DNA of 64,000 bases from Candidatus Aminicenantes bacterium (lineage in GTDB: Bacteria; Acidobacteriota; Aminicenantia; Aminicenantales; UBA4085). The notes under the pieces were generated by a model, which was given only the letters and a program-made list of their open reading frames with translations, was not told the DNA's origin and searched no databases. This document shows positions 1-64,000 of the stretch, one piece after another; position 1 is the first letter of the stretch, and each line of letters starts with the position of its first letter. Where the stretch lies: NCBI GenBank assembly GCA_030691735.1, contig JAUYDS010000079.1, positions 905 to 64,904 of the forward strand, given 5' to 3'. The position numbers and the translations under genes were made by a program.

Positions 1-61
1 GATTGGGCCGAAGGTCCGGGCCTCAAGACGGATATGGGGACTCCTCGCAGGCCTGGGGCTG

Positions 62-1039
62 ATGACCCCCTGTCTCTTTTCCGCTCAGGTTTTCAAATAC
101 CAGAAAATCAAGCCTGAAAAGGGACATTTGATCCAGACGGTTCCCTTCGAAAAATGGCTGGAAAGAAATTATTGCGGCCCGGCCTGCTTGGCTATGGTCC
201 TCAACTACTGGGATGAAACGCGATCCTTCAGCCAGCGGAAAATCACGGATGAGATCTATGATTCCGAAAGCCAGGCGACCTATAACTCCGAACTGGTCTT
301 GTATCCGCGAACCAAAGGATTTGAGAGCTACTCTTTCCAGGGGAACCTGCAGATCTTGAAGGATGTGGTTGGGAAAGACATCCCGGTGATCGTTCTGACT
401 AAAACCATAAAACAGATCGCCAAAGGACACTACCGGGTGGTCATCGGGTTTGATGATGACGAGGACCAGATCATTTTCCACGACCCCTATTTCGGAGACC
501 GGCAGGCCATGACGGCCAAGGATTTCATGAAGGTCTGGGAGCTGGGAAAGGGGCGGAACCAGTCCCGGTGGATGATGGCCGTGGTCCCCGGTCAAAGCCC
601 TTTCCCTTTTCCCGCTCTGCAAAACGACCCTCTAACCTCCATCAATCTGGCCACGGCTTATTACCGGAGGTCGGATTTCATGAAATCGAGGGAGGAGTGG
701 GAAAAAGTCAAGGAATCCCTCAGCGAAGATCCCTATCCCCTGTACAGCTTGGCCATGGTCAGCCTTAGAGAAGGCAAGGCCGAGGAGGCTGAGGCTTATG
801 CCCTTAAAGCCCTCAGCTTGGACGCAAAAAGCGCTTACGCCCACGACGTCCTGGGCCTGGCTTACGCCAATCAAGGGAGGCTTGTCCCGGCTTTCCAATC
901 CCTTGGTCAGGCCCTCCGGCTTGCCCCTGGGGAGGAGTTCATTCGGAAACATTATCTTCAAGTCAGGGGTCTCTATATCGAAAGCGCCCGGCTTGAAGAC
1001 ATTCGAAAAAAGGAGAAGTCAAATGAGAAGACAAGTTAA
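62..1039 (+). CDS. Peptidase C39-like (papain-fold Cys/His) domain protein with C-terminal TPR repeats; may extend 5' beyond the window because there is no in-frame stop upstream
   Basis: The catalytic-Cys motif NYCGPACLAMVLNYW and the His region GHYRVVIGFDDDEDQIIFHDP match C39-like peptidases. The C-terminal half has TPR-like AxxLxLxP repeats. Confidence 0.6.
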   Translation: MTPCLFSAQVFKYQKIKPEKGHLIQTVPFEKWLERNYCGPACLAMVLNYWDETRSFSQRKITDEIYDSESQATYNSELVLYPRTKGFESYSFQGNLQILKDVVGKDIPVIVLTKTIKQIAKGHYRVVIGFDDDEDQIIFHDPYFGDRQAMTAKDFMKVWELGKGRNQSRWMMAVVPGQSPFPFPALQNDPLTSINLATAYYRRSDFMKSREEWEKVKESLSEDPYPLYSLAMVSLREGKAEEAEAYALKALSLDAKSAYAHDVLGLAYANQGRLVPAFQSLGQALRLAPGEEFIRKHYLQVRGLYIESARLEDIRKKEKSNEKTS

Positions 1040-1271
1040 GATCGGAAGTGTCCTGTTGATGGTCGTATTGCTCTCTTCCTTTGCCGCGGCCGTTCAGAAA
1101 CCGGCGGTTCAGCAGGCGGGGCAGGCGGGGACGACGCATCAGCTCGTCATCGGCGCGCAAGACGTGATCACGGCTTCCGATGCCGGGGGAGGCTATCTCT
1201 CCACGAGAGATATTCTCATCATCATCCTCATTATTCTGGCGCTTGCCGCCCTGGGCGTCCTCGCCCTTTAG
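1023..1271 (+). CDS. Small membrane protein (N-terminal signal/TM, C-terminal hydrophobic anchor)
   Basis: An ATG at 1023 lies inside the tool ORF 798..1271. The product has a hydrophobic N-terminus VLLMVVLLSSFAAAV and C-terminus IIILIILALAALGVLAL. Confidence 0.35.
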   Translation: MRRQVKIGSVLLMVVLLSSFAAAVQKPAVQQAGQAGTTHQLVIGAQDVITASDAGGGYLSTRDILIIILIILALAALGVLAL

Positions 1272-1346
1272 CTTTTATGCGTCCGACAGGACAAGCCCGG
1301 CCAGTCTCGCCGGGCGTTGCGGAGAGAAAGCCCATGGAGGCGAGAC

Positions 1347-1505
1347 ATGAATTGGGACCAGTTCAAAGGGAACTGGTGTCTCCCATTCAACACGGAAGCC
1401 GCGGCCGTTCAGAGGCGGCAGATGACAGATCGGCCTAAAAACGACGCCGAGCAGGTCAAGAAGGTCACGCAGACCCCGCCAGGCAAAAAGAAAAAGATCA
1501 ATTAG
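1347..1505 (+). CDS. Small CsbD-like stress protein (52 aa), divergent after the N-terminal motif
   Basis: A GGAGG RBS sits 6 nt upstream of the ATG at 1347. The N-terminus MNWDQFKGNW matches the CsbD/YjbJ family start. Confidence 0.25.
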   Translation: MNWDQFKGNWCLPFNTEAAAVQRRQMTDRPKNDAEQVKKVTQTPPGKKKKIN

Positions 1506-1547
1506 GAGTAGGCAGGAAATACTATTGGCAAGGGAGGCCCGAACAAA

Positions 1548-1853
1548 ATGAATAGTTTATTCGTGCAAGAAACAACGAATTTGAAACCTCTGAATGTGAT
1601 CCTTCACAAGATCCTCACATTCATTTATTTTCTTGCCCATCAGATTGGTTTAGAGATCATCAAGGTCGTTCAGTCGATATTCCCACGTATTATTTTCCCA
1701 GACAGTATTATCGATCCCCTTGGATTCTTGATCATATTAACCTTATTCATGTTTCTTGTTAGTGTCGCCAAAAAAATTGCATGGATTATTGTTTGCGCAG
1801 CCTGGATTCTGTTATTCATTAGAATTCTTATGATAATTTTCAAACTCGGATAA
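1548..1853 (+). CDS. Hypothetical small hydrophobic protein encoded in a low-GC (about 35 percent) islet
   Basis: The 101-aa ORF has at least two predicted TM segments. Its AT-rich composition contrasts strongly with the roughly 65 percent GC surroundings. Confidence 0.3.
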   Translation: MNSLFVQETTNLKPLNVILHKILTFIYFLAHQIGLEIIKVVQSIFPRIIFPDSIIDPLGFLIILTLFMFLVSVAKKIAWIIVCAAWILLFIRILMIIFKLG

Positions 1854-2268
1854 GCTATCGCAAAAAACAGAGTCCTCTTCTCCAGGTCCTGGCGATAGAA
1901 AGAGCGATTTCCTCACTTCCCCCAATAATTAAAGTGGCCTTGCCATCGACGGCAGTTGTCAAGGATTCCTTGACGACTGAAATGGAGTTCAATTCTCCCT
2001 CATCAAGGATGTTCCGAATGTGCAAACTGACATTCTGCAAGGTGTCCACGGTGCGGGGGATGTTGAGGTTGAAATCGTTGTCGAAAAGCTCCCGAGAGGA
2101 CCGAGGCCGTCTGCGCTTTTCGAAGTGAGCGTGTCCGCTGGCCCGGCTCGGACGTGGAGGCCTGCAGAGAACATGATGGAAAAGCACCCGACGGCGGAGG
2201 CGGTTGTTATATTTTAATGCCTATAATAATATATTACTTTTACCCGCCGATAGAGGAGCACACATGGG

Positions 2269-5200
2269 TTGGGATCTCGAGGACTATTACGCGTCGCGGT
2301 GGCGCAAGCCTTGAAAGCGCTTTTCCGCTTGTTCGGCAGCCGCGCTCCGCATCCGGCTGAGAAGCCCCTGCGCGACGAACTGCTGAGCATCGAAAGACTG
2401 GAAGAGAGGGCGAGAGCGCTCGCGGCCGGGTTCACGCTCGACCCGAATCCCCGCCGCGCGGCGCGGAACGTCCTGCCGCGCTTCGAGGACAACGCCCGCG
2501 TCCTTCGCGAGGCATACATCACCATGGCCGACGATGTGCACCGGGGGGAGTTCGTCACCCCCGCGGCGGAATGGCTCCTCGACAACTTCCATCTCGTGGC
2601 GTCCGAGGTCCTCGCCGTGCGCCGGAACCTCCCGCCGGGCTACTATCGCGGGTTGCCCAAACTCGCTTTGCGGGAGCTCGCGGGCCACGCGCGCGTCTAT
2701 GCCCTGGCCGAAGAGATCATCCGCCACAGCGACAGCCGCTTGGACCGCCAGCAGCTGGTGCGCTTCATGAACAGCTTCCAGGCCGTGGCTCCGCTCACGA
2801 TCGGCGAGCTGTGGGCCTGGCCGAGCATGCTGAAGCTGGCCCTCATCGAGAACCTGAGGCGGCTCGCGGAGGAGACGCTCGAGGCCCGCGCGGCCGTCCT
2901 GGCGGCCGACGCCTACGTGGCGCGGGTCGACGACGCCGGGCAGGGGAAGCCGCCGCCGCTGCCAAAGCACCTCCACACCGGTTACGTCCTTCAGCTCCTC
3001 CAACGCCTGCGCGAGCACGGCCCTCGCCTTTCCGCCGTCCGCGCCGCCGTCGATACGCACCTCTCCGCCCAACACATGGCCTCTGAGGACGCGATTCGGA
3101 GCGAGCATCAGCGCCAAGCCGCGGCCCAGGTCTCGGTGGCCAACGTCATCACCAGCCTCCGTCTCTGCTCCGCGCTCGACTGGAGCCAGTCCTTCGAGGC
3201 CGTCAGCCTGGTCGAGCGCGTGTTGCAGCGCGACCCGGCCGGGGCTTATGGGAGCATGGACTTCCTGAGCCGCGACCGCTACCGCCAGGCCGTGGAGGAG
3301 CTATCCGGGCCCACCGGAGAGGCGCAGTTGGACGTGGCTCTGCGAGCTATTGAGCGCGCTCGCCGGGCCGTGGAGAGCGGACAGGCGGCGGATCGCGCCG
3401 CCCACGTCGGCCACTACCTCATCGGCAAGGGCCGCCCCGACCTCGAGACCGACGTCGCCTTTCGACCCCGCTTCGGCCGGCGGGTGCGGCGTTTCGTCTT
3501 CGCCCATGCGACCGCCGTCTACCTCGGATCGATCGGGCTCCTGACGGCCCTCCTGCTCGGCCTCGGGCTCGCCTACCTCCATGATCAGCGCTCATCGCTC
3601 GGGGTTCGGGCCGCAGCGGCGCTGCTCCTGTTGCTTCCGGCCAGCCAGGTGGCGATCGCCTTCGTGCAGCGCCTGGTTGCTCGTTGGGCACCGCCGCAAC
3701 GCCTCCCCCGCCTCGAATTCCCTGCGGGAATCCCCGACAACGCGCGAACCATGGTGGTCGTGCCCACGCTGCTGACGAGCGTGCCCGCCGTGGCCCGCCT
3801 TATCGAGCACATCGAGGTGCTGGCTCTCGGAAACCTCGATCCGCGCATCCACTTCGCGATCCTCAGCGACTTCGTCGACGCCCCCGCGCGCGAGATGCCC
3901 GAGGACGAGCCGATCCTCTCCGCCGCCCGGGCGGGGATCGATGCCCTGAACGCGCACTTCGGTGAAGGGTATACGGACCGGTTCTTCCTGTTCCATCGCC
4001 TGCGCCAGTGGAACCCGGGAGAGAGCGTCTGGATGGGCTGGGAGCGCAAGCGTGGAAAACTCGAGGAATGGAACCGCCTTCTACGCGGGGCCACGGACAC
4101 GAGCTTCTCCGTGCAGGTCGGCGACGTGGGGATCCTCCCCGGCGTGCGCTACTGCCTCACTCTCGACTCCGACACCCGCCTGCCGCGGGACGCCGCGAAG
4201 AAGCTCGTCGGCATCATCGCCCATCCTTTGAACCGCCCCCGCTTCGACGTCCGCCTCGGCCGCGTCACCGAGGGCTATGGGATCCTGCAGCCCCGGGTCA
4301 GCGTGACCATGGCCAGCGCCGCCGGCTCACTCTTCGCCCGCCTCTACGCCGGCCACACCGGAGTCGATCCCTACACCACCGCTGTTTCGGACACCTATCA
4401 GGACCTGTTCGGCGAGGGGATCTTCACGGGCAAGGGGCTCTACGACGTGGACGCCTTCATGGCCGCCCTCGAGGGGCGCGTGCCCGAGAACGCCCTTCTC
4501 TCGCATGACCTCTTCGAAGGGGTCTACGCCCGCACGGCGCTCGTCACGGACGTGGAGGTGGTGGACGACTATCCCGCGAGCGTCCTCGCCCATGCGCGGC
4601 GCCAGCACCGCTGGGTTCGGGGCGATTGGCAGATCCTCCGCTGGCTGTTCCCTTGGGTTCCAACCCGCTCCGGCCTGAAGCGCAACCGGCTGCCCCTCAT
4701 CTCGCGCTGGAAGATCTTCGACAACCTGAGGCGCAGCCTCGTCCCCCCCTCGACCGTCGCCCTGCTCCTTCTGGCCTGGGCGATCCTGCCGGGAAGCCCG
4801 GCGGTCTGGACGGCCGCCATCCTGGCCGCCATGGCCTTTCCCCTTTATCCGCTGCTCCTGGAGGCCGCCAGAGGTCCCAGGCCGCAACAGCCGTGGCTGG
4901 TGTTCCTCCGCGCCGCTTGGAAAGATGGGAAGACCGTGCTCGCTCAGGTATCGCTGCAGCTCACCTTCCTGGCCAGCCAGGCTTACGAGAGGACCCACGC
5001 GATCGTGCTGACCCTCGTCCGTCTCGCGGCGACCCAGCGCCGCCTGCTGGAGTGGGAGACGGCCGCGGCCAGCGAAACCCGAGGGGCCGGCAAGGCAAGG
5101 CGAGCGAGCGCACGGGTGTTTCTGGTAGAGATGATCGCGAGCCCGCTGGTCGCATCAAGCGGCCTCCTCCTGGTCTTGCTGGCGCGCCCGGGCGCGCTCC

Positions 5201-8200
5201 TCACGGCCATCCCGGTCCTGGCTTTGTGGGCGGCCGCGCCGCTCGTCGCATATGCGCTGAGCCGGCCCGTGGTACCGCGACGTGTCGAGCTGGGGGAAGA
5301 GGACCGCTGGTTCCTCCGTCTCATTGCCCGCAACACCTGGCGATACTTCGAGGCGTTCATGGGCCCCGAAGACCACGGCTTGCCCGCGGACAATTTCCAG
5401 GAGACGCCGGAACCCCGGATCTCCCACCGGACGTCGCCCACGAACATCGGCATGGGGCTGCTCGCCACCCTGGCCGCTCACGATCTCGGCTTCATCCGGA
5501 CGGACGAGCTTGCCTCCAGGATCGACGCCACGCTGACCACGATGGAAGGCCTCGAACACTTCGACGGTCACCTGCTCAACTGGTACGACACGCAGAGCCT
5601 GGCGCCGCTCCTGCCGGCTTACGTGTCCACCGTCGACAGCGGCAACCTCGCGGGCGCGCTCATGACCCTGGCGGAAGGGCTGCGCCAGGCGAGCCGGCAA
5701 CCGCCGCCCACGGCCGAGCCGGCAGTCAAGGGACGAGCCTTCGCGGCGGCAGTCAAGGGACGAGCCTTCGCGGCGGAAGTGGACCCCCGGGCAAAGCCCG
5801 GGGCACTCACCCGCGATGTATATACGCGGCTGAGTACGGCGGAAGCGGATCCCCAGACAAAGCCTGCCCTCATTCGCTTCGCGAATGAGGACTGCAAAGC
5901 CCGGGGCCCGGCCGCCGCCCCGGCCGCCGTCGATCTCTCCCAACGCCTCCTTGACCTGGCGGGCCGCGCCGCCCGGTTCGCGGACGGGATGAGCTTCCGG
6001 TTCCTCTACGACCCGCAGCGCCGGATCCTCTCCATCGGCTATCGTCTCGCCGACGCCGAGGGGCCGGGCCGGCTGGATGCTTCCTACTATGACCTCCTGG
6101 CCTCGGAATCGCGGCTGACGAGTTTCATCGGCATCGCCAAGGGCGACCTCCCCGAAACGCACTGGTTCCACCTGGGACGGCTCATCACCGCCGTGGACGG
6201 GACGCCCACCCTCCTGTCTTGGGGCGCCACCCTGTTCGAGTACTTGATGCCGCTCCTCTTCATGAAGAGCTTTCCGGAAACACTCCTCAACCAGACATGC
6301 CGGATGGCCGTGCGGCGGCAGATCGAGTACGCGACGGATCGCGCCGTGCCCTGGGGGATCTCGGAGTCCGCCTACAACCTCGTGGACCGGCACGACAACT
6401 ATCAGTACAAGGCCTTCGGCATCCCCGGCCTCGGCCTGAAGCGCGGCCTGGGCGACGAGCTGGTGGTCGCACCCTACGCCACCGCGCTCGCCGCCGGGCT
6501 CGAACCAACGAAGGCCGCCCGCAATCTGCGGCGCCTGGCCGGGGAAGGTCTCGAAGGCGCCTACGGCTACTACGAGGCCATCGATTACACGCATGGGAAG
6601 ACCGACGAGCCCGAAAGCGCCGGGAGAAGAGCGGGCCTCCCCCGGGGAACGGTGGTGCGTGCCTTCATGGCCCATCACCAGGGGATGACTCTCGTGTCCC
6701 TTGCCAACGTTCTCCTCGGCGATCCGATGGTGAAACGCTTTCATGCCGACCCGCGCGTGCAGGCCACGGAGCTGCTGTTGCAGGAGCAGGTACCGCGCCT
6801 GGTGCCCATCACCCAGCCGCGACCGGTCGAAGAGACCCGCGTGGCCGGCCCGCTGCCCGCGCTGGCCATTCGCCGCTTCTGGTCGCCGCATACGCTGTTC
6901 CCTCATGCGCAGTTCCTGTCCAACGGCAACTACACCGCCGTCGTGACGAATGCGGGAGGGGGCGCCAGCTTCTGTCGAGGCCGCGCGGTCACAAGGCACC
7001 GGGAGGATCCGACCCGCGACCCGGGGAGCCAGTTCCTCTATCTGCGCGACGTGCGGAGCGGCTCGGTGTGGTCAGCAACTTTCCACCCCACCGCCAAGGA
7101 GCCGGAGGAGTACCTGGTCTCGTTCCTCGCGGAGAAGGCGACCTTTCGCCGCCGGGACGACGACATCGCCGTCCAGCTCGACATCGCCGTCTCGAACCAG
7201 GACGACGTTGAAGTGCGGCGCCTGGCGGTGACCAACCACAGCGATCGTCCCCGCGAGATCGAGATCACGAGCTTTGCCGAGATCGTCCTCGCCCCGCCGG
7301 CCGACGACCTGGCCCACCCGGCCTTCGGCAAGCTGTTCGTCGAGACGGAATACCTTCCCGAGAGCGCCGCCCTCCTCTGCCATCGCCGAGCGCGCGCCCC
7401 GGACGAGCCCGGGGCGTGGGCGATTCACGTCCTGAGCCTCGAAGGACGGAAGCAGGGGCCGGTGGAATGGGAGACCGACCGGGCGCGCTTCCTGGGTCGC
7501 GGCCGCGGTCCCGAGAACCCCCAGGCCCTCGACGGACGCTCCCTGTCCGGCACGACCGGGTTCGTACTCGACCCCGTCGTCAGCCTCCGGCAGCGCATTC
7601 GCCTCGCGCCGGGCGGCTTCATTAAGCTGTCTTTCGCCACGGGTATGGCGTCCTCCCGGGAGACGGCCCTGGCTCTCGCCCGGCGCTACCACGAGCCGAG
7701 CGCCGCGGCGCGAACCTTCGCCCTCGCCTTCGCCCATACGCAGAGCGGCCTCCGCCACCTTGGCATCTCGAGCGAACAAGCCTTGCTCTTCGAACGCCTG
7801 GCCTCGCGGGTGCTGTATACCGACGGATCGCTCCGCGCGAGCCCGGAGCTTCTGGCCCGCAACACCCTCGGCCAGGAAGGCCTCTGGCCGCACGGCATCT
7901 CGGGCGATCTCCCCATCCTCCTGGTGCGGGTCGTCGAGGAGGACGACCTGCCGCTGGTGCGCCAGGTCCTGCAGGCGCAGGAGTACTGGCGGCTCAAGGG
8001 GTTGAACGCCGACGTCGTGATCCTCAACGAGCACCCCGTGAGCTATCTCGACGAGATGCACGCGCTGCTCGTGGCCCTCCTCGACAATGGACCCTGGAGG
8101 ACCTGGAAGCACCGGCCCGGCGGGGCTTACCTGCTCCGTGGGGACCGCATGGCTGAAGCCGAGCGCATCCTCCTCGCGGGCGTGGCGCGCGCCGTCCTGA

Positions 8201-10791
8201 GCGGCGAGCGGGGAGATCTGGCCAACCAACTCGACTGGCTCGATCCCGAGTGGCCGGAGCCGGAGGAATTCGCGCCCTCCGCGGAGTCGAGCTCAGCCGC
8301 CGCGTCGCCGGCGCAGGTGGCCGTGCCTCCGCTCGCCCTGGCCAACGGCATGGGCGGCTTCGCCGACGACGGGCGCGACTACGTGGTCGTCCTTGAAGCG
8401 GCCCAGGAGACGCCCCTGCCTTGGGCCAACGTCATCGCCAACCCCGCGTTCGGGACCGTGATCACGGCCTCAGGGTCGGCCTACACCTGGTCGGAGAACA
8501 GCCGCGAGAACCGCCTCACGCCTTTCGCGAACGACCCCGTGACCGACCCCACGGCCGAGGCGCTCTTCATCCGCGACGATGAGACCGGAGAGACCTGGTC
8601 CCCCACGCCGGGCCCGATGCCCCGCACGGGCGGGGACGGTCGCTTCGTGATTCGGCATTCCGCCGGGCTGACTCGTTTCGCTCGCGTAGCGCACGGCCTG
8701 CGCCAAGACCTCGACGTATTCGTAGACGCGAAGGACCCGGTGAAATTCTCACTGCTCACGCTTACGAACGAAAGCGGAAGGGCGCGTCGCCTGAGCGTGT
8801 TCGCCTACAACGAGTGGGTGCTGGGGCCGCCGCGGGCGGGCCAGAGCACGCACGTGGTGACCGAGCTCGACTCCGCGACCGGAGCGGTCCTGGCCAGGAA
8901 TCCCTACAACCAAGAGTTCGCGGGGCGCGTGGCTTTCGCCCACGCGAGCGAAGGGCTGCGCTCGGCAACGGGAGATCGCTTGTCGTTCCTGGGTCGCAAC
9001 GGTTCCCTGGCGCAACCGGCGGCGCTCCGCCGTGAAGCCCTGTCGGGCCGCTTCGGAGCGGGGCTCGATCCCTGCGCCGCGCTGCACGTCTCCGTCACTC
9101 TGATCCCGGGGGAGACGCGCCTCCTTGTGTTCCTGGTTGGGCAGGGGAAGGATGGGAATGAGGCCCGCGAGCTTCTGGGCCGGCATGGTCGCGTGGACGC
9201 CGCGGAAATCGCCCGGGAGGCCGTGCGCCGGAGCTGGGACGGCATCCTCGACACGGTCCAGGTCCGTACGCCGGACGACTCCTTCGATCTGTTGATGAAC
9301 CGCTGGCTGCTCTATCAGGACGTGAGCTGCCGGCTGTGGGCCCGGTCCGCTTACCACCAGCCGAGCGGCGCCTTCGGGTTCCGCGACCAGCTTCAGGACG
9401 TCATGGCTTTGACGCTGGCCCGGCCGGATCTCATCAGAGAACACCTGTTGCGAGCAGCCGGCCGGCAATTCCTCGAAGGCGACGTCCAGCACTGGTGGCA
9501 CGAGCGGAGCGGCCGGGGCACCCGCACGCGCTGTTCCGACGACCTGTTATGGCTTCCCCACGCGGTAGCGCACTACGTCCGGACGACGGGAGACGCGGGC
9601 GTCCTCGATGAGCCGGCGCCCTTCCTGGAGGCCCCGCCGCTCGCCCCGGAAACGCAGGACGCCTACGTTCAGCCCCGCATCTCGACCGAAAAGAGTCCGA
9701 TCTTCGAGCATTGCCTGCGCGCCATCGACCGTGGACTGACCGCGGGCGCCCACGGCCTTCCCCTTATGGGGAGCGGGGACTGGAACGACGGCATGAACCG
9801 CGTGGGACGGGAAGGGCGCGGGGAGAGCGCCTGGGTGGGCTTCTTCCTCCACGTGGTCCTGAGCGAGTTCGCGCCGCTCTGCGAAGCTCGGGGGGACCAG
9901 GCCCGGGCCGAGCGCTACCGCGGCGAGGCCCGCCGGCTCGGCAGCATGCTGGAGCAGACCTGGGACGGCGAGTGGTACCGGCGCGGCTACTACGACGACG
10001 GCAAGCCTCTAGGCTCGGCCCAGAACGACGAGTGCCGGATCGACGCCACCGTACAGTCCTGGGCGGCGCTCTCGGGCGCGGTTCCCGTGCGCTACGCGGA
10101 ACGCGCCATGGACGCTGTCCGCACCCACCTGGTTCGGCGCGGACCTCAGGTCGTACTGCTGCTCACCCCGCCCTTCGACGAATCCATCCAGGATCCGGGG
10201 TACATCAAGGGCTATCCGCCCGGCGTGCGTGAGAACGGCGGCCAATACACCCACGGGGCTCTCTGGGTCGTCATGGCCATGGCCCGGCTGGGCAGCGGCG
10301 ACGAGGCGGTGGAGCTCTTCCACATGCTCAATCCCGTCAACCATACCAGGACCGCGGCCGGTGTCGGGCGCTACATGGCCGAGCCCTACGTCATCGCCGG
10401 AGACGTCCACGCCGACCCGGCACACGCCGGGCGTGGCGGCTGGACGTGGTACACCGGCTCCGCGGGCTTGATGTACCGCGCGGGCCTCGAGAGCATCCTC
10501 GGGCTCCGGCGCCGGGGCTCGACCTTCGAGATGGACCCCTGCATCCCGTCATCCTGGCTTGACTACGCGATCGTCTGGCGCTTCGGCCGGACGCGCTACG
10601 AGATCGCGGTCTCGAACCCGGAGCGCCGCTGCCGAGGGATCGCGGAGGCGGAACTGGATGGCGCGCCGGTCGACCCCCGCTCCATCCCTCTCGCCGATGA
10701 CGGCGGCACGCACCAAGTCCGGCTGGTGCTGGGAGACCCAAAGCGGCCCGTCCCGCCCGTTGCCGACCCGGGTGCCATCGCTTCTGCTTGA
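2269..10791 (+). CDS. ndvB: Cyclic beta-1,2-glucan synthase (Cgs/NdvB/ChvB family; GT84 domain plus C-terminal GH94 phosphorylase-like domain); the start is a TTG
   Basis: The 2840-aa product has TM clusters around aa 400-470 and 830-1000. A GT-A signature DSDT (nt about 4165) and [10 protein letters not shown] flank the glycosyltransferase domain. The C-terminal region is GH94-like ([27 protein letters not shown]). The size and architecture match Brucella/Rhizobium Cgs. Confidence 0.8.
5723..5930 (+). repeat. Composite, nested copy of the GC-rich palindromic mini-element, inserted in-frame in cgs (copy A)
   Basis: It contains a 27-bp tandem duplication of CAGTCAAGGGACGAGCCTTCGCGGCGG, the core hairpin GACCCCCGGGCAAAGCCCGGGG, a second hairpin module and a repeated GCCCGGGGCCCGGCCGCC tail. 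It is translated as [28 protein letters not shown]. Confidence 0.8.
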
Positions 10792-10955
10792 GTCTCAAAC
10801 GCGCCTGGGCCGCGGGCTCGGCTCACCCAGCATAGCCAGCAGGTTGATCTCTTCGCTTTAGCCCATGGCGGAGTTGAGGATCCAGTTCTGCGAACAGCCC
10901 GTCGTCGCCTCCGACCGGACCGCCGCCTTGACTTTCAACGAGCGTCTTTGACAAA

Positions 10956-12977
10956 ATGGGTTCAGTCTGCCATGCCGAAGAGGAGTCCAGGCCACCCATG
11001 AATTCAAAGTTTGAAAAACCCCTCATTCGCCGCATGTCCGTTCCCTGGCCCGTCTATTTAGGGGCCGCCTTCGTTCTTCTTTTTTGCGGGCTCTATGCCT
11101 ATTTCGGCTTCGATGGCGTCCCTCATATTCATGACGAAATGTGTTATCTCTTTCAGGCCCAGACCCTTCAGATGGGCCGCTTGTACGTCCCTTCGCCTTG
11201 CGCCCCGGCGTCGTTCGATTTCCCTCATATGATCAACAACGGACGGTATTACAGCATGTACACGCCCGGCTTTCCGCTGTTGCTCCTCATCGGCTTGCCC
11301 TTCAAGGTCCCGTGGCTGGTCAATCCCCTGTTCGCCGCCCTGAGCATTTTCCTGCTTTATTTCCTGGGCGCGGAAATCTACGATCGCACGATCGGCCTCC
11401 TGGCGGCGGTCCTGAGCTCGGTCTCAATCTGGCTTCTTCTAATGTCCGCGACAATGATGTCCCATACGACCAGCATGTTTTTCAACGGGCTTTTCCTTCT
11501 ATTCTTTTTCAAATCGGTCCGCCGGCCTACGGTCTGGAACGGCGCCCTGGCCGGCGCCTCGTGGGGCATGGCGCTGCTTATTCGGCCCGGGAACACGCCG
11601 CTCTTCTCCCTCCCTTTTCTTTTCGTTCTTGGAATCCTTCTCCTGAGGGATTTTAAGCGCCGCTTCAAGAACGCGGCCTCACTCGCCGCGGCGGCAGTGG
11701 TGTTTATCGGCCTCCTCCTTGCCTATAACCAGCTGACCAACGGGAATCCGTTCACGATGGGCTATATCGTTCATCACGGCAAGGAATACGGCGTGATTTT
11801 TGGCCGACCGGCCACGCTTGATTACAATTTCGGGCCATTGGCCGGCGCGGTCCAAATCTGGGATAATTTCAAGGCGATCAACGGGACCCTGTTCGGCTGG
11901 CCGTTGTCTTCGCTGCTGGCGCTCCTGCCGCTTTTATGGGCGGTCAAGACGAAGCCGAGAGAGGTAAAAAAGGACCTCCTCCTCCTTAGCGGCTTCATGT
12001 CGATGGTCGCCGGCTTTTTCTTTTTCTGGGGTGCCTTCGTCTTCCTCGGCGCCCGGATGCTGTTCGACGGCCTCCCCATCCTCGTCATGCTCAGCGCCAA
12101 GGGCGTCCGGGAGTCCGTGCCGCTCTTGATCTCGCTCTTCAAAAAGAAGTCGGCCGCCTTCTGGTCCAAGGCGGTCGCCATGGTCCTGGCCGTCTTCACG
12201 CTGTATGCCTTTTTCATCCGTCTCCCCCGCTGGGTCCGGCCCCCCGAGACGGAGTATTATTACGAGCGGTATGACCGCACGATGGCCGGATCATCCACCT
12301 CCATTCATAACGCCGTGACGTCCCTCGGTCTCCATCAAGCCGTCGTCGTCATGAAATTCCTCTATACCCCGTTGTCCGGCTTTCCGACGGGATGGTGGAG
12401 TTCAGGGTTTTGTTATAATACCCCGAAGCTGGACGGCGACGTCATTTACGCGCTGGATCGGGGCGAAAAGAACGCCGAGCTTTTCCGCTGCTTTCCGGGC
12501 AGAAAAATTTATCTGTATGCCGGGACCCTGGAAAAGGGGCTCCTGGTTTCCTTGAAAAACGACGGCGGACGGGTCGTCGCCGGCGAGCCCCTTCGGCTCG
12601 AAAAGCGGTTGAAAAAGAGTGCCGAATTGGTCGTCGATCCGATCCGCTTGTACAAGCCGTATTCGACGGAATTCCTGGATTTCCTGGAGGGGGTCTACCG
12701 GGAGCCTGATTCCTTGACGATGGATGTCGAACAGATCAAGGAGCTGGGCACCCGGTATGCCCGGGCCCGGGATTTTCGGCGGGCCGCCTTTTGTTTTGAG
12801 GCCGCGCTCCAACTCGAGAACAGCCCGAAGCCGCGTCTGGCCCTCTTGAATATGCTCGTGCCCTGCTATCTGAAAACCGGACAAGTGCGGGAGGCCAAGG
12901 TCATCATGGACAAGATGGAAAAGGCCGATTGGATGGAGTTCAAGCTTTTTTCCATTCTGCCGGAACGGGGATTCTAG
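10956..12977 (+). CDS. GT-C fold membrane glycosyltransferase (ArnT/PMT/GT39-83-like) with a C-terminal TPR-like soluble domain; an alternative start is at 10998
   Basis: The product has about 11 TM helices. The first loop carries the DE motif GVPHIHDEMCYLFQAQTL typical of ArnT/PMT GT-C enzymes. The C-terminus has TPR-like helices. It lies immediately downstream of cgs. Confidence 0.6.
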   Translation: MGSVCHAEEESRPPMNSKFEKPLIRRMSVPWPVYLGAAFVLLFCGLYAYFGFDGVPHIHDEMCYLFQAQTLQMGRLYVPSPCAPASFDFPHMINNGRYYSMYTPGFPLLLLIGLPFKVPWLVNPLFAALSIFLLYFLGAEIYDRTIGLLAAVLSSVSIWLLLMSATMMSHTTSMFFNGLFLLFFFKSVRRPTVWNGALAGASWGMALLIRPGNTPLFSLPFLFVLGILLLRDFKRRFKNAASLAAAAVVFIGLLLAYNQLTNGNPFTMGYIVHHGKEYGVIFGRPATLDYNFGPLAGAVQIWDNFKAINGTLFGWPLSSLLALLPLLWAVKTKPREVKKDLLLLSGFMSMVAGFFFFWGAFVFLGARMLFDGLPILVMLSAKGVRESVPLLISLFKKKSAAFWSKAVAMVLAVFTLYAFFIRLPRWVRPPETEYYYERYDRTMAGSSTSIHNAVTSLGLHQAVVVMKFLYTPLSGFPTGWWSSGFCYNTPKLDGDVIYALDRGEKNAELFRCFPGRKIYLYAGTLEKGLLVSLKNDGGRVVAGEPLRLEKRLKKSAELVVDPIRLYKPYSTEFLDFLEGVYREPDSLTMDVEQIKELGTRYARARDFRRAAFCFEAALQLENSPKPRLALLNMLVPCYLKTGQVREAKVIMDKMEKADWMEFKLFSILPERGF

Positions 12978-13004
12978 GACGGCCTAGGGAATTTGTTGAT
13001 CCGG

Positions 13005-13035
13005 GCCGCCGGCCGGACATTGTCCGGCCTTTGGC
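13005..13035 (+). terminator. Hairpin GGCCGGACA-T-TGTCCGGCC followed by TTT, downstream of the GT-C gene
   Basis: A perfect 9-bp inverted repeat sits about 35 nt after the stop at 12977, followed by a short T-run. Confidence 0.35.
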
Positions 13036-13045
13036 GGAGGACCGT

Positions 13046-13405
13046 TTAGGTTTGCACGGTACAGCGTTCTCGCGGAGAGGTCCCGGCGAAGTGCAGGAGC
13101 ATACCCAGAAAGCCCAGGGTGGCCATCAACCGGACCTGATCGAACGGAAATCCTCCCCACGGAAGATTATAGAAGATCTGGTCGGCCAAAAGGGCGGCGC
13201 TGTTGACGGCAAAAGCCGCAAGATACCTTAGCCGCTTGAAAAAGATGAAGAGGAGGACAAAAAGGACGGGATAGATCTTAATAAAGACGGCCAGACTCAG
13301 AAAAAAAGCGGCCGGCCACGGCTTTGCTTTCTTTTGAAAGATCAAGGACAGGAGGAGGACATTGAACACCAGGAGGTTCACCTGGCCGTGATGGATGGCC
13401 GTCAA
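13046..13405 (-). pseudogene. Fragment of a DUF2029/GT87-like membrane glycosyltransferase (119-aa remnant)
   Basis: The fragment contains KPWPAAFFLSLAVFIKIYPVLFVLLFIF, which is typical of the GT-C mannosyltransferase core. No N-terminal or C-terminal remainder is found in any frame. Confidence 0.3.
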
Positions 13406-13479
13406 GAGGGGCTCGTTAAACAGGAGGAGAACGAAGGGGAACAGGGCGGGAAGGATCGTCCGGCCGTTCTTCTGACGAC

Positions 13480-13655
13480 GCGCGGCTGGCCGAGGCCTTC
13501 GCTCGGGAGGTCGTGGGATTTCTTGTCCGCCGGGAGCTTTTGGGTCCGGAGTGGGCCGAGCGCATTCTCTTCTGGCGACACACGGGGTTCTCGGTCCACA
13601 GCCGAGTCCGGGCTAAGACCAAGCCGGAGGCCGAGGAGCGGGCGGAATATTTATG
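13480..13655 (+). pseudogene. Possible C-terminal remnant of an IS91-family (Y2, Transposase_32-like) transposase
   Basis: A 58-codon frame ends ...EWAERILFWRHTGFSVHSRVRAKTKPEAEERAEYL*. The W-R-H-S/T-G-F-x-V-H motif recalls IS91/IS801 transposase C-termini. There is no upstream continuation. Confidence 0.25.
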
Positions 13656-13669
13656 ATCGTTGCTGTCGA

Positions 13670-13704
13670 TTTTAGAGCGGAAAAGAGAAGTCTTGCGTCT
13701 TTCG
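13670..13704 (+). repeat. 35-bp repeat TTTTAGAGCGGAAAAGAGAAGTCTTGCGTCTTTCG (copy 1), followed by the hairpin TTCGGAGGG-ACG-CCCTCCGAA
   Basis: It is near-identical (two to three mismatches) to an inverted copy at 26731..26765. Confidence 0.7.
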
Positions 13705-13730
13705 GAGGGACGCCCTCCGAACCCCCTCTC

Positions 13731-16115
<2,385 letters not shown>

Positions 16116-16128
16116 GTTCTCCTCCGCT

Positions 16129-16581
16129 TCACTCCTCGTTTTTCTGGATCTTGACGATGATGTCCCGTTCCCTGGCCGGCTTCGGTTTTTTCAGATGGAC
16201 GGTCAAAATGCCGTTCTCGAGATAGGCCGTAGCCCCGTCCATATCCACGGCGCACGGGAGCGGCACGGTCCTCTGGAATTTCCCGTACTCGCGCTCCAGG
16301 CGCAGATATCGGGTCCCCGCCTTGACGGGGGTCTCGATCTTCATTCCCCGGATCTCGATCCGGCTCAGCCGGAGGGAGATGACGATCTCCCGCGCCGAAA
16401 GCCCCGGGACCTCGACCTCGACGACGATATCGTCGTCTTTCTCGTAAACGTCGACGAGCGGGAGCCATCCGCCCTGGAGCTCGGGGAATTCGGGCCGCTC
16501 GGTCATCGCCTCGTTCATCAGGCGCCGGATGACGCTCTCGAACTTGGCCACACGGGTCACGGGATGAATGCGTTTGACCAT
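16129..16581 (-). CDS. Hsp20/alpha-crystallin family small heat-shock protein
   Basis: The 150-aa product has an alpha-crystallin domain (VDVYEKDDDIVVEVEVPG...ENGILTVHLKK). It lies immediately upstream of lon on the same strand. Confidence 0.85.
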   Translation of the reverse strand: MVKRIHPVTRVAKFESVIRRLMNEAMTERPEFPELQGGWLPLVDVYEKDDDIVVEVEVPGLSAREIVISLRLSRIEIRGMKIETPVKAGTRYLRLEREYGKFQRTVPLPCAVDMDGATAYLENGILTVHLKKPKPARERDIIVKIQKNEE

Positions 16582-16666
16582 GTCCTTAATCCGAGATCAC
16601 TCCTTCTTCGATCTTTCGCAACTCAACCTTATTTAATCCCAAGAAGCGTTTTTGTCAAATCCGGAA

Positions 16667-16767
16667 GTCAAGGGACGAGCCTTCGGCTCGCCACTCGCCC
16701 GTGGCTTTTAACCACGGGCGAGTACGGCGGAAAGGACCCCCGGGCAAGCCCGGGGCCCCGGCCGCCG
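16667..16767 (+). repeat. GC-rich palindromic mini-element, long form with the extra hairpin module (copy B), intergenic
   Basis: The sequence is GTCAAGGGACGAGCCTTCG + GCTCGCCACTCGCCCGTGGCTTTTAACCACGGGCGAGTA + CGGCGGAAAGGACCCCCGGGCAAGCCCGGGGCCCCGGCCGCCG. Confidence 0.8.
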
Positions 16768-16789
16768 AGAAGGGATCCGGTCCCCCGCC

Positions 16790-17245
16790 CTATTTTTCTT
16801 TGAGGAGGTTCTCCAGTTCCTGTTTGAACTCGTGGACGTCCCGGAACTCCCGATAGACCGAGGCGAATCGGACGTAGGCGACCTTATCCAGGGCCTTGAG
16901 CCTGTCCATCACGAGCTGACCGATCTCCGCCGCCTTCATCTCTTTCTCCGGACGCTCCTGGAGCTTGGCTTCGATCTCCTCGATGATCTCCTCGAGCTTG
17001 CTGACGGCGATGGGCCGCTTTTCGATGGCTTTGAGCATCCCCCGCAGGAGCTTCTGACGGTCGAAAAGCTGCCGCGAGCCGTCCTTCTTGACGATCATGT
17101 AGGGGATCTCTTCGATCTTTTCGTATGTCGTGAACCGCCTTTCGCAGGCGAGGCATTCCCGCCGCCTCCTGATGGAGAGCCCTTTCTTGCTCTCCCGGGA
17201 ATCGATGACTTTGCTCTCCAGATGACCGCAGAAAGGACACTTCAT
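16790..17245 (-). CDS. nrdR: Transcriptional repressor NrdR (151 aa; the longer tool ORF N-extension is spurious)
   Basis: The product has the N-terminal zinc ribbon [42 protein letters not shown] and an ATP-cone. The true start is the ATG at 17245. Confidence 0.9.
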
Positions 17246-18276
17246 GATTCGGCCGACTCCCCGAGCTTTTTCAATTGAAACAACGTCAATCCCTCTTTCC
17301 ATAATATAACAAAACCGACCAGACATGTCATCACCAGCTGGACGGCATGGACGGCGACGGTCAGGCTGAAGGCCTGGTTGGGATCGATCTTGAAGAGGGC
17401 GGTCAGGCCGAGCTGGCTGAAGGAATGGAACCCGCCGATCATGCCCGGCGTCGGGATGGAAGCCCCGATCATCGTCAGGAAGATATAGGGAATGAGGAGG
17501 AAAAAATAAGGCAGCGAAACCCGGTAAGCCTGAAAGAAGACCCAGTACCAGAACATGATGCCCAGCCAAACGACGAAGGACAGGCCGAGGTAGGTCAAGA
17601 GGTTGCCCAGGGAATGAAAGAACTTGAGCCCGTCGATGAACTCATGGAGAAGCTTCAGGATCCTCCGGCTCAACGTCTCGGAGAGAGGTTTCAGAAGGCG
17701 GGCCGTGATGGCCAGCGCCTTCTCCTTGAAGAAGTAAAAGAGGAGGCTGACGACGAGCAGGAGCGAGGCGAACCCCACCCCTACGATCCCCCACAGATAG
17801 AGCTTGGAGTAGGTCTCTGCCTGAAGGTGCAATTTCGACTCGTAGAGCGGCCGGGCCAGGAGGAAAACGCCGAGGAGAGAGCACATGGTAAACATGTCGA
17901 AGATCCGCTCGACAATCACCGTGCCCAGGGTGAACCCGGCCCGAACCCCTTCCTTACGGGCCACATAGAGAGGCTTGACGATCTCCCCCAGGCGCCCCGG
18001 GAGAAGATAAGTCACGGTGAAGCCGATCGCGTTGCCGGCGAACAGGTTGTAGAACTTGACGTCCTTTTTTTCGTGGATCAGGAGGTATTTCCAGCGGTAG
18101 GCGCGGGTCACAAGGTGGATGGGCACCAACAACAGGACCAGGACGAAGATCCCTAAGTTCGCGTGGGTCAGGAAGCGCCAGACGGCTCCCCAATCCTTGA
18201 CGCTTTTGACGAAGAAAAAGAGCAAGACGGCCGTCAAAAGAAGAACCAGCGTGACGCGGACCCACGTTTTCTTCAT
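17242..18276 (-). CDS. Flippase-like/UPF0104 (lysylphosphatidylglycerol synthase TM-region family) membrane protein
   Basis: The product has 8 or more TM helices. The motif [17 protein letters not shown] is characteristic of PF03706. Confidence 0.6.
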
Positions 18277-18361
18277 GGTCAGCCGACCATCGTATCACGT
18301 TCTCCGCTTTTTTTGAAGGGGCTTGAAAACCGGTCTGGAATCGATTATCATATCGCCTCGT

Positions 18362-18432
18362 TGGGAAGTCGTCCAACGGCAGGACTCATGACTCTGGATC
18401 ATGAAATCAAGGTTCGAATCCTTGCTTCCCAG
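18362..18432 (+). tRNA. tRNA-Gln (anticodon CTG), CCA not encoded
   Basis: The acceptor stem TGGGAAG/CTTCCCA is a perfect 7 bp. The D-stem is GTCC/GGAC, the anticodon stem CATGA/TCATG with loop CTCTGGA (U33, anticodon CUG), and the T-arm CAAGG-TTCGAAT-CCTTG. The discriminator is G. Confidence 0.8.
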
Positions 18433-18661
18433 CTCCTCCCTGCCCTTTTCCCAGTCCGCCGCCGGACCGCCGAGGTCATGAGCTGACCGTCGAACAGTTT
18501 CGGGGACATGATTCCCTGTCCCGGGCGAAAGCCATAGGGACAGGGTATCGTGTCCCCCTTCGTCTTGGAAACTGATCGACGGTCAGGGTCAAGGCCGGTT
18601 GACGTCCGGCCCGAAATCATATATTGTGGGATGTCTTTGGTTTCTATGCTTTTGAGCGGAA

Positions 18662-19600
18662 ATGACACAAACAACGAAAGTTAGAGAGGGCGAGATCTGG
18701 GCCGTCGGCGGCGGCAAAGGCGGCACCGGAAAGACGTTCATCACCTCCAGCATCGGCACCTATCTGGCCAAGAAAGGCAAGAACGTCGTCCTCGTCGACA
18801 TGGACATCGGCGGGGCCAATCTCCATTCGTTCTTCGGCATCAGCCGCCCCCTGAAGTCCCTGACCAGCTTTTTCGAGATGGGGGCGTCTCTCTCCGACCT
18901 CGTGGTCAAGACCGACCTGGACAATATCTCCCTCATTTCGGGCGACGTCCATTCCATCTCCGCCGACAAGATCACTTTTTCCCAGAAGCTCAAGCTCTTC
19001 CGGCAGATCATGAAGCTCAATGCCCAGAACGTGATCATCGACCTGGGCGCCGGCAGCCACTACAACACCCTCGACACCTTCCTGATCGCCGACCGGATGG
19101 TGGTGGTTCTGGTCCCCGAGGTGATCGCCATCGAGAACATGTACCATTTCATCAAGAACTCCCTGTTCCGAAAGGTCAAGAAGATCCTCAAGGAATACGG
19201 CTTCAAAGAGATCGTCCAGCACATTTGGGACCGCCGACAAAGCTACGGGATCAACAACATCAGGGAACTGATCGACTATCTCAAGGATAGCTTCTCCTAC
19301 ATCGGCACGATCCTGGACCACGAGCTGGCCGCTTTCAAGGTTCACCTGGTCCTGAACATGGTCCGGAACAACAACGATATCCTCCTCGGCGCCTCGATCA
19401 AGAGCGTCATGATGAAGTACCTGGGCGTCCCCATCCAATATTCCGGCTACGTCGAATACAACGACGCGGTCTGGAAATCGGTCCGCGAGCGCAAGCCCTT
19501 CATGATCAACTATCTGGCCACCGGCTGCGCCAAGGAGATCGAGGTCCTTGTCGAAAATGTGATCAAAGGCAAAGAGGTCAGCTTGCCGGGAGGCTATTGA
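18662..19600 (+). CDS. MinD/ParA-family P-loop ATPase
   Basis: The product has the deviant Walker A GGGKGGTGKT and MinD-like Switch regions. The 312-aa product overlaps the next gene by 4 bp. Confidence 0.75.
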   Translation: MTQTTKVREGEIWAVGGGKGGTGKTFITSSIGTYLAKKGKNVVLVDMDIGGANLHSFFGISRPLKSLTSFFEMGASLSDLVVKTDLDNISLISGDVHSISADKITFSQKLKLFRQIMKLNAQNVIIDLGAGSHYNTLDTFLIADRMVVVLVPEVIAIENMYHFIKNSLFRKVKKILKEYGFKEIVQHIWDRRQSYGINNIRELIDYLKDSFSYIGTILDHELAAFKVHLVLNMVRNNNDILLGASIKSVMMKYLGVPIQYSGYVEYNDAVWKSVRERKPFMINYLATGCAKEIEVLVENVIKGKEVSLPGGY

Positions 19601-20166
19601 TGCCCAAGGACGAACTCAAGAAATATTACGACATGCTCGAACTGCCGTCGGACGCGCCTCTCCGGGACATCCATAACTCCTTCCTGCGCCTGAAGAAGCT
19701 CTATTCGGGCGATTCCATCGTCCTGGCCCCCCTCGGTGAGGAATTCTCCGAGAAAAAGCGAAAACGCGTGCTCGAGCAGATCGAAGAGGCTTATCTCAAG
19801 CTGTTGGAGGCCAAAAAGGACGCGCCGTCCAGGACGGCCCTTCTCTTTTCCGACGGGCACGAGCCCGAGGACGGCGCCGAGAGGGATAAAATCGGCGACG
19901 CTCCGTTGACCGGCCCGTCGCTCCGCAAGCTTCGCGAAAAGGCCGGCGTCGATCTGAACGAGATCGCCAAGGAAATGAAGCTGCGGATGGAACTGTTGAA
20001 GAGCGTCGAGGACGAGAAATACGAAGCCCTGCCCGAGGCGATCTACCTCAAGGTCCACCTCAAGAATTACGCCTCGTTCCTCGGCTTGGACCCGGTCCGG
20101 GTCACCGAGGAATATCTCCGGCGCTATCAGGCCTGGAAAGAAAAGACCGTCCCCACCGAGAAATAA
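19597..20166 (+). CDS. Small cytoplasmic protein with an N-terminal J-like domain (no HPD) and a C-terminal HTH_25 (RodZ-type) helix-turn-helix
   Basis: The N-terminus YYDMLELPSDAPLRDIHNSFLRLKKLY resembles J-domain helices II-III. The C-terminus LRKLREKAGVDLNEIAKEMKLRMELLKSVEDEKYEALPEAIYLKVHLKNYASFLGLD matches the RodZ N-terminal HTH. Confidence 0.5.
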   Translation: MMPKDELKKYYDMLELPSDAPLRDIHNSFLRLKKLYSGDSIVLAPLGEEFSEKKRKRVLEQIEEAYLKLLEAKKDAPSRTALLFSDGHEPEDGAERDKIGDAPLTGPSLRKLREKAGVDLNEIAKEMKLRMELLKSVEDEKYEALPEAIYLKVHLKNYASFLGLDPVRVTEEYLRRYQAWKEKTVPTEK

Positions 20167-20245
20167 TTTCTCCGGATAACTCCCTTTCTAATCAACCCAA
20201 CCCCCGACTTACGACCAGGGATTTGCAGCGACACTATAAAAGTCG

Positions 20246-20320
20246 GACGTGGCTAATCCCCCCTTCTCCCCCCTTTAGTAAAGGGGGGGAAGCGAGCCCC
20301 CCTTTTCTAAAGGGGGGATT
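20246..20320. terminator. GC-rich tandem-hairpin repeat element (copy 1) acting as a bidirectional terminator between convergent genes
   Basis: GACGTGGCTAATCCCCCCTTCTCCCCCCTTTAGTAAAGGGGGGGAAGCGAGCCCCCCTTTTCTAAAGGGGGGATT shares its first 33 nt with the copy at 23289. It abuts the stop of the purF-like gene. Confidence 0.65.
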
Positions 20321-21725
20321 AATCCGGCTCGACGCCGTCCCAGCAATAGGTGCAAAGCCGCTCTTTAGGCAGGCCGATGGCCGCCACGAGATCCTCGAGG
20401 TGCTGGTACTTGAGGGTCGTCAGGTTCAATCTCTGCCGGATCCTTTCTTCCATGGCCTTGTACTTGTCCGTGTCTTCTCTGGTGTAATCCGTCAGGTCGG
20501 CCGGGTATTCGCCTTCGATCTCGCGGATGGCCCGCCGGGCGGCCAGGTCCATCTCCGACCGGGAGACCGAAAAATTCAGGAACTTGCAGCCGAAGACGAG
20601 CGGCGGGCAGGCCGGCCGCATATGGACCTCCAGGGCTCCGCAATCGTAGAGCCGCTGGATCGTGTCCTGGAGCTGGGTTCCCCGGACGATGGAATCCTCG
20701 CAGAAGAGGAACTTCTTGCCCTTGATCAGGTCGCCGATGGGGATGAGCTTCATCCGGGCGACGAGGTCCCGGACGCCCTGGCTCTGGGGCATGAAGCTGC
20801 GGGCCCACGTGGGCGTATATTTGACGAACGGCCGCTTGAACGGGACGCCGGATTCGGCCGCGTAGCCTAGGCCGTGACCGACACCCGAGTCCGGGATCCC
20901 GGCCACGAAATCGATCGGGACCGGGTTGTGCTTGGCCAGGAACGCGCCGCAGCGGTTCCGCGCGTCCTCGACGTTGATGCCTTCGTAGCTCGAGGCCGGG
21001 TAGCCGTAGTAGACCCAGAGGAAGGCGCAGATCTGAAGCTTGTCGCCCGGCGCCTGTTTCTGCTCGCACCCCTCGGGGGAAATGAAGAGGATCTCTCCGG
21101 GTCCCAGATATTTTTCGACCTCGAAGCCGAGGTTGGGGAAGGCGCACGTCTCCGACGTCACGGCGAAATTGCCCGCTTTCTTACCGAGGACGATCGGTGT
21201 CCGGCCCCATTTATCGCGGCCGGCGTACAGGCCCTTTTCGGTCAGGATGAGGACGGAGCAGGAGCCCTCGATGGAATCTTGGAGGTTCCGGATCCCCGCT
21301 TCGAAGCTTTCCTCCTGGTCGATGAGCGTCGCGGCCAGCTCGGTCGGATTGATCCCGCCGGCGCCGATCTCGGTGAAGTGCAGACCTCTCTTCCGGAAAA
21401 GGTCCTCGGACAGCGCCGCGGCGTTCTTGATGGCGCCGACGGTGACGATGGCGTAATCCCCGAGATGGGAACGGATGAGAAGGGGTTGGTCGTCGAAATC
21501 GCTGATCACCCCGATGCCGGCCCAGGAATGCATCCGGTCGAGGTCCGGATCGAACTTGGAGCGGAACTGGGCGTTCTCGATGTTGTGGATGACGCGGACA
21601 AAACCGTCCTTTTGGCGGACGGCCAGCCCGCCCCGCTTCGTCCCGAGATGGGAATGGTAGTCCGTGCCGTAGAACAGGTCGGCGATACAATCGTCCCAGG
21701 AAGCGATCCCGAAAAATCCTCCCAT
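20319..21725 (-). CDS. Amidophosphoribosyltransferase (PurF) homologue lacking the N-terminal catalytic Cys (the N-terminus is MGGFFGIAS); [4Fe-4S]-type C-terminus
   Basis: The product is collinear with PurF. The PRPP loop FLFCEDSIVRGTQL matches (cf. LLVDDSIVRGTT), and the C-terminus carries CTYCW. An ATG start with a GAGGGGGA RBS is present. Cys1 is replaced by Gly. Confidence 0.75.
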   Translation of the reverse strand: MGGFFGIASWDDCIADLFYGTDYHSHLGTKRGGLAVRQKDGFVRVIHNIENAQFRSKFDPDLDRMHSWAGIGVISDFDDQPLLIRSHLGDYAIVTVGAIKNAAALSEDLFRKRGLHFTEIGAGGINPTELAATLIDQEESFEAGIRNLQDSIEGSCSVLILTEKGLYAGRDKWGRTPIVLGKKAGNFAVTSETCAFPNLGFEVEKYLGPGEILFISPEGCEQKQAPGDKLQICAFLWVYYGYPASSYEGINVEDARNRCGAFLAKHNPVPIDFVAGIPDSGVGHGLGYAAESGVPFKRPFVKYTPTWARSFMPQSQGVRDLVARMKLIPIGDLIKGKKFLFCEDSIVRGTQLQDTIQRLYDCGALEVHMRPACPPLVFGCKFLNFSVSRSEMDLAARRAIREIEGEYPADLTDYTREDTDKYKAMEERIRQRLNLTTLKYQHLEDLVAAIGLPKERLCTYCWDGVEPD

Positions 21726-21747
21726 ATATCCCCCTCGTCGTTCGGGC

Positions 21748-23178
21748 CTAACGGCTCTCGGGCTCCGCGTGAACGAGCACCCGGACTAGGCCCGGGATCC
21801 TCTCTTTCAAGCGTTCCTCGATGCGGGTAGACACATCATGAACTTGGATGATCGATAGCTGCTTCTCGAAGTGACAGTGCAGTGAGACCGAATAATTGTC
21901 GGCGTGGCGCCGGACCATGACGTTGTGGCAGCGGGAAGCGCCGGCGACCTTATTGGTGAGCTTTTTGACCTTGTCCACGAGGGCCGACTCCCGGGACGTC
22001 ACATCGACGCCTTCGCCGATGCCCGTGCCGCGGGATTCGATGTGGGTGTTGATCTGGGTGATCTCGGGCATGTCGTCCCTGAGGTCTTTTTCGATATGCG
22101 TCGCCAAGTCGTGGGCTTGCTGCAGGGACAGATGGTCGTCCACCTCGAGGTGGAGGTCGACCAAGACTCGATCGCGGTCCTCGTGCAGGCTGATGTTGTG
22201 GACGCTCATCTGGTCCCGGTAGGCGATGGCCCGGATCCGCTTGGCCTTGGTCTCGCGCTCGACCTCGCGTGGGTCGGTGTGAATGACGACGTCGGCGCCG
22301 GGAGCGACGCTCTGCACGCAGGCCTCCACCGATTCGGCGATGGCGTGGGTCCGTTCGAAGGACAGGTTGCGGTCCACGTCCACGGCCATGTCCACGAAGA
22401 CGCTCGGGCCGGACCGCCGGAGCCGGACCTGGCCGACGCTCAACACGCCTTCGATGGCACCGGCGGCCTCGGAGATCTTTTGGGCCAGGCCGTCCGGGGC
22501 CCGGTCGAGGAGGACGTCCACGGTCCGTTTGCCGAGCTTATAGCTTATAAACAGGACGATGAAGGCGACGCCCAGGGCGGAGACCGCGTCCGCCTTTTGC
22601 AAAAGCTCCGCCTGGCGGTGAAAGACGTGTTTACCGAGCCAGACGAGGAGCAGACCGCCGATGACCACGCTCGAGCTCCACACGTCCGTCGAAAAGTGGA
22701 GGGCATCGGCTTCCAAGGCTTGGCTGTGATGCTTCCGGGCGGCCCGGTAGAGCATCCGGGACCGGCTCACGTCGACGCCGATGGAGATGACCATGACCAA
22801 GAACGCCCAGAGGCTGGGATCGATCTCGATGGTCTGAAAGCCGATGCGGCGGACCGCCTCGTAGATGATCCAGGCGCAGGTGACGAAGAGCAGGACCGTC
22901 TCGACCAGGGCGGAGAAGTTCTCGATCTTACCGTGGCCGTAGGTGTGATCATGATCGGCGGGCTTATCCGAGACGCGCACGGCCAGGAAAGTGATGAAAG
23001 CGGCGACCAGGTCCAGGCCGGAGTGGGCCGCTTCGGCCAGGATGCCCAAGCTTCCCGTGAGGATCCCGACGACCAGCTTCATGGAGGTGAGGAAGAGGGC
23101 GGCGAAGACGGAATTGCCGGCGGCGGCTTTCTTGTCATGCGCGGCGGACAAACTCTGCGGGGACGCTTCAGATGTCAT
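21748..23178 (-). CDS. Cation diffusion facilitator (CDF) family metal efflux transporter with duplicated cytoplasmic C-terminal domains
   Basis: The product has 6 TM helices with the metal-site motifs HSGLDLV and HDHTYGHGK, followed by two ZT-dimer-like domains. Confidence 0.8.
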   Translation of the reverse strand: MTSEASPQSLSAAHDKKAAAGNSVFAALFLTSMKLVVGILTGSLGILAEAAHSGLDLVAAFITFLAVRVSDKPADHDHTYGHGKIENFSALVETVLLFVTCAWIIYEAVRRIGFQTIEIDPSLWAFLVMVISIGVDVSRSRMLYRAARKHHSQALEADALHFSTDVWSSSVVIGGLLLVWLGKHVFHRQAELLQKADAVSALGVAFIVLFISYKLGKRTVDVLLDRAPDGLAQKISEAAGAIEGVLSVGQVRLRRSGPSVFVDMAVDVDRNLSFERTHAIAESVEACVQSVAPGADVVIHTDPREVERETKAKRIRAIAYRDQMSVHNISLHEDRDRVLVDLHLEVDDHLSLQQAHDLATHIEKDLRDDMPEITQINTHIESRGTGIGEGVDVTSRESALVDKVKKLTNKVAGASRCHNVMVRRHADNYSVSLHCHFEKQLSIIQVHDVSTRIEERLKERIPGLVRVLVHAEPESR

Positions 23179-23288
23179 CGCTGTTTTGATGCTCCGGAAG
23201 GACTCTCATTTTAACATAGCCTCGGAGACGGAGCAATCGAGAGCGACCCGAAATTGCCGATAGAGCTTGTCATCGCGAGGAGCGGAGC

Positions 23289-23344
23289 GACGTGGCTAAT
23301 CCCCCCTTCTCCCCCCTTTATTAAAGGGGGGAGAAGGGGGGATT
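23289..23344. terminator. 47-bp perfect palindrome AATCCCCCCTTCTCCCCCCTTTA-T-TAAAGGGGGGAGAAGGGGGGATT preceded by the shared GACGTGGCT flank (copy 2)
   Basis: It lies downstream of the stop of the minus-strand M16 peptidase gene (23440). The stem is about 23 bp and perfect. Confidence 0.7.
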
Positions 23345-23439
23345 AGCATGGAGGTTGCCACGCTCCCTTCGGTCGCTCGCAACGACAAGAAAATTAACTA
23401 CTTCCCCTTTCTATCGGCAATTTCGGGGAGCGACACGGG

Positions 23440-25038
23440 CTATTTCAACTTGACGATGTGGACCGTTCCGGCGCCGTACTTCTTGGCCAGTCCATCGATC
23501 GTCCGGCCTCCGAACTTGGCGGCCATGGCGTCGATCGTCGGCTGGTTCGGGAGCATGTTGTTGGCCCCGGCCTTGCATTCCTCGATGTTGCCGGCGACCA
23601 TGATGATCATCTTGTCCGGCTGCAGCCACTTCTGGGCGACCCGCTTGAGGTCGGCGACCGTCACTTTCTCGTACTTGGCCAGATAGGCGTCGTAGTAATT
23701 CATCGGACGGCCGGTGAATTCTAGGTTGGCGAAGTTCTGGATGATGGAGCCGACCCCCGAGAACATGGACGGAAACGCGTTGACCCGGGCGCTCTTGGCC
23801 ATTTTGAGATCGGCTTCGCTGACGTCCCCGTTATGCATTCCCTCGATGAGGTCCAGCATCAGTTGGGAGGCGAAGACGACCGTCGAGTTCTTGGTCTGAC
23901 AGGAGGCCGTGAACGTCCCGGGGTAGAGTATCCCGGCTCCGCCGCCTCCTCCACCGCCGCGCGGACCGCCGCCCCCGCCGCCGCTGAAGCTGGAACTGGT
24001 GGAGTAGGCCAGCCCGTTATCGGTCCGCACGACCTTGGTGATGCGCGAGGAGAACGAGCCGCCGCCGAGGATGTAGTTCATCAAGTCGACCGCGGCGTAG
24101 TCGGGGTCGTCCACCATCAGGCCGAGATGCCCGATGCGGATGATCCCCTGGTTCGGGATGACCTCGGGTTGGACCATGTAGACGCCCGCCTTGGACGCCT
24201 GTTGGACCTTTGGAATGGGCGGCACGGCTTTCTCCGCCTTGGGCCATTTCCCGACCGTGGCTTCCAGCTTCTTCATCATCTCCGCTTTTTTGAAATCGCC
24301 CGAGACCACCAGGATGGCGTTATTGGCCCCCCAATACTTCTTGTGCCAGGCGATGAGGTCGGCCCGGGTGATGCCGGTGATCGTCGCTTCGGTCGTTTCC
24401 TGGGTGATCGGCGAGTTTTCACCGTAGATCAGATCGCTGTAAACGCGGCCGGCGACCTCGGAGACGTTTTTATTGCGATTCCGGATCGCGGGCAGGGCCT
24501 GGTCCTTCTCGCGGCGGAGCTTGTCGTCGGGGAAGGCCGGGTTCGTCAGGATGTCCATCCAGATCTTGAGGCCCTCGTCGAGATACTTGATGTTGATGGA
24601 CAGGTTGCGGGCCGTGACCGTCCCCGCCAGGAAGTCCATCCGCTCGTTGATCTGCTCGCCGGTCATCGTCGTGCTGCCGCCCGAGCGCATGATCGAGCCG
24701 GCGAAGCCGTCCACGCCCAGCTTGTCCTTGGGCTCGAGGAAGGGCCCGGTCCGGACGAGCAGCGATGCGGAAAACCAGGGGATCTCGTGATCCTCGGCGA
24801 TATAGACCACCAGTCCGTTCGAGAGCTTCGTCCGGAATTCGGACGCTTTGGGCACCTTGAAGTTGAGCGGAGGGTAGGTGAATTGTTCCGGGCGAGGTCC
24901 CTTGGGCGTTTGTCCGCTTTGAACGGCGGCTTGCGCCGGGTTGGTCCCGGCGGCCTGCGCGTCGACCGCGAAAACGAAAACGAGCAGGAGCAGGACCGGG
25001 ATGAACCATGAACTGAAATGTCGTCTGATCATTGTCAT
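23440..25038 (-). CDS. M16 family peptidase-like protein, likely non-catalytic partner subunit, with a signal peptide and a poly-Gly insertion
   Basis: The product has the M16 fold but no HxxEH motif. It contains the low-complexity stretch SGGGGGGPRGGGGGGGAG and an N-terminal signal sequence. Confidence 0.7.
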   Translation of the reverse strand: MTMIRRHFSSWFIPVLLLLVFVFAVDAQAAGTNPAQAAVQSGQTPKGPRPEQFTYPPLNFKVPKASEFRTKLSNGLVVYIAEDHEIPWFSASLLVRTGPFLEPKDKLGVDGFAGSIMRSGGSTTMTGEQINERMDFLAGTVTARNLSINIKYLDEGLKIWMDILTNPAFPDDKLRREKDQALPAIRNRNKNVSEVAGRVYSDLIYGENSPITQETTEATITGITRADLIAWHKKYWGANNAILVVSGDFKKAEMMKKLEATVGKWPKAEKAVPPIPKVQQASKAGVYMVQPEVIPNQGIIRIGHLGLMVDDPDYAAVDLMNYILGGGSFSSRITKVVRTDNGLAYSTSSSFSGGGGGGPRGGGGGGGAGILYPGTFTASCQTKNSTVVFASQLMLDLIEGMHNGDVSEADLKMAKSARVNAFPSMFSGVGSIIQNFANLEFTGRPMNYYDAYLAKYEKVTVADLKRVAQKWLQPDKMIIMVAGNIEECKAGANNMLPNQPTIDAMAAKFGGRTIDGLAKKYGAGTVHIVKLK

Positions 25039-25065
25039 TTCCTTTCCGGGAAGCGCGGCGGGCCG

Positions 25066-26625
25066 CTACTTTTCCCGCTCCAATACGCCGGTGACGCAGT
25101 TGTCCTTGGTCAAATATTTCTTGGCGACCCGCATCAGGTCGGCCGGCGTCACGGCCAGGCGCTGCTTGTATTGGTCGTCGAGATGCTGCCAGCGGTAGGC
25201 CACTTCCATCGAGGCCAACTGGACGGCGATCCCCGTCCCGGCCAGGCTTTGGAGATAGCGGGCTTCGACCGAGTTCTTCACTCTCTGGAGCAGCGTTTCA
25301 TCGCAGAGCGTGTTCTTCGCCTCTTCGATGTAGCCCCAAAGCTCTTTCTCGAGTTGATCGAGAGGAACGACGGGGGCGTTCTTGATCTCCTTGGCCGTGG
25401 CGCTGACCTGGAACTCGCCGTCATACTCGGAATTGGAAGCCCGGACCATGACGTTGGTCGCGTGCTCGTTCTTCAGGACCAGGTCAAGGTACATCTTGCC
25501 CGTCCTCGCACTCATGACCTGGCTCAGAATAGACAGGGGGCCCAGGTCGTCGTGCCACAGCGGCGGGATATGGAACAGGATCTGGACGCTTGGGTTCGTC
25601 GCGGCCCGGCCGAGGACGCGCTTCTCGACATAGGGCGCCTTGAAATCCGGCCCGTTGACCTTCCGGTAATATTCAGGCGAAGGCTCCTCGGTGCGCACGC
25701 GCGGCGCGGGGCCTTTGGACGGGATCGCCCCGAAGTATTTATTGATTAAGGCCATGGTCGGCTCGACATCGATGTCTCCGGCCAGAACCATGACCGCGTT
25801 ATCGGGGCGATAATACTGGCTGCGATAGTCCATCATCTCTTGTTTGGTGATGCGGCTGACGTCGGACATCCAGCCCAGGACTTCCCAGTGGTAGGGGCTG
25901 GCGGCGTAGAACGTGGCGTTAAGCTGCTCGCTGAAGAAGAAGCCGGGTCTGTTCTCGCTCATCCGGCGCTCTTCGACGATGACGTCGCGCTCCGAATAAA
26001 ACTCGCGGAAGATGGGGTTGACCATCCGGTCCGCCTCGAGGGCGAAATAGAGCTCGAGCTTGTTCTTCGGGAGCGTGACGTAGTATTGGGTCATCTCCTT
26101 CCCCGTCGAGGCGTTCAGGCCGGTCCCGCCGGCCTCCTGATAGGCGCCCCAGATCTCCTCGCTGACGATCGTTTCGGCCTTCTCCTTCGTCAGCAGGTCC
26201 GAGGCCTGCTTCTTGAGGGCCATGATCTTGGCCTCGTCGCGGCCCTTGATCTTGGACTCCTCGGCCACGATCTGCTCTTCCAGCGCGTCGATCTGCCGGT
26301 TGTACTCGCTGTCCTTCTCGAGAGTGCCCGGCTTGATGCCCATCGTGTAGGTGCCTTTGAACATCATGTGCTCGTGGAAGTGGGAGATGCCGGTGATGCC
26401 CGGCCGCTCGTTCACCGCACCGACCCGGTAGGCCAGGATGCAGCGGACCGTGGGCGTGTCCGCCCGCTTGACCATCAAGACCTTCAGCCCGTTGGGCAGG
26501 GTTCGTTCGATGACCTGCTTCGTCAGACTGAGCTCTTGGGCCGCGAGAGGTGCCAGGCCGACAAACAATAAGAGTGGGATCAAAATGATTATACGTGCGA
26601 ATTTGCGAGAAATCATAGGCTTCAC
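25066..26625 (-). CDS. M16 family zinc metallopeptidase (pitrilysin/insulinase-like), secreted
   Basis: The product has the inverted zinc-binding motif HFHEHMMFKGT and a signal peptide. It lies in tandem with the inactive paralogue. Confidence 0.8.
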   Translation of the reverse strand: MKPMISRKFARIIILIPLLLFVGLAPLAAQELSLTKQVIERTLPNGLKVLMVKRADTPTVRCILAYRVGAVNERPGITGISHFHEHMMFKGTYTMGIKPGTLEKDSEYNRQIDALEEQIVAEESKIKGRDEAKIMALKKQASDLLTKEKAETIVSEEIWGAYQEAGGTGLNASTGKEMTQYYVTLPKNKLELYFALEADRMVNPIFREFYSERDVIVEERRMSENRPGFFFSEQLNATFYAASPYHWEVLGWMSDVSRITKQEMMDYRSQYYRPDNAVMVLAGDIDVEPTMALINKYFGAIPSKGPAPRVRTEEPSPEYYRKVNGPDFKAPYVEKRVLGRAATNPSVQILFHIPPLWHDDLGPLSILSQVMSARTGKMYLDLVLKNEHATNVMVRASNSEYDGEFQVSATAKEIKNAPVVPLDQLEKELWGYIEEAKNTLCDETLLQRVKNSVEARYLQSLAGTGIAVQLASMEVAYRWQHLDDQYKQRLAVTPADLMRVAKKYLTKDNCVTGVLEREK

Positions 26626-26730
26626 CTCCTGGTGGCTTATCTATATATCGCCCCCGCGGCCGTGTCAAGACGCTGGCTGCGAAGGAGGTCGTCCGGCCGA
26701 ATTATCGTTGCGAACGACCGCAAAACCGCT

Positions 26731-26765
26731 CGAAAGACGCAAGACTTCTTTTTTCCGCTCTAAAA
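26731..26765 (-). repeat. 35-bp repeat (copy 2, inverted relative to copy 1 at 13670)
   Basis: CGAAAGACGCAAGACTTCTTTTTTCCGCTCTAAAA is the reverse complement of the 13670..13704 sequence. Confidence 0.7.
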
Positions 26766-26774
26766 ACGATCGGA

Positions 26775-27905
26775 TTATTTCATATTCCATGTCACGCCGT
26801 ATCTCTTTAAGACATCGTAGCCGTCGGCGTCTTCGGCAAAGACATACGCCTTGCCCTTCTTCCAAAGGATCGGCGCCTTTTCGAGCTTGACCTGGGTCAG
26901 GTAGCGGCCCTCCTCATCAAACACATCCAAACAGACGCGCTTGTCCCCCGCTTTGGGATTCGGGACTCGGACAATCAGCCAGCCTCGATCATCATAGTTG
27001 AATCGGGAAAAAAGATGCTGATATTTGGGTAAGGCGACTTTGACCAGAGCCCGCGGGATATCGCGGGCCTGCTCTTCAGCACCGACCAAGGACGCGAACT
27101 TGTCCAGGTCGGATTTCTGTTCTTTCGTCGTCTCCACCCGGTCGTATTCACGTCGGACCTTTCGGACGAGTTTGTTTTCCCCGTCATAGATCCGGATTTC
27201 GTAATCCATCGGGCAACCGTAGGCGATTCGATCATGCGAGCCCAAGTCCCAATAGGGAATCGGAGCGGAGAGATCGAGCGCCCTTCTCACCTCCACGGCG
27301 ATTTGCCGTGAAGACTCGGCGTTCAAACCGGCACGCCGTGTTTCGAATTCCACGTTCCCCTTGTCGTCGACGGTGCTGTGGAGATAAACGACCCGGCCAC
27401 GGCTGTCCAAGCGGGCCATGAAAGGTCTTTCCGTCCCGATTTTCCGGATGAACCGGCCGTCCATGTCAAAAAGGTGCATCCCGAACATGAAATCGGTCAC
27501 CAGGACTTCCCGCGTCGCCGGGCAGACCGAAACGTAGAACGGTTGACGGAATTCGCCCGGGCCTTGCCCCATCCGTCCGAACGTCCGGATCAGCTTTCCG
27601 TCCGGATCGAACACTCGAACGCAACACTCCTTCAAATCCGTTAAATAGATCCGTCCGGCGTCGTCGACGTCGAGGCCTCCACCGTCGCTGAATGTCTTAT
27701 CCGGATCAGCCGCTCCCCCGCCGATGGACAACTCCTCCTTCAGAGTCAGAATTCCTCCCGGATAGATCGGCGTCTTGGGATTTTGGACGATAAGGACCCC
27801 GCCGTCTTGGACGATCGTTCCCTTCCACGCCGTTTGGGGTTCACGGCCGGACAAAAACGCCGCCGCCGCCGCGAAAAACGACAAACCTAGCATGATTCTT
27901 TTCAT
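26775..27905 (-). CDS. Secreted six-bladed beta-propeller (NHL/TolB-like) protein, paralogue 1; start trimmed to MKRIML
   Basis: A signal peptide and repeated blade-like segments are present. The C-terminus RYGVTWNMK is shared with its neighbour. Confidence 0.5.
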   Translation of the reverse strand: MKRIMLGLSFFAAAAAFLSGREPQTAWKGTIVQDGGVLIVQNPKTPIYPGGILTLKEELSIGGGAADPDKTFSDGGGLDVDDAGRIYLTDLKECCVRVFDPDGKLIRTFGRMGQGPGEFRQPFYVSVCPATREVLVTDFMFGMHLFDMDGRFIRKIGTERPFMARLDSRGRVVYLHSTVDDKGNVEFETRRAGLNAESSRQIAVEVRRALDLSAPIPYWDLGSHDRIAYGCPMDYEIRIYDGENKLVRKVRREYDRVETTKEQKSDLDKFASLVGAEEQARDIPRALVKVALPKYQHLFSRFNYDDRGWLIVRVPNPKAGDKRVCLDVFDEEGRYLTQVKLEKAPILWKKGKAYVFAEDADGYDVLKRYGVTWNMK

Positions 27906-28074
27906 TCCTCCCCCTCGTTCAGGCGTGGGATTCCAGCGTCGTCCTATCTTATCAAACCGCGGCTTTCTGTCAAAACGAGGGACTCTTTCTCTTCTCGATT
28001 TCCCCGAAACGCGGCCTGATCCCGGAGCCGACCACCCTCCGGAACCTTCTCCGGGATATCCTTTCAGATGAACC

Positions 28075-29265
28075 TCAACGGCAGTCCGCCGTTGGTCCCA
28101 AGGCGGGTTTCCCGCCGGTGAGTCCCCCGTCAACGTCCGACTTTTCTTCCTTCATCATCCAGGTCGCCGTATAACGCCGGATCAACCGATAACCTTCCTC
28201 GTCGGTTTCAATGGAATAGAGCTTTCCGCTTTTCATCATGACTGGCGTATCGACAAGCGGAATCCTTCCTAAGAAACGACCCTGTTTGTCAAAGACATCA
28301 TGAAGAGTTCGTTTCCGATCCGTCGTTTTTTCAAATGTTTTGACCAGCACATGACGTCGATCGTCGGCGAAAAAATTTTGGATCGGCGCATGGAACGGCT
28401 CGAATTTGATCGTAATTTCGGAATTGTCCCGGTTCAGGAAGGGCTTTTTGTCCTCGTCCGTGACTTTCACCGGATCATAGGCCCGGCCGAATCGGCCGAT
28501 GATTTTTCTATCGACGCCGGCGATTTGAATCTCATAATCCAGGCCGTTGTTGAAAAGAATCCGGTCATCGATGTCGATATCGATTCGGGGCGTCGCGAGA
28601 AGAGGATTGACGACTCCATTCTTTGAAACCCGCGAAGGCAGCTTGGCCAATTCGCCGATCTTCTTCAGTTCGGCATCGAATATTTTGACGAGATAATGCG
28701 GATTGTCCGGGTCAAAGACGGCGGCCAGGACAACGAATCCGCCCCGCGAATCGACGCGAAACGACATCCCGATCGTATCCATAAGAGATACGGTTTTGAT
28801 GAACTTTCCCTGGTCGTCGAAGTATGAAATTCCTCCTTTTCCCGAGTCAAGAATAAGAAGATTTCCGGTGACCGGGTGGATGAGAATCGACCTCGGATAT
28901 TGCATCTCGCCTGGACCCTGGCCTTTCCGGCCGAGCGTGCGGACATGTCGCCCGCCGGAATCGAAAACCTTGACCTGACATTCCTTCGGATCGAGAACAT
29001 AGACGCATTCCCGACGATCGACCGCAAGGCTTGAGACATCGCGAAATGCGGACTCTCCTTCCGCTTTCGCTCCGCCGATCGACCAATCCTCCTTGATTTC
29101 AAGAATCGGACCAGGATACATCGGCTCTTTGGGATTCCGGACGACCTCCTGTTCGCCCTCGTTGAAGATTTTACCCTTCCAGACCGGAATCTGGGCCGCG
29201 AGACTGACGGAAAATGAAATCCAAATAACGAACCCTGTTTTCAAGACAATCGTTTTGGTCAGCAT
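28075..29265 (-). CDS. Secreted six-bladed beta-propeller (NHL/TolB-like) protein, paralogue 2
   Basis: A signal peptide is present. The architecture is collinear with 26775..27905, and the C-terminus is RRYTATWMMKEEK. Confidence 0.5.
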   Translation of the reverse strand: MLTKTIVLKTGFVIWISFSVSLAAQIPVWKGKIFNEGEQEVVRNPKEPMYPGPILEIKEDWSIGGAKAEGESAFRDVSSLAVDRRECVYVLDPKECQVKVFDSGGRHVRTLGRKGQGPGEMQYPRSILIHPVTGNLLILDSGKGGISYFDDQGKFIKTVSLMDTIGMSFRVDSRGGFVVLAAVFDPDNPHYLVKIFDAELKKIGELAKLPSRVSKNGVVNPLLATPRIDIDIDDRILFNNGLDYEIQIAGVDRKIIGRFGRAYDPVKVTDEDKKPFLNRDNSEITIKFEPFHAPIQNFFADDRRHVLVKTFEKTTDRKRTLHDVFDKQGRFLGRIPLVDTPVMMKSGKLYSIETDEEGYRLIRRYTATWMMKEEKSDVDGGLTGGKPALGPTADCR

Positions 29266-29534
29266 TTCTTCTCCAATCCTTTAGGTCCGCTTGCGCAACT
29301 AAATACGATGAATAGCCATAAGAACAAAACAACCGCCGTCGAACGTATGATTTAGGGATAGTTTCCTTTTCTTCGGCGCACCGGCTTCCCTCCCGTTGAG
29401 CTCGGAATCGGTGCCGCTCGTCACAAGAAAAGGATATTCCCGGTCGCCGATCGATGTCAAGACGCCCGGGCGTGCGGCGCGCGTTGGAGCAAATGGCGGA
29501 GGGCATCCCGCCGCCAAAGCTCGCTCGCCGGCTC

Positions 29535-30416
29535 TCAGGTTTCCCGTAACAGCCAGCGCAGGGCGTTCTTCTGCAGCTTCACGTATTCGGGATTCCAGAA
29601 GCTGGGAATGGTATGGCCCGGCGCCATGAAACAGACCCGCCCCTGGCCGTAATCGTAAGCCCAGCAGGCTTCACAGGTCGCGCCTTGGTTGCCGTATTTG
29701 GCCGTTGAATATTCGAGCCCCTGTTCATTGGCGCTTCGGACCAGCACGGTCTTGGGGTCCTTGTCGTAGAGCAGGAAGTGCTGCTCCTCGGTCACCACGA
29801 AATCAGCCACGCCCTTGGTGATGGGATGGTCGCGGTTCTCGATCTTCATCTTGTAGGGCCGAAAGCCCGTGTGCCCCGTGAACAGCGCCCCTTCGACGTG
29901 GCGGAAATCCGCGTTTCCTCCGGAGATATAGCTGGCGTTGTGGAAAAACCAGGCCGATCCCCCTTTCTCCACGAATTCGCGGATGGCCCGGCCTTGCTCG
30001 GGGGTGAGCCAGTTCACGGCGCTCTCATCCAAGGCGGGCAGGGGCGGCTCGCTGACGATCTTGATCTTCTCCGGATCTATAAACGGATACGGCGACGTAT
30101 ATCCCCCGGGAAAGGCCAGTCCGTCGCAAAGCATGAGCAGCAGTTTGTGCTCGGCCAGCATCTCCCGGGTGAGGAGGGTGTGGTCCGCGGTGAAGACGAC
30201 CGAAGCGCCCGCTTCCTTGACCAAGGTCCGGGCGAGGGCCGTCCGGATGTAATCGAAGTTGTGCCAGCGGTCGCCGATCAAGGCGAAAACATCGTTCTTG
30301 CGGGGAATGGAAGAGGTCCGCGAGGGCGGCAGGGCCGCGCTCAAGGCCGAGGCCGCCCCGCCCAGGCTGAGGGTCCGGAGAGCTAGACGACGGGACACGG
30401 ATTTCAATTTCTTCAT
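29535..30416 (-). CDS. ThuA-like (trehalose-utilisation / GATase1-like) protein with a Tat signal
   Basis: The N-terminus has a twin-arginine motif SRRLALRTL, followed by a ThuA-family core. A 4-bp overlap with the upstream gene indicates translational coupling. Confidence 0.6.
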   Translation of the reverse strand: MKKLKSVSRRLALRTLSLGGAASALSAALPPSRTSSIPRKNDVFALIGDRWHNFDYIRTALARTLVKEAGASVVFTADHTLLTREMLAEHKLLLMLCDGLAFPGGYTSPYPFIDPEKIKIVSEPPLPALDESAVNWLTPEQGRAIREFVEKGGSAWFFHNASYISGGNADFRHVEGALFTGHTGFRPYKMKIENRDHPITKGVADFVVTEEQHFLLYDKDPKTVLVRSANEQGLEYSTAKYGNQGATCEACWAYDYGQGRVCFMAPGHTIPSFWNPEYVKLQKNALRWLLRET

Positions 30417-31606
30417 GATTTATCCTCCGCTCGATCGGATTCGGGCTTGGCCACGGGCCGCCGCCGCCACCAGCCGGCCAGCAGGGAGCCGGACACGTTC
30501 ATCCACGGACCGAAGATGGCCGGAGCGAGGGCCGCGCTCGTGCTCTTGAGGACGTCGATGGCGATGCCCGAAGCCATCCCTCCGTTCTGCATCCCGACCT
30601 CCATGGCCACGGCCCGGCAGGCGGACTCGTCCAGACGAGCCAGGCGCGCGCCCCAATAGCCGAGGCCATAGCCGGCGCCGTTGTGGAGGACCGCTGCCAG
30701 GACGAGCAGCGGACCGACGGTCAGAAGCTGGTCGCGGGATTGGGCGGTGATGACGGCGATAATGAGGCAGATGGCGGCCATGGAGATGAGGGGCAGGGCT
30801 CTGTCCATCCAGCGTTCGGGCCCTTTGAGCCAGACGGTGATGATCAATTTGGCTAGGATCGTCACACCGAGCAAGAAGAAGCCGAGGGCGAGCCCGCCTT
30901 TGAGGACGACCAAAGCGCCCCAGAATCGCGCCGGAATCTGAAGGACGCCCGCGGCGAGCGTCAGGAATGATACGCCGGTCAGCGCCCAGATCGCTTTTCG
31001 CTCCCCCCACGGCTTGGGGCTATAGAGGAGGGCGTGGGCGATCAACCCGGCGAAGATGGGGATGATGATCATGTTGAAGATCGACAGCATCATGGCCGAT
31101 AAATCTACGGGGACGAGCCGCCCGGCCAGAGTCTTCATCCAGAAGGGCGTGACGAACGGCGAGAGCAGCGTCGTGGCCGAGGTGATCGTCACCGAGAGCG
31201 GCACGTTGCCGCCGGCCAGATAGGTCATGACGTTGGAGGCCACGCCGCTCGAAACCGAACCGATGAGGATGATGCCCGCGGCCACTTCGGGCGGGAAGCC
31301 GAAGGTCATGGCGATGCCGTAGCCGACGAAAGGCATGATCGTGAACTGCAGCCCGACGCCGATCAGAACCGGCCAGGGCATAGCCAGAACGTTCTTGAAA
31401 TCCCGGGCGCTGAGGGTCGTGCCGACGCCGAAGGTGATGATCTGGATGAGGGGGACGATGAGGACCTTCAGGTCAGTCCCGAACCAATTGCGGAAGGCCG
31501 CCGGATAGAGCATCGAAGCGGCGACGAAGACGAGAACCCAAAGAGTGAAATTGTATTTCTTATACAGCCGCCGGAAACGGCCTCCCTGCGACATGCCGGA
31601 ATTCAT
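30413..31606 (-). CDS. Bile acid:sodium symporter (BASS) family transporter
   Basis: The product has about 10 TM helices and the BASS signature IGSVSSGVASNVMTYLAGGNVPLS. Confidence 0.6.
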   Translation of the reverse strand: MNSGMSQGGRFRRLYKKYNFTLWVLVFVAASMLYPAAFRNWFGTDLKVLIVPLIQIITFGVGTTLSARDFKNVLAMPWPVLIGVGLQFTIMPFVGYGIAMTFGFPPEVAAGIILIGSVSSGVASNVMTYLAGGNVPLSVTITSATTLLSPFVTPFWMKTLAGRLVPVDLSAMMLSIFNMIIIPIFAGLIAHALLYSPKPWGERKAIWALTGVSFLTLAAGVLQIPARFWGALVVLKGGLALGFFLLGVTILAKLIITVWLKGPERWMDRALPLISMAAICLIIAVITAQSRDQLLTVGPLLVLAAVLHNGAGYGLGYWGARLARLDESACRAVAMEVGMQNGGMASGIAIDVLKSTSAALAPAIFGPWMNVSGSLLAGWWRRRPVAKPESDRAEDKS

Positions 31607-32700
31607 ATCTTATAAAGCTCCGCCATCCGCTGGTTGGGTTTGTACTTCATGATGCATTCCTCGAGAGGCGTGCCGAGCAATTGGATCTTGCCGTAGTCGC
31701 CCTGGCCCATGCCGGCCTCGGCCATGGCCGTCAGGTAATTGACGGTCCGGGGATCGAAGCCCATGACCCGGGTCGCGGTGATGTCCGTCGCCACGGCGTC
31801 CCGGCCGGCCAGGGCCACATGCGAGGCGATGGGCGAGCCCCAGGCCGGGCCGTTGCCCTCGATGCCGACGAAACCGTCGATGACGGCCAGGTCGGGGAAA
31901 ACCTCCTGGCCGATGTGGAACATGTTGTAATGGAGAAGGTCGTGGCGGGCCGGCGCCGCCTGGTGCATCAGGCCCTTGTCGTTTGTCTTGTAATCGTTGA
32001 GCGGCGAAGCCATGATCACGTTCTTGATCGAGAGGGTGACGAAGACGTAATTGTGCGTCTTCATCCGGGCCACGGAGATAACGTAGAGGTCCGGGTCGAG
32101 GAGCGTTTGGATGATGCGGATCCGCGACGGCTGATTGTTCAGGCCGAGGACGTAGCGATGCTGGAACGCGTCCAGGTTGAGGTCCATGATCCTGGAGTTG
32201 TATTCCTTCTCCAGCCGGAGATACCCGTTGTAGCGGAACCCCTCCATGGTGTTCTGGACGCTCGATTCGCCGATCAGAATTTGGCTTTTGACATGCGGCG
32301 CCAGAAAGTCGAGGACGGCCCGGATGGCATCCACGTGGGTAACGCAGGCGGCGCAGTCGGCCAGGACGATATTCGGCTTGATCAGGATTTTCTTGTTGCC
32401 GATCGAGCTCAGGACCTCGTCCTCGATCAGCTTGAGCGAGCGGAAGACGATGTCGTAGCGGTCGCTGCCCTTGACCAGAGCCACGCGCGCGGGCGGGGCG
32501 GCCCGGCCGAGTTGGGTGACGGGAAAATGGATCTGCCCATAGGGGTCGTCGTGGCGAAGCGCGGCCGATGCGCCCGGAACGAACAGGCGCGTCCCGCCCA
32601 AGGCCGCCGCGCCGGCGGCCCAGCCGACCCGCTTGAGGAAATCCCGCCGCTGAAGGCCGTGCGTGTCCGGCATGGTCGATTCCTTTTTTTCACGGTTCAT
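31603..32700 (-). CDS. DUF362 domain protein with a Tat signal peptide
   Basis: The N-terminus has RRDFLKRVGWAAGAAALG. The core has KILIKPNIV, typical of DUF362. Confidence 0.55.
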   Translation of the reverse strand: MNREKKESTMPDTHGLQRRDFLKRVGWAAGAAALGGTRLFVPGASAALRHDDPYGQIHFPVTQLGRAAPPARVALVKGSDRYDIVFRSLKLIEDEVLSSIGNKKILIKPNIVLADCAACVTHVDAIRAVLDFLAPHVKSQILIGESSVQNTMEGFRYNGYLRLEKEYNSRIMDLNLDAFQHRYVLGLNNQPSRIRIIQTLLDPDLYVISVARMKTHNYVFVTLSIKNVIMASPLNDYKTNDKGLMHQAAPARHDLLHYNMFHIGQEVFPDLAVIDGFVGIEGNGPAWGSPIASHVALAGRDAVATDITATRVMGFDPRTVNYLTAMAEAGMGQGDYGKIQLLGTPLEECIMKYKPNQRMAELYKI

Positions 32701-34613
32701 TTCGGGCCGTATGTCAGCCCCTTAACGTTCGTCTTGATCCTGTAGATCTTGTCGTAGCTCATCATGAAAAGCGTCTTCATGTCGTCGCCGCCGAAGCAGC
32801 AGCTCACCGGATACGTAGGCGAGTTGATGATCCCTAAAAATTCGCCATTCGGATTGAAGACCTGAACGCCCATATAAGTGGCCACATAAATTCCGCCGTT
32901 CTCGTCGATCGTCATCCCGTCGGCGCCGCTCGACCTCCCCTTCCGTTCGACGACCTCGGGGATGAGGGCGAGTTGGGTGAACTTCCTTGGGTTCTTGACC
33001 GTGCCGTCGTCGTTGACGTCATAAGCCCAGACCCAGTTGTCCTTGTCGCTGTCGACGTTCCAGAACGACTCGTTGTCGTAGGTGTTGTTGACGTAAAGCG
33101 TCTTACCGTCGGGGCTGAGGAGGATCCCGTTGGGCATGGCGAAATCGTTGGGCGGGATGACTCGGACGAGCTTGCCTCGAGGATGGAGATAGAAGACCGA
33201 ACGGCCTGGTTGGAACTTCTTGGCCTCGGCCGTGAATTGCGGATCGGTGAAATAGATCCCGCCCTTGGCGTCCGCGACCAGGTCGTTGGGGCCGTCAATG
33301 GGCTTGCCCTCGAACGTCGAAGCCAGCGTCCTCACGATCCGTCCCTTCGTCGTCATTTCGATGACCCGGTGCCCGAACATATCGCAAACGGCGAGATTCC
33401 CGTCGGCGAGCGGCATGAGACCGTTGGTCTGGAGGCCCCTGGCGATATACCTATACGTTCCGTCCGGATCGACCTCGACCGTGGCGCTGCGCTTGGGATC
33501 GCCGGTCCATTTCTGGTCGAAATACATGCTGGAAAGATAGAGCTTTTCCTTAAGCCATTTCGGTCCTTCGGTGAAGGTCAGGCCCGGTCCCGTCTTGGCC
33601 CCGTCCACGAAAAGCTCAACTCTGGCGTCGGCCGGGATGACGGCCCCGAAGGCGGCTTCGCGGTCATTCTTTTTAGCCATGTAATCCGGCCGCGGCGGGA
33701 AGAACACGTCGAGGACGTCGCATCCGCGGTCGCCGACCTTGCCGCCGTGGACCATCGTCCCCGGCAGGTACAGAAGGTCGCCTGTCTTCATGGCCGCCGT
33801 GCCGTCCAGGATGAGCTCGTCCATTCCGCCGCGCATGACGCACATAAGCTGTTCCTCAGGATGGAGGTGCGAGGGGAACTCCATGCCCGGGTCCATTCGA
33901 AGGAAGCTCAGCTGGGCGCCGTGTCCCCCGATGAGGCGGGAATTGGCCCCGGGCTGCAGCTCGGTGAATTGAACGTCGTTGAGGTCAAAGATCGTTCCCG
34001 GCGGGACGGTGGGAGCGACCGGGAATGTCGGCACGAGGAGATCCGTCGGAACGTCCTTGACGCCCGCTTTTGCTAAATAATCGGACCGCGGCGGCCAATA
34101 GACCTCGACGACCTCCGCTCCGCCGGCGCCGGCCTGAACGGCGTTCTCCACGCCTTTTTTCAGTAGGAGAAAATCGTTTTTGGGCGTCCGGCCGTGCGTC
34201 CCATCGGGTTCGTCACGCGGAACGGCCCGCATCGTGACGTATCCCCCGTCGAGCCACTGCCCGATCTCGCCTTTCATGACGACTATGAGGCGCTCGGCGG
34301 GAAGCGTTTCCTTGGGGATCGTCGCGCCCGGAGCGAAGGCCAGCCAGGCCACGAGGTTGCCCTTGCCCCAATAAATCCGGGCCTTGACCCCAGGTGCCAG
34401 TTCGGTCTCGGGGAGCGAGTTGATCGCCGTTACGACGCCGTCGGTCAGGTTTGATTTCAGTTTTATATTTGGGATGTCGTCTCGCGTTCGGACGGTCAGC
34501 TTGTTGTCGGCGATGAGCTTGTCGTTCTTTGCGGCCCACTCCGGCTTCCGGGCGCAGGCCGCCAGAACGGACAAGGCGATGAGAGCGAAGAAGATCAACC
34601 GCGATTTTCTCAT
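32697..34613 (-). CDS. Lipoprotein with two cupin domains fused to an SMP-30/gluconolactonase/LRE-like beta-propeller
   Basis: A lipobox LAAC and the cupin motif HLHPEEQLMCVMRGG are present. The C-terminus has SMP-30-like blades (GPNDLVADAKGGIYFTDP). Confidence 0.6.
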   Translation of the reverse strand: MRKSRLIFFALIALSVLAACARKPEWAAKNDKLIADNKLTVRTRDDIPNIKLKSNLTDGVVTAINSLPETELAPGVKARIYWGKGNLVAWLAFAPGATIPKETLPAERLIVVMKGEIGQWLDGGYVTMRAVPRDEPDGTHGRTPKNDFLLLKKGVENAVQAGAGGAEVVEVYWPPRSDYLAKAGVKDVPTDLLVPTFPVAPTVPPGTIFDLNDVQFTELQPGANSRLIGGHGAQLSFLRMDPGMEFPSHLHPEEQLMCVMRGGMDELILDGTAAMKTGDLLYLPGTMVHGGKVGDRGCDVLDVFFPPRPDYMAKKNDREAAFGAVIPADARVELFVDGAKTGPGLTFTEGPKWLKEKLYLSSMYFDQKWTGDPKRSATVEVDPDGTYRYIARGLQTNGLMPLADGNLAVCDMFGHRVIEMTTKGRIVRTLASTFEGKPIDGPNDLVADAKGGIYFTDPQFTAEAKKFQPGRSVFYLHPRGKLVRVIPPNDFAMPNGILLSPDGKTLYVNNTYDNESFWNVDSDKDNWVWAYDVNDDGTVKNPRKFTQLALIPEVVERKGRSSGADGMTIDENGGIYVATYMGVQVFNPNGEFLGIINSPTYPVSCCFGGDDMKTLFMMSYDKIYRIKTNVKGLTYGPK

Positions 34614-34625
34614 GGCATCCTTTCC

Positions 34626-35534
34626 CTATTTCGTTTTTTCGTTGTCGTGGCGGTTTCCCATGTACAGCCACAACATGGGTTCGTCCGTGGCATTGATGGA
34701 GCTGTGGGGAACCTTTTTGTTCGGCGGAATGAGAAAGGCCTCGCCCGGCTCCTGCCGGAACAGCCGGTTGCCGAACAGGAGCAGGCTCGTGCCCTTGAGC
34801 TGGCACCAGATCTCCTCGCAGCCCGGGCCGTGGAAATGGGGCTGGGCGATATCGAAGTTATCGATCGAGACAACGGCGAAGCCCATGGGATTGGCGAACT
34901 TGGGCGGCGTGTCCCAGGTCAGTCCGCGCCCGATGTGGGCCCAGTGCATCCCAACGCTCGGAACGGAGCTGTGATATTCGCCGACCGACATTTTCCGGTT
35001 CGGGACGAAGCCGGGCGGCACGGTTTCGACGACCATGATCGTTTCCAGGTCGCTCTCCCTCTGATTGAAGAATCTGTAGGAGAGCCCGGCGGGAAGAAAA
35101 ACGGCCCAACCCTCTTCGATTTTGGCCGATTGCCCCCCGGCCTCGACCTGGCCGCCGCCGCCACAGACATAGACGAAAACCTGTTCGCCGTCGTTCTTGA
35201 ACGGCTGGGTATTGCAGCGCGGTTCAAGGGCGGCCCTCTTGTAGGCCTTGATGTATTTGAGCACGGCCCCTTTCTTCGGCGGGCGAAGCGGGTCGCCCGG
35301 GGTCAGGATGTCACGCTCGATGAAGCCGCCGTGCCCTTCGTAAGGGATCGAATTCCGCCAATGATTGATGTAAAGGAAGACGTCGGTGTCGACGTCCGGG
35401 TGGCGCCGGTTGGAGAGGGCGTCCTCGGCGAAGGACGGATCGGGCTCCACCGTGATCTTGGTCTGGACCTGGCCGAAAACGAGCGTCAGTGCGGCCAAGG
35501 CTGCTCCCGCTAAAATCGGAACGATCTTTTTCAT
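34626..35534 (-). CDS. Secreted bicupin domain protein
   Basis: A signal peptide and two cupin barrels (FVYVCGGGGQ..., PHFHGPGCEEIWCQLKG) are present. It is the first gene of a five-gene operon. Confidence 0.55.
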   Translation of the reverse strand: MKKIVPILAGAALAALTLVFGQVQTKITVEPDPSFAEDALSNRRHPDVDTDVFLYINHWRNSIPYEGHGGFIERDILTPGDPLRPPKKGAVLKYIKAYKRAALEPRCNTQPFKNDGEQVFVYVCGGGGQVEAGGQSAKIEEGWAVFLPAGLSYRFFNQRESDLETIMVVETVPPGFVPNRKMSVGEYHSSVPSVGMHWAHIGRGLTWDTPPKFANPMGFAVVSIDNFDIAQPHFHGPGCEEIWCQLKGTSLLLFGNRLFRQEPGEAFLIPPNKKVPHSSINATDEPMLWLYMGNRHDNEKTK

Positions 35535-35589
35535 GGCAACTCCTCGGGCCGGGGGATACCCCCGGTCCTTTTATATCAATTATCACAAG

Positions 35590-36200
35590 AGAAAAAAGGA
35601 AGTCAATGACCCCGCGGCAAGCCGCGGGGCATCAAGAGCGCAGCTTCAAAGCCAGCTGCGCAGGCCCGTGCTCCAATTCCCGGTGGCTAATGATATATTT
35701 TCGTATCACATCACTCGTCATCCGGTCTCCGACCGTCCTGGCAAAATAGCCGTCCTCCCATAGCTCCCCGCCCCAGAGTCTCTTCTTCAGTCCCGGGTAC
35801 TCGCGAAACAGCCCCCGCCCACCCAGACTCTTTATAATTCGGACCGCCTCCCCAATCGACCGCGATGGCGGGATCGATACCAGCAGATGAATGTGATCCT
35901 CCATGAGCTCCATCTCTTCAATCTCGATATCGTAGGCTTCGCATATCTCACCGATCATCTGTTTCGCTCGTTCCCGGACATCTTCCCGCTCAAAGATCTT
36001 CTTTCGATACTTGGGGCACCAGACCAGATGGTAGGACGTGTCGTAGACCGAATGACTCGTTCGTCGGAGCGTCACCCCTGTAATTTATCATACCCCCGAG
36101 CACGGGCCTAGCTGGATAAGGGGGACTTTCCGGTCCCCCTTATAACCCCCTCGGAACAGCATTCTTCCCCGCGGCAAGCCGCGGGGCATGCTGCAAAGGG
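35590..36200 (-). mobile_element. IS200/IS605-family insertion sequence (tnpA only), apparently intact
   Basis: The tnpA ORF is flanked on both sides by the same subterminal hairpin CCCCGCGGCAAGCCGCGGGGCAT (at about 35606 and about 36165). No tnpB is present. Confidence 0.85.
35632..36075 (-). CDS. tnpA: IS200/IS605 Y1 (HUH) transposase TnpA, GTG start
   Basis: The 147-aa product has the HuH motif EDHIHLLVSIPP and a Tyr-containing C-terminus. It is typical of IS200 TnpA. Confidence 0.9.
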   Translation of the reverse strand: MTLRRTSHSVYDTSYHLVWCPKYRKKIFEREDVRERAKQMIGEICEAYDIEIEEMELMEDHIHLLVSIPPSRSIGEAVRIIKSLGGRGLFREYPGLKKRLWGGELWEDGYFARTVGDRMTSDVIRKYIISHRELEHGPAQLALKLRS

Positions 36201-36243
36201 GTTCGTCAAGGGCCTTTTGGGGGAACTCCTCATTCCTCTTCTT

Positions 36244-36272
36244 GTTGACAGAGGAAAATCTGGTCCCTATAA
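36244..36272 (+). promoter_or_regulatory. Consensus sigma70 promoter TTGACA-17 bp-TATAAT upstream of the thiolase operon
   Basis: TTGACA lies at 36244..36249 and TATAAT at 36267..36272, giving an exact 17-nt spacer. The ATG is at 36316 with an AAGGAGGA RBS. Confidence 0.6.
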
Positions 36273-36315
36273 TAACCTTGCTTTTTTGTTCTCAAAAGGA
36301 ATAAGGAGGAGATCC

Positions 36316-37497
36316 ATGAGCGGTATTGTCGTGGCCAGCGCTGTCCGAACGGCCGGGGGAAAGTTCGGCGGCGCGATTTCCAAAATCTCAGCTGTCGATC
36401 TCGGGGCTCACGTCTTGGCAAGAGCCGTCAGCCAGGCGGGGATCGATCCGGGGCAGGTCGATGAAGTCGTCTTCGGGACGGGATGGCAGGCCGGGATCGG
36501 GCCGAATGTCGGACGGCTGGCCGCTGTCCGGGGGAAGCTGCCCTACGAAATTCCCGCCTTCACCGTCAACAAACGCTGCGGGTCTTCTCTGAAGGCCTTG
36601 ACCTTAGCTGTTCAGATGATCAAGGCCGGAGACGTGGATGTCGTCCTCGCGGGCGGGGCTGAAAACAGCTCCCAGGTGCCCTACATCGCCGAAGGCGCCC
36701 GATGGGGGAACCGCATGGGCGACAGCAAGCTGATCGACCTCCTTCATCGGGACGGTTTCATGTGTCCTCTAGCCGGGCATCTGATGGGCAACACGGCGGA
36801 GACCCTCGCCGAGAAGTACGACATCGGCCGCCAGGAGCAGGATGCTTTCGCCGCGGAAAGCCAGGAAAAAGCGGTCCGGGCCATCCGCGAGGGCAAGTTC
36901 AAGGAGGAAATCGTTCCCTTTGAAGTCCCCGGGAGCCCGAGTCAGGCCGAGATGTTCGATACGGACGAGATTCCGCGTGAGGGAGTGACCGTCGAAAAAC
37001 TGGCCAAACTTCCTCCTGTCTTTAAGAAAGACGGGACCGTGACCGCGGGGAACAGCTGCGCCCTCTGCGACGCCGCGGCAGCGGTTCTCGTCATGAGCGA
37101 GGAGAAGGCCGCGCGGCTCAAGGTCAAGCCGCTTGCCCGAATCGTCTCCTATGCTCACGCGGGCGTCGATCCCAAGATCATGGGCATCGGCCCCGTGCCC
37201 GCGATCAGGAAAGCCCTGGAGCGGGCCGGACTCCGGCTCGACGACATCGACCTCATCGAGCTCAACGAGGCCTTCGCCGTCCAGGTCCTGGCCGTCGAAC
37301 GGGAACTCCGCTGGGACCGGTCCAAGGTCAACGTCCATGGCGGAGCCATCGCCCTCGGCCATCCTGTGGGCGCCACGGGAGCGAAGATCTTCACCACGCT
37401 GGTCCACGCCCTGAGGGGCGGGGAAAAGAAGCTGGGTTTGGTCGGCCTGTGCATCGGCGGGGGCCAGGGAATCGCCGTCGTGGTGGAAAGGCTGTAG
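36316..37497 (+). CDS. Acetyl-CoA C-acetyltransferase (thiolase)
   Basis: The N-terminus MSGIVVASAVRTAGGKFGG, the thiolase Cys (NKRCGSSL) and the C-terminus GLCIGGGQGIAVVVE are all present. Confidence 0.9.
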   Translation: MSGIVVASAVRTAGGKFGGAISKISAVDLGAHVLARAVSQAGIDPGQVDEVVFGTGWQAGIGPNVGRLAAVRGKLPYEIPAFTVNKRCGSSLKALTLAVQMIKAGDVDVVLAGGAENSSQVPYIAEGARWGNRMGDSKLIDLLHRDGFMCPLAGHLMGNTAETLAEKYDIGRQEQDAFAAESQEKAVRAIREGKFKEEIVPFEVPGSPSQAEMFDTDEIPREGVTVEKLAKLPPVFKKDGTVTAGNSCALCDAAAAVLVMSEEKAARLKVKPLARIVSYAHAGVDPKIMGIGPVPAIRKALERAGLRLDDIDLIELNEAFAVQVLAVERELRWDRSKVNVHGGAIALGHPVGATGAKIFTTLVHALRGGEKKLGLVGLCIGGGQGIAVVVERL

Positions 37498-37554
37498 CCT
37501 CTTTTTTCCCCAGGCGTGGTGAGTCGCCGTAAATCTCACCGAGGAGGAAGACCG

Positions 37555-38406
37555 ATGGACGTGAGAAAGCCTTTTGTGGTGGGAGCCGGAACGATGGGGG
37601 CGGGAATCGGGCAGCTCTGCGCCCAGCAGGGATTTTCCGTCACGATCGCCGACGTCACGGAAGAGCTCGTCGGGAACGCCAGGCAAAAAATCATTCGCGG
37701 CTTCGACCAGCGAATCGAAAAAGGAAAGGTCACTGCCGAGGAGAAGGAGGCCGTCCTGGCGAGGATGAGCTGGGCCACGGATCTGGGCGCGGCCAGGGAG
37801 AGCGATTTCGTGATCGAGGCCGCCTCCGAGAACCTGGAGCTGAAAAAAAAGCTCTTTCGCGAGCTGGACGGAATCTGTCCGCCGGAGACGGTCCTGACGA
37901 CAAATACGACCGCCCTGTCGATCAGCGAAATCGCCTCCGCCACCCGGCGGCCGGAGAAGGTCGTCGGGATGCATTTTTTCAACCCGGCCGTCGTCATGAA
38001 GCTGGTCGAGATCATCCGCGGCAGCCGGAGTTCGGAGGCCACCATCGCCGCGGCCAGGCAATTCGCCGAAAAGCTGGGAAGGATTCCCATCGTCACCGCC
38101 AAGGAAGCCCCGGCCGGAATCGTCAGCCGGGTCCTGGCCGGACTGCTGAACGAGGCCGCGGCCGTCTATGAGGCCGGAATCGCGAGCGCCCAGGACATCG
38201 ACGAAGCCATGAAGCTCGGCGCCGGGCTTCCCATGGGGCCCTTGGCCCTGATGGACATGATCGGTCTCGACATCCATCTGGCCAAGATGGAGACGCTCCA
38301 CCAGAAGCTGGGGGACGACCGGTACAAAACGCCCGAAATAGTCCGGGAGATGGTCGCCCGGGGGAAATTGGGTCGGAAAACGGGAGAGGGTTTTTACAAA
38401 TACTGA
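37555..38406 (+). CDS. 3-hydroxyacyl-CoA (3-hydroxybutyryl-CoA) dehydrogenase
   Basis: The Rossmann motif VVGAGTMGAGIGQ and the 3HCDH C-terminal domain are present, with a GAGGAGGA RBS. Confidence 0.9.
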   Translation: MDVRKPFVVGAGTMGAGIGQLCAQQGFSVTIADVTEELVGNARQKIIRGFDQRIEKGKVTAEEKEAVLARMSWATDLGAARESDFVIEAASENLELKKKLFRELDGICPPETVLTTNTTALSISEIASATRRPEKVVGMHFFNPAVVMKLVEIIRGSRSSEATIAAARQFAEKLGRIPIVTAKEAPAGIVSRVLAGLLNEAAAVYEAGIASAQDIDEAMKLGAGLPMGPLALMDMIGLDIHLAKMETLHQKLGDDRYKTPEIVREMVARGKLGRKTGEGFYKY

Positions 38407-38443
38407 CGGTTTCCGGGCCGAGAGGGACGGAGAAGGAGGTCCG

Positions 38444-39598
38444 ATGGATTTTGAATTGAATGAAGACCAAAAAATGATCCAGGAGACCATCCGGAAGTTC
38501 GCTAAGGAACGAATCGCGCCCGTGGCCGCCGAAAACGACAAAAAGGCCCGATTTCCGATGGACCTTTTCCGGGAGTTGGCCGGGTTGGGTTTCATGGGCA
38601 CTCCCATCCCCGTGGAATATGGGGGCGCGGGATTTGACTATCTCAGCCATGCTTTGGTCGCCGAAGAAATCGGCCGGGTCGACTCCTCCCTGCGGGGGAC
38701 CTATTCGGTCCAGGTCTCTCTCGTCGAACTCCCCCTCTATCATTTCGGGACTGAGGACCAGAAAAAGAAGTATCTCCCGAAACTGACCAGCGGAGAATGG
38801 ATCGGCTGTTTTGGACTCACCGAGCCTGGCGCCGGAAGCGATCCGGTCGGGATGACGGCCACGGCCAAGGAGGAGGGCGGCCATTACATTTTAAACGGCC
38901 AGAAGACCTGGATCACCAACGCCGGGATCGCCGACCTGGCCATCGTTTATGCCAAAACCCAGCCCGACGCCGGGGCCCAGGGCATCACCGCCTTCCTCGT
39001 CGAGAGAGGGACCGAGGGGTATTCGACGCGGGACATCCACGACAAACTGGGACTTCGGGCGTCCAACACGGGCGAGATTTTTCTGGAGAACTGCCGCGTC
39101 CCCAAGGAGAACATCCTGGGGGAGAAAAACAAGGGGTTTAAAGTCGCCCTGAGCACTCTCGATTTCGGGCGGTTCACGGTCGCGGCGGGATGCGTGGGCC
39201 TGGCCCAAGGATGCCTCGACGCCTCCAAGGATTATGCCCGGACCAGGGTCCAGTTCGGCAAACCGATCGCCAGCTTCCAGCTCGTACAACAGATGATCGC
39301 CGACATGGTCGTAGACTGCGAGGCCGGGCGACTCCTGGTGTACCGCGTCGCCGACATGAAAAACAAGGGCTTGCCCAACACTCGGGAAACGTCCATCGCC
39401 AAATATTTCTGCAGCGAGATGGTCAACCGGGTCGCCTATAAGGCCATCCAAGTTCATGGAGGCTATGGCTTCTCTGGGGAGTACAACGTGGAGAGATTCT
39501 ACCGCGACGCCAGAATCAACACCCTCTACGAAGGGACCTCGCAGATCCAGCAGCTCATCATCGGCGCCTACGAGCTCGGAATCCGGGCCTTTGACTAA
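38444..39598 (+). CDS. Acyl-CoA dehydrogenase (short-chain/butyryl- or glutaryl-CoA dehydrogenase-like)
   Basis: The full ACAD fold is present, including the catalytic-base region YEGTSQIQQLIIG. Confidence 0.9.
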   Translation: MDFELNEDQKMIQETIRKFAKERIAPVAAENDKKARFPMDLFRELAGLGFMGTPIPVEYGGAGFDYLSHALVAEEIGRVDSSLRGTYSVQVSLVELPLYHFGTEDQKKKYLPKLTSGEWIGCFGLTEPGAGSDPVGMTATAKEEGGHYILNGQKTWITNAGIADLAIVYAKTQPDAGAQGITAFLVERGTEGYSTRDIHDKLGLRASNTGEIFLENCRVPKENILGEKNKGFKVALSTLDFGRFTVAAGCVGLAQGCLDASKDYARTRVQFGKPIASFQLVQQMIADMVVDCEAGRLLVYRVADMKNKGLPNTRETSIAKYFCSEMVNRVAYKAIQVHGGYGFSGEYNVERFYRDARINTLYEGTSQIQQLIIGAYELGIRAFD

Positions 39599-39635
39599 AA
39601 AGCCCGGCCGGGGCCGATAAGGAGAGAGGGGAACC

Positions 39636-40412
39636 ATGTACAAGACGCTCATTTACGAAAAGAAGGGCGGCATCGGCCTCCTGACCATCCACCGGCCCGA
39701 GAAGATGAACGCCCTCTCGATGGAGCTCACCGACGAGCTGAAAAAGTTTCTCGACGGCATCGAAGGCGACGAGGAGCTGCGGGTGTTGATCCTCACCGGA
39801 GCGGGAGAGAAAGCTTTCGTGGCCGGGGCGGATATCCAGGAGCTGGCCGAACGCGACGCCGAAACGGGACAGCGGATCTCGAAGGAACGGCAGGAGATTT
39901 TCGCCCGGATCGAGAACCTCAGGATTCCCGTCATCGCCGCCGTCAACGGCTATGCCCTGGGGGGCGGTCTGGAGCTGGCCTTGGCCTGCTCTATCCGGGT
40001 CTGTTCGGAGAACGCCCTGTTCGGCGCTCCGGAGGTCAAACTCGGCATCATCCCCGGAGACGGAGGGACCCAAAGGCTTCCCCGGCTGGTCGGACCGGGC
40101 CGGGCGATGGAAATGATTCTCACCGGCGATCCGATAGACGCCCGCGAAGCCTTCAGGATCGGACTGGTGAACCGGGTCTTCCCGCTCGAGTCGTTGATGG
40201 AGAAGGCGATGGAGCTGGCCCAGACGATCGCCTCCCGGCCTCCCCTAGCTGTCCGGTTCGCCAAAGAAGCGGTGAACAAAAGCCTCGAGGGCGGCCCGGC
40301 CGGCTTCGCCCTCGAATCCAGCCTCCACGCTCTTTCCTGCACGACGGAAGATAAAAAAGAGGGTGTGGCCGCGTTTTTAGAGAAGAGAAAGGCTCATTTT
40401 CAGGGGAAATAG
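39636..40412 (+). CDS. Enoyl-CoA hydratase (crotonase)
   Basis: The crotonase motifs AAVNGYALGGGLELALACSIRV and the catalytic Glu residues are present. Confidence 0.9.
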   Translation: MYKTLIYEKKGGIGLLTIHRPEKMNALSMELTDELKKFLDGIEGDEELRVLILTGAGEKAFVAGADIQELAERDAETGQRISKERQEIFARIENLRIPVIAAVNGYALGGGLELALACSIRVCSENALFGAPEVKLGIIPGDGGTQRLPRLVGPGRAMEMILTGDPIDAREAFRIGLVNRVFPLESLMEKAMELAQTIASRPPLAVRFAKEAVNKSLEGGPAGFALESSLHALSCTTEDKKEGVAAFLEKRKAHFQGK

Positions 40413-40522
40413 CCGGGACGCCGGGGCCGGTTTTTGACTTGGTTTTTTCCTTATGCTATAAGTTTGACGAAGTCGAAGTTTCAGTTCCATCGGGAAACCG
40501 GATTCGCCTCGAGGAGGAAACA

Positions 40523-41665
40523 ATGGGCTTGGAATGGTTGAAGAAGGACACGGAGGTCAAGGACCATTCTTTATGGGGGAGCCAGCACTGGGGGACCGAA
40601 CCGCCGTGCACGATGTACGAGAAAAGGCCGATTCTCGACGCCTCGGGCAAGCCCGTGGCCGGCTTGTTTGCGGCCTGGATCATCCTCAACAACCCTGCCC
40701 AGTACAATTCCTACACCACGGAAATGGTCAAGGGCGTGATCGCCGGATTCCAGAACGCCTCTCTTGACCGAAGCGTCGTCGCCGTCGTGTTCACGGCGGT
40801 CGGAGAGAGGGCCTTCTGCACCGGCGGCAATACGAAGGAATACGCGGAGTATTATTCCGGAAAGCCGAACGAATACGGCGAATACATGGACCTCTTCAAC
40901 GGCATGGTGGATGCCATCCTGATGTGCAAAAAGCCGACGGTCTGCCGGGTGAACGGAATGAGGATCGCGGGCGGCCAAGAGATCGGGATGGCCTGCGACG
41001 TCACCTTCGCCGCCGACACGGCCATTTTCGGCCAGGCCGGGCCCCGGCACGGCTCCTCCCCGGACGGAGGATCGACGGACTTCCTGCCTTCGTTCTTCAG
41101 CATCGAGGACGCGATCTGGAACTGCGTCTCATGCGAGCTGTGGAGCGCCTACAAGATGAAAAGGCTGGGCCTCATCAGCCGGGTCGTTCCGGTCATCAAG
41201 AAAGAGGGGGCCTTCGTCCGCAATCCGGCCGTGATCACCGACCGATATGTGGACGACGGAGACATCGTCTACGGCGAGTTCACCACGGGCGAAGAGGGGA
41301 AAAAAGCCCGGGAATTTCTCAAAACCGCGGGCATCGATTTCGCCCTTCTGGATCAAGCCGTGGGCGAAACGCTGTGGAGGTTCACCAACCTCTTTCCCGG
41401 CTGTCTGATCAAGGCCCTGGACAGCCTCCGGGCCAAGAAAAAATTCTTTTGGGATCAGCAAAAAAATTACAACCGGCATTGGCTCGCGGTCAATATGATG
41501 ACGGAAGCGTACCTCGGCTTCAACGCCTTCAACTCCAAAAAGGCGACGGGCGAAGACGTGATCGACTTTGTCAAATACCGGCAGCTCATCGCCAGGGGCC
41601 TGCCTGTGGACGAGGCTTTCATGGCCGCCGTGCTGCCCCAACCCCGAGGCCGGGACGGCGAGTGA
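40523..41665 (+). CDS. bamA: 6-oxocyclohex-1-ene-1-carbonyl-CoA hydrolase (ring-opening hydrolase of anaerobic benzoyl-CoA degradation)
   Basis: The product is a crotonase-superfamily protein of about 380 aa. It contains the peptides QYNSYTT and GQEIGM targeted by the bamA SP9/ASP1 marker primers (nt about 40690 CAGTACAATTCCTACACCACGG, about 40975). A GAGGAGGA RBS is present. Confidence 0.85.
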   Translation: MGLEWLKKDTEVKDHSLWGSQHWGTEPPCTMYEKRPILDASGKPVAGLFAAWIILNNPAQYNSYTTEMVKGVIAGFQNASLDRSVVAVVFTAVGERAFCTGGNTKEYAEYYSGKPNEYGEYMDLFNGMVDAILMCKKPTVCRVNGMRIAGGQEIGMACDVTFAADTAIFGQAGPRHGSSPDGGSTDFLPSFFSIEDAIWNCVSCELWSAYKMKRLGLISRVVPVIKKEGAFVRNPAVITDRYVDDGDIVYGEFTTGEEGKKAREFLKTAGIDFALLDQAVGETLWRFTNLFPGCLIKALDSLRAKKKFFWDQQKNYNRHWLAVNMMTEAYLGFNAFNSKKATGEDVIDFVKYRQLIARGLPVDEAFMAAVLPQPRGRDGE

Positions 41666-41738
41666 TGTTTCTCCCACTTCACGACCCGGCAAGGACGCCG
41701 TGACGGGGACGACTCCCGGATCGGGAGGAGATGACCTC

Positions 41739-43001
41739 ATGACCAAGACGAAAAAAATCTTCGATCTCCCGGCAAACATCGCCGGAGGCGGACCGGCCCT
41801 GATGAAAGAAAAAAAGATGAAAATCGTTTTTCTTTCGGCCGTGCGAACCCCCTTCGGCGAGGCGGGGGGCTCGTTGAAAGACGTTTCCCCGATCGAGCTG
41901 GGAGCGTTGGCCGCCCGGGCGGCCATAAAAAGAGCCGGCCTCGAAGGCCGGGAAGAGTCCATCGATGAGGCGGTTTTCGGCAACGCCATGCCGGCCAGCA
42001 TTGATTCCCACTACGGGGCGCGCCACGTCGCCCTGAAAGCCGGGCTGAATTTTTTTACACCCGGCCTGACCGTCAACCGAATTTGTTTTTCGGGCGGCGA
42101 AGCCGTTATCCAGGGAGCCAAACAGCTCCTTCTGGAGGAAAGCCGGGTCGTGCTCGTGGGGGGCTATGAAAGCACGAGCCAATGCCCCGCGGTCCAGTTC
42201 GGTGCCGCTTTCGGATTTCCCTACATGGCGGGACCGAAGGTTTATTTTCTATTCAAAGACGGCCTGAACGACACTTATATCAACGACGACATGATGGGAA
42301 CGGCGGAGAATCTCGCCCGGCTTTACAGGATCACTCGCGCGGACGCCGACCGGATGGCCCTTTCTTCCCAACAGAAAGCGCAGGACGCCCGGCTCAAGGG
42401 CCGCTTGGCTAAAGAAATCGCCCCGGTCGTCCTGAAGACCAGAAAAGGAGAGGCCGTCATCGGCGAAGACGAGCATCCCAGGCCCGATACCACCTTCGAA
42501 CAGCTCTCCCGGCTGCACGCCGTGAAACCCGGGGGGATCCATACCGCCGGCAACTCCAGCGGTATCGTGGACGGAGCCGCGGCCTTGGTCATGTCCACGG
42601 AAAAGCGGGCCAAGGAGTTGGGCATCCCGCCCATCGGCGAGCTTCTTTCCTGGGGGACGGCGGCGGTCGATCCTCATTACATGGGGATCGGGCCCGTTCC
42701 CGCGTCGAAGATCGCCCTGGCCAGGGCCGGGATGGCCGTTGACGATTTGGATTTTATCGAGATCAACGAGGCGTTCGCCGGCCAGTATCTCGCCGTGGAG
42801 CGGGAATTGAAGCTGGACCGTTCCCGGGTCAACGTCAACGGAGGAGCCATCGCCCTGGGGCATCCGCTCGGTGCGACCGGTGCCCGTCTCGTCACCGCCC
42901 TGCTGACCCTGGGAGGGGTGGGGCTTGCCTCGGCCTGTATCGGCGGCGGCCAAGGAGGCGCGGTCATCATCCGAAGCTATGCGGACAAGGCGTCGATATA
43001 G
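41739..43001 (+). CDS. Thiolase (3-oxoacyl-CoA thiolase) with a roughly 26-aa N-terminal extension
   Basis: A GGGAGGAG RBS precedes the ATG at 41739. The thiolase core MKIVFLSAVRTPFG...CIGGGQGGAVIIRSY is present. Confidence 0.8.
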   Translation: MTKTKKIFDLPANIAGGGPALMKEKKMKIVFLSAVRTPFGEAGGSLKDVSPIELGALAARAAIKRAGLEGREESIDEAVFGNAMPASIDSHYGARHVALKAGLNFFTPGLTVNRICFSGGEAVIQGAKQLLLEESRVVLVGGYESTSQCPAVQFGAAFGFPYMAGPKVYFLFKDGLNDTYINDDMMGTAENLARLYRITRADADRMALSSQQKAQDARLKGRLAKEIAPVVLKTRKGEAVIGEDEHPRPDTTFEQLSRLHAVKPGGIHTAGNSSGIVDGAAALVMSTEKRAKELGIPPIGELLSWGTAAVDPHYMGIGPVPASKIALARAGMAVDDLDFIEINEAFAGQYLAVERELKLDRSRVNVNGGAIALGHPLGATGARLVTALLTLGGVGLASACIGGGQGGAVIIRSYADKASI

Positions 43002-43009
43002 GAGGGCTC

Positions 43010-45361
43010 ATGTCCGGAGAGAAGGGACTCGGGACGAAAAACGCGGGGCCGGGTATCGCCCGGGACGGAGTTGAAGTCCTGATCGTCGGTGCCGGAACGA
43101 TGGGAGCGAGCCTCGCTCAGGCCTATGCCCAGAGCGGGTTCGGCGTCGGCCTTTTAGATGTCAGCGACGAAATCCTGGACCGGGCGAAGCGCGTTATCGA
43201 TAGAGAGCTCGCGGCGGCCCGGAAAAACGGCCTCTTTTCCGACTCCCAGGTGGCCGAGATAAGGGGCCGGATTCGGACCTCGACAAACTACGCCGAAGCC
43301 TGCCGGGGAAAAGCCCTCAAGCTGGTTATCGAGACGGCCACGGAGAACATCGAGGTCAAAAAGCGAATTTTCAGACAGCTGGACGAGCTCTGTCCTCCCG
43401 GGGTAATACTGGCGACGAATTCTTCATCCTTGGACATAAACATCCTGGCCAGGCAGACGGCCCGGCCGGACAAGGTGGTCTGGATGCATTTTTTCTACCT
43501 TCCCCACAAGAACCGGGCGGGAGAGTATGCCGGCTCGGAAAGCGCGTCCCGAGAGAGCCTGGAGGCGGCCGCAAAATACATGAAGATGGCGGGGAAATTA
43601 GCGACTCCCATTCTGAACAGCCGCAAGGGAGGAGCCGCGGACGTCATCTTCGTTTCGCTTCTTCTCGAGGCTTCCCGGATGGTGGCCGAAGGGATGGACA
43701 TTCCAAGCATAGAGGCGGCCGGCCGCGAGGCCTTTGGCCTGCCGATGGGCTTTCTGGGCCTGATGGATGCCACCGGCATCCCCCTCGGGATCTATACGAT
43801 GTACTCCTTCTCCGACGCTTCCAACCCGGACGACTCCCTGTTTCGCGCCTACGGCAACTTTTTTTCGCCCCCTGAATGTTGCCAAGCCTTGTTGAAAAAA
43901 CACCAAGAGGCGGCGGACAAGTCCTCGGTGCGGTGGGTCTCGCCGGAGGACGCAAAAAGGACAGCCGGCGACAGGGAACTCGTCGCCCGGCTCAGAGACC
44001 GGTTCCGGGCCGTCGGGTTCATGACGGCCGCGGAATGCGTCGAAGCCGGAGTCATCGCCCTGGACGATGTGGACAGGCTGTGCCGGAACGCTTTTCTATG
44101 GCGGGAGGGTCCGTTCGCCCTCATGAACAGGATCGGATTGGGCGAGGTCATGCGGATCGTCAACGAGAGAGCGGAGCTGTCTCTAGCGCAGGGGATCCAT
44201 TTCCCCGTCCCGCGGCGACTCGTCTCCCAGGCGAAGAAGATGGAGCCTTGGCCGCTGGATCTGAGTCCGGTGGTCGTCCGCCTGGAGGGAGATCGAAAGA
44301 TCGCCCGGATCATGATTTCCAATCCCCAGACCGCCAACGCTTTGGACAACCGGGTTTTCGAGGATTTGAAGTCGGCCTTTCGAAAAGCGAATCAACAAGA
44401 CGGACCTCAGGTCATCATCTTCGATTCGGCCCCCATCAAGACGTTCATCGCCGGAGCCAACGTCCCCGACTTCATCCAAAACATCAACCGGAATAATTTC
44501 CAGGGAATCAAGGATGACACGGCGAGGTGGCAGGATGTCATCTTCCACGAGATAACGGGGGGCGGCAGGCCGAAGATCGCCATCGTCGACGGCGCGACCT
44601 TCGGCGGAGGCGTCGAGGTCGCCCTTGCCTTCGCCCTGGATCCGGGCTCGGTCGTCGTGATTACCGACCGCACGGCTTACTCGCTCCCGGAAACGAGGCT
44701 GGGGATCTTTCCGGGATTGAGGGGAACGCTGACTCTTCCCCAGGCCATCTACAAAGGCACGGGAGACGCCGAGCTGGCCGTCGCCGTCAGCCGGTATTTA
44801 ATCCTTTCGGGCGGGACCGCAACTGCGTCGCCGCGGTTGATCAAGTCTCTGGGCCTGGCGGACTTCCTCGTCCCGGCACGAAGAAGAGACGAGGTCGCGG
44901 AGAAGCTGGCCCGGGCCATCATCGACCACGGCGGAAAACCGCTGTCTGCGACCGAGCGCGCTTCTCTCGAGATTGAAGAGCTGCCGGCCGAGCTGACCCA
45001 GGAAGAGAAGGAGGAGCTGAGAGTCGTGAAGGATTTGTTCCTCCGGAAAGATCTCGTCCCCACCCTTTACGCCTACGGCCGCGGCCAGGCCGAGATCTTT
45101 TTCTCCGGCGAAAACAAGGCCCTGGCGGAGAGAATCGCCCGGCGCGTGGTCAACAACTCTCCCCATGCCGTCCAGGTGGCCGACGGGCTGATCAGCCAAG
45201 GCTACGCCGGATTTCTCAAGGGAAAATCCCTGGATGAGCTTGCCCAACGGGAGCTGGATTACTATCTGGTCCCAACCTTTGAACACCCGGACGCCCTGGA
45301 AGGCCTGACGGCCCTGGTCGAACGCCGTTTTCCCGAGTTCAACCGGATGCTTCCGTTTTAA
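43010..45361 (+). CDS. Bifunctional 3-hydroxyacyl-CoA dehydrogenase / enoyl-CoA hydratase (N-terminal NAD domain, C-terminal crotonase)
   Basis: The N-terminus has IVGAGTMGASLAQ and 3HCDH domains. The C-terminal half has the crotonase fold (IAIVDGATFGGGVEVALAF). Confidence 0.85.
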   Translation: MSGEKGLGTKNAGPGIARDGVEVLIVGAGTMGASLAQAYAQSGFGVGLLDVSDEILDRAKRVIDRELAAARKNGLFSDSQVAEIRGRIRTSTNYAEACRGKALKLVIETATENIEVKKRIFRQLDELCPPGVILATNSSSLDINILARQTARPDKVVWMHFFYLPHKNRAGEYAGSESASRESLEAAAKYMKMAGKLATPILNSRKGGAADVIFVSLLLEASRMVAEGMDIPSIEAAGREAFGLPMGFLGLMDATGIPLGIYTMYSFSDASNPDDSLFRAYGNFFSPPECCQALLKKHQEAADKSSVRWVSPEDAKRTAGDRELVARLRDRFRAVGFMTAAECVEAGVIALDDVDRLCRNAFLWREGPFALMNRIGLGEVMRIVNERAELSLAQGIHFPVPRRLVSQAKKMEPWPLDLSPVVVRLEGDRKIARIMISNPQTANALDNRVFEDLKSAFRKANQQDGPQVIIFDSAPIKTFIAGANVPDFIQNINRNNFQGIKDDTARWQDVIFHEITGGGRPKIAIVDGATFGGGVEVALAFALDPGSVVVITDRTAYSLPETRLGIFPGLRGTLTLPQAIYKGTGDAELAVAVSRYLILSGGTATASPRLIKSLGLADFLVPARRRDEVAEKLARAIIDHGGKPLSATERASLEIEELPAELTQEEKEELRVVKDLFLRKDLVPTLYAYGRGQAEIFFSGENKALAERIARRVVNNSPHAVQVADGLISQGYAGFLKGKSLDELAQRELDYYLVPTFEHPDALEGLTALVERRFPEFNRMLPF

Positions 45362-45386
45362 TTAAAGGAAAAAGGAGGGTCCTGAG

Positions 45387-46133
45387 ATGGATCTCAACGG
45401 AAAAGTCGCGTTGGTCACCGGCGGAAGCAAGGGTATCGGCGGGGCGATATCCGTCGATCTCGCCAAAAATGGGGCGGAGGTGGCTTTGACCTTCCTCGCC
45501 TCCGAAGAAAAAGAAGCCGGGGCGGTTGTCGATGCCGTCAAAACGTTCGGCCGGCGGGCCAGGGAATACGTCGTCGAGATCTCCGATTACGAGCAAGTTC
45601 AGCGGCTGGTCCAGCGAGTGCTAAGCGACTTTGGCCGTCTGGACATCTTGATCAACAACGCCGGCATCAACTGGGACGGGGTAGTCTGGAAAATGAGCGA
45701 AGAGCAGTGGGATCGAGTGATCGATGTCGACCTGAAAGGCGCCTTCAACGCGATCCGGGCCGCGACGCCGGTCTTCAAGAATCAACGGTCCGGAAAGATC
45801 GTCACCATCACCTCTATCAACGGCCTGCGGGGACGTTTCGGCCAGGCGAACTACGCCGCCGCCAAGGCGGGTCTCATCGGACTGACCAAGACGGTCGCCC
45901 GGGAGATGGGGAAGTTCGAGGTCAACGTCAACGCCGTCGCCCCGGGGATGATTGAAACCGACATGGTCCGGAATCTGCCGGAAGAGGCGAGACAGAAGTC
46001 GATTGCCGAGACCGTCTTCAACCGCCTCGGCCGGCCGGAAGATGTGGCCTACCTGGTAACCTTTCTCTGCACCGAGAAGGCCCGGCATATCACGGGCGAG
46101 GTCATCAAGGTCGATGGAGGGCAGTACATCTAA
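45387..46133 (+). CDS. Short-chain dehydrogenase/reductase (FabG-like 3-oxoacyl reductase)
   Basis: The motifs TGGSKGIGGAI, NNAG and YAAAKAG (catalytic YxxxK) are present. Confidence 0.85.
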   Translation: MDLNGKVALVTGGSKGIGGAISVDLAKNGAEVALTFLASEEKEAGAVVDAVKTFGRRAREYVVEISDYEQVQRLVQRVLSDFGRLDILINNAGINWDGVVWKMSEEQWDRVIDVDLKGAFNAIRAATPVFKNQRSGKIVTITSINGLRGRFGQANYAAAKAGLIGLTKTVAREMGKFEVNVNAVAPGMIETDMVRNLPEEARQKSIAETVFNRLGRPEDVAYLVTFLCTEKARHITGEVIKVDGGQYI

Positions 46134-47332
46134 TGAGAGAATCCATGGACGTGACCGATATCGTGGTCGTCGGTGGAATCCGGACGCCGATGGGGAAATT
46201 CGGCGGCGCCTTGAAGGATGTGGCGGCTTACGATTTGGGGGCGGCGGCGATTTCGGGAGTCTTGAAAAAAACCGGCCTCCCGGGCAAGGTCATCGATGAT
46301 GTCATCCTGGGAAGCTGTCGTCAGGCCGGAAACGGACCCAATCCTTCCCGCACGGCCATGGTCCGAGGAGGAATACCCGAAACCGTGCCGGCTTTGACCT
46401 TAAATATGGCCTGTCCGTCCGGGATGAGGGCCCTGGCCTTGGCCTCTCAAGCCATTCGCCTGGGGGAAGCCCAGGTCGTCCTCGTGGGAGGCTTCGACAG
46501 CATGAGCACGATACCTTACCTCCTCAAGGACGCTCGTTGGCAAGGATTCAAGATGGGCGACAAGGTGCTTCAGGACGGCTGGAGCGATTCGATCGACCCT
46601 CTCTGCAACTTAGGCATGGGCGAGACGGCCGAGAACCTTGCCGAGAAATACCAAATTTCGAGGCGGGAGCAGGATGAATTCGCCGCCTCCAGCCAGCAAA
46701 AAGCCGCCCGGGCCCAGGATGAAGGGTGGTTCGACGAGGAAATCGTTCCCGTCTCTGTCCCGCAGACGAAAGGAGATCCGCTGGCCTTTGGCCGGGATGA
46801 AACAATCCGCCGGGATACGACCGTGGACAGGCTGATGAAGCTGCCGCCCGTTTTCCGCAAGGACGGAAGCATCACGGCCGGAAACGCATGCCTGATGTCG
46901 GATGGGGCCGTGGCCCTGGTCGTCGCCTCTCGGTCGAAAGCTAAAGATCTAGGGTTGAAGCCGCTGTTTTCGCTCGTCTCTTACGCCCAATCCGCAGTGG
47001 ATCCCCGGTTTATGGGGGAAGGTCCGGCCGTAACGATTCCCCTGGCCTTGAACAAAGCGAAGATGACCCTGGCCGATGTCGACTTCATCGAGGTGAATGA
47101 GGCTTTTGCGGCCCAGGTCTTGGCCAACGAACGAATCCTCAAGTGGGACAGGGAACGACTCAACGTTCACGGCGGGGCGATCGCCCTCGGCCATCCCACG
47201 GGCATCAGCGGGGCCAGGATCTTGCTGACCCTGTACCATATCCTCAGGCTCCACGATGGAGAGACGGGCGTGGCCGGTATCTGCGGCGGGGGCGGAGTCA
47301 GCATGGCGGCGGTCATCCGGAGAGAGGGCTGA
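46133..47332 (+). CDS. Thiolase (acetyl-CoA acyltransferase), third copy in the cluster
   Basis: The thiolase signatures, with C-terminus GICGGGGVSMAAVI, are present. The start overlaps the upstream stop (TAATG). Confidence 0.85.
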   Translation: MRESMDVTDIVVVGGIRTPMGKFGGALKDVAAYDLGAAAISGVLKKTGLPGKVIDDVILGSCRQAGNGPNPSRTAMVRGGIPETVPALTLNMACPSGMRALALASQAIRLGEAQVVLVGGFDSMSTIPYLLKDARWQGFKMGDKVLQDGWSDSIDPLCNLGMGETAENLAEKYQISRREQDEFAASSQQKAARAQDEGWFDEEIVPVSVPQTKGDPLAFGRDETIRRDTTVDRLMKLPPVFRKDGSITAGNACLMSDGAVALVVASRSKAKDLGLKPLFSLVSYAQSAVDPRFMGEGPAVTIPLALNKAKMTLADVDFIEVNEAFAAQVLANERILKWDRERLNVHGGAIALGHPTGISGARILLTLYHILRLHDGETGVAGICGGGGVSMAAVIRREG

Positions 47333-47352
47333 GACATATGACCTCCGGTCCG

Positions 47353-47458
47353 GTCAAGGGACGAGCCTTCGGCTCGCCACTCGCCCGTGGCTTGTATCCA
47401 CGGGCGAGTACGGCGGAAGTGGACCCCCGGGCAATGCCCGGGGCCCCGGCCGCCGTGG
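47353..47458 (+). repeat. GC-rich palindromic mini-element, long form (copy C), filling the thiolase/Mo-hydroxylase intergenic gap
   Basis: It is near-identical to copy B, including the CACTCGCCCGTGG...CCACGGGCGAGTA hairpin module. Confidence 0.8.
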
Positions 47459-47468
47459 AGAAATAAAA

Positions 47469-48371
47469 TTGTCGCTCGACCGGGAGGCCGACATCGCATT
47501 CCACGCCCCCCAGACTCTGGCCGAAGCGCTCCGGCTCTTGGACGAGCTTGAGAACGCCCGGATCTTGGCCGGCGGGACAGACCTTCTGGTCGAGCTTCGA
47601 GAGGGCCGGGCAGAGGCCCGTAACCTCATCTCGATCCAAGACGTTGACGAGCTTAAAGGGATCAGAGAAAAGGGCGGCCGGGTCGAGATCGGGGCCTTGG
47701 CCACTCCCCGGGAGATAGCCGGCAACTCCCTGATCAATCGGCATAACCCGGCTTTGGCCCAGGCGGCCGGCGGGATGGCCTCTTCCCATATCCGGTCGAT
47801 GGCCACGATCGGAGGAAACATCGTCAGCGCGGTTCCCTCCGCGGACCTCCCTCCAGCCTTGATAGCGGCCGAGGCCGCTGTCCGGCTCGTGAGCTCGGCC
47901 GGAATCCGCGAAGTATCTCTTTCGGACTTTTTCACGAGTCCGAGGTGCACTGTCTGCGGAAGCGCGGAGATCCTTGCCGCGGCGATTTTCCCTCCGCCAC
48001 CGCCCGGGACAGGAATCTCCTGGGAGAGGTTTTCACTCCGCGAGTCCAACGCCCTGGCCGTCGCCGCCGTCGCGGCCTGCCTGACCATCCGGAAAGGAAC
48101 GATCGCCCGGGCCGCGGTCGTACTCGGAGCCGTGGCCCCGACCCCTCTGGCGGCGGTTAAAACCGCGGAATTTCTCTCCGGCCAAAAGCCTTCTACCGGC
48201 CTTTTTGCCGAAGCCGCTTCCCTGGCCGGGGAGGAATGCCGGCCGATTTCCGACATCCGAGGATCGGCCTGGTTTCGGAAGGAGATCGTCACGGTTCTGA
48301 CCCGGCGGGCCCTGGCCGGAGCCTTGGCTCGAGCCCAGGTGAACCAATCGGGAAGGAACGGCCCGGCTTGA
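47469..48371 (+). CDS. FAD-binding (CoxM/HcrB-like) subunit of a xanthine-dehydrogenase-family molybdenum hydroxylase; TTG start
   Basis: The FAD_binding_5 motifs AGGTDLLVEL and GGNIVSAVPSADL, plus the CO dehydrogenase flavoprotein C-domain, are present. Confidence 0.75.
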   Translation: MSLDREADIAFHAPQTLAEALRLLDELENARILAGGTDLLVELREGRAEARNLISIQDVDELKGIREKGGRVEIGALATPREIAGNSLINRHNPALAQAAGGMASSHIRSMATIGGNIVSAVPSADLPPALIAAEAAVRLVSSAGIREVSLSDFFTSPRCTVCGSAEILAAAIFPPPPPGTGISWERFSLRESNALAVAAVAACLTIRKGTIARAAVVLGAVAPTPLAAVKTAEFLSGQKPSTGLFAEAASLAGEECRPISDIRGSAWFRKEIVTVLTRRALAGALARAQVNQSGRNGPA

Positions 48372-51226
48372 CCCAAGACAAAGAATCCCATCGCACTGTC
48401 GTCCTCAGAGTCAACGGCGAAGATCATGCCGTGGCCGTTTACGATGAGGAAACTCTGCTGGACGTCCTCAGGGACAAGCTGAGACTGACCGGGACAAAAA
48501 AAGGCTGCGGCCGGGGCGTGTGCGGAGCCTGCACCGTCCTGGTGGACGGGGAGCCAAGGAACGGCTGTCTGCTGCTCGCCCTTTCCTGCCGGGGAAAAGA
48601 GATTACAACCATCGAAGGGATCGCCCGGGGAGGAGAACTCCACCCTCTTCAGCGCTCCTTCATCAACCACGGCGCCGTCCAATGCGGGTACTGCACGTCG
48701 GGGATGATCCTCAGCGCCTATGCCCTGATCCAACGCCGTCCGGATCCGACCGTCGAGGAAATCAAAGAGGCCCTCTCCGGAAACCTCTGCCGCTGCACGG
48801 GCTATGTCCGGATCATCGAGGCCGTTCGAGACTGGAAGAACCACCTGACGTCCGCCGGCCCAGAAACTTCCTCTCCAAACCTCGAGGAGCTCGCCGTCGT
48901 CGGGAAAAGCCTTCCGCGGGTGGATGCCGCCGACAAGGTCAGCGGCCGGGCCAAGTACGCGGCCGATCTTCATTTCGAAAACGTGCTCCACGGCAAGATT
49001 CTGACTTCTCCCATCGCCCACGGCCGGATCAGATCCATCGACACCAGCCGGGCGAAAGCCCTCCCGGGCGTCAAGCTGGTTCTCACCGGCCGGGACGTTC
49101 CGGATATCACCTATGGGATCAGCCCTCCCCGCTATGACGAGCATGTGCTGGCCAAGGACAAGGTGCGCCATGTCGGAGACGAGGTGGCGGCCGTCATCGC
49201 CGTGGACGAACGGACGGCGGAGAGGGCCTTGAGGCTCATCGACGTCGATTACGAAGAGCTCCCGGGGGTCTTCAATCCCAAGGAGGCGATGAGGGAAGGA
49301 GCCCCGCTGCTCCATGAACAATATAAAAGGAACATCAACACCCTTGTCGATCAGCATTTCGGTGACGTCGAAAAAGGCTTTGCCGAGGCCGACTACATCC
49401 GAGAGGAAGAATTCGTAGGGAACCACGTCTACCAGAGCCCCATCGAACCGCACGCCGCGATCGCCGACTGGGAAAACGACGGGACGACGCTCGTGCTGTA
49501 CAGCTCGACCCAGGTCCCTCATTACCTTCATTACACGGTCGCCCGGGTGCTGGACATGCCTTTGGGCCGGATCCGGGTCATCCGTCCCCCGGTGGGAGGA
49601 GGATTTGGAGGCAAGCTCGATACGACGCCTCTCGACCTGATCGCTTCGATCGCCTCGAAGAGGCTGGGCAGACCGGTCAAGATGGTCTACAGCCGGAAAG
49701 AGATGTTCCTCCACGGCCGGGGGCGGCACAAACAGCACATGAAGTTCAAGATCGGCGTAAAAAAAGACGGGACACTGACGGCTGTCGAAAGTCGGATCTA
49801 TCTCGACGGAGGGGCGTATACGTCCTATGGGGCGATCACGGCCTATTACGCCGGAAGCATGATTCCGACCCTGTACCGCATGCCGAACTACCGCTACCAG
49901 GGCTTCCGGGTCATGACCAACAAGCCCGCTTGCGGAGCCATGCGCGGCCACGGGGTTCCCCAACCGCGGTTCGCTTTCGAGTCCCTCCTGAGCATGATCG
50001 CCGACGATCTGGGCCTCGACCCCATCGAGATCCGCCTTCGCAATGCGGTCGGTCCCAACACCCGGACCTGCAACGACCTGGAGATCGGAAGCTGCGCCTT
50101 TCCCCAGACCTTGACGGCGGTGAGGGAAAAATCCGGCTGGTCGCAGAAGTATGGCCGGCTTCCTTCGGGAAAAGGAATCGGCGTCGGCTGCGGCGGTTTT
50201 GTCTCGGGAGCCGGCTACTCTAAATATAGGGGTCAGGTCCAGCTGAGCTCGGAAAAAAAGCTGGAGCCCTTCCAGAAAAAATCGGTCTTTCCCCATTCGA
50301 ACGCCATCGTCAAGATAAGCGAAGACGGGACGGCGGCCGTCCTGCTCATCCTGGCCGCAGAAATCGGGCAAGGCGCCCTGACCGTTCTGACCCAGATCTG
50401 CGCCGAAACTTTAGGGATCGGCTATGGGAGAGTCCGGATCCGGACGGAGGACACGGATATCAGTCCTCTCGACCTCGGGGCTTATTCCTCGCGCACGACC
50501 TTGATGGGGGGAAACGCGGTCGTCATGGCCAGCAAGGATCTCCTCCGGAAGCTGTTTTCCATTGTCGCCGGGATATGGGGTTCCGAGCCCAGCGATCTGC
50601 GGGCCGGAAACGACCGGATTTTTGACTGCCGGAACAGGTCGAAAAGCATCGACTGGGCGGAAGCGGCCCGGAAGTACTTCAACGACCACGGCCCCCTGGT
50701 CGGGACGGGCTGGTACAAGCCTCCGGATAACTTGGGCGGAGACTACAAAGGAGCCGCCGTAGGAACCAGTCCAGCCTTTTCTTTTTCGAGCGCCGTGTGC
50801 GAATGCCGCGTCGACCTGGAGACCGGCCAGGTGAAGCTGGAACGGTTCGTCGATTATCATGACTGCGGTACGCCTATCAACCCCCAGGCGGTCCACGGCC
50901 AGGTGGAGGGAGCGGTGGTCATGGGCGCGGGAGAAACCCTGATGGAGGATGTCGTCTACGATTCCCGGGGAAATATCCTCAATCCCAATCTCCACGACTA
51001 TCTGCTCATGACCATCGGGGACGCGCCGGAGATCTTCAGCGGTCTCGTCGATTCCTACGAGCCCGCGGGGCCTTACGGAGCCAAGGAGGTCGGCGAAGGC
51101 GCGACCCTCCCCGTCCTGGCGGCCGTGGCTCACGCTATCGCCAACGCGACCGGGGTATGGATCAAGGAACTGCCCATCACCCCGGAGAAAATCCTGAGAG
51201 CCCTTCGGGAAGCCGGAAGGCCCTGA
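48368..51226 (+). CDS. Fused [2Fe-2S] (CoxS-like) and molybdopterin-binding large (CoxL/HcrA-like) subunit of a molybdenum hydroxylase; TTG start overlapping the upstream stop
   Basis: The N-terminus has the 2Fe-2S motifs GCGRGVCGACTV and CRCTGYVRII. Downstream is the aldehyde oxidase/xanthine dehydrogenase a/b hammerhead and MoCo-binding domains of about 780 aa. Confidence 0.8.
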   Translation: MTQDKESHRTVVLRVNGEDHAVAVYDEETLLDVLRDKLRLTGTKKGCGRGVCGACTVLVDGEPRNGCLLLALSCRGKEITTIEGIARGGELHPLQRSFINHGAVQCGYCTSGMILSAYALIQRRPDPTVEEIKEALSGNLCRCTGYVRIIEAVRDWKNHLTSAGPETSSPNLEELAVVGKSLPRVDAADKVSGRAKYAADLHFENVLHGKILTSPIAHGRIRSIDTSRAKALPGVKLVLTGRDVPDITYGISPPRYDEHVLAKDKVRHVGDEVAAVIAVDERTAERALRLIDVDYEELPGVFNPKEAMREGAPLLHEQYKRNINTLVDQHFGDVEKGFAEADYIREEEFVGNHVYQSPIEPHAAIADWENDGTTLVLYSSTQVPHYLHYTVARVLDMPLGRIRVIRPPVGGGFGGKLDTTPLDLIASIASKRLGRPVKMVYSRKEMFLHGRGRHKQHMKFKIGVKKDGTLTAVESRIYLDGGAYTSYGAITAYYAGSMIPTLYRMPNYRYQGFRVMTNKPACGAMRGHGVPQPRFAFESLLSMIADDLGLDPIEIRLRNAVGPNTRTCNDLEIGSCAFPQTLTAVREKSGWSQKYGRLPSGKGIGVGCGGFVSGAGYSKYRGQVQLSSEKKLEPFQKKSVFPHSNAIVKISEDGTAAVLLILAAEIGQGALTVLTQICAETLGIGYGRVRIRTEDTDISPLDLGAYSSRTTLMGGNAVVMASKDLLRKLFSIVAGIWGSEPSDLRAGNDRIFDCRNRSKSIDWAEAARKYFNDHGPLVGTGWYKPPDNLGGDYKGAAVGTSPAFSFSSAVCECRVDLETGQVKLERFVDYHDCGTPINPQAVHGQVEGAVVMGAGETLMEDVVYDSRGNILNPNLHDYLLMTIGDAPEIFSGLVDSYEPAGPYGAKEVGEGATLPVLAAVAHAIANATGVWIKELPITPEKILRALREAGRP

Positions 51227-51313
51227 GCTTCCCTTCCCCCAAAGCGGGCCGAGCGGACCTTAACGCCTCTTAGCGGGCCGGCCCGGCCCCGGCGATACGT
51301 TCGACGGCGCCAA

Positions 51314-51334
51314 CCCCGTTTTTTTAAAACGGGG
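51314..51334. terminator. Hairpin CCCCGTTTT-TTT-AAAACGGGG between convergent genes; a second hairpin CCCCGGGC-TTCA-GCCCGGGG lies at 51372..51391
   Basis: The inverted repeats lie in the 175-bp gap between the + strand Mo-hydroxylase stop (51226) and the minus-strand amidohydrolase stop (51401). Confidence 0.4.
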
Positions 51335-51400
51335 TAAAAAGCGCCGCTCAGTATTAACCCTGAATATACCCCGGGCTTCAGCCCGGGGAGTCGAATGGGT

Positions 51401-52264
51401 TTATTCCAACCTCAGAATTCGGGCCGCGTTTCCATAGAGTATTTTCTTTTTCGAAGCCTCGGCCAGAGGAAGCCGTCTGATCGCCTCGACGTTGCTCCAG
51501 ATCGTCGGAACGCCCGGCCAATCCGAGCCGTAAATGAACTTGTCGATATTTTTTTCCATGTCGGGAAAATATTTCAAAAGGTTTTGAGGGGGGAGGCCGG
51601 AGATCTCCAGGAACAGATGAGGGTGGATCCGGGAGAGAAAAAAGGCTTTGTCATACCAGAAGCCCCGGCCGCCGTGGGCCATGACCAGGACGAGGTCGGG
51701 GAAGTCCGCGGCCACGTCATCCAGATGAATCGGGTCGGCGTACTTCATCTTGGCGCCCCGGAACACGGACGATCCCGTGTGGACCAGGACGGGCAGACGG
51801 TGATCCTGGGCGAGGGCATAGACCGGATACAAAGCCGGGTCGTTGGGATAAAAGTGGTTGTAAGAGGGGTAGAGCTTGATTCCCTTGGCTCCCAACCGGA
51901 TGTATTTCAGAAATTCTTCGGCCGGCCGGAGGGTCAGGGAAGGATTGATCGTGCAGAAGGGGACGAAAATGTCCCGGCCCCGGCAGAAATCGAAGACATA
52001 CTCGTTGGAAACAATCCCCGTGGTGACGGGGCTGATTTCGGGCAGGATCACGGCCTTGGCGACGTCGCGGCTTTCGAGGTAGAAGGCGAACCGGTCCGGG
52101 TCGGTCAGCTCCTCGTACCTCTCGTAAAATTCCGAGCCGGTCGCCTTCTGGTAGTCGTGGACCCAGGCGTGCCAGTGCTCTTTCAACCCGATGTGGACAT
52201 GAAAATCGATGACCTTGAGCCTGGAGCGGCCCGGTCGCGGCCGGGGATTCGGTGTCTTGAGCAT
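51401..52264 (-). CDS. Amidohydrolase_2 family (ACMSD-like TIM-barrel metal-dependent hydrolase/decarboxylase)
   Basis: The metal-binding start VIDFHVHIG is present, along with HWHAW and a conserved His/Asp pattern. The start is trimmed to MLKTPN at 52264, because the upstream part of the tool ORF crosses the palindrome. Confidence 0.65.
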   Translation of the reverse strand: MLKTPNPRPRPGRSRLKVIDFHVHIGLKEHWHAWVHDYQKATGSEFYERYEELTDPDRFAFYLESRDVAKAVILPEISPVTTGIVSNEYVFDFCRGRDIFVPFCTINPSLTLRPAEEFLKYIRLGAKGIKLYPSYNHFYPNDPALYPVYALAQDHRLPVLVHTGSSVFRGAKMKYADPIHLDDVAADFPDLVLVMAHGGRGFWYDKAFFLSRIHPHLFLEISGLPPQNLLKYFPDMEKNIDKFIYGSDWPGVPTIWSNVEAIRRLPLAEASKKKILYGNAARILRLE

Positions 52265-52327
52265 GCGGCGGTTCCTCGCCAGAAAGAATACTCGATTCGG
52301 GGGATAAAGATAAAGGAAAAAAATCGC

Positions 52328-52356
52328 TTGACAACAGGCCTCAGTCCCTATATTTT
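52328..52356 (+). promoter_or_regulatory. Putative sigma70 promoter TTGACA-17-TATTTT for the HTH-GNAT gene
   Basis: TTGACA lies at 52328..52333, followed by a 17-nt spacer and TATTTT at 52351..52356, directly abutting the palindrome. Confidence 0.4.
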
Positions 52357-52384
52357 CATGGTAACCAATATTGGTTACCATGAA
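52355..52384. promoter_or_regulatory. 30-bp perfect palindromic operator TTCATGGTAACCAAT|ATTGGTTACCATGAA
   Basis: Both strands are identical (hence both strands translate FMVTNIGYHE). It lies between the -10 element and the ATG at 52385, in a divergent intergenic region. Confidence 0.65.
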
Positions 52385-53038
52385 ATGAAAAGCGACATTC
52401 GACTGAAAATCGTCAGGATCCTTATCGATACTCCCGAGGGACTTCCGCTGGAGACTCTGGCCGCGGCCCTGGGCTTGACCCGCCATACGGTCGCCAAATA
52501 CGTGGAGGTCCTGAGGGCGGAGGGAAAGATCCGCTTCACTAAAATCGGGCGGTCGAAGCTTTGGAAAAGCATTTCCGCCCAAGTCGGTGTTCGGTTCCTG
52601 CGGCTGGACGATCTGGAAGACATTCTCCGCCTCGAGGAGAGGATCGAGAAGGCCGGTCCCTTTCCGTCAAAATCCCGGCTTGAGTCCTTGAGGGAGACGG
52701 TGGCCTACCATCTGCGGCAGGATGACCCGTTCCTGACCTTGGGGGCCGAAATCGACGGAAAGCTCGTAGGGTATGTCCTCGCCGAAGTCAGGCTTTGGGA
52801 GTTCGGGTCCGGGGAAAAAACCGGCTGGATCAAAGTCCTGGGCGTAGATCCGGATTGCCAGGGCATGGGGATCGGCCGCAAGCTGGGCGAAACCCTGCTC
52901 GGCCATTTCGCCAGGAAGGACGTCAAGCGGGTCAGGACTCTGGTCAACTGGTTTGACGGGCCCCTCATCTCCTATTTCCGGTCTCTAGGTTTTGACATCC
53001 TCAACATGATTCCCCTGGAGAAGGAGTTGACTAAATGA
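52385..53038 (+). CDS. Transcriptional regulator: N-terminal winged-helix HTH fused to a C-terminal GNAT acetyltransferase domain
   Basis: The N-terminus has LETLAAALGLTRHTVAKYVEVLRAEGKI (wHTH). The C-terminus has VLGVDPDCQGMGIGRKLGE (GNAT motif A). Confidence 0.7.
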   Translation: MKSDIRLKIVRILIDTPEGLPLETLAAALGLTRHTVAKYVEVLRAEGKIRFTKIGRSKLWKSISAQVGVRFLRLDDLEDILRLEERIEKAGPFPSKSRLESLRETVAYHLRQDDPFLTLGAEIDGKLVGYVLAEVRLWEFGSGEKTGWIKVLGVDPDCQGMGIGRKLGETLLGHFARKDVKRVRTLVNWFDGPLISYFRSLGFDILNMIPLEKELTK

Positions 53039-54159
53039 TGGACAGCTTCAAGGAATGGTACGAGGGCCGGCATCAGTACGCCCGGGAGTGGAAAAAACGG
53101 ACGGGGAAAAAGGTCCTCGGCTATTTCTGCACCTATGTCCCGGAGGAGATCCTCATCGCGGCCGATGTTCTTCCAGTCAGGATCCTCGGCAGCCACGAGC
53201 CCCAGGACGTGACCGAGCCCCATATCTTCGGGATGTTTTGTCCCTTCTGTCGGGACTGTCTCGCCCAGGGGCTCCAGGGAAGATACGAGTACCTCGACGG
53301 AATCATGATCAGCCAGAGCTGCCTTCATATCCGCCAGGCTTACACCTCCTGGAAGCTCCATGTCCCCGTGGAGTTCAGCTACTACCTGCCCATGCCCCAC
53401 CATCTTCAAAGCCGGCGAGCCCTCCCCTATTTGACGGGCGAGCTGGAGGCTTTCAAGAAGGCCGTGGAGGAATGGACGGGGACGACGATCACGGAGGAGG
53501 GGCTGAACCGCGGCATCGAGGTCATGAATCGGTCCCGGCGGCTGACCCGGGCGCTCTATGAGCTGCGCCGGAGGCCCGACCCGCCGGTGACGGGTTTAGA
53601 GTCCATGCGCGTGGTCGCGGCGAGCCAGATGGTCGATAAAAGGGAATACAACGAAGCCCTTCAGGAAACGATCGACCGGTTGCCGGAGCGGGCGGGAAGA
53701 GACGGGTCCCGGGTCCGGCTGATGATGCTGGGCAGCGAGAACGACGATGTCGCCTTCGTCGGAATGGTCGAATCCTTGGGAGCGATCTTCGTCATCGACG
53801 ACCACTGCACGGGGAGCCGCTATTTCTGGAACGAAGTCTTGACGGACCGGAAGCCGATGGAGTCCATCGCCGCCCGGTACGTCGACCGGGTTCCGTGCCC
53901 GACCAAGGACTGGCCGGAGCGGAAGCGGATCGAACACATCCGACAACTGGCCAAGGATTGGAACGTCCAGGGGGCGATTGTCGTCCAGCAGAAGTTCTGC
54001 GATCCTCATGAGATCGATATTCCCGCCATCATCAAGGCTCTTAAACAGGACGGCGTGCCCGCCCAAGTCCTGGAGATTGACGTGACGGTCCCCGTCGGTC
54101 AGTTCAAGACCCGGATCGAGGCGTTTTTGGAAATCCTGAAGCAAGAAGACCTGTTTTGA
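53035..54159 (+). CDS. Class I benzoyl-CoA reductase / 2-hydroxyacyl-CoA dehydratase-family subunit (BzdN/BcrC-like)
   Basis: It belongs to the HgdB/BcrC family (374 aa; N-terminus [40 protein letters not shown]). It is the first gene of a C-B-ATPase-ATPase-fdx module. Confidence 0.7.
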
Positions 54160-54169
54160 GGAGGCCTCG

Positions 54170-55480
54170 ATGAAGCCGACCTATAAAACCGAGCCGCTCC
54201 GATGCTGGGCCAAGGCCAAGGAGATCCGCCAAGATTACTATAAGAATTACGCCCTGGCCCATGAGAAGGGCGGCCTGCGCTGGGCCGGGGGAGCGTGGTC
54301 GTTCGACGCCATCCCCGCAGGCCTCGGCGATGACGTCTACCCCCTGACGGGCGAGCCGTACGCGGCCGCGATCGCCTGGGACAAGGAATTCGCCCTCCAG
54401 TGCCACGAGGCGGTCGAAAAAGCCGGATACGCCCGCGATCTATGCTCCTACATGCGCAACTACTGGGGGTCGATCATCCTCAATAAATATGTCTTCGGCG
54501 GAGAATTTCCGAAGCCGGACTTCATCTGGCAAGATCATATCTGTTGCTCTCATGCCAAATGGTATCAAGTGGTCCGGGATCTGGAAGGGAAGGATATCCC
54601 GATGTACTGCCTCGACGTCAGCGTCGGCCCTTACGAGGAGCTCACGGACAACCGGCTCGAATACGTCGTCGGCCAGATGCACGACGGGATCGCCTGGCTG
54701 GAGAAGGTGACCGGCCGGCGCTTCGATGACGAAAAGCTCATCCGGGCCGTGTCCAACCATTGCCGCTCCACCGCCCTCTGGGCCGAGGTCTGCGCTCTGA
54801 ACAAAGCCATCCCCGCTCCGCTGGACGAGAAGACGATGTATTCGCTCTATGTCCTCGGAACCCTGCAGAAGAGCAGCGGCATCGTAGCGGACTTTACCGA
54901 GGAGCTCCGGGACGAAGTCAAGGATCGGGTCGCCAGAGGGATCGCCGCGGTTCCCAACGAACGGTGCCGGGTCATGTCTGACACCCAGCCTCCCTGGGCC
55001 TTCTTGAAGATCTTCCGATACCTGGAGCAATACGGCTGCGTCTCGGTCGGCTCCCTCTATACGTTCGGCCTGATCGGGCAATGGGAGGTCAAGGCCGACG
55101 GGACCTGGGGCGCCCGGACGACGCCGGAGCAGCAGGGAATCGTGATCCGGGACCGGGATCAGGCTCTTCGAATCCTGGCCGACTGGGAATTGAAAAAACC
55201 GGAATGGCAGCATTTTTATTCTCCCCAAGCCAAAAGCGAGATGATGATCCGGATCGCCAAGGAATGGACGCTCGACGGCGTCCTCCTCCATTACAACCGG
55301 GGCTGCGAAGGCTTGAGCCTGGGAATCGCCGAAAACCGGCTGGCCATGATCAAGGCGGGCTACCCGGTCATCGTTTTCGAGGGCAATATGGGGGACGAGA
55401 GGGAGTTCGACGAAATCCAGACTCTGAAACGGATCGACGCTTTTATGGAAAGCCTGGGGTTCGAAAAGGATTCCCGATGA
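54170..55480 (+). CDS. Class I benzoyl-CoA reductase family subunit (BzdO/BcrB-like)
   Basis: It belongs to the HgdA/BcrB family (436 aa) with conserved Cys residues. It directly follows the BzdN-like gene. Confidence 0.7.
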
Positions 55481-55529
55481 CTCATCGCCGGGAGCGAGGA
55501 GGCGGGCCGGGAAAGTCTTGCGGGCCAAC

Positions 55530-55597
55530 GTCAAGGGACGAGCCTTCGCGGCGGAAGTGGACCCCCGGGCAAAGCCCGGGGCCCCGGCCGCCGTGGC
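55530..55597 (+). repeat. GC-rich palindromic mini-element, short form (copy D), upstream of the ATPase gene
   Basis: GTCAAGGGACGAGCCTTCGCGGCGGAAGTGGACCCCCGGGCAAAGCCCGGGGCCCCGGCCGCCGTGG. Confidence 0.8.
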
Positions 55598-55634
55598 CCC
55601 GGCCGCCGCTGCCCCGGATGGACTGGAGGAAGGC

Positions 55635-56414
55635 ATGAATGTCGCCGGAGTGGATTGCGGGGCGAAGTCGGCCAAGGTTCTCATCCTGAGGGACGGGGAG
55701 GTCTTGGCTAGAAGTGCGGTCCTCAGCGGATTCGATCCGAAGGCCGCGGCGGCCCAGGCCTTGGACGAGGCCTTGATACAGGCCGGACTCTCGAGGAGCG
55801 ACCTGGCCCATGTGACGGCCACCGGAACAGGGAAGAACGAGGTGGATTTCGCCTCCTCCTCGATCACCGAGGTCGGCGCCGATGCCCGGGCCGCAAACGC
55901 CCTGTTTCCGGCCGCCCGGACCGTGATCGACATCGGGGCGGAGGAAGGACGGGCGATCCGGATCAGCCCGCAGGGAAAGGTGATCGATTTCGCCATCAAC
56001 GAGAAGTGCGCCGCCGGAGCCGGCACGTTCACCGAAACCATGGCCAGGACGCTCGAGGTCGCCGTGGAAGACATGGGCCCGCTCTCTCTCAAGTCTCAGA
56101 ACGCCGTCCCGATGAACGCCCAATGCGCCGTCTTCGCCGAGTCCGAGGTGGTCAGCCTCATCCACGCCAAGCATTCCAAGGAGGATATCGCCCGGGCGGT
56201 TCACGACGCCATCGCGGACAGGATCGCGTCCATGGCTCGGAAGATCGGGATCGAGAAGGATATCGTCCTCGTCGGCGGGGTGGCAAAGAACGTGGGCTTC
56301 GTGACCTCCTTGAAACGAAATCTGAAGGAAGAGCTGTTCATCCCCCCTTACCCCGAATATTCCTGCGCCCTGGGAGCCGCCCTCACGGCCGCCGAACGGG
56401 CCAAAGGAGTCTGA
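55635..56414 (+). CDS. BadF/BadG/BcrA/BcrD-type ATPase (benzoyl-CoA reductase electron-activating subunit, BzdP/Q-like)
   Basis: An ATG at 55635 has a GGAGGA RBS. The motifs GVDCGAKSAKVLIL, AINEKCAAGAGTF and LVGGVAKNVGFV match the acetate/sugar-kinase ATPase fold. The tool ORF start at the TTG 55518 inside the repeat was rejected. Confidence 0.75.
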   Translation: MNVAGVDCGAKSAKVLILRDGEVLARSAVLSGFDPKAAAAQALDEALIQAGLSRSDLAHVTATGTGKNEVDFASSSITEVGADARAANALFPAARTVIDIGAEEGRAIRISPQGKVIDFAINEKCAAGAGTFTETMARTLEVAVEDMGPLSLKSQNAVPMNAQCAVFAESEVVSLIHAKHSKEDIARAVHDAIADRIASMARKIGIEKDIVLVGGVAKNVGFVTSLKRNLKEELFIPPYPEYSCALGAALTAAERAKGV

Positions 56415-56415
56415 C

Positions 56416-57288
56416 ATGGCCACAGAATATTGGCGCTGGCCCGAATCCCGGTGGACCTCGCCGGAGATCGATTGGAAAGCCGGCCGCATCGTCACCGCCG
56501 GAATCGACGTCGGTTCGGTGAGCTCCCAGGCCGTGGTCATGGTCGACGGCGCGCTGTTCTGCTACGGCAGCCTGCGGACCGGGTCTAACAGCCCGGAAAG
56601 CGCCCAACGGGCGATGGATTTTGCCCTGGCCGAAACCGGCTTGGTCCTTGCCGACATCCACTATATCGTCGGGACGGGATACGGCCGGGTCAATATCTCC
56701 TTCGCCCAGAGGGCCCTGACCGAGATCGCCTGCCATGCCCGGGGCGCGAATTTCATGTACGGGCCGACGGTCAAGACCATCCTGGACATGGGCGGGCAGG
56801 ATTGCAAGGCCATCCGCTGCGACGCCAAGGGGAAAGTGACCAACTTCCTGATGAACGACAAATGCGCGGCCGGGACGGGCCGGGGGATGGAAGTGTTTGC
56901 CGACCTTTTGTCCGTCCCCATCGCCGACATGGGGCGTATGTCGTTCGAGGTGGAGGCCGAGCCCGAGCCCGTCAGCTCCACCTGCGTCGTGTTCGCCAAA
57001 TCCGAGGCCGTGGGCCTCTTGAGGAAAGGCTGGCCGAAGGAAAAGGTCCTGGCCGCTTATTCCTCGGCCATGGCCCACCGCGTCGTCGAGCTTTTGCAGC
57101 GCATCCAGGTAGAAGAGGATTTCGCCGTCACCGGCGGCATCGCCAAGAACGAAGGCGTGGTCAAGAGAATCGAAAAGGAGCTGAAAATAAAGGCCCTCGA
57201 ACCCAAGTTCGACACCCAGATCGCGGGCGCCCTGGGCGGCGCGTTATTCGCTAAGGCCCTCGTCGAGAAGGACAGGGGGCTCCGCTAG
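56416..57288 (+). CDS. Second BadF/BadG/BcrA/BcrD-type ATPase subunit
   Basis: The motifs GIDVGSVSSQAVVM, MNDKCAAGTGRGME and VTGGIAKNEGVV are present. It is distinct from the upstream ATPase, consistent with a heterodimeric BCR alpha/delta pair. Confidence 0.75.
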   Translation: MATEYWRWPESRWTSPEIDWKAGRIVTAGIDVGSVSSQAVVMVDGALFCYGSLRTGSNSPESAQRAMDFALAETGLVLADIHYIVGTGYGRVNISFAQRALTEIACHARGANFMYGPTVKTILDMGGQDCKAIRCDAKGKVTNFLMNDKCAAGTGRGMEVFADLLSVPIADMGRMSFEVEAEPEPVSSTCVVFAKSEAVGLLRKGWPKEKVLAAYSSAMAHRVVELLQRIQVEEDFAVTGGIAKNEGVVKRIEKELKIKALEPKFDTQIAGALGGALFAKALVEKDRGLR

Positions 57289-57289
57289 C

Positions 57290-57577
57290 ATGCTGGCCCA
57301 CTACGGATATAAGGACGGCTCGGGAGAGTATTTCATCGTCGTCGACACGGACAAGTGCGACGGATGCGGCCGCTGCGTCTCCGCCTGTCCCTACGGAGTT
57401 TTCGAAATCGGCGAGGACGAAAACGACCCCTTCCGCGAGACGGTCGTGGTCAAAGTCTCCGAATCCCACCGTAAGAAAATCAAATACAGCTGCGCGCCCT
57501 GCAAACCCGTCTCCGGAAAAAAATCCCTGCCCTGCCTCGAAAGCTGTGCTCCGGGCGCGATCGGTCACTCCTGGTGA
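57290..57577 (+). CDS. 2x[4Fe-4S] ferredoxin of the benzoyl-CoA reductase type (Fdx/BzdM-like)
   Basis: The 95-aa product has the Cys patterns CDGCGRCVSACP and the atypical CAPC-x10-C-x3-C. Confidence 0.75.
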   Translation: MLAHYGYKDGSGEYFIVVDTDKCDGCGRCVSACPYGVFEIGEDENDPFRETVVVKVSESHRKKIKYSCAPCKPVSGKKSLPCLESCAPGAIGHSW

Positions 57578-60198
57578 GAGGACAGAACCAAGTGGCCTCC
57601 CGATCGCCGGGATCGGGCCGGAAATTCCTCCTGGACGGGAAGGCCGTCGAGGCCGCGGAGGGCCGGACCATCCTGCAGGCCGCTCTCGCCGCCGGGATCT
57701 ATATTCCCCATCTCTGCCATCATCCGGACCTGCCGCCCTTCGAGACGATTCCCCCCCTGGAGACATGCTACCGGGGTTCCGAGGTTTTCCGTTCGGCAGG
57801 GCGCGGTCACACTTATACGGGCTGCGGGCTCTGCTTGGTCAAGATCTCCGGTCGCGAGGAGCCGGTCCTCTCCTGCACGCACGTCGCCGAGGACGGGATC
57901 GAGGTTGTGACCTCGACCCCGGAGATCGCGTCCGCTCGTCAGAAAAAACTGGCCGCGCTGATGATCCGCCATCCGCACGCTTGTCTGACCTGCGCCCAGC
58001 GGGAAGGATGCAGCTTGACCCAGTGCTCGTCCAACGTCCCCGAGGCGGAGAGGTGCTGTCCCCGGTTCGATCATTGTGAGCTGAGAAGCCTGGCCGAGTA
58101 CGTCGGCCTCAGCCAGGACCTTTCCCGATATCGTTTCCGCGGTGAGGTCGCGGAAATGCAAGGGCCCCTCTTTATCCGGGACTACAACCTCTGCGTCGGC
58201 TGCCTGCGGTGCGTCCGGGTCTGCGAATCCGTGATCGGCGCCAAGGCCTTGGGGTACGTATCGGCCGCGGACGGAGAGATTATGGTGGGCGCCTCGAAGC
58301 CTTCCTGGGATGAGGCGGGGTGCCGGTCCTGCGGCGCGTGCGTCGAGGTTTGCCCGACCGGCGCGCTGCGCGATAAAAACCTCAAGCCCGGCGACCGGAA
58401 AGCGTCTCTAATCGCCTGCGTCTCCGGCTGCCCCTTGGCCATGGATGTCCCCTCCTATCTGAACTTCATCGCTCAGGGCAGACCGGCAGAAGCGGCGGCC
58501 GTCATCCGGCGGAGCGTTCCACTCGCCCTGACGCTTGGATACATCTGCTCCCATCCCTGCATGACCGAATGCCGCCGGGGGAAGATCGATGAGTCCATCG
58601 CCATCTGCGAGCTCAAGAGGTTCGCCCTGGAGCAAGCAGACTCGCCGGTCAAGGGACGAGCCTTCGCGACGGAAGTGGACCCCCGGGCAAAGCCCGGGGC
58701 CCCGGCCGCCGTGGAAAAGGCGGAACGCAAGCCGACGGGAAAGAAGGTCGCCGTCATCGGAGGGGGACCGGCCGGCCTCGTGGCCGCTTCTTATCTGGCG
58801 AATGGCGGCCACTCCATCAAGGTCTTTGAAGCGAGTTCGGAGCCGGGAGGAATGCTGCGCTGGGCGATCCCCGAATACCGGCTCCCGCGGAGCGTCGTCG
58901 CTGGAGAGATCGAACTTGTCAAGGCTCAGGGGGTCGAGATTCTGACCGGGGCACGGGTTGACAGAGAGACGTTCCTCAGGGATTTCGGCCCCGGCTCCTG
59001 GGACGCGGTTTTTCTCGCGGTCGGCGCTCAGGAGAGCAGAGGGATCGACATCGAAGGTCAAGACCTGGAGGAAGTCGGTAAGGGGGTGGAGTTTCTCCGG
59101 GAGGCCAAAGCGGGAACGATCGAGAAAATCAGCGGAAGAGTCGTGGTCATCGGCGGGGGAAACGTCGCCCTGGACGCGGCCATGACGGCCCTCCGGCTCG
59201 GAGCTTCCACTGTCGAGCTGGCCTGCTTAGAAAGCCGGGACGAGATGCCGGCGTTCGCTTGGGATGTCCGGGAAGCCGAGGAGGACGGGGTAGTGCTGAA
59301 TCCAGGTTGGGGGCCCTCCCGGATCGTCGGACGGGAAGGCCGGGCCGCCGCGGTCGAGCTTATCGGTTGTGTTTCGGTCTTCGATGAACAAGGAAATTTC
59401 CGCCCGAAATTCGATCCCGCTCGACGGAAGACTCTCCCGGCCGATCGCGTCGTCTTGGCCGTCGGGCAGCGGCCCGATCTTTCGTTTCTTCCTCCGGATC
59501 TGGGAGTCCGGTTGACGAAGGCGGGGACAATCCAGGTCAGCCCCCTGAATCTCCAAACGAGCGTGCCTTGGATCTTCGCCGGAGGCGAGGTTACTCTCGG
59601 ACCGTCCTCGGCCGTGGAATCCATGGCCTTGGGACGGCAGGCCGCCTCGTCGATCGATCGTTTCTTGGGAGGTGAGGGGCTGGGCTCGGCGCCGAACGGG
59701 GCCGGGAAGGCCGGCCGGGGAGACCTGTGGCTGGGCCATGATCCCGGTTTCGGCTCGAGGCGCAGAGTGCCCAGCCGCCGCCTCCTTCGAGCGGAACGCC
59801 TGAAATCTTTCGACCTCGTCCAGGGAAGCTATGAGCCGGACGAGGCCCGCCGGGAAGCAGGCCGGTGCTTGAGGTGCGAACTCAGGTTCGCCCTTTCGCC
59901 CGTCTGCCTTCCTCCTGAAAAATGGATAGAGTTCCGCCTGGATTCGATGTCCGAGGTTCCCGAAGTGGAGGGCGTTTTTCAGCTTTCAGATGAGCGGAGA
60001 AACGTGATTTTCATCGCCGGAACGCCCAACCTCAGGCGGACCCTTCTCGAACACCTGTCCGCCGGTTCGGAAGCCCATTATTTTCTCTATGAAAAGAACC
60101 CGATGTTCACCAAAAGGGAAAGCGAATGGATTCAGCAGTTCCTTCAGAAACACGGCCGCCTTCCGCCGAAGAACGAAGAGGTCGACGAGTTGTTCTAG
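57574..60198 (+). CDS. Fused Fe-S / FAD-NAD(P)H oxidoreductase (NuoG-like 2Fe-2S and 4Fe-4S N-terminus, GltD/SudA-like C-terminus); candidate ferredoxin-regenerating BzdV-like enzyme; GTG start
   Basis: The N-terminus has 2Fe-2S fer2_4 (CHHPDL...CGLCLV) and several CxxCxxCxxxCP motifs. The C-terminus has KKVAVIGGGPAGLVAASYLA and a pyridine-nucleotide disulfide oxidoreductase fold. The linker contains repeat copy E in-frame. Confidence 0.7.
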   Translation: MRGQNQVASRSPGSGRKFLLDGKAVEAAEGRTILQAALAAGIYIPHLCHHPDLPPFETIPPLETCYRGSEVFRSAGRGHTYTGCGLCLVKISGREEPVLSCTHVAEDGIEVVTSTPEIASARQKKLAALMIRHPHACLTCAQREGCSLTQCSSNVPEAERCCPRFDHCELRSLAEYVGLSQDLSRYRFRGEVAEMQGPLFIRDYNLCVGCLRCVRVCESVIGAKALGYVSAADGEIMVGASKPSWDEAGCRSCGACVEVCPTGALRDKNLKPGDRKASLIACVSGCPLAMDVPSYLNFIAQGRPAEAAAVIRRSVPLALTLGYICSHPCMTECRRGKIDESIAICELKRFALEQADSPVKGRAFATEVDPRAKPGAPAAVEKAERKPTGKKVAVIGGGPAGLVAASYLANGGHSIKVFEASSEPGGMLRWAIPEYRLPRSVVAGEIELVKAQGVEILTGARVDRETFLRDFGPGSWDAVFLAVGAQESRGIDIEGQDLEEVGKGVEFLREAKAGTIEKISGRVVVIGGGNVALDAAMTALRLGASTVELACLESRDEMPAFAWDVREAEEDGVVLNPGWGPSRIVGREGRAAAVELIGCVSVFDEQGNFRPKFDPARRKTLPADRVVLAVGQRPDLSFLPPDLGVRLTKAGTIQVSPLNLQTSVPWIFAGGEVTLGPSSAVESMALGRQAASSIDRFLGGEGLGSAPNGAGKAGRGDLWLGHDPGFGSRRRVPSRRLLRAERLKSFDLVQGSYEPDEARREAGRCLRCELRFALSPVCLPPEKWIEFRLDSMSEVPEVEGVFQLSDERRNVIFIAGTPNLRRTLLEHLSAGSEAHYFLYEKNPMFTKRESEWIQQFLQKHGRLPPKNEEVDELF
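58648..58713 (+). repeat. GC-rich palindromic mini-element, short form (copy E), in-frame inside the BzdV-like gene
   Basis: GTCAAGGGACGAGCCTTCGCGACGGAAGTGGACCCCCGGGCAAAGCCCGGGGCCCCGGCCGCCGTGG is translated as [22 protein letters not shown]. Confidence 0.8.
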
Positions 60199-60201
60199 GA
60201 A

Positions 60202-61224
60202 CTACATCGTGACGATGGCCCGGATGAGCGATTCTTCTCCGGCCCGGAGAAGGGCAAAGGCGTCGTTGATGCGCTCCAGGGGAAAGGAATGGGTCACCAG
60301 CTCATCAACCTTGATTTTTCCCATTCGGACGAGCTCCAGGAGTCTGGGATAAAGGTACGGCGGGCAGCCCAGGGTCCCCGCGATTTCCAATTCCCGAAAC
60401 ATGATCCGGCCGGCATTGAAGGTGACATTCTGGTCGGAGTAGCCCATGATCAAAAGCTTGCCGCCTGTCCTCAATACCGAGAAGGCGGTTTGCATGATGG
60501 AGGGATTCCCGACCGCGTCGACCGCCACATGGACGCCGCCGCCGCTCAGTTTTCTTATCTTTTTGGCGATATCCTCGCTGGGGGTCAGGACCTCGTCGGC
60601 CCCGAAATTTTTCGCGAATTCCAGTTTTTTGGGGATCACATCGACGCCGATGACGAAAGCGCCGAGGGCCTTGGCGACCTGGACGGCATTCAATCCCAGT
60701 CCTCCGCAGCCGAAGACCGCGACCTTGTCCCCCGGCCTGACCCTTCCCCTGTTCAAAAGGGCGTGGAAAGGCGTCGAGACTGCGTCCGAAATAACGCTTC
60801 CCTTCTCGATGTCGATTTCGGGGGGCAGGGGAATGACGTCCTTGGCCGGCGCGACCACGTATTCGGCATAGGCTCCGTGGACGTGGTTTCCGAGCATGAT
60901 CATGTTGGCGCAGATGTTTTCTCGTCCCGTCCTGCACATTTCACAGGCGCCGCAGGTGAAGACGGGGGGGACGAGCACTCGGTCCCCCTGCCCGAAGCCG
61001 CGGACACCTTCGCCCAGGGATTCGATCGTCCCCGAGACCTCGTGGCCGAGGATGATGGGGGGGGTCTTGAAGGTAGGCACGCCGTGGTCGATATAATGCA
61101 GGTCCGTATGGCAGACCCCGCAGGCGCGGACCTTGACCAAGACCTCTCCCCTCCCGGGGGAAGGGACGTTCACATCTTCGATTCTCAAAGGTTGTTGGGG
61201 TCCGTAAAAAAGCGCCGCTTTCAT
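60202..61224 (-). CDS. Zinc-dependent medium-chain alcohol dehydrogenase (candidate 6-hydroxycyclohex-1-ene-1-carbonyl-CoA dehydrogenase, Had/BzdX-like)
   Basis: The catalytic-zinc motifs GVCHTDLH and GHEVSG, the structural-zinc Cys cluster CGACEMC and the Rossmann motif GCGGLG are present. Confidence 0.75.
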   Translation of the reverse strand: MKAALFYGPQQPLRIEDVNVPSPGRGEVLVKVRACGVCHTDLHYIDHGVPTFKTPPIILGHEVSGTIESLGEGVRGFGQGDRVLVPPVFTCGACEMCRTGRENICANMIMLGNHVHGAYAEYVVAPAKDVIPLPPEIDIEKGSVISDAVSTPFHALLNRGRVRPGDKVAVFGCGGLGLNAVQVAKALGAFVIGVDVIPKKLEFAKNFGADEVLTPSEDIAKKIRKLSGGGVHVAVDAVGNPSIMQTAFSVLRTGGKLLIMGYSDQNVTFNAGRIMFRELEIAGTLGCPPYLYPRLLELVRMGKIKVDELVTHSFPLERINDAFALLRAGEESLIRAIVTM

Positions 61225-61243
61225 GATGCCTCCTTTTGGGGGA

Positions 61244-61990
61244 TTATCGATTTTTCCAGGTCGGCTTACGTTTTTCGAGAAAGGCGGTGAGCCCCTCGAG
61301 GGCGTCTTCCGTCTTCATCAATTCGTCGAGATAAATGCGGTTCACGGTCTCGAGGTTGTCTTTAAGCTTAGGCAAGTGGACGTGAGACGCTTTTTTGGCA
61401 AGGCGGACGGCCGCGGAGCTCAACTTCGTCAAAGGGAGAAGGAATTGGTGGGCCCTCTCGAAGAGGATATCCCTCTCGAAGGTTCGATTGACGATGCCGA
61501 GGCGTTCCAGCTCTTCGGCCTTGACGCTCTCGCCGGAAAAGATGATGTGATTCGAGATTTTGGAGGGGAAAAGAACGGGATACAGGGCGCAGGCCGCCGG
61601 GGGAAAGACCCCGAGCTTGATTTCCGGCTGCCCGAAATCCGCGCCCTTTTCGGCCAGGAGCAGGTCGGAGCAAAAGGCGATTTCGCAGCCGCCGCCGAAC
61701 GCTCCGCCGTGGACGACGGAGACCACGAGACCTGGAAATTCGAAGAATCCTAAGATGAGCTCGGAGAAAAGGCGGATCATCTCTTCGACCTTGTCCGGAA
61801 GATGGTCCTTGACATCGAGCCCGGCGCAGAACATCTTTCCGCTTCCCTTCAGAACGGCGACCTTGACCCGGCTGTCGCGGGCGAAGATCCTCGCCAAATC
61901 CCGGAGGGTCTCCGCCTTGAGGACATTGACCGGAGGAGCGTTGAAGTCGAGATAGAGGATGCCGTCTTTTTCTTCCCGCAGCAGGGTCAT
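61244..61990 (-). CDS. Enoyl-CoA hydratase/crotonase family (candidate cyclohexa-1,5-dienecarbonyl-CoA hydratase, Dch/BzdW-like)
   Basis: The 248-aa crotonase fold with VVHGGAFGGGCEIAFCSDL is present. Confidence 0.7.
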   Translation of the reverse strand: MTLLREEKDGILYLDFNAPPVNVLKAETLRDLARIFARDSRVKVAVLKGSGKMFCAGLDVKDHLPDKVEEMIRLFSELILGFFEFPGLVVSVVHGGAFGGGCEIAFCSDLLLAEKGADFGQPEIKLGVFPPAACALYPVLFPSKISNHIIFSGESVKAEELERLGIVNRTFERDILFERAHQFLLPLTKLSSAAVRLAKKASHVHLPKLKDNLETVNRIYLDELMKTEDALEGLTAFLEKRKPTWKNR

Positions 61991-62949
61991 GGAGCGCCTC
62001 CTTTTGTTTTATTGGCCGCATTCTTTTCCAGCCCTTTGATCACCGCCGTGATCATCCTGTTGTAGAAAACCGGAAGCCCCAATCGGCTTCCGTATTCGGC
62101 GATCCGGCCGTTCATGAAGTCTATCTCAGTACTCTCTCCCCTTTCAATATCCAGGAGCATCGAAGGCTTGTGATACCCGCCTTTTTCGAGATAGGACAAG
62201 CAGTGTTCAAAGAAATTATCGGCCAGAGGAATGCCGACGCCTCGGGCCACGCCGATGCTTTCATGGAGCAGGTTCTCGACCATTTCCCGGAGCAGAGAGA
62301 AATCCATGACCTCTTTCATGGTCAGCCCGGTTGCCGCTGAAATCGGGGCCAGACCGGCGTTCAAAATAGCCTTTTCCCATTCGGGCTTTTTGATGTCTTC
62401 CGTGAAGAGGGTCTCAATGCCGGCGGCGGAGAGGATGGCCGCCAGATCGCGTCCCGCGGACCCGTTTTTTTTGTCCAGGGCGCCGAGATAATTGGGCCGG
62501 TGGAAAAACGTGATCTCGGCCTCGGTGTCCGAATTCATCATGCCGGCAAAATTGTTGATGTTGCGGAAGACGCGCTCGAATCCGAAGAGCTCCGCGAGAT
62601 TGTCCTCATTGTCCAGCCCGTTTTGGAAGATGATGAGTTTGGGGGGAGGAGAAGACATGGCCAGGAGCTCGGCGGCCACGTGTTGGAGACTGTACGTTTT
62701 CGTGCATATGAAAACATAATCCAAGTCGGGCGGGAGGTCCTTGGCCGAGAACAGGATCTTGTCGGCGCAAACGGCCAAGTCCCCGCTGATCTGCCGTCTC
62801 GGATCTCGGACGGTCAGGCCCTCTTTTTGAAGGGCCAACAGCCGATCTTTCCGAACATCCACAAGAAAGACGTCATGCCCGGCCTTGATGAGATGAGCGC
62901 CCAAAATGCTCCCCATAGGCCCGATCCCGATTACGGCGATTTTTCCCAT
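61987..62949 (-). CDS. 2-dehydropantoate 2-reductase (ApbA/PanE) family oxidoreductase
   Basis: The N-terminal Rossmann motif MGKIAVIGIGPMGSILGAHL and the ApbA C-domain are present. Confidence 0.7.
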   Translation of the reverse strand: MGKIAVIGIGPMGSILGAHLIKAGHDVFLVDVRKDRLLALQKEGLTVRDPRRQISGDLAVCADKILFSAKDLPPDLDYVFICTKTYSLQHVAAELLAMSSPPPKLIIFQNGLDNEDNLAELFGFERVFRNINNFAGMMNSDTEAEITFFHRPNYLGALDKKNGSAGRDLAAILSAAGIETLFTEDIKKPEWEKAILNAGLAPISAATGLTMKEVMDFSLLREMVENLLHESIGVARGVGIPLADNFFEHCLSYLEKGGYHKPSMLLDIERGESTEIDFMNGRIAEYGSRLGLPVFYNRMITAVIKGLEKNAANKTKGGAP

Positions 62950-62973
62950 TAGGCTCTCCTTATGTTCACGACT

Positions 62974-63999
62974 TTACAGGGCCGCCTTTATTCGGGCATC
63001 AACGACGGTCGCGCCCTTCCCTTTCTCGAAAACCAGGACGGGGTTCAAATCCAGCTCGTCGATCCAAGGGATGTCCGTGCCGAGCTGGGAGAGCCGCATC
63101 ATCATCTCGGCCAGGGCCTCGATATCCCGAGGGCCCTCCCCGCGCACTCCTTCGAGAAGGCGGTAGGTCTTGATTGACCGAATCATCTCGAGGACGTCTT
63201 GCTCGGACAGCGGAGTGAGCCGGAACTGGACGTCCCGGAGCGTCTCGACGAATACCCCGCCCAGGCCGAACATCATCGTCGGGGCCAGCCCTTTGTTTCC
63301 TTTGAGGCCCACGATCATTTCTTGTCCGGCCTCCGCATATGCCTGGAGAACATAGCCCGGCTTCTGTGGGGCGAAAGTTTTGGTCATCTTGGCGAAAGCC
63401 GCCAGGAGTTCGGCCTTATTTTTCAGGTTGAGGGCGACCCCCCCCGCCTCGGTCTTGTGGATGATCTCCTCGGAATCCACTTTCAAGACCAGGGGAAAGC
63501 CGATTTTTCCGGCCGCCTTCTCCAGATCATCTTCCCTCTCCACCCGGAGCGTCTTCACCCCCCGGATTCCATAGGACTCCAGGATTTGGAAGACCTCATC
63601 CTGCCGCAGGAATCCTTTTTTCCCCTTGTTCCGCTCGAAGATTTTTTCGGCCATTGGCTTTTCGACTTTGAATCGGACATGGGAGGGGGCTTCCCGCAGG
63701 AGGAACTTCCCGTATTGAGTCATGGTTCCGAGAACCCTGGCCGCCGACTCCGCGTAGTCATAGACAGGGATTCCGCTTTCCCGGATGAGGCGGATGACCT
63801 CGGCCCATTTCTCGATGGTGATTACCTGACAGACGATGGGCTTCGTCGCGGTCCGGCCCAGCTCTCCCAGCCGGCGGGCGATTCCCTCGCAATCGACGAA
63901 GGGCGCGGTGACGAAGACAAGGAGCAGGGAATCGATATTCGCATCCTCGAGCAGCGCCGCGACCGTGCCCCCATACTGATCCGGGCCGGCCGTGGCCAC
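62974..63999 (-). CDS. NDP-forming acyl-CoA synthetase (ATP-grasp plus CoA-ligase domains), C-terminal part; the N-terminus lies beyond the window end
   Basis: An ATP-grasp_5 domain (GFPLVLKVDSEEIIHKTEAGGVALNL) and a succinyl-CoA synthetase-like flavodoxin domain are present. The ORF is open at 63999. Confidence 0.65.
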   Translation of the reverse strand: MATAGPDQYGGTVAALLEDANIDSLLLVFVTAPFVDCEGIARRLGELGRTATKPIVCQVITIEKWAEVIRLIRESGIPVYDYAESAARVLGTMTQYGKFLLREAPSHVRFKVEKPMAEKIFERNKGKKGFLRQDEVFQILESYGIRGVKTLRVEREDDLEKAAGKIGFPLVLKVDSEEIIHKTEAGGVALNLKNKAELLAAFAKMTKTFAPQKPGYVLQAYAEAGQEMIVGLKGNKGLAPTMMFGLGGVFVETLRDVQFRLTPLSEQDVLEMIRSIKTYRLLEGVRGEGPRDIEALAEMMMRLSQLGTDIPWIDELDLNPVLVFEKGKGATVVDARIKAAL

Positions 64000-64000
64000 G

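Follow-up and report, generated by a model that had tools for sequence, protein, structure and literature searches.

REP and BIME elements of enterobacteria and Pseudomonas are extragenic by definition, are mobilized by RAYTs (REP-associated tyrosine transposases), and carry a GTAG-type REP head. Intragenic MITEs, such as ERIC, Correia/NEMIS, and the Anabaena MITEs, occasionally form in-frame fusions with host ORFs (PMC10969869); both terminal inverted repeats and target-site duplications are characteristic of MITEs. Rickettsia palindromic elements (RPEs) are described as short palindromic repeats that lie in frame in many unrelated Rickettsia genes (Ogata et al. 2000, 2002, summarized in PMC10969869). 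They measure ~100–150 bp, and nearly half of the copies are intragenic in some families. In-frame palindromic repeats have previously been described as a peculiarity of Rickettsia, and a second, unrelated family would change that picture. A literature search found no paper on the repeats in Aminicenantes that are analyzed below.

The window, by which we mean the whole 64-kb stretch of DNA analyzed (64,000 nt), comes from a metagenome-assembled genome (MAG) of a Candidatus Aminicenantes bacterium. It contains five repeat sites, one of them inside an oxidoreductase gene that follows a set of benzoyl-CoA reductase genes (Table 1). We consider it highly probable that the segment in this gene belongs to a non-autonomous, interspersed repeat family, rich in hairpins and common in Aminicenantes genomes, and that this copy is tolerated in a protein linker and apparently not needed by the enzyme.

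Table 1. Repeat copies, host gene, and benzoyl-CoA reductase genes in the window
Feature	Position	Strand	Details
Composite repeat copy	5725–5934	+	210 bp = 70 codons, in frame, same phase as the copy in the host gene; inside a 2840-aa GH94/NdvB-like protein
Long-form repeat copy	16667–16772	+	Intergenic, nrdR/lon (both on the − strand)
Long-form repeat copy	47353–47460	+	Three hairpins; thiolase gene 20 nt upstream
bzd-type benzoyl-CoA reductase genes	53035–57577	+	Upstream of the host gene; NCBIfam profiles
bzdN	53035–54159	+	Above equivalog cut-off
bzdO	54170–55480	+	Above equivalog cut-off
Short-form repeat copy plus duplicated 3′ 12-mer	55530–55610	+	Intergenic between bzdO and the bzdP-like gene
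bzdP-like ATPase gene	55635–56414	+	
bzdQ	56416–57288	+	Above equivalog cut-off
2×[4Fe-4S] ferredoxin gene	57290–57577	+	4-nt overlap with the host gene
Host oxidoreductase gene, intact	57574–60198	+	874 aa; Fer2_4 + 2×[4Fe-4S] + Fer4_20 + Pyr_redox_2 + DUF7508
Fer4_20 domain	58414–58641	+	Residues 281–356, directly upstream of the insert; Pfam E = 2.6e-14
Short-form repeat copy in the host gene	58648–58713	+	66 bp = 22 codons; residues 359–380
Private substitution	58669	+	A (consensus G), Ala to Thr; GCG GCG to GCG ACG
Stem-loop, 8-bp G+C stem with AAA loop	58681–58699	+	CCCCGGGC-AAA-GCCCGGGG; centroid −10.6 kcal/mol, DNA parameters
Pyr_redox_2 domain, FAD/NAD(P)-binding	58741–59628	+	Residues 390–685, directly downstream of the insert; Pfam E = 5.5e-32

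The Aminicenantes repeat is an analogue of the RPEs in a different, uncultured lineage. Like the RPEs, it is found in frame in several unrelated genes with a recurrent peptide frame as well as between genes, it is palindromic and hairpin-forming (in its long form), and its insert sits where the host fold would tolerate it, in a predicted coil within a linker of variable length among homologues. Unlike the RPEs, it belongs to free-living, uncultured, high-G+C hosts, it is built of shorter, modular units of 66 or 105 bp, its 5′ module starts GTCAAGGGACGAGCC and is unrelated in sequence, and only ~11% of its copies, among the matches listed, are intragenic. Both taxon and sequence make common descent with the RPEs unlikely. 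With REP/BIME elements the repeat shares its high copy number, imperfect palindromes, module mosaics, mostly intergenic location, conservation across related species, and lack of target-site duplication; it differs in being intragenic and in frame at eight sites and in a 5′ end without a GTAG-type head. It resembles intragenic MITEs in being small, non-autonomous, and fused in frame with ORFs, but at two loci where filled and empty sites could be paired there is no duplication, and one base is replaced.

Membership in the family was defined operationally by the 5′ module GTCAAGGGACGAGCCTTCG together with the 3′ module CGGCGGAAGTGGACCCCCGGGCAAAGCCCGGGGCCCCGGCCGCCGT and a match to the full-length consensus. 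The 19-nt 5′ module has six exact matches in the window, all of them on the + strand, and a module scan of the window that includes one match at three mismatches gave 7 occurrences against 0.06 expected by chance. Outside the window, at least 82 exact 19-mer matches were found at no fewer than 78 loci in at least 14 Aminicenantes MAG assemblies, for a family total of at least 88 copies. The genomes carrying the repeat (at least 14 at species level) originate from lakes, peat, permafrost, and aquifers. The family has two forms: the long one (105 bp) has three hairpins, the short one (66 bp) is without the internal 39 bp, and both lengths are multiples of three. Mean column identity among 36 long-form copies was 95%. 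Most copies, among the matches listed, are intergenic. In a hand tally, the listed intergenic copies showed no orientation bias, since their upstream coding flank lay on the same strand in 18 cases and on the opposite strand in 19.

The host protein is of the GltD/NfnB-like class, in which a Fer4_20 2×[4Fe-4S] domain precedes the FAD/NAD(P) Pyr_redox_2 domain. Its relatives in the PDB include 9bov_A (E = 2.5e-98) and NfnI 5jca_L (E = 1e-55), as well as the NfnB/GltD-type entries 8oh5_C, 4ylf_B, and 9n5u_A, and NfnA. In Azoarcus, the bzd cluster encodes BzdV, a putative NADPH:ferredoxin oxidoreductase (PMC5658619). The window genes bzdN, bzdO, and bzdQ scored 475, 717, and 432 bits against TIGR03190, TIGR03191, and TIGR03192, respectively (cut-offs 453.8, 448.6, and 380.2). 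Because the host gene directly follows bzdN, bzdO, the bzdP-like gene, bzdQ, and the ferredoxin gene, much as bzdV follows bzdM, it is reasonable to propose that its product may reduce ferredoxin in the manner of BzdV. The bzd–ferredoxin–oxidoreductase synteny is retained in L001 and L002, which are among the four closest orthologous loci. The protein shares the Fer4_20 plus FAD/NAD(P) module with NfnB and GltD; beyond this module it has an additional Fe-S region of NuoG/HydA-like type at the N terminus and a DUF7508 domain at the C terminus. That the enzyme is essential, as the initial annotation presumed, is an assumption.

The initial annotation had placed a 66-bp repeat copy in this gene, read in frame as a linker between the N-terminal Fe-S domains and a GltD-like FAD/NAD(P)H domain, and the domain boundaries in Table 1 bear this out. 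The copy starts at codon base 1 of the ORF [(58648 − 57574)/3 = 358] and agrees with the consensus at 65 of 66 positions. It recurs at 55530: the two copies (58648–58713 and 55530–55595) differ by one mismatch in 66, with 0 matches expected from 100 shuffles. The single deviation from the consensus had been described as an A to C change, which is incorrect, as the actual difference is G to A (Table 1); the resulting GCGACGG is present in none of the other copies among the 88 listed. The strong hairpin retained by the short form is the stem-loop at 58681–58699 only.

Because the net gain is 63 bp with no stop in frame, the copy would be translated as 22 extra residues, of Ala/Pro/Gly/charged composition. 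In the AlphaFold model of the host protein (mean pLDDT 86), residues 358–381 form a coil with pLDDT below 50 that matches the extent of the insert exactly and is flanked by a helix (344–356) and a strand (391–395), with confidently modeled domains on either side. The structural check proposed in the initial annotation thus returned a predicted coil, and the 22 residues are probably disordered. We propose that the copy landed in the variable-length linker joining Fer4_20 to the FAD/NAD(P) Rossmann domain, where it would be read as a disordered loop that leaves the catalytic domains untouched. The gene is annotated by NCBI as a CDS (P0001, 100% identity) and has no stops or frameshifts. All columns that are invariant across 78 aligned homologues, Cys ligands and nucleotide-binding glycines among them, are retained in the window protein. 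Judging by dN/dS values of 0.31–0.44 against the four closest orthologues, the gene is under purifying selection, and the possibility of a pseudogene raised earlier found no support in these data. We infer that the oxidoreductase is made and active. It tolerates the extra residues, for which it seems to have no need.

Comparison with orthologous loci showed an empty site in three of the four closest orthologues (L001, L081, and L082), which lie at dS 0.15–0.23 from the window. The empty sites read CCGG-C-GGAAAAGG, and the window reads CCGG-TCAAGG...CCGCCGT-GGAAAAGG, so that 64 bp (58649–58712) stand in place of one C without target duplication. Homologues at 45–60% identity all lack the segment; in several of them the linker differs in length and is unrelated in sequence. 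In no orthologue is the segment specified by DNA other than the repeat. The fourth orthologue, L002, carries a decayed 27-nt remnant, GTCAAGGAACAGGCCTGGGCGGAGGAA, that starts at the identical nucleotide. This remnant agrees with the 5′ module at 21 of 27 positions but with the L001 linker at just 8 of 15, and it is reproduced by a 51-bp deletion between GCGGCGGAA and AAGGCGGAA. The intergenic copy at 55530 is missing from all four relatives. There, L002 reads CAACG-C-GGCCCC and the window reads CAACG-[TCAAGG..CCGT]-GGCCCC, again with one C replaced and no duplication, and ~50 nt at this site are common to the window and L002 and missing in the L001/L082 clade. In these two filled/empty pairs the empty sites have G-C-GG in common, and the filled sites read G-[64 bp]-GG. 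Such a one-base-replaced junction is the textbook signature of no transposase family.

That the 22 residues are a domesticated linker, functional in Fe-S/flavin spacing, flexibility, or docking and kept by selection on the protein, is very unlikely. The preserved frame, the near-perfect match to the consensus, and the one peptide frame favored by intragenic copies across the family would fit such a role, but the identity is to a mostly intergenic DNA repeat, so the peptide is explained by conservation at the DNA level. Moreover, neither the three nearest orthologues nor the other homologues have the segment, it is predicted to be disordered, and what is left of it in L002 differs at 6 of 27 positions and is 17 codons shorter. 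The initial annotation had concluded that the enzyme tolerates or has domesticated the insertion: tolerance is supported by the intact ORF, the dN/dS values, and the disordered insert, and domestication is not supported, given the empty orthologous sites, the predicted disorder, and the decaying remnant. An artefact or a dead gene is scarcely credible. Repeats do break the assembly of this MAG, and the repeat peptide turns up in many "partial" hypothetical proteins at the ends of contigs; however, both flanks of the insert continue one orthologous gene in frame, so the join is not chimeric, and independent MAGs have in-frame copies in other genes. The uninterrupted frame, the retained invariant residues, and the purifying selection likewise oppose a dead gene.

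How a tolerated repeat copy came to occupy this site can be explained in two ways. The linker may be an old site of residence, already filled before the window and L002 lineages parted (dS ~0.3), with clean loss in L001, L081, and L082, partial deletion in L002, and a window copy held near the consensus by gene conversion, for example from the copy 3.1 kb upstream; we regard this as close to an even prospect. The position of the L002 remnant, its derivation by a single deletion, the turnover between long and short forms at orthologous loci in other species, and the ~50 nt that L002 shares at 55530 are consistent with it, and the 5′ flanks of the 88 listed copies show, by eye, no conserved motif that would favor a repeat hit. 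However, given the rooted tree (L002,(window,(L082,L001))), recovered in 283 of 300 bootstraps, long residence demands a precise in-frame loss, and since ~4–10 substitutions would be expected in 66 nt (hand calculation) and 1 is observed, it also needs gene conversion. Alternatively, the copies at 58648 and 55530 may both be new arrivals from one master, and the L002 remnant an older, independent insertion into a preferred target. The single difference between the two window copies and the lack of both in L001, L081, and L082 point in this direction, as does the finding that copies otherwise decay or restructure faster than their flanks diverge; G-C-GG at both empty sites hints at a target preference. 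This account requires two insertions at the identical nucleotide and draws its target motif from two sites only, and we hold it as a plausible but somewhat doubtful option. With the L002 remnant at the identical nucleotide, one recent insertion does not account for the whole history. Pairs of other species have orthologous loci whose flanks are 88–96% identical but whose resident copies differ in form (long versus short), which shows that copies are turned over in situ and restructured faster than their flanks diverge. Near-identity to the consensus therefore reflects either recent arrival or homogenization, and the one substitution from which the initial annotation had read some age gives no date.

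In-frame intragenic copies were found at 8 of ~71 evaluable sites among the matches listed. The LigA adenylation domain (by an insert of 61 aa) and Proton_antipo_M of a NuoN-like protein are each split in two in Pfam searches, and further Pfam-confirmed hosts carry DPPIV_N (a DPP-IV-like peptidase), LptD_N, PD40, GNAT, and GH94 (the glucan synthase) domains. The composite copy at 5725–5934 lies between DUF3131 (residues 1019–1113) and Glycoamylase (1273–1482) by Pfam. Hosts thus include genes as central as ligA and nuoN and the presumed redox partner of an aromatic-ring reductase that is sensitive to oxygen, which suggests that interdomain linkers and loops are a general safe harbor for such DNA and a source of protein length variation. 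Intragenic copies use two of five open frames: all six sense copies are in the VKGRAF... frame, and the two antisense copies share one frame. A GCSGA target phase was rejected as the cause of this bias; it fits the sense copies (62% phase 0) and not the two antisense copies (19% phase). The frame-neutral sizes, the single sense and single antisense frames, the odd junction, and the ~95% identity could together indicate RPE-like, protein-coding selfish DNA across the Aminicenantia, although we consider this unlikely. If true, such an Aminicenantia-wide system would point to an undescribed frame- or target-specific mobilization or gene conversion, or to a flexible peptide that is beneficial as a ready-made linker.

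In practice, such repeats break MAG assemblies, leaving many partial ORFs at contig ends, swell the counts of "hypothetical proteins," and may pass, in alignments and structure models, for protein insertions specific to a lineage. When the long- and short-form peptides were concatenated (57 aa), a protein search returned only ORFs of up to 100 aa, mostly spurious intergenic or contig-end translations, and no host proteins.

The repeat may have spread in trans through a hairpin-recognizing enzyme that makes no target duplication, of the RAYT or IS200/IS605 type, a suggestion that we offer as rather less than evenly probable. No convincing target-site duplication was seen in the 88 listed copies or the two filled/empty pairs, and no transposase family was matched among ~20 window ORFs scanned. 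The 43-nt repeats at 20246 and 23289 were considered as transposase flanks and rejected, their neighbors being GATase-like and cation-efflux genes. The 5′ end GTCAAGGGAC and the reverse-complemented 3′ end TCGACGGCGG show, by eye, loose similarity only. An Rfam scan of a long-form copy gave no match (best score 19.5 bits against a threshold of 67.9). The long-form copy at 47353 folds at −43.1 kcal/mol (z = −6.2) into its three hairpins, and the short form as a whole folds no better than shuffles (z = −0.34). Among the 36 canonical long-form copies, covariation did not exceed that of shuffles and variation mostly breaks pairs; the hairpins are thus a property of the consensus, and selection on individual copies is not supported. 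By eye, compensatory differences were confined to comparisons among the subfamily variants of hairpins 2 and 3.

The 874-aa oxidoreductase encoded at 57574-60198 (+) contains 22 residues translated from a short-form copy of the Aminicenantes palindromic repeat, which begins at codon 359 and lies exactly between Fer4_20 (residues 281-356) and Pyr_redox_2 (residues 390-685). These Pfam boundaries and the ORF frame bear out the core reading of the initial annotation, a repeat copy in frame between the Fe-S and FAD/NAD(P)H domains, and the finding is real. The "A to C" change given there was wrong; the copy differs from the family consensus solely by a G to A change at 58669 (Ala to Thr).

Only four close relatives were present in the collections searched: L001 (protein P0002), the near-identical L081, L082, and L002 (protein P0003). 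L001, L081, and L082 have an empty site, ...GCCGG-C-GGAAAAGGCGGAA..., corresponding to ...GCCGG-TCAAGG...CCGCCGT-GGAAAAGGCGGAA... in the window. The filled site thus has 64 bp in place of one C (net +63 bp), with no target duplication in comparison with these three loci. L002 has GTCAAGGAACAGGCCTGGGCGGAGGAA at the identical starting nucleotide, matching 21 of 27 positions in the 27-nt 5' module of the repeat but no more than 8 of 15 in the L001 linker; judged by sequence, it reads as the expected residue of a 51-bp deletion from GCGGCGGAA (element) to AAGGCGGAA (flank), followed by decay. The segment is absent from distant homologues (45-60% identity, many from Asgard archaea). Three of these homologues, P0023, P0024, and P0047, have longer, unrelated linkers, and the linker therefore accepts length change. 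Full-length homologues (45-49% identity) sharing the domain order of the host protein occur widely among Asgard MAGs (Hod-, Heimdall-, Thor-, and Promethearchaeota) and in Bathyarchaeia.

The host protein comprises a NuoG/HydA-like N-terminal Fe-S region, an NfnB/GltD module, and DUF7508, and is identical to P0001, a Candidatus Aminicenantes MAG protein annotated by NCBI as an intact FAD-dependent oxidoreductase. The upstream genes are bzdN, bzdO, and bzdQ, all exceeding NCBIfam equivalog cut-offs, a bzdP-like ATPase gene, and a small ferredoxin gene whose stop overlaps the host gene start; a Had-like dehydrogenase and an enoyl-CoA hydratase are encoded downstream. Because of these neighbors, and because the corresponding role in Azoarcus belongs to bzdV, a putative NADPH:ferredoxin oxidoreductase (PMC5658619), the benzoyl-CoA reductase context proposed initially is sound, and we infer a ferredoxin-regenerating function for the host protein. 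A single 996-aa ORF at 48236-51226 encodes fused gamma (2Fe-2S) and alpha (molybdopterin) subunits resembling 4-hydroxybenzoyl-CoA reductase; its alpha part scored 890.7 bits, slightly below the equivalog cut-off of 994.55.

That the insert is tolerated is supported by several observations. The ORF has no stops or frameshifts, all columns invariant across 78 homologues are retained, and comparison with the four relatives gives a dN/dS of 0.31-0.44. AlphaFold, using the 78-sequence alignment, gave a mean pLDDT of 86 and a pTM of 0.83, with a single low-confidence coil segment, residues 358-381, predicted at the insert between helix 344-356 and strand 391-395. Domestication, also suggested initially, is unsupported, since the segment is absent from L001, L081, L082, and the distant homologues.

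Repeat copies in the window and in genes of other fetched Aminicenantes loci
Location	Feature or host	Strand or sense	Insert	Remarks
58648-58713	Short-form copy, 874-aa oxidoreductase	+	22 aa	GTCAAGGGACGAGCCTTCGCGACGGAAGTGGACCCCCGGGCAAAGCCCGGGGCCCCGGCCGCCGTG, 66 bp
55530-55610	Sibling copy, intergenic, bzdO / bzdP-like gene	+
5725-5934	Composite copy, 210 bp, 2840-aa GH94/NdvB-like glucan synthase	+	70 aa	Two 5' modules, variant hairpin 2, extra hairpin, duplicated 3' 12-mer; between DUF3131 and Glycoamylase domains; frame as at 58648
L031 (3202-5445)	LigA adenylation domain, split in two		61 aa
L029 (128-1750, -)	NuoN-like antiporter subunit, Proton_antipo_M		35 aa
L037 (458-3256, -)	DPP-IV/S9 peptidase		22 aa
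L014	GNAT-like protein		22 aa
L017	LptD_N protein	antisense
L030	PD40 propeller protein	antisense

Within the window, positions 55530-55595 match the 58648 copy over 66 bp with one mismatch, where none would be expected by chance. The exact 19-nt 5' module occurs six times, always on the + strand (5725, 5752, 16667, 47353, 55530, and 58648), and a scan for the module returned seven matches, the seventh with three mismatches, vs 0.06 expected. The 55530-55610 copy is absent in all four relatives (L001:1-240, L002:3110-3320, L081, and L082). L002 retains its flanks as CAACG-C-GGCCCC, which provides another clean filled/empty comparison, and the junction matches that at 58648.

A rooted neighbor-joining tree gave (L002,(window,(L082,L001))), with the inner clade in 283 of 300 bootstraps; dS was 0.15 between the window and L082 and 0.31 between the window and L002. 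On this tree, two histories of the 58648 site each require two events. The site may have been filled in the common ancestor, with a clean loss in the L082/L001 clade and a partial deletion in L002. The identical position in the window and L002 is consistent with this, as are the 5' flanks of 88 listed copies, which have no conserved motif by eye, and the approximately 50 nt at 55530 shared by the window and L002 and missing from L001, L081, and L082. Two independent hits on one base, with a recent window copy, would instead agree with the 65/66 identity of that copy both to the consensus and to the 55530 copy, itself missing from all four relatives. Two pairs of orthologous loci from different species bear on such identities (L057:662-768 vs L067:6137-6206, and L012:6946-7052 vs L070:3738-3796). 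Their flanks are 88-96% identical, and in each pair a long element in one species corresponds to a short variant in the other, with only approximately 86% element identity and different hairpin-3 sequences. It follows that resident copies undergo replacement or restructuring in situ, so consensus identity cannot serve as a clock, and the "some age" initially attributed to the window copy is unsupported.

Sites were classed as intragenic with a codon-usage model, for which long ORFs from the fetched loci served as training set; both 240-nt flanks had to score as coding in one shared frame, which also had to be open across the element. Eight of approximately 71 evaluable sites were intragenic, with hosts confirmed by Pfam; these include core genes, LigA and NuoN, in other Aminicenantes MAGs. 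Each of the eight inserts has a length divisible by three, and intergenic lengths include 101-104 bp. The six sense copies are all in frame +0 (VKGRAF...) and both antisense copies in frame -1 (a 21-residue peptide). Five of six frames are open in the short form, and confinement of eight sites to two or fewer of five frames has a probability of approximately 0.007 or less (hand calculation). The two used frames encode peptides rich in Ala and devoid of Cys and Trp; peptides from the unused frames either are Arg/Gly/Pro-rich or include Cys, His, or Trp. Modelling the frame bias by target phase accounts for the sense copies but fails for the antisense copies.

The long form (16667 and 47353) exceeds the short form by an internal 39 bp (GCTCGCC...GAGTA) that completes hairpin 1 and contributes hairpin 2, with a 12-bp stem; both lengths, 105 and 66 bp, are divisible by three. 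Folding of the long form as single-stranded DNA gives three hairpins (-43.1 kcal/mol, z = -6.2). Of these, only CCCCGGGC-AAA-GCCCGGGG is retained in the short form, which as a whole folds no better than shuffles. Covariation among canonical copies did not exceed chance, the variation consisting of broken pairs. With one genome scanned per species, the exact 19-mer was found in at least 78 loci from at least 14 assemblies; the matches listed come almost entirely from assemblies labelled Aminicenantes or from MAGs that evidently belong to Aminicenantes despite a different label. The 36 long-form copies from the matched genomes have 95% identity per column, and composite module arrays are common among the copies listed.

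No Rfam family matched the repeat, and we found no description of these Aminicenantes repeats in the literature. Its behavior matches that of Rickettsia palindromic elements, which integrate in frame into many unrelated genes at positions that the host fold can accommodate (PMC10969869, citing Ogata 2000 and 2002). Its architecture is nearest to REP/BIME (modular hairpins, mosaics, and no duplication), but unlike REPs it is not confined to extragenic sites, and unlike MITEs it shows no target duplication at the two filled/empty pairs. We therefore class it as a new family of an already known kind. As a candidate mobilizing enzyme, a hairpin-recognizing Y1/HUH enzyme capable of precise excision would be consistent with the clean empty sites.

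Dozens of 40-100-aa "hypothetical proteins" (among P0121-P0204) are translated repeat, many of them "partial" and at contig ends of one MAG (locus tags Q8O91_*); the repeat fragments MAG assembly and yields spurious gene calls. A canonical long-form copy also lies on a 9-kb contig (L041, JAPLSM010000184.1) of a MAG that carries the label Spirochaetes; an Aminicenantes MAG was obtained from the same Lac Pavin sample, and this contig is probably mis-binned.

The window holds other repeats. A different 43-57-nt palindromic repeat (GCTAATCCCCCCTTCTCCCCCCTTTAnTAAAGGGGGG...) has two copies approximately 3 kb apart (20246-20300 and 23289-23347), bracketing a GATase-like gene and a cation-efflux gene, with no transposase between them. 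A 39-nt inverted repeat, 95% complementary, has arms 13 kb apart (13666-13704 and 26731-26769), one just 3' of lon. Diverged direct repeats with 62-72% identity and 4-5.5 kb spacing (37159-37401, 42660-42902, and 46991-47233; also 36784-36929 and 46616-46761) are probably paralogous genes, e.g., thiolases or acyl-CoA enzymes.
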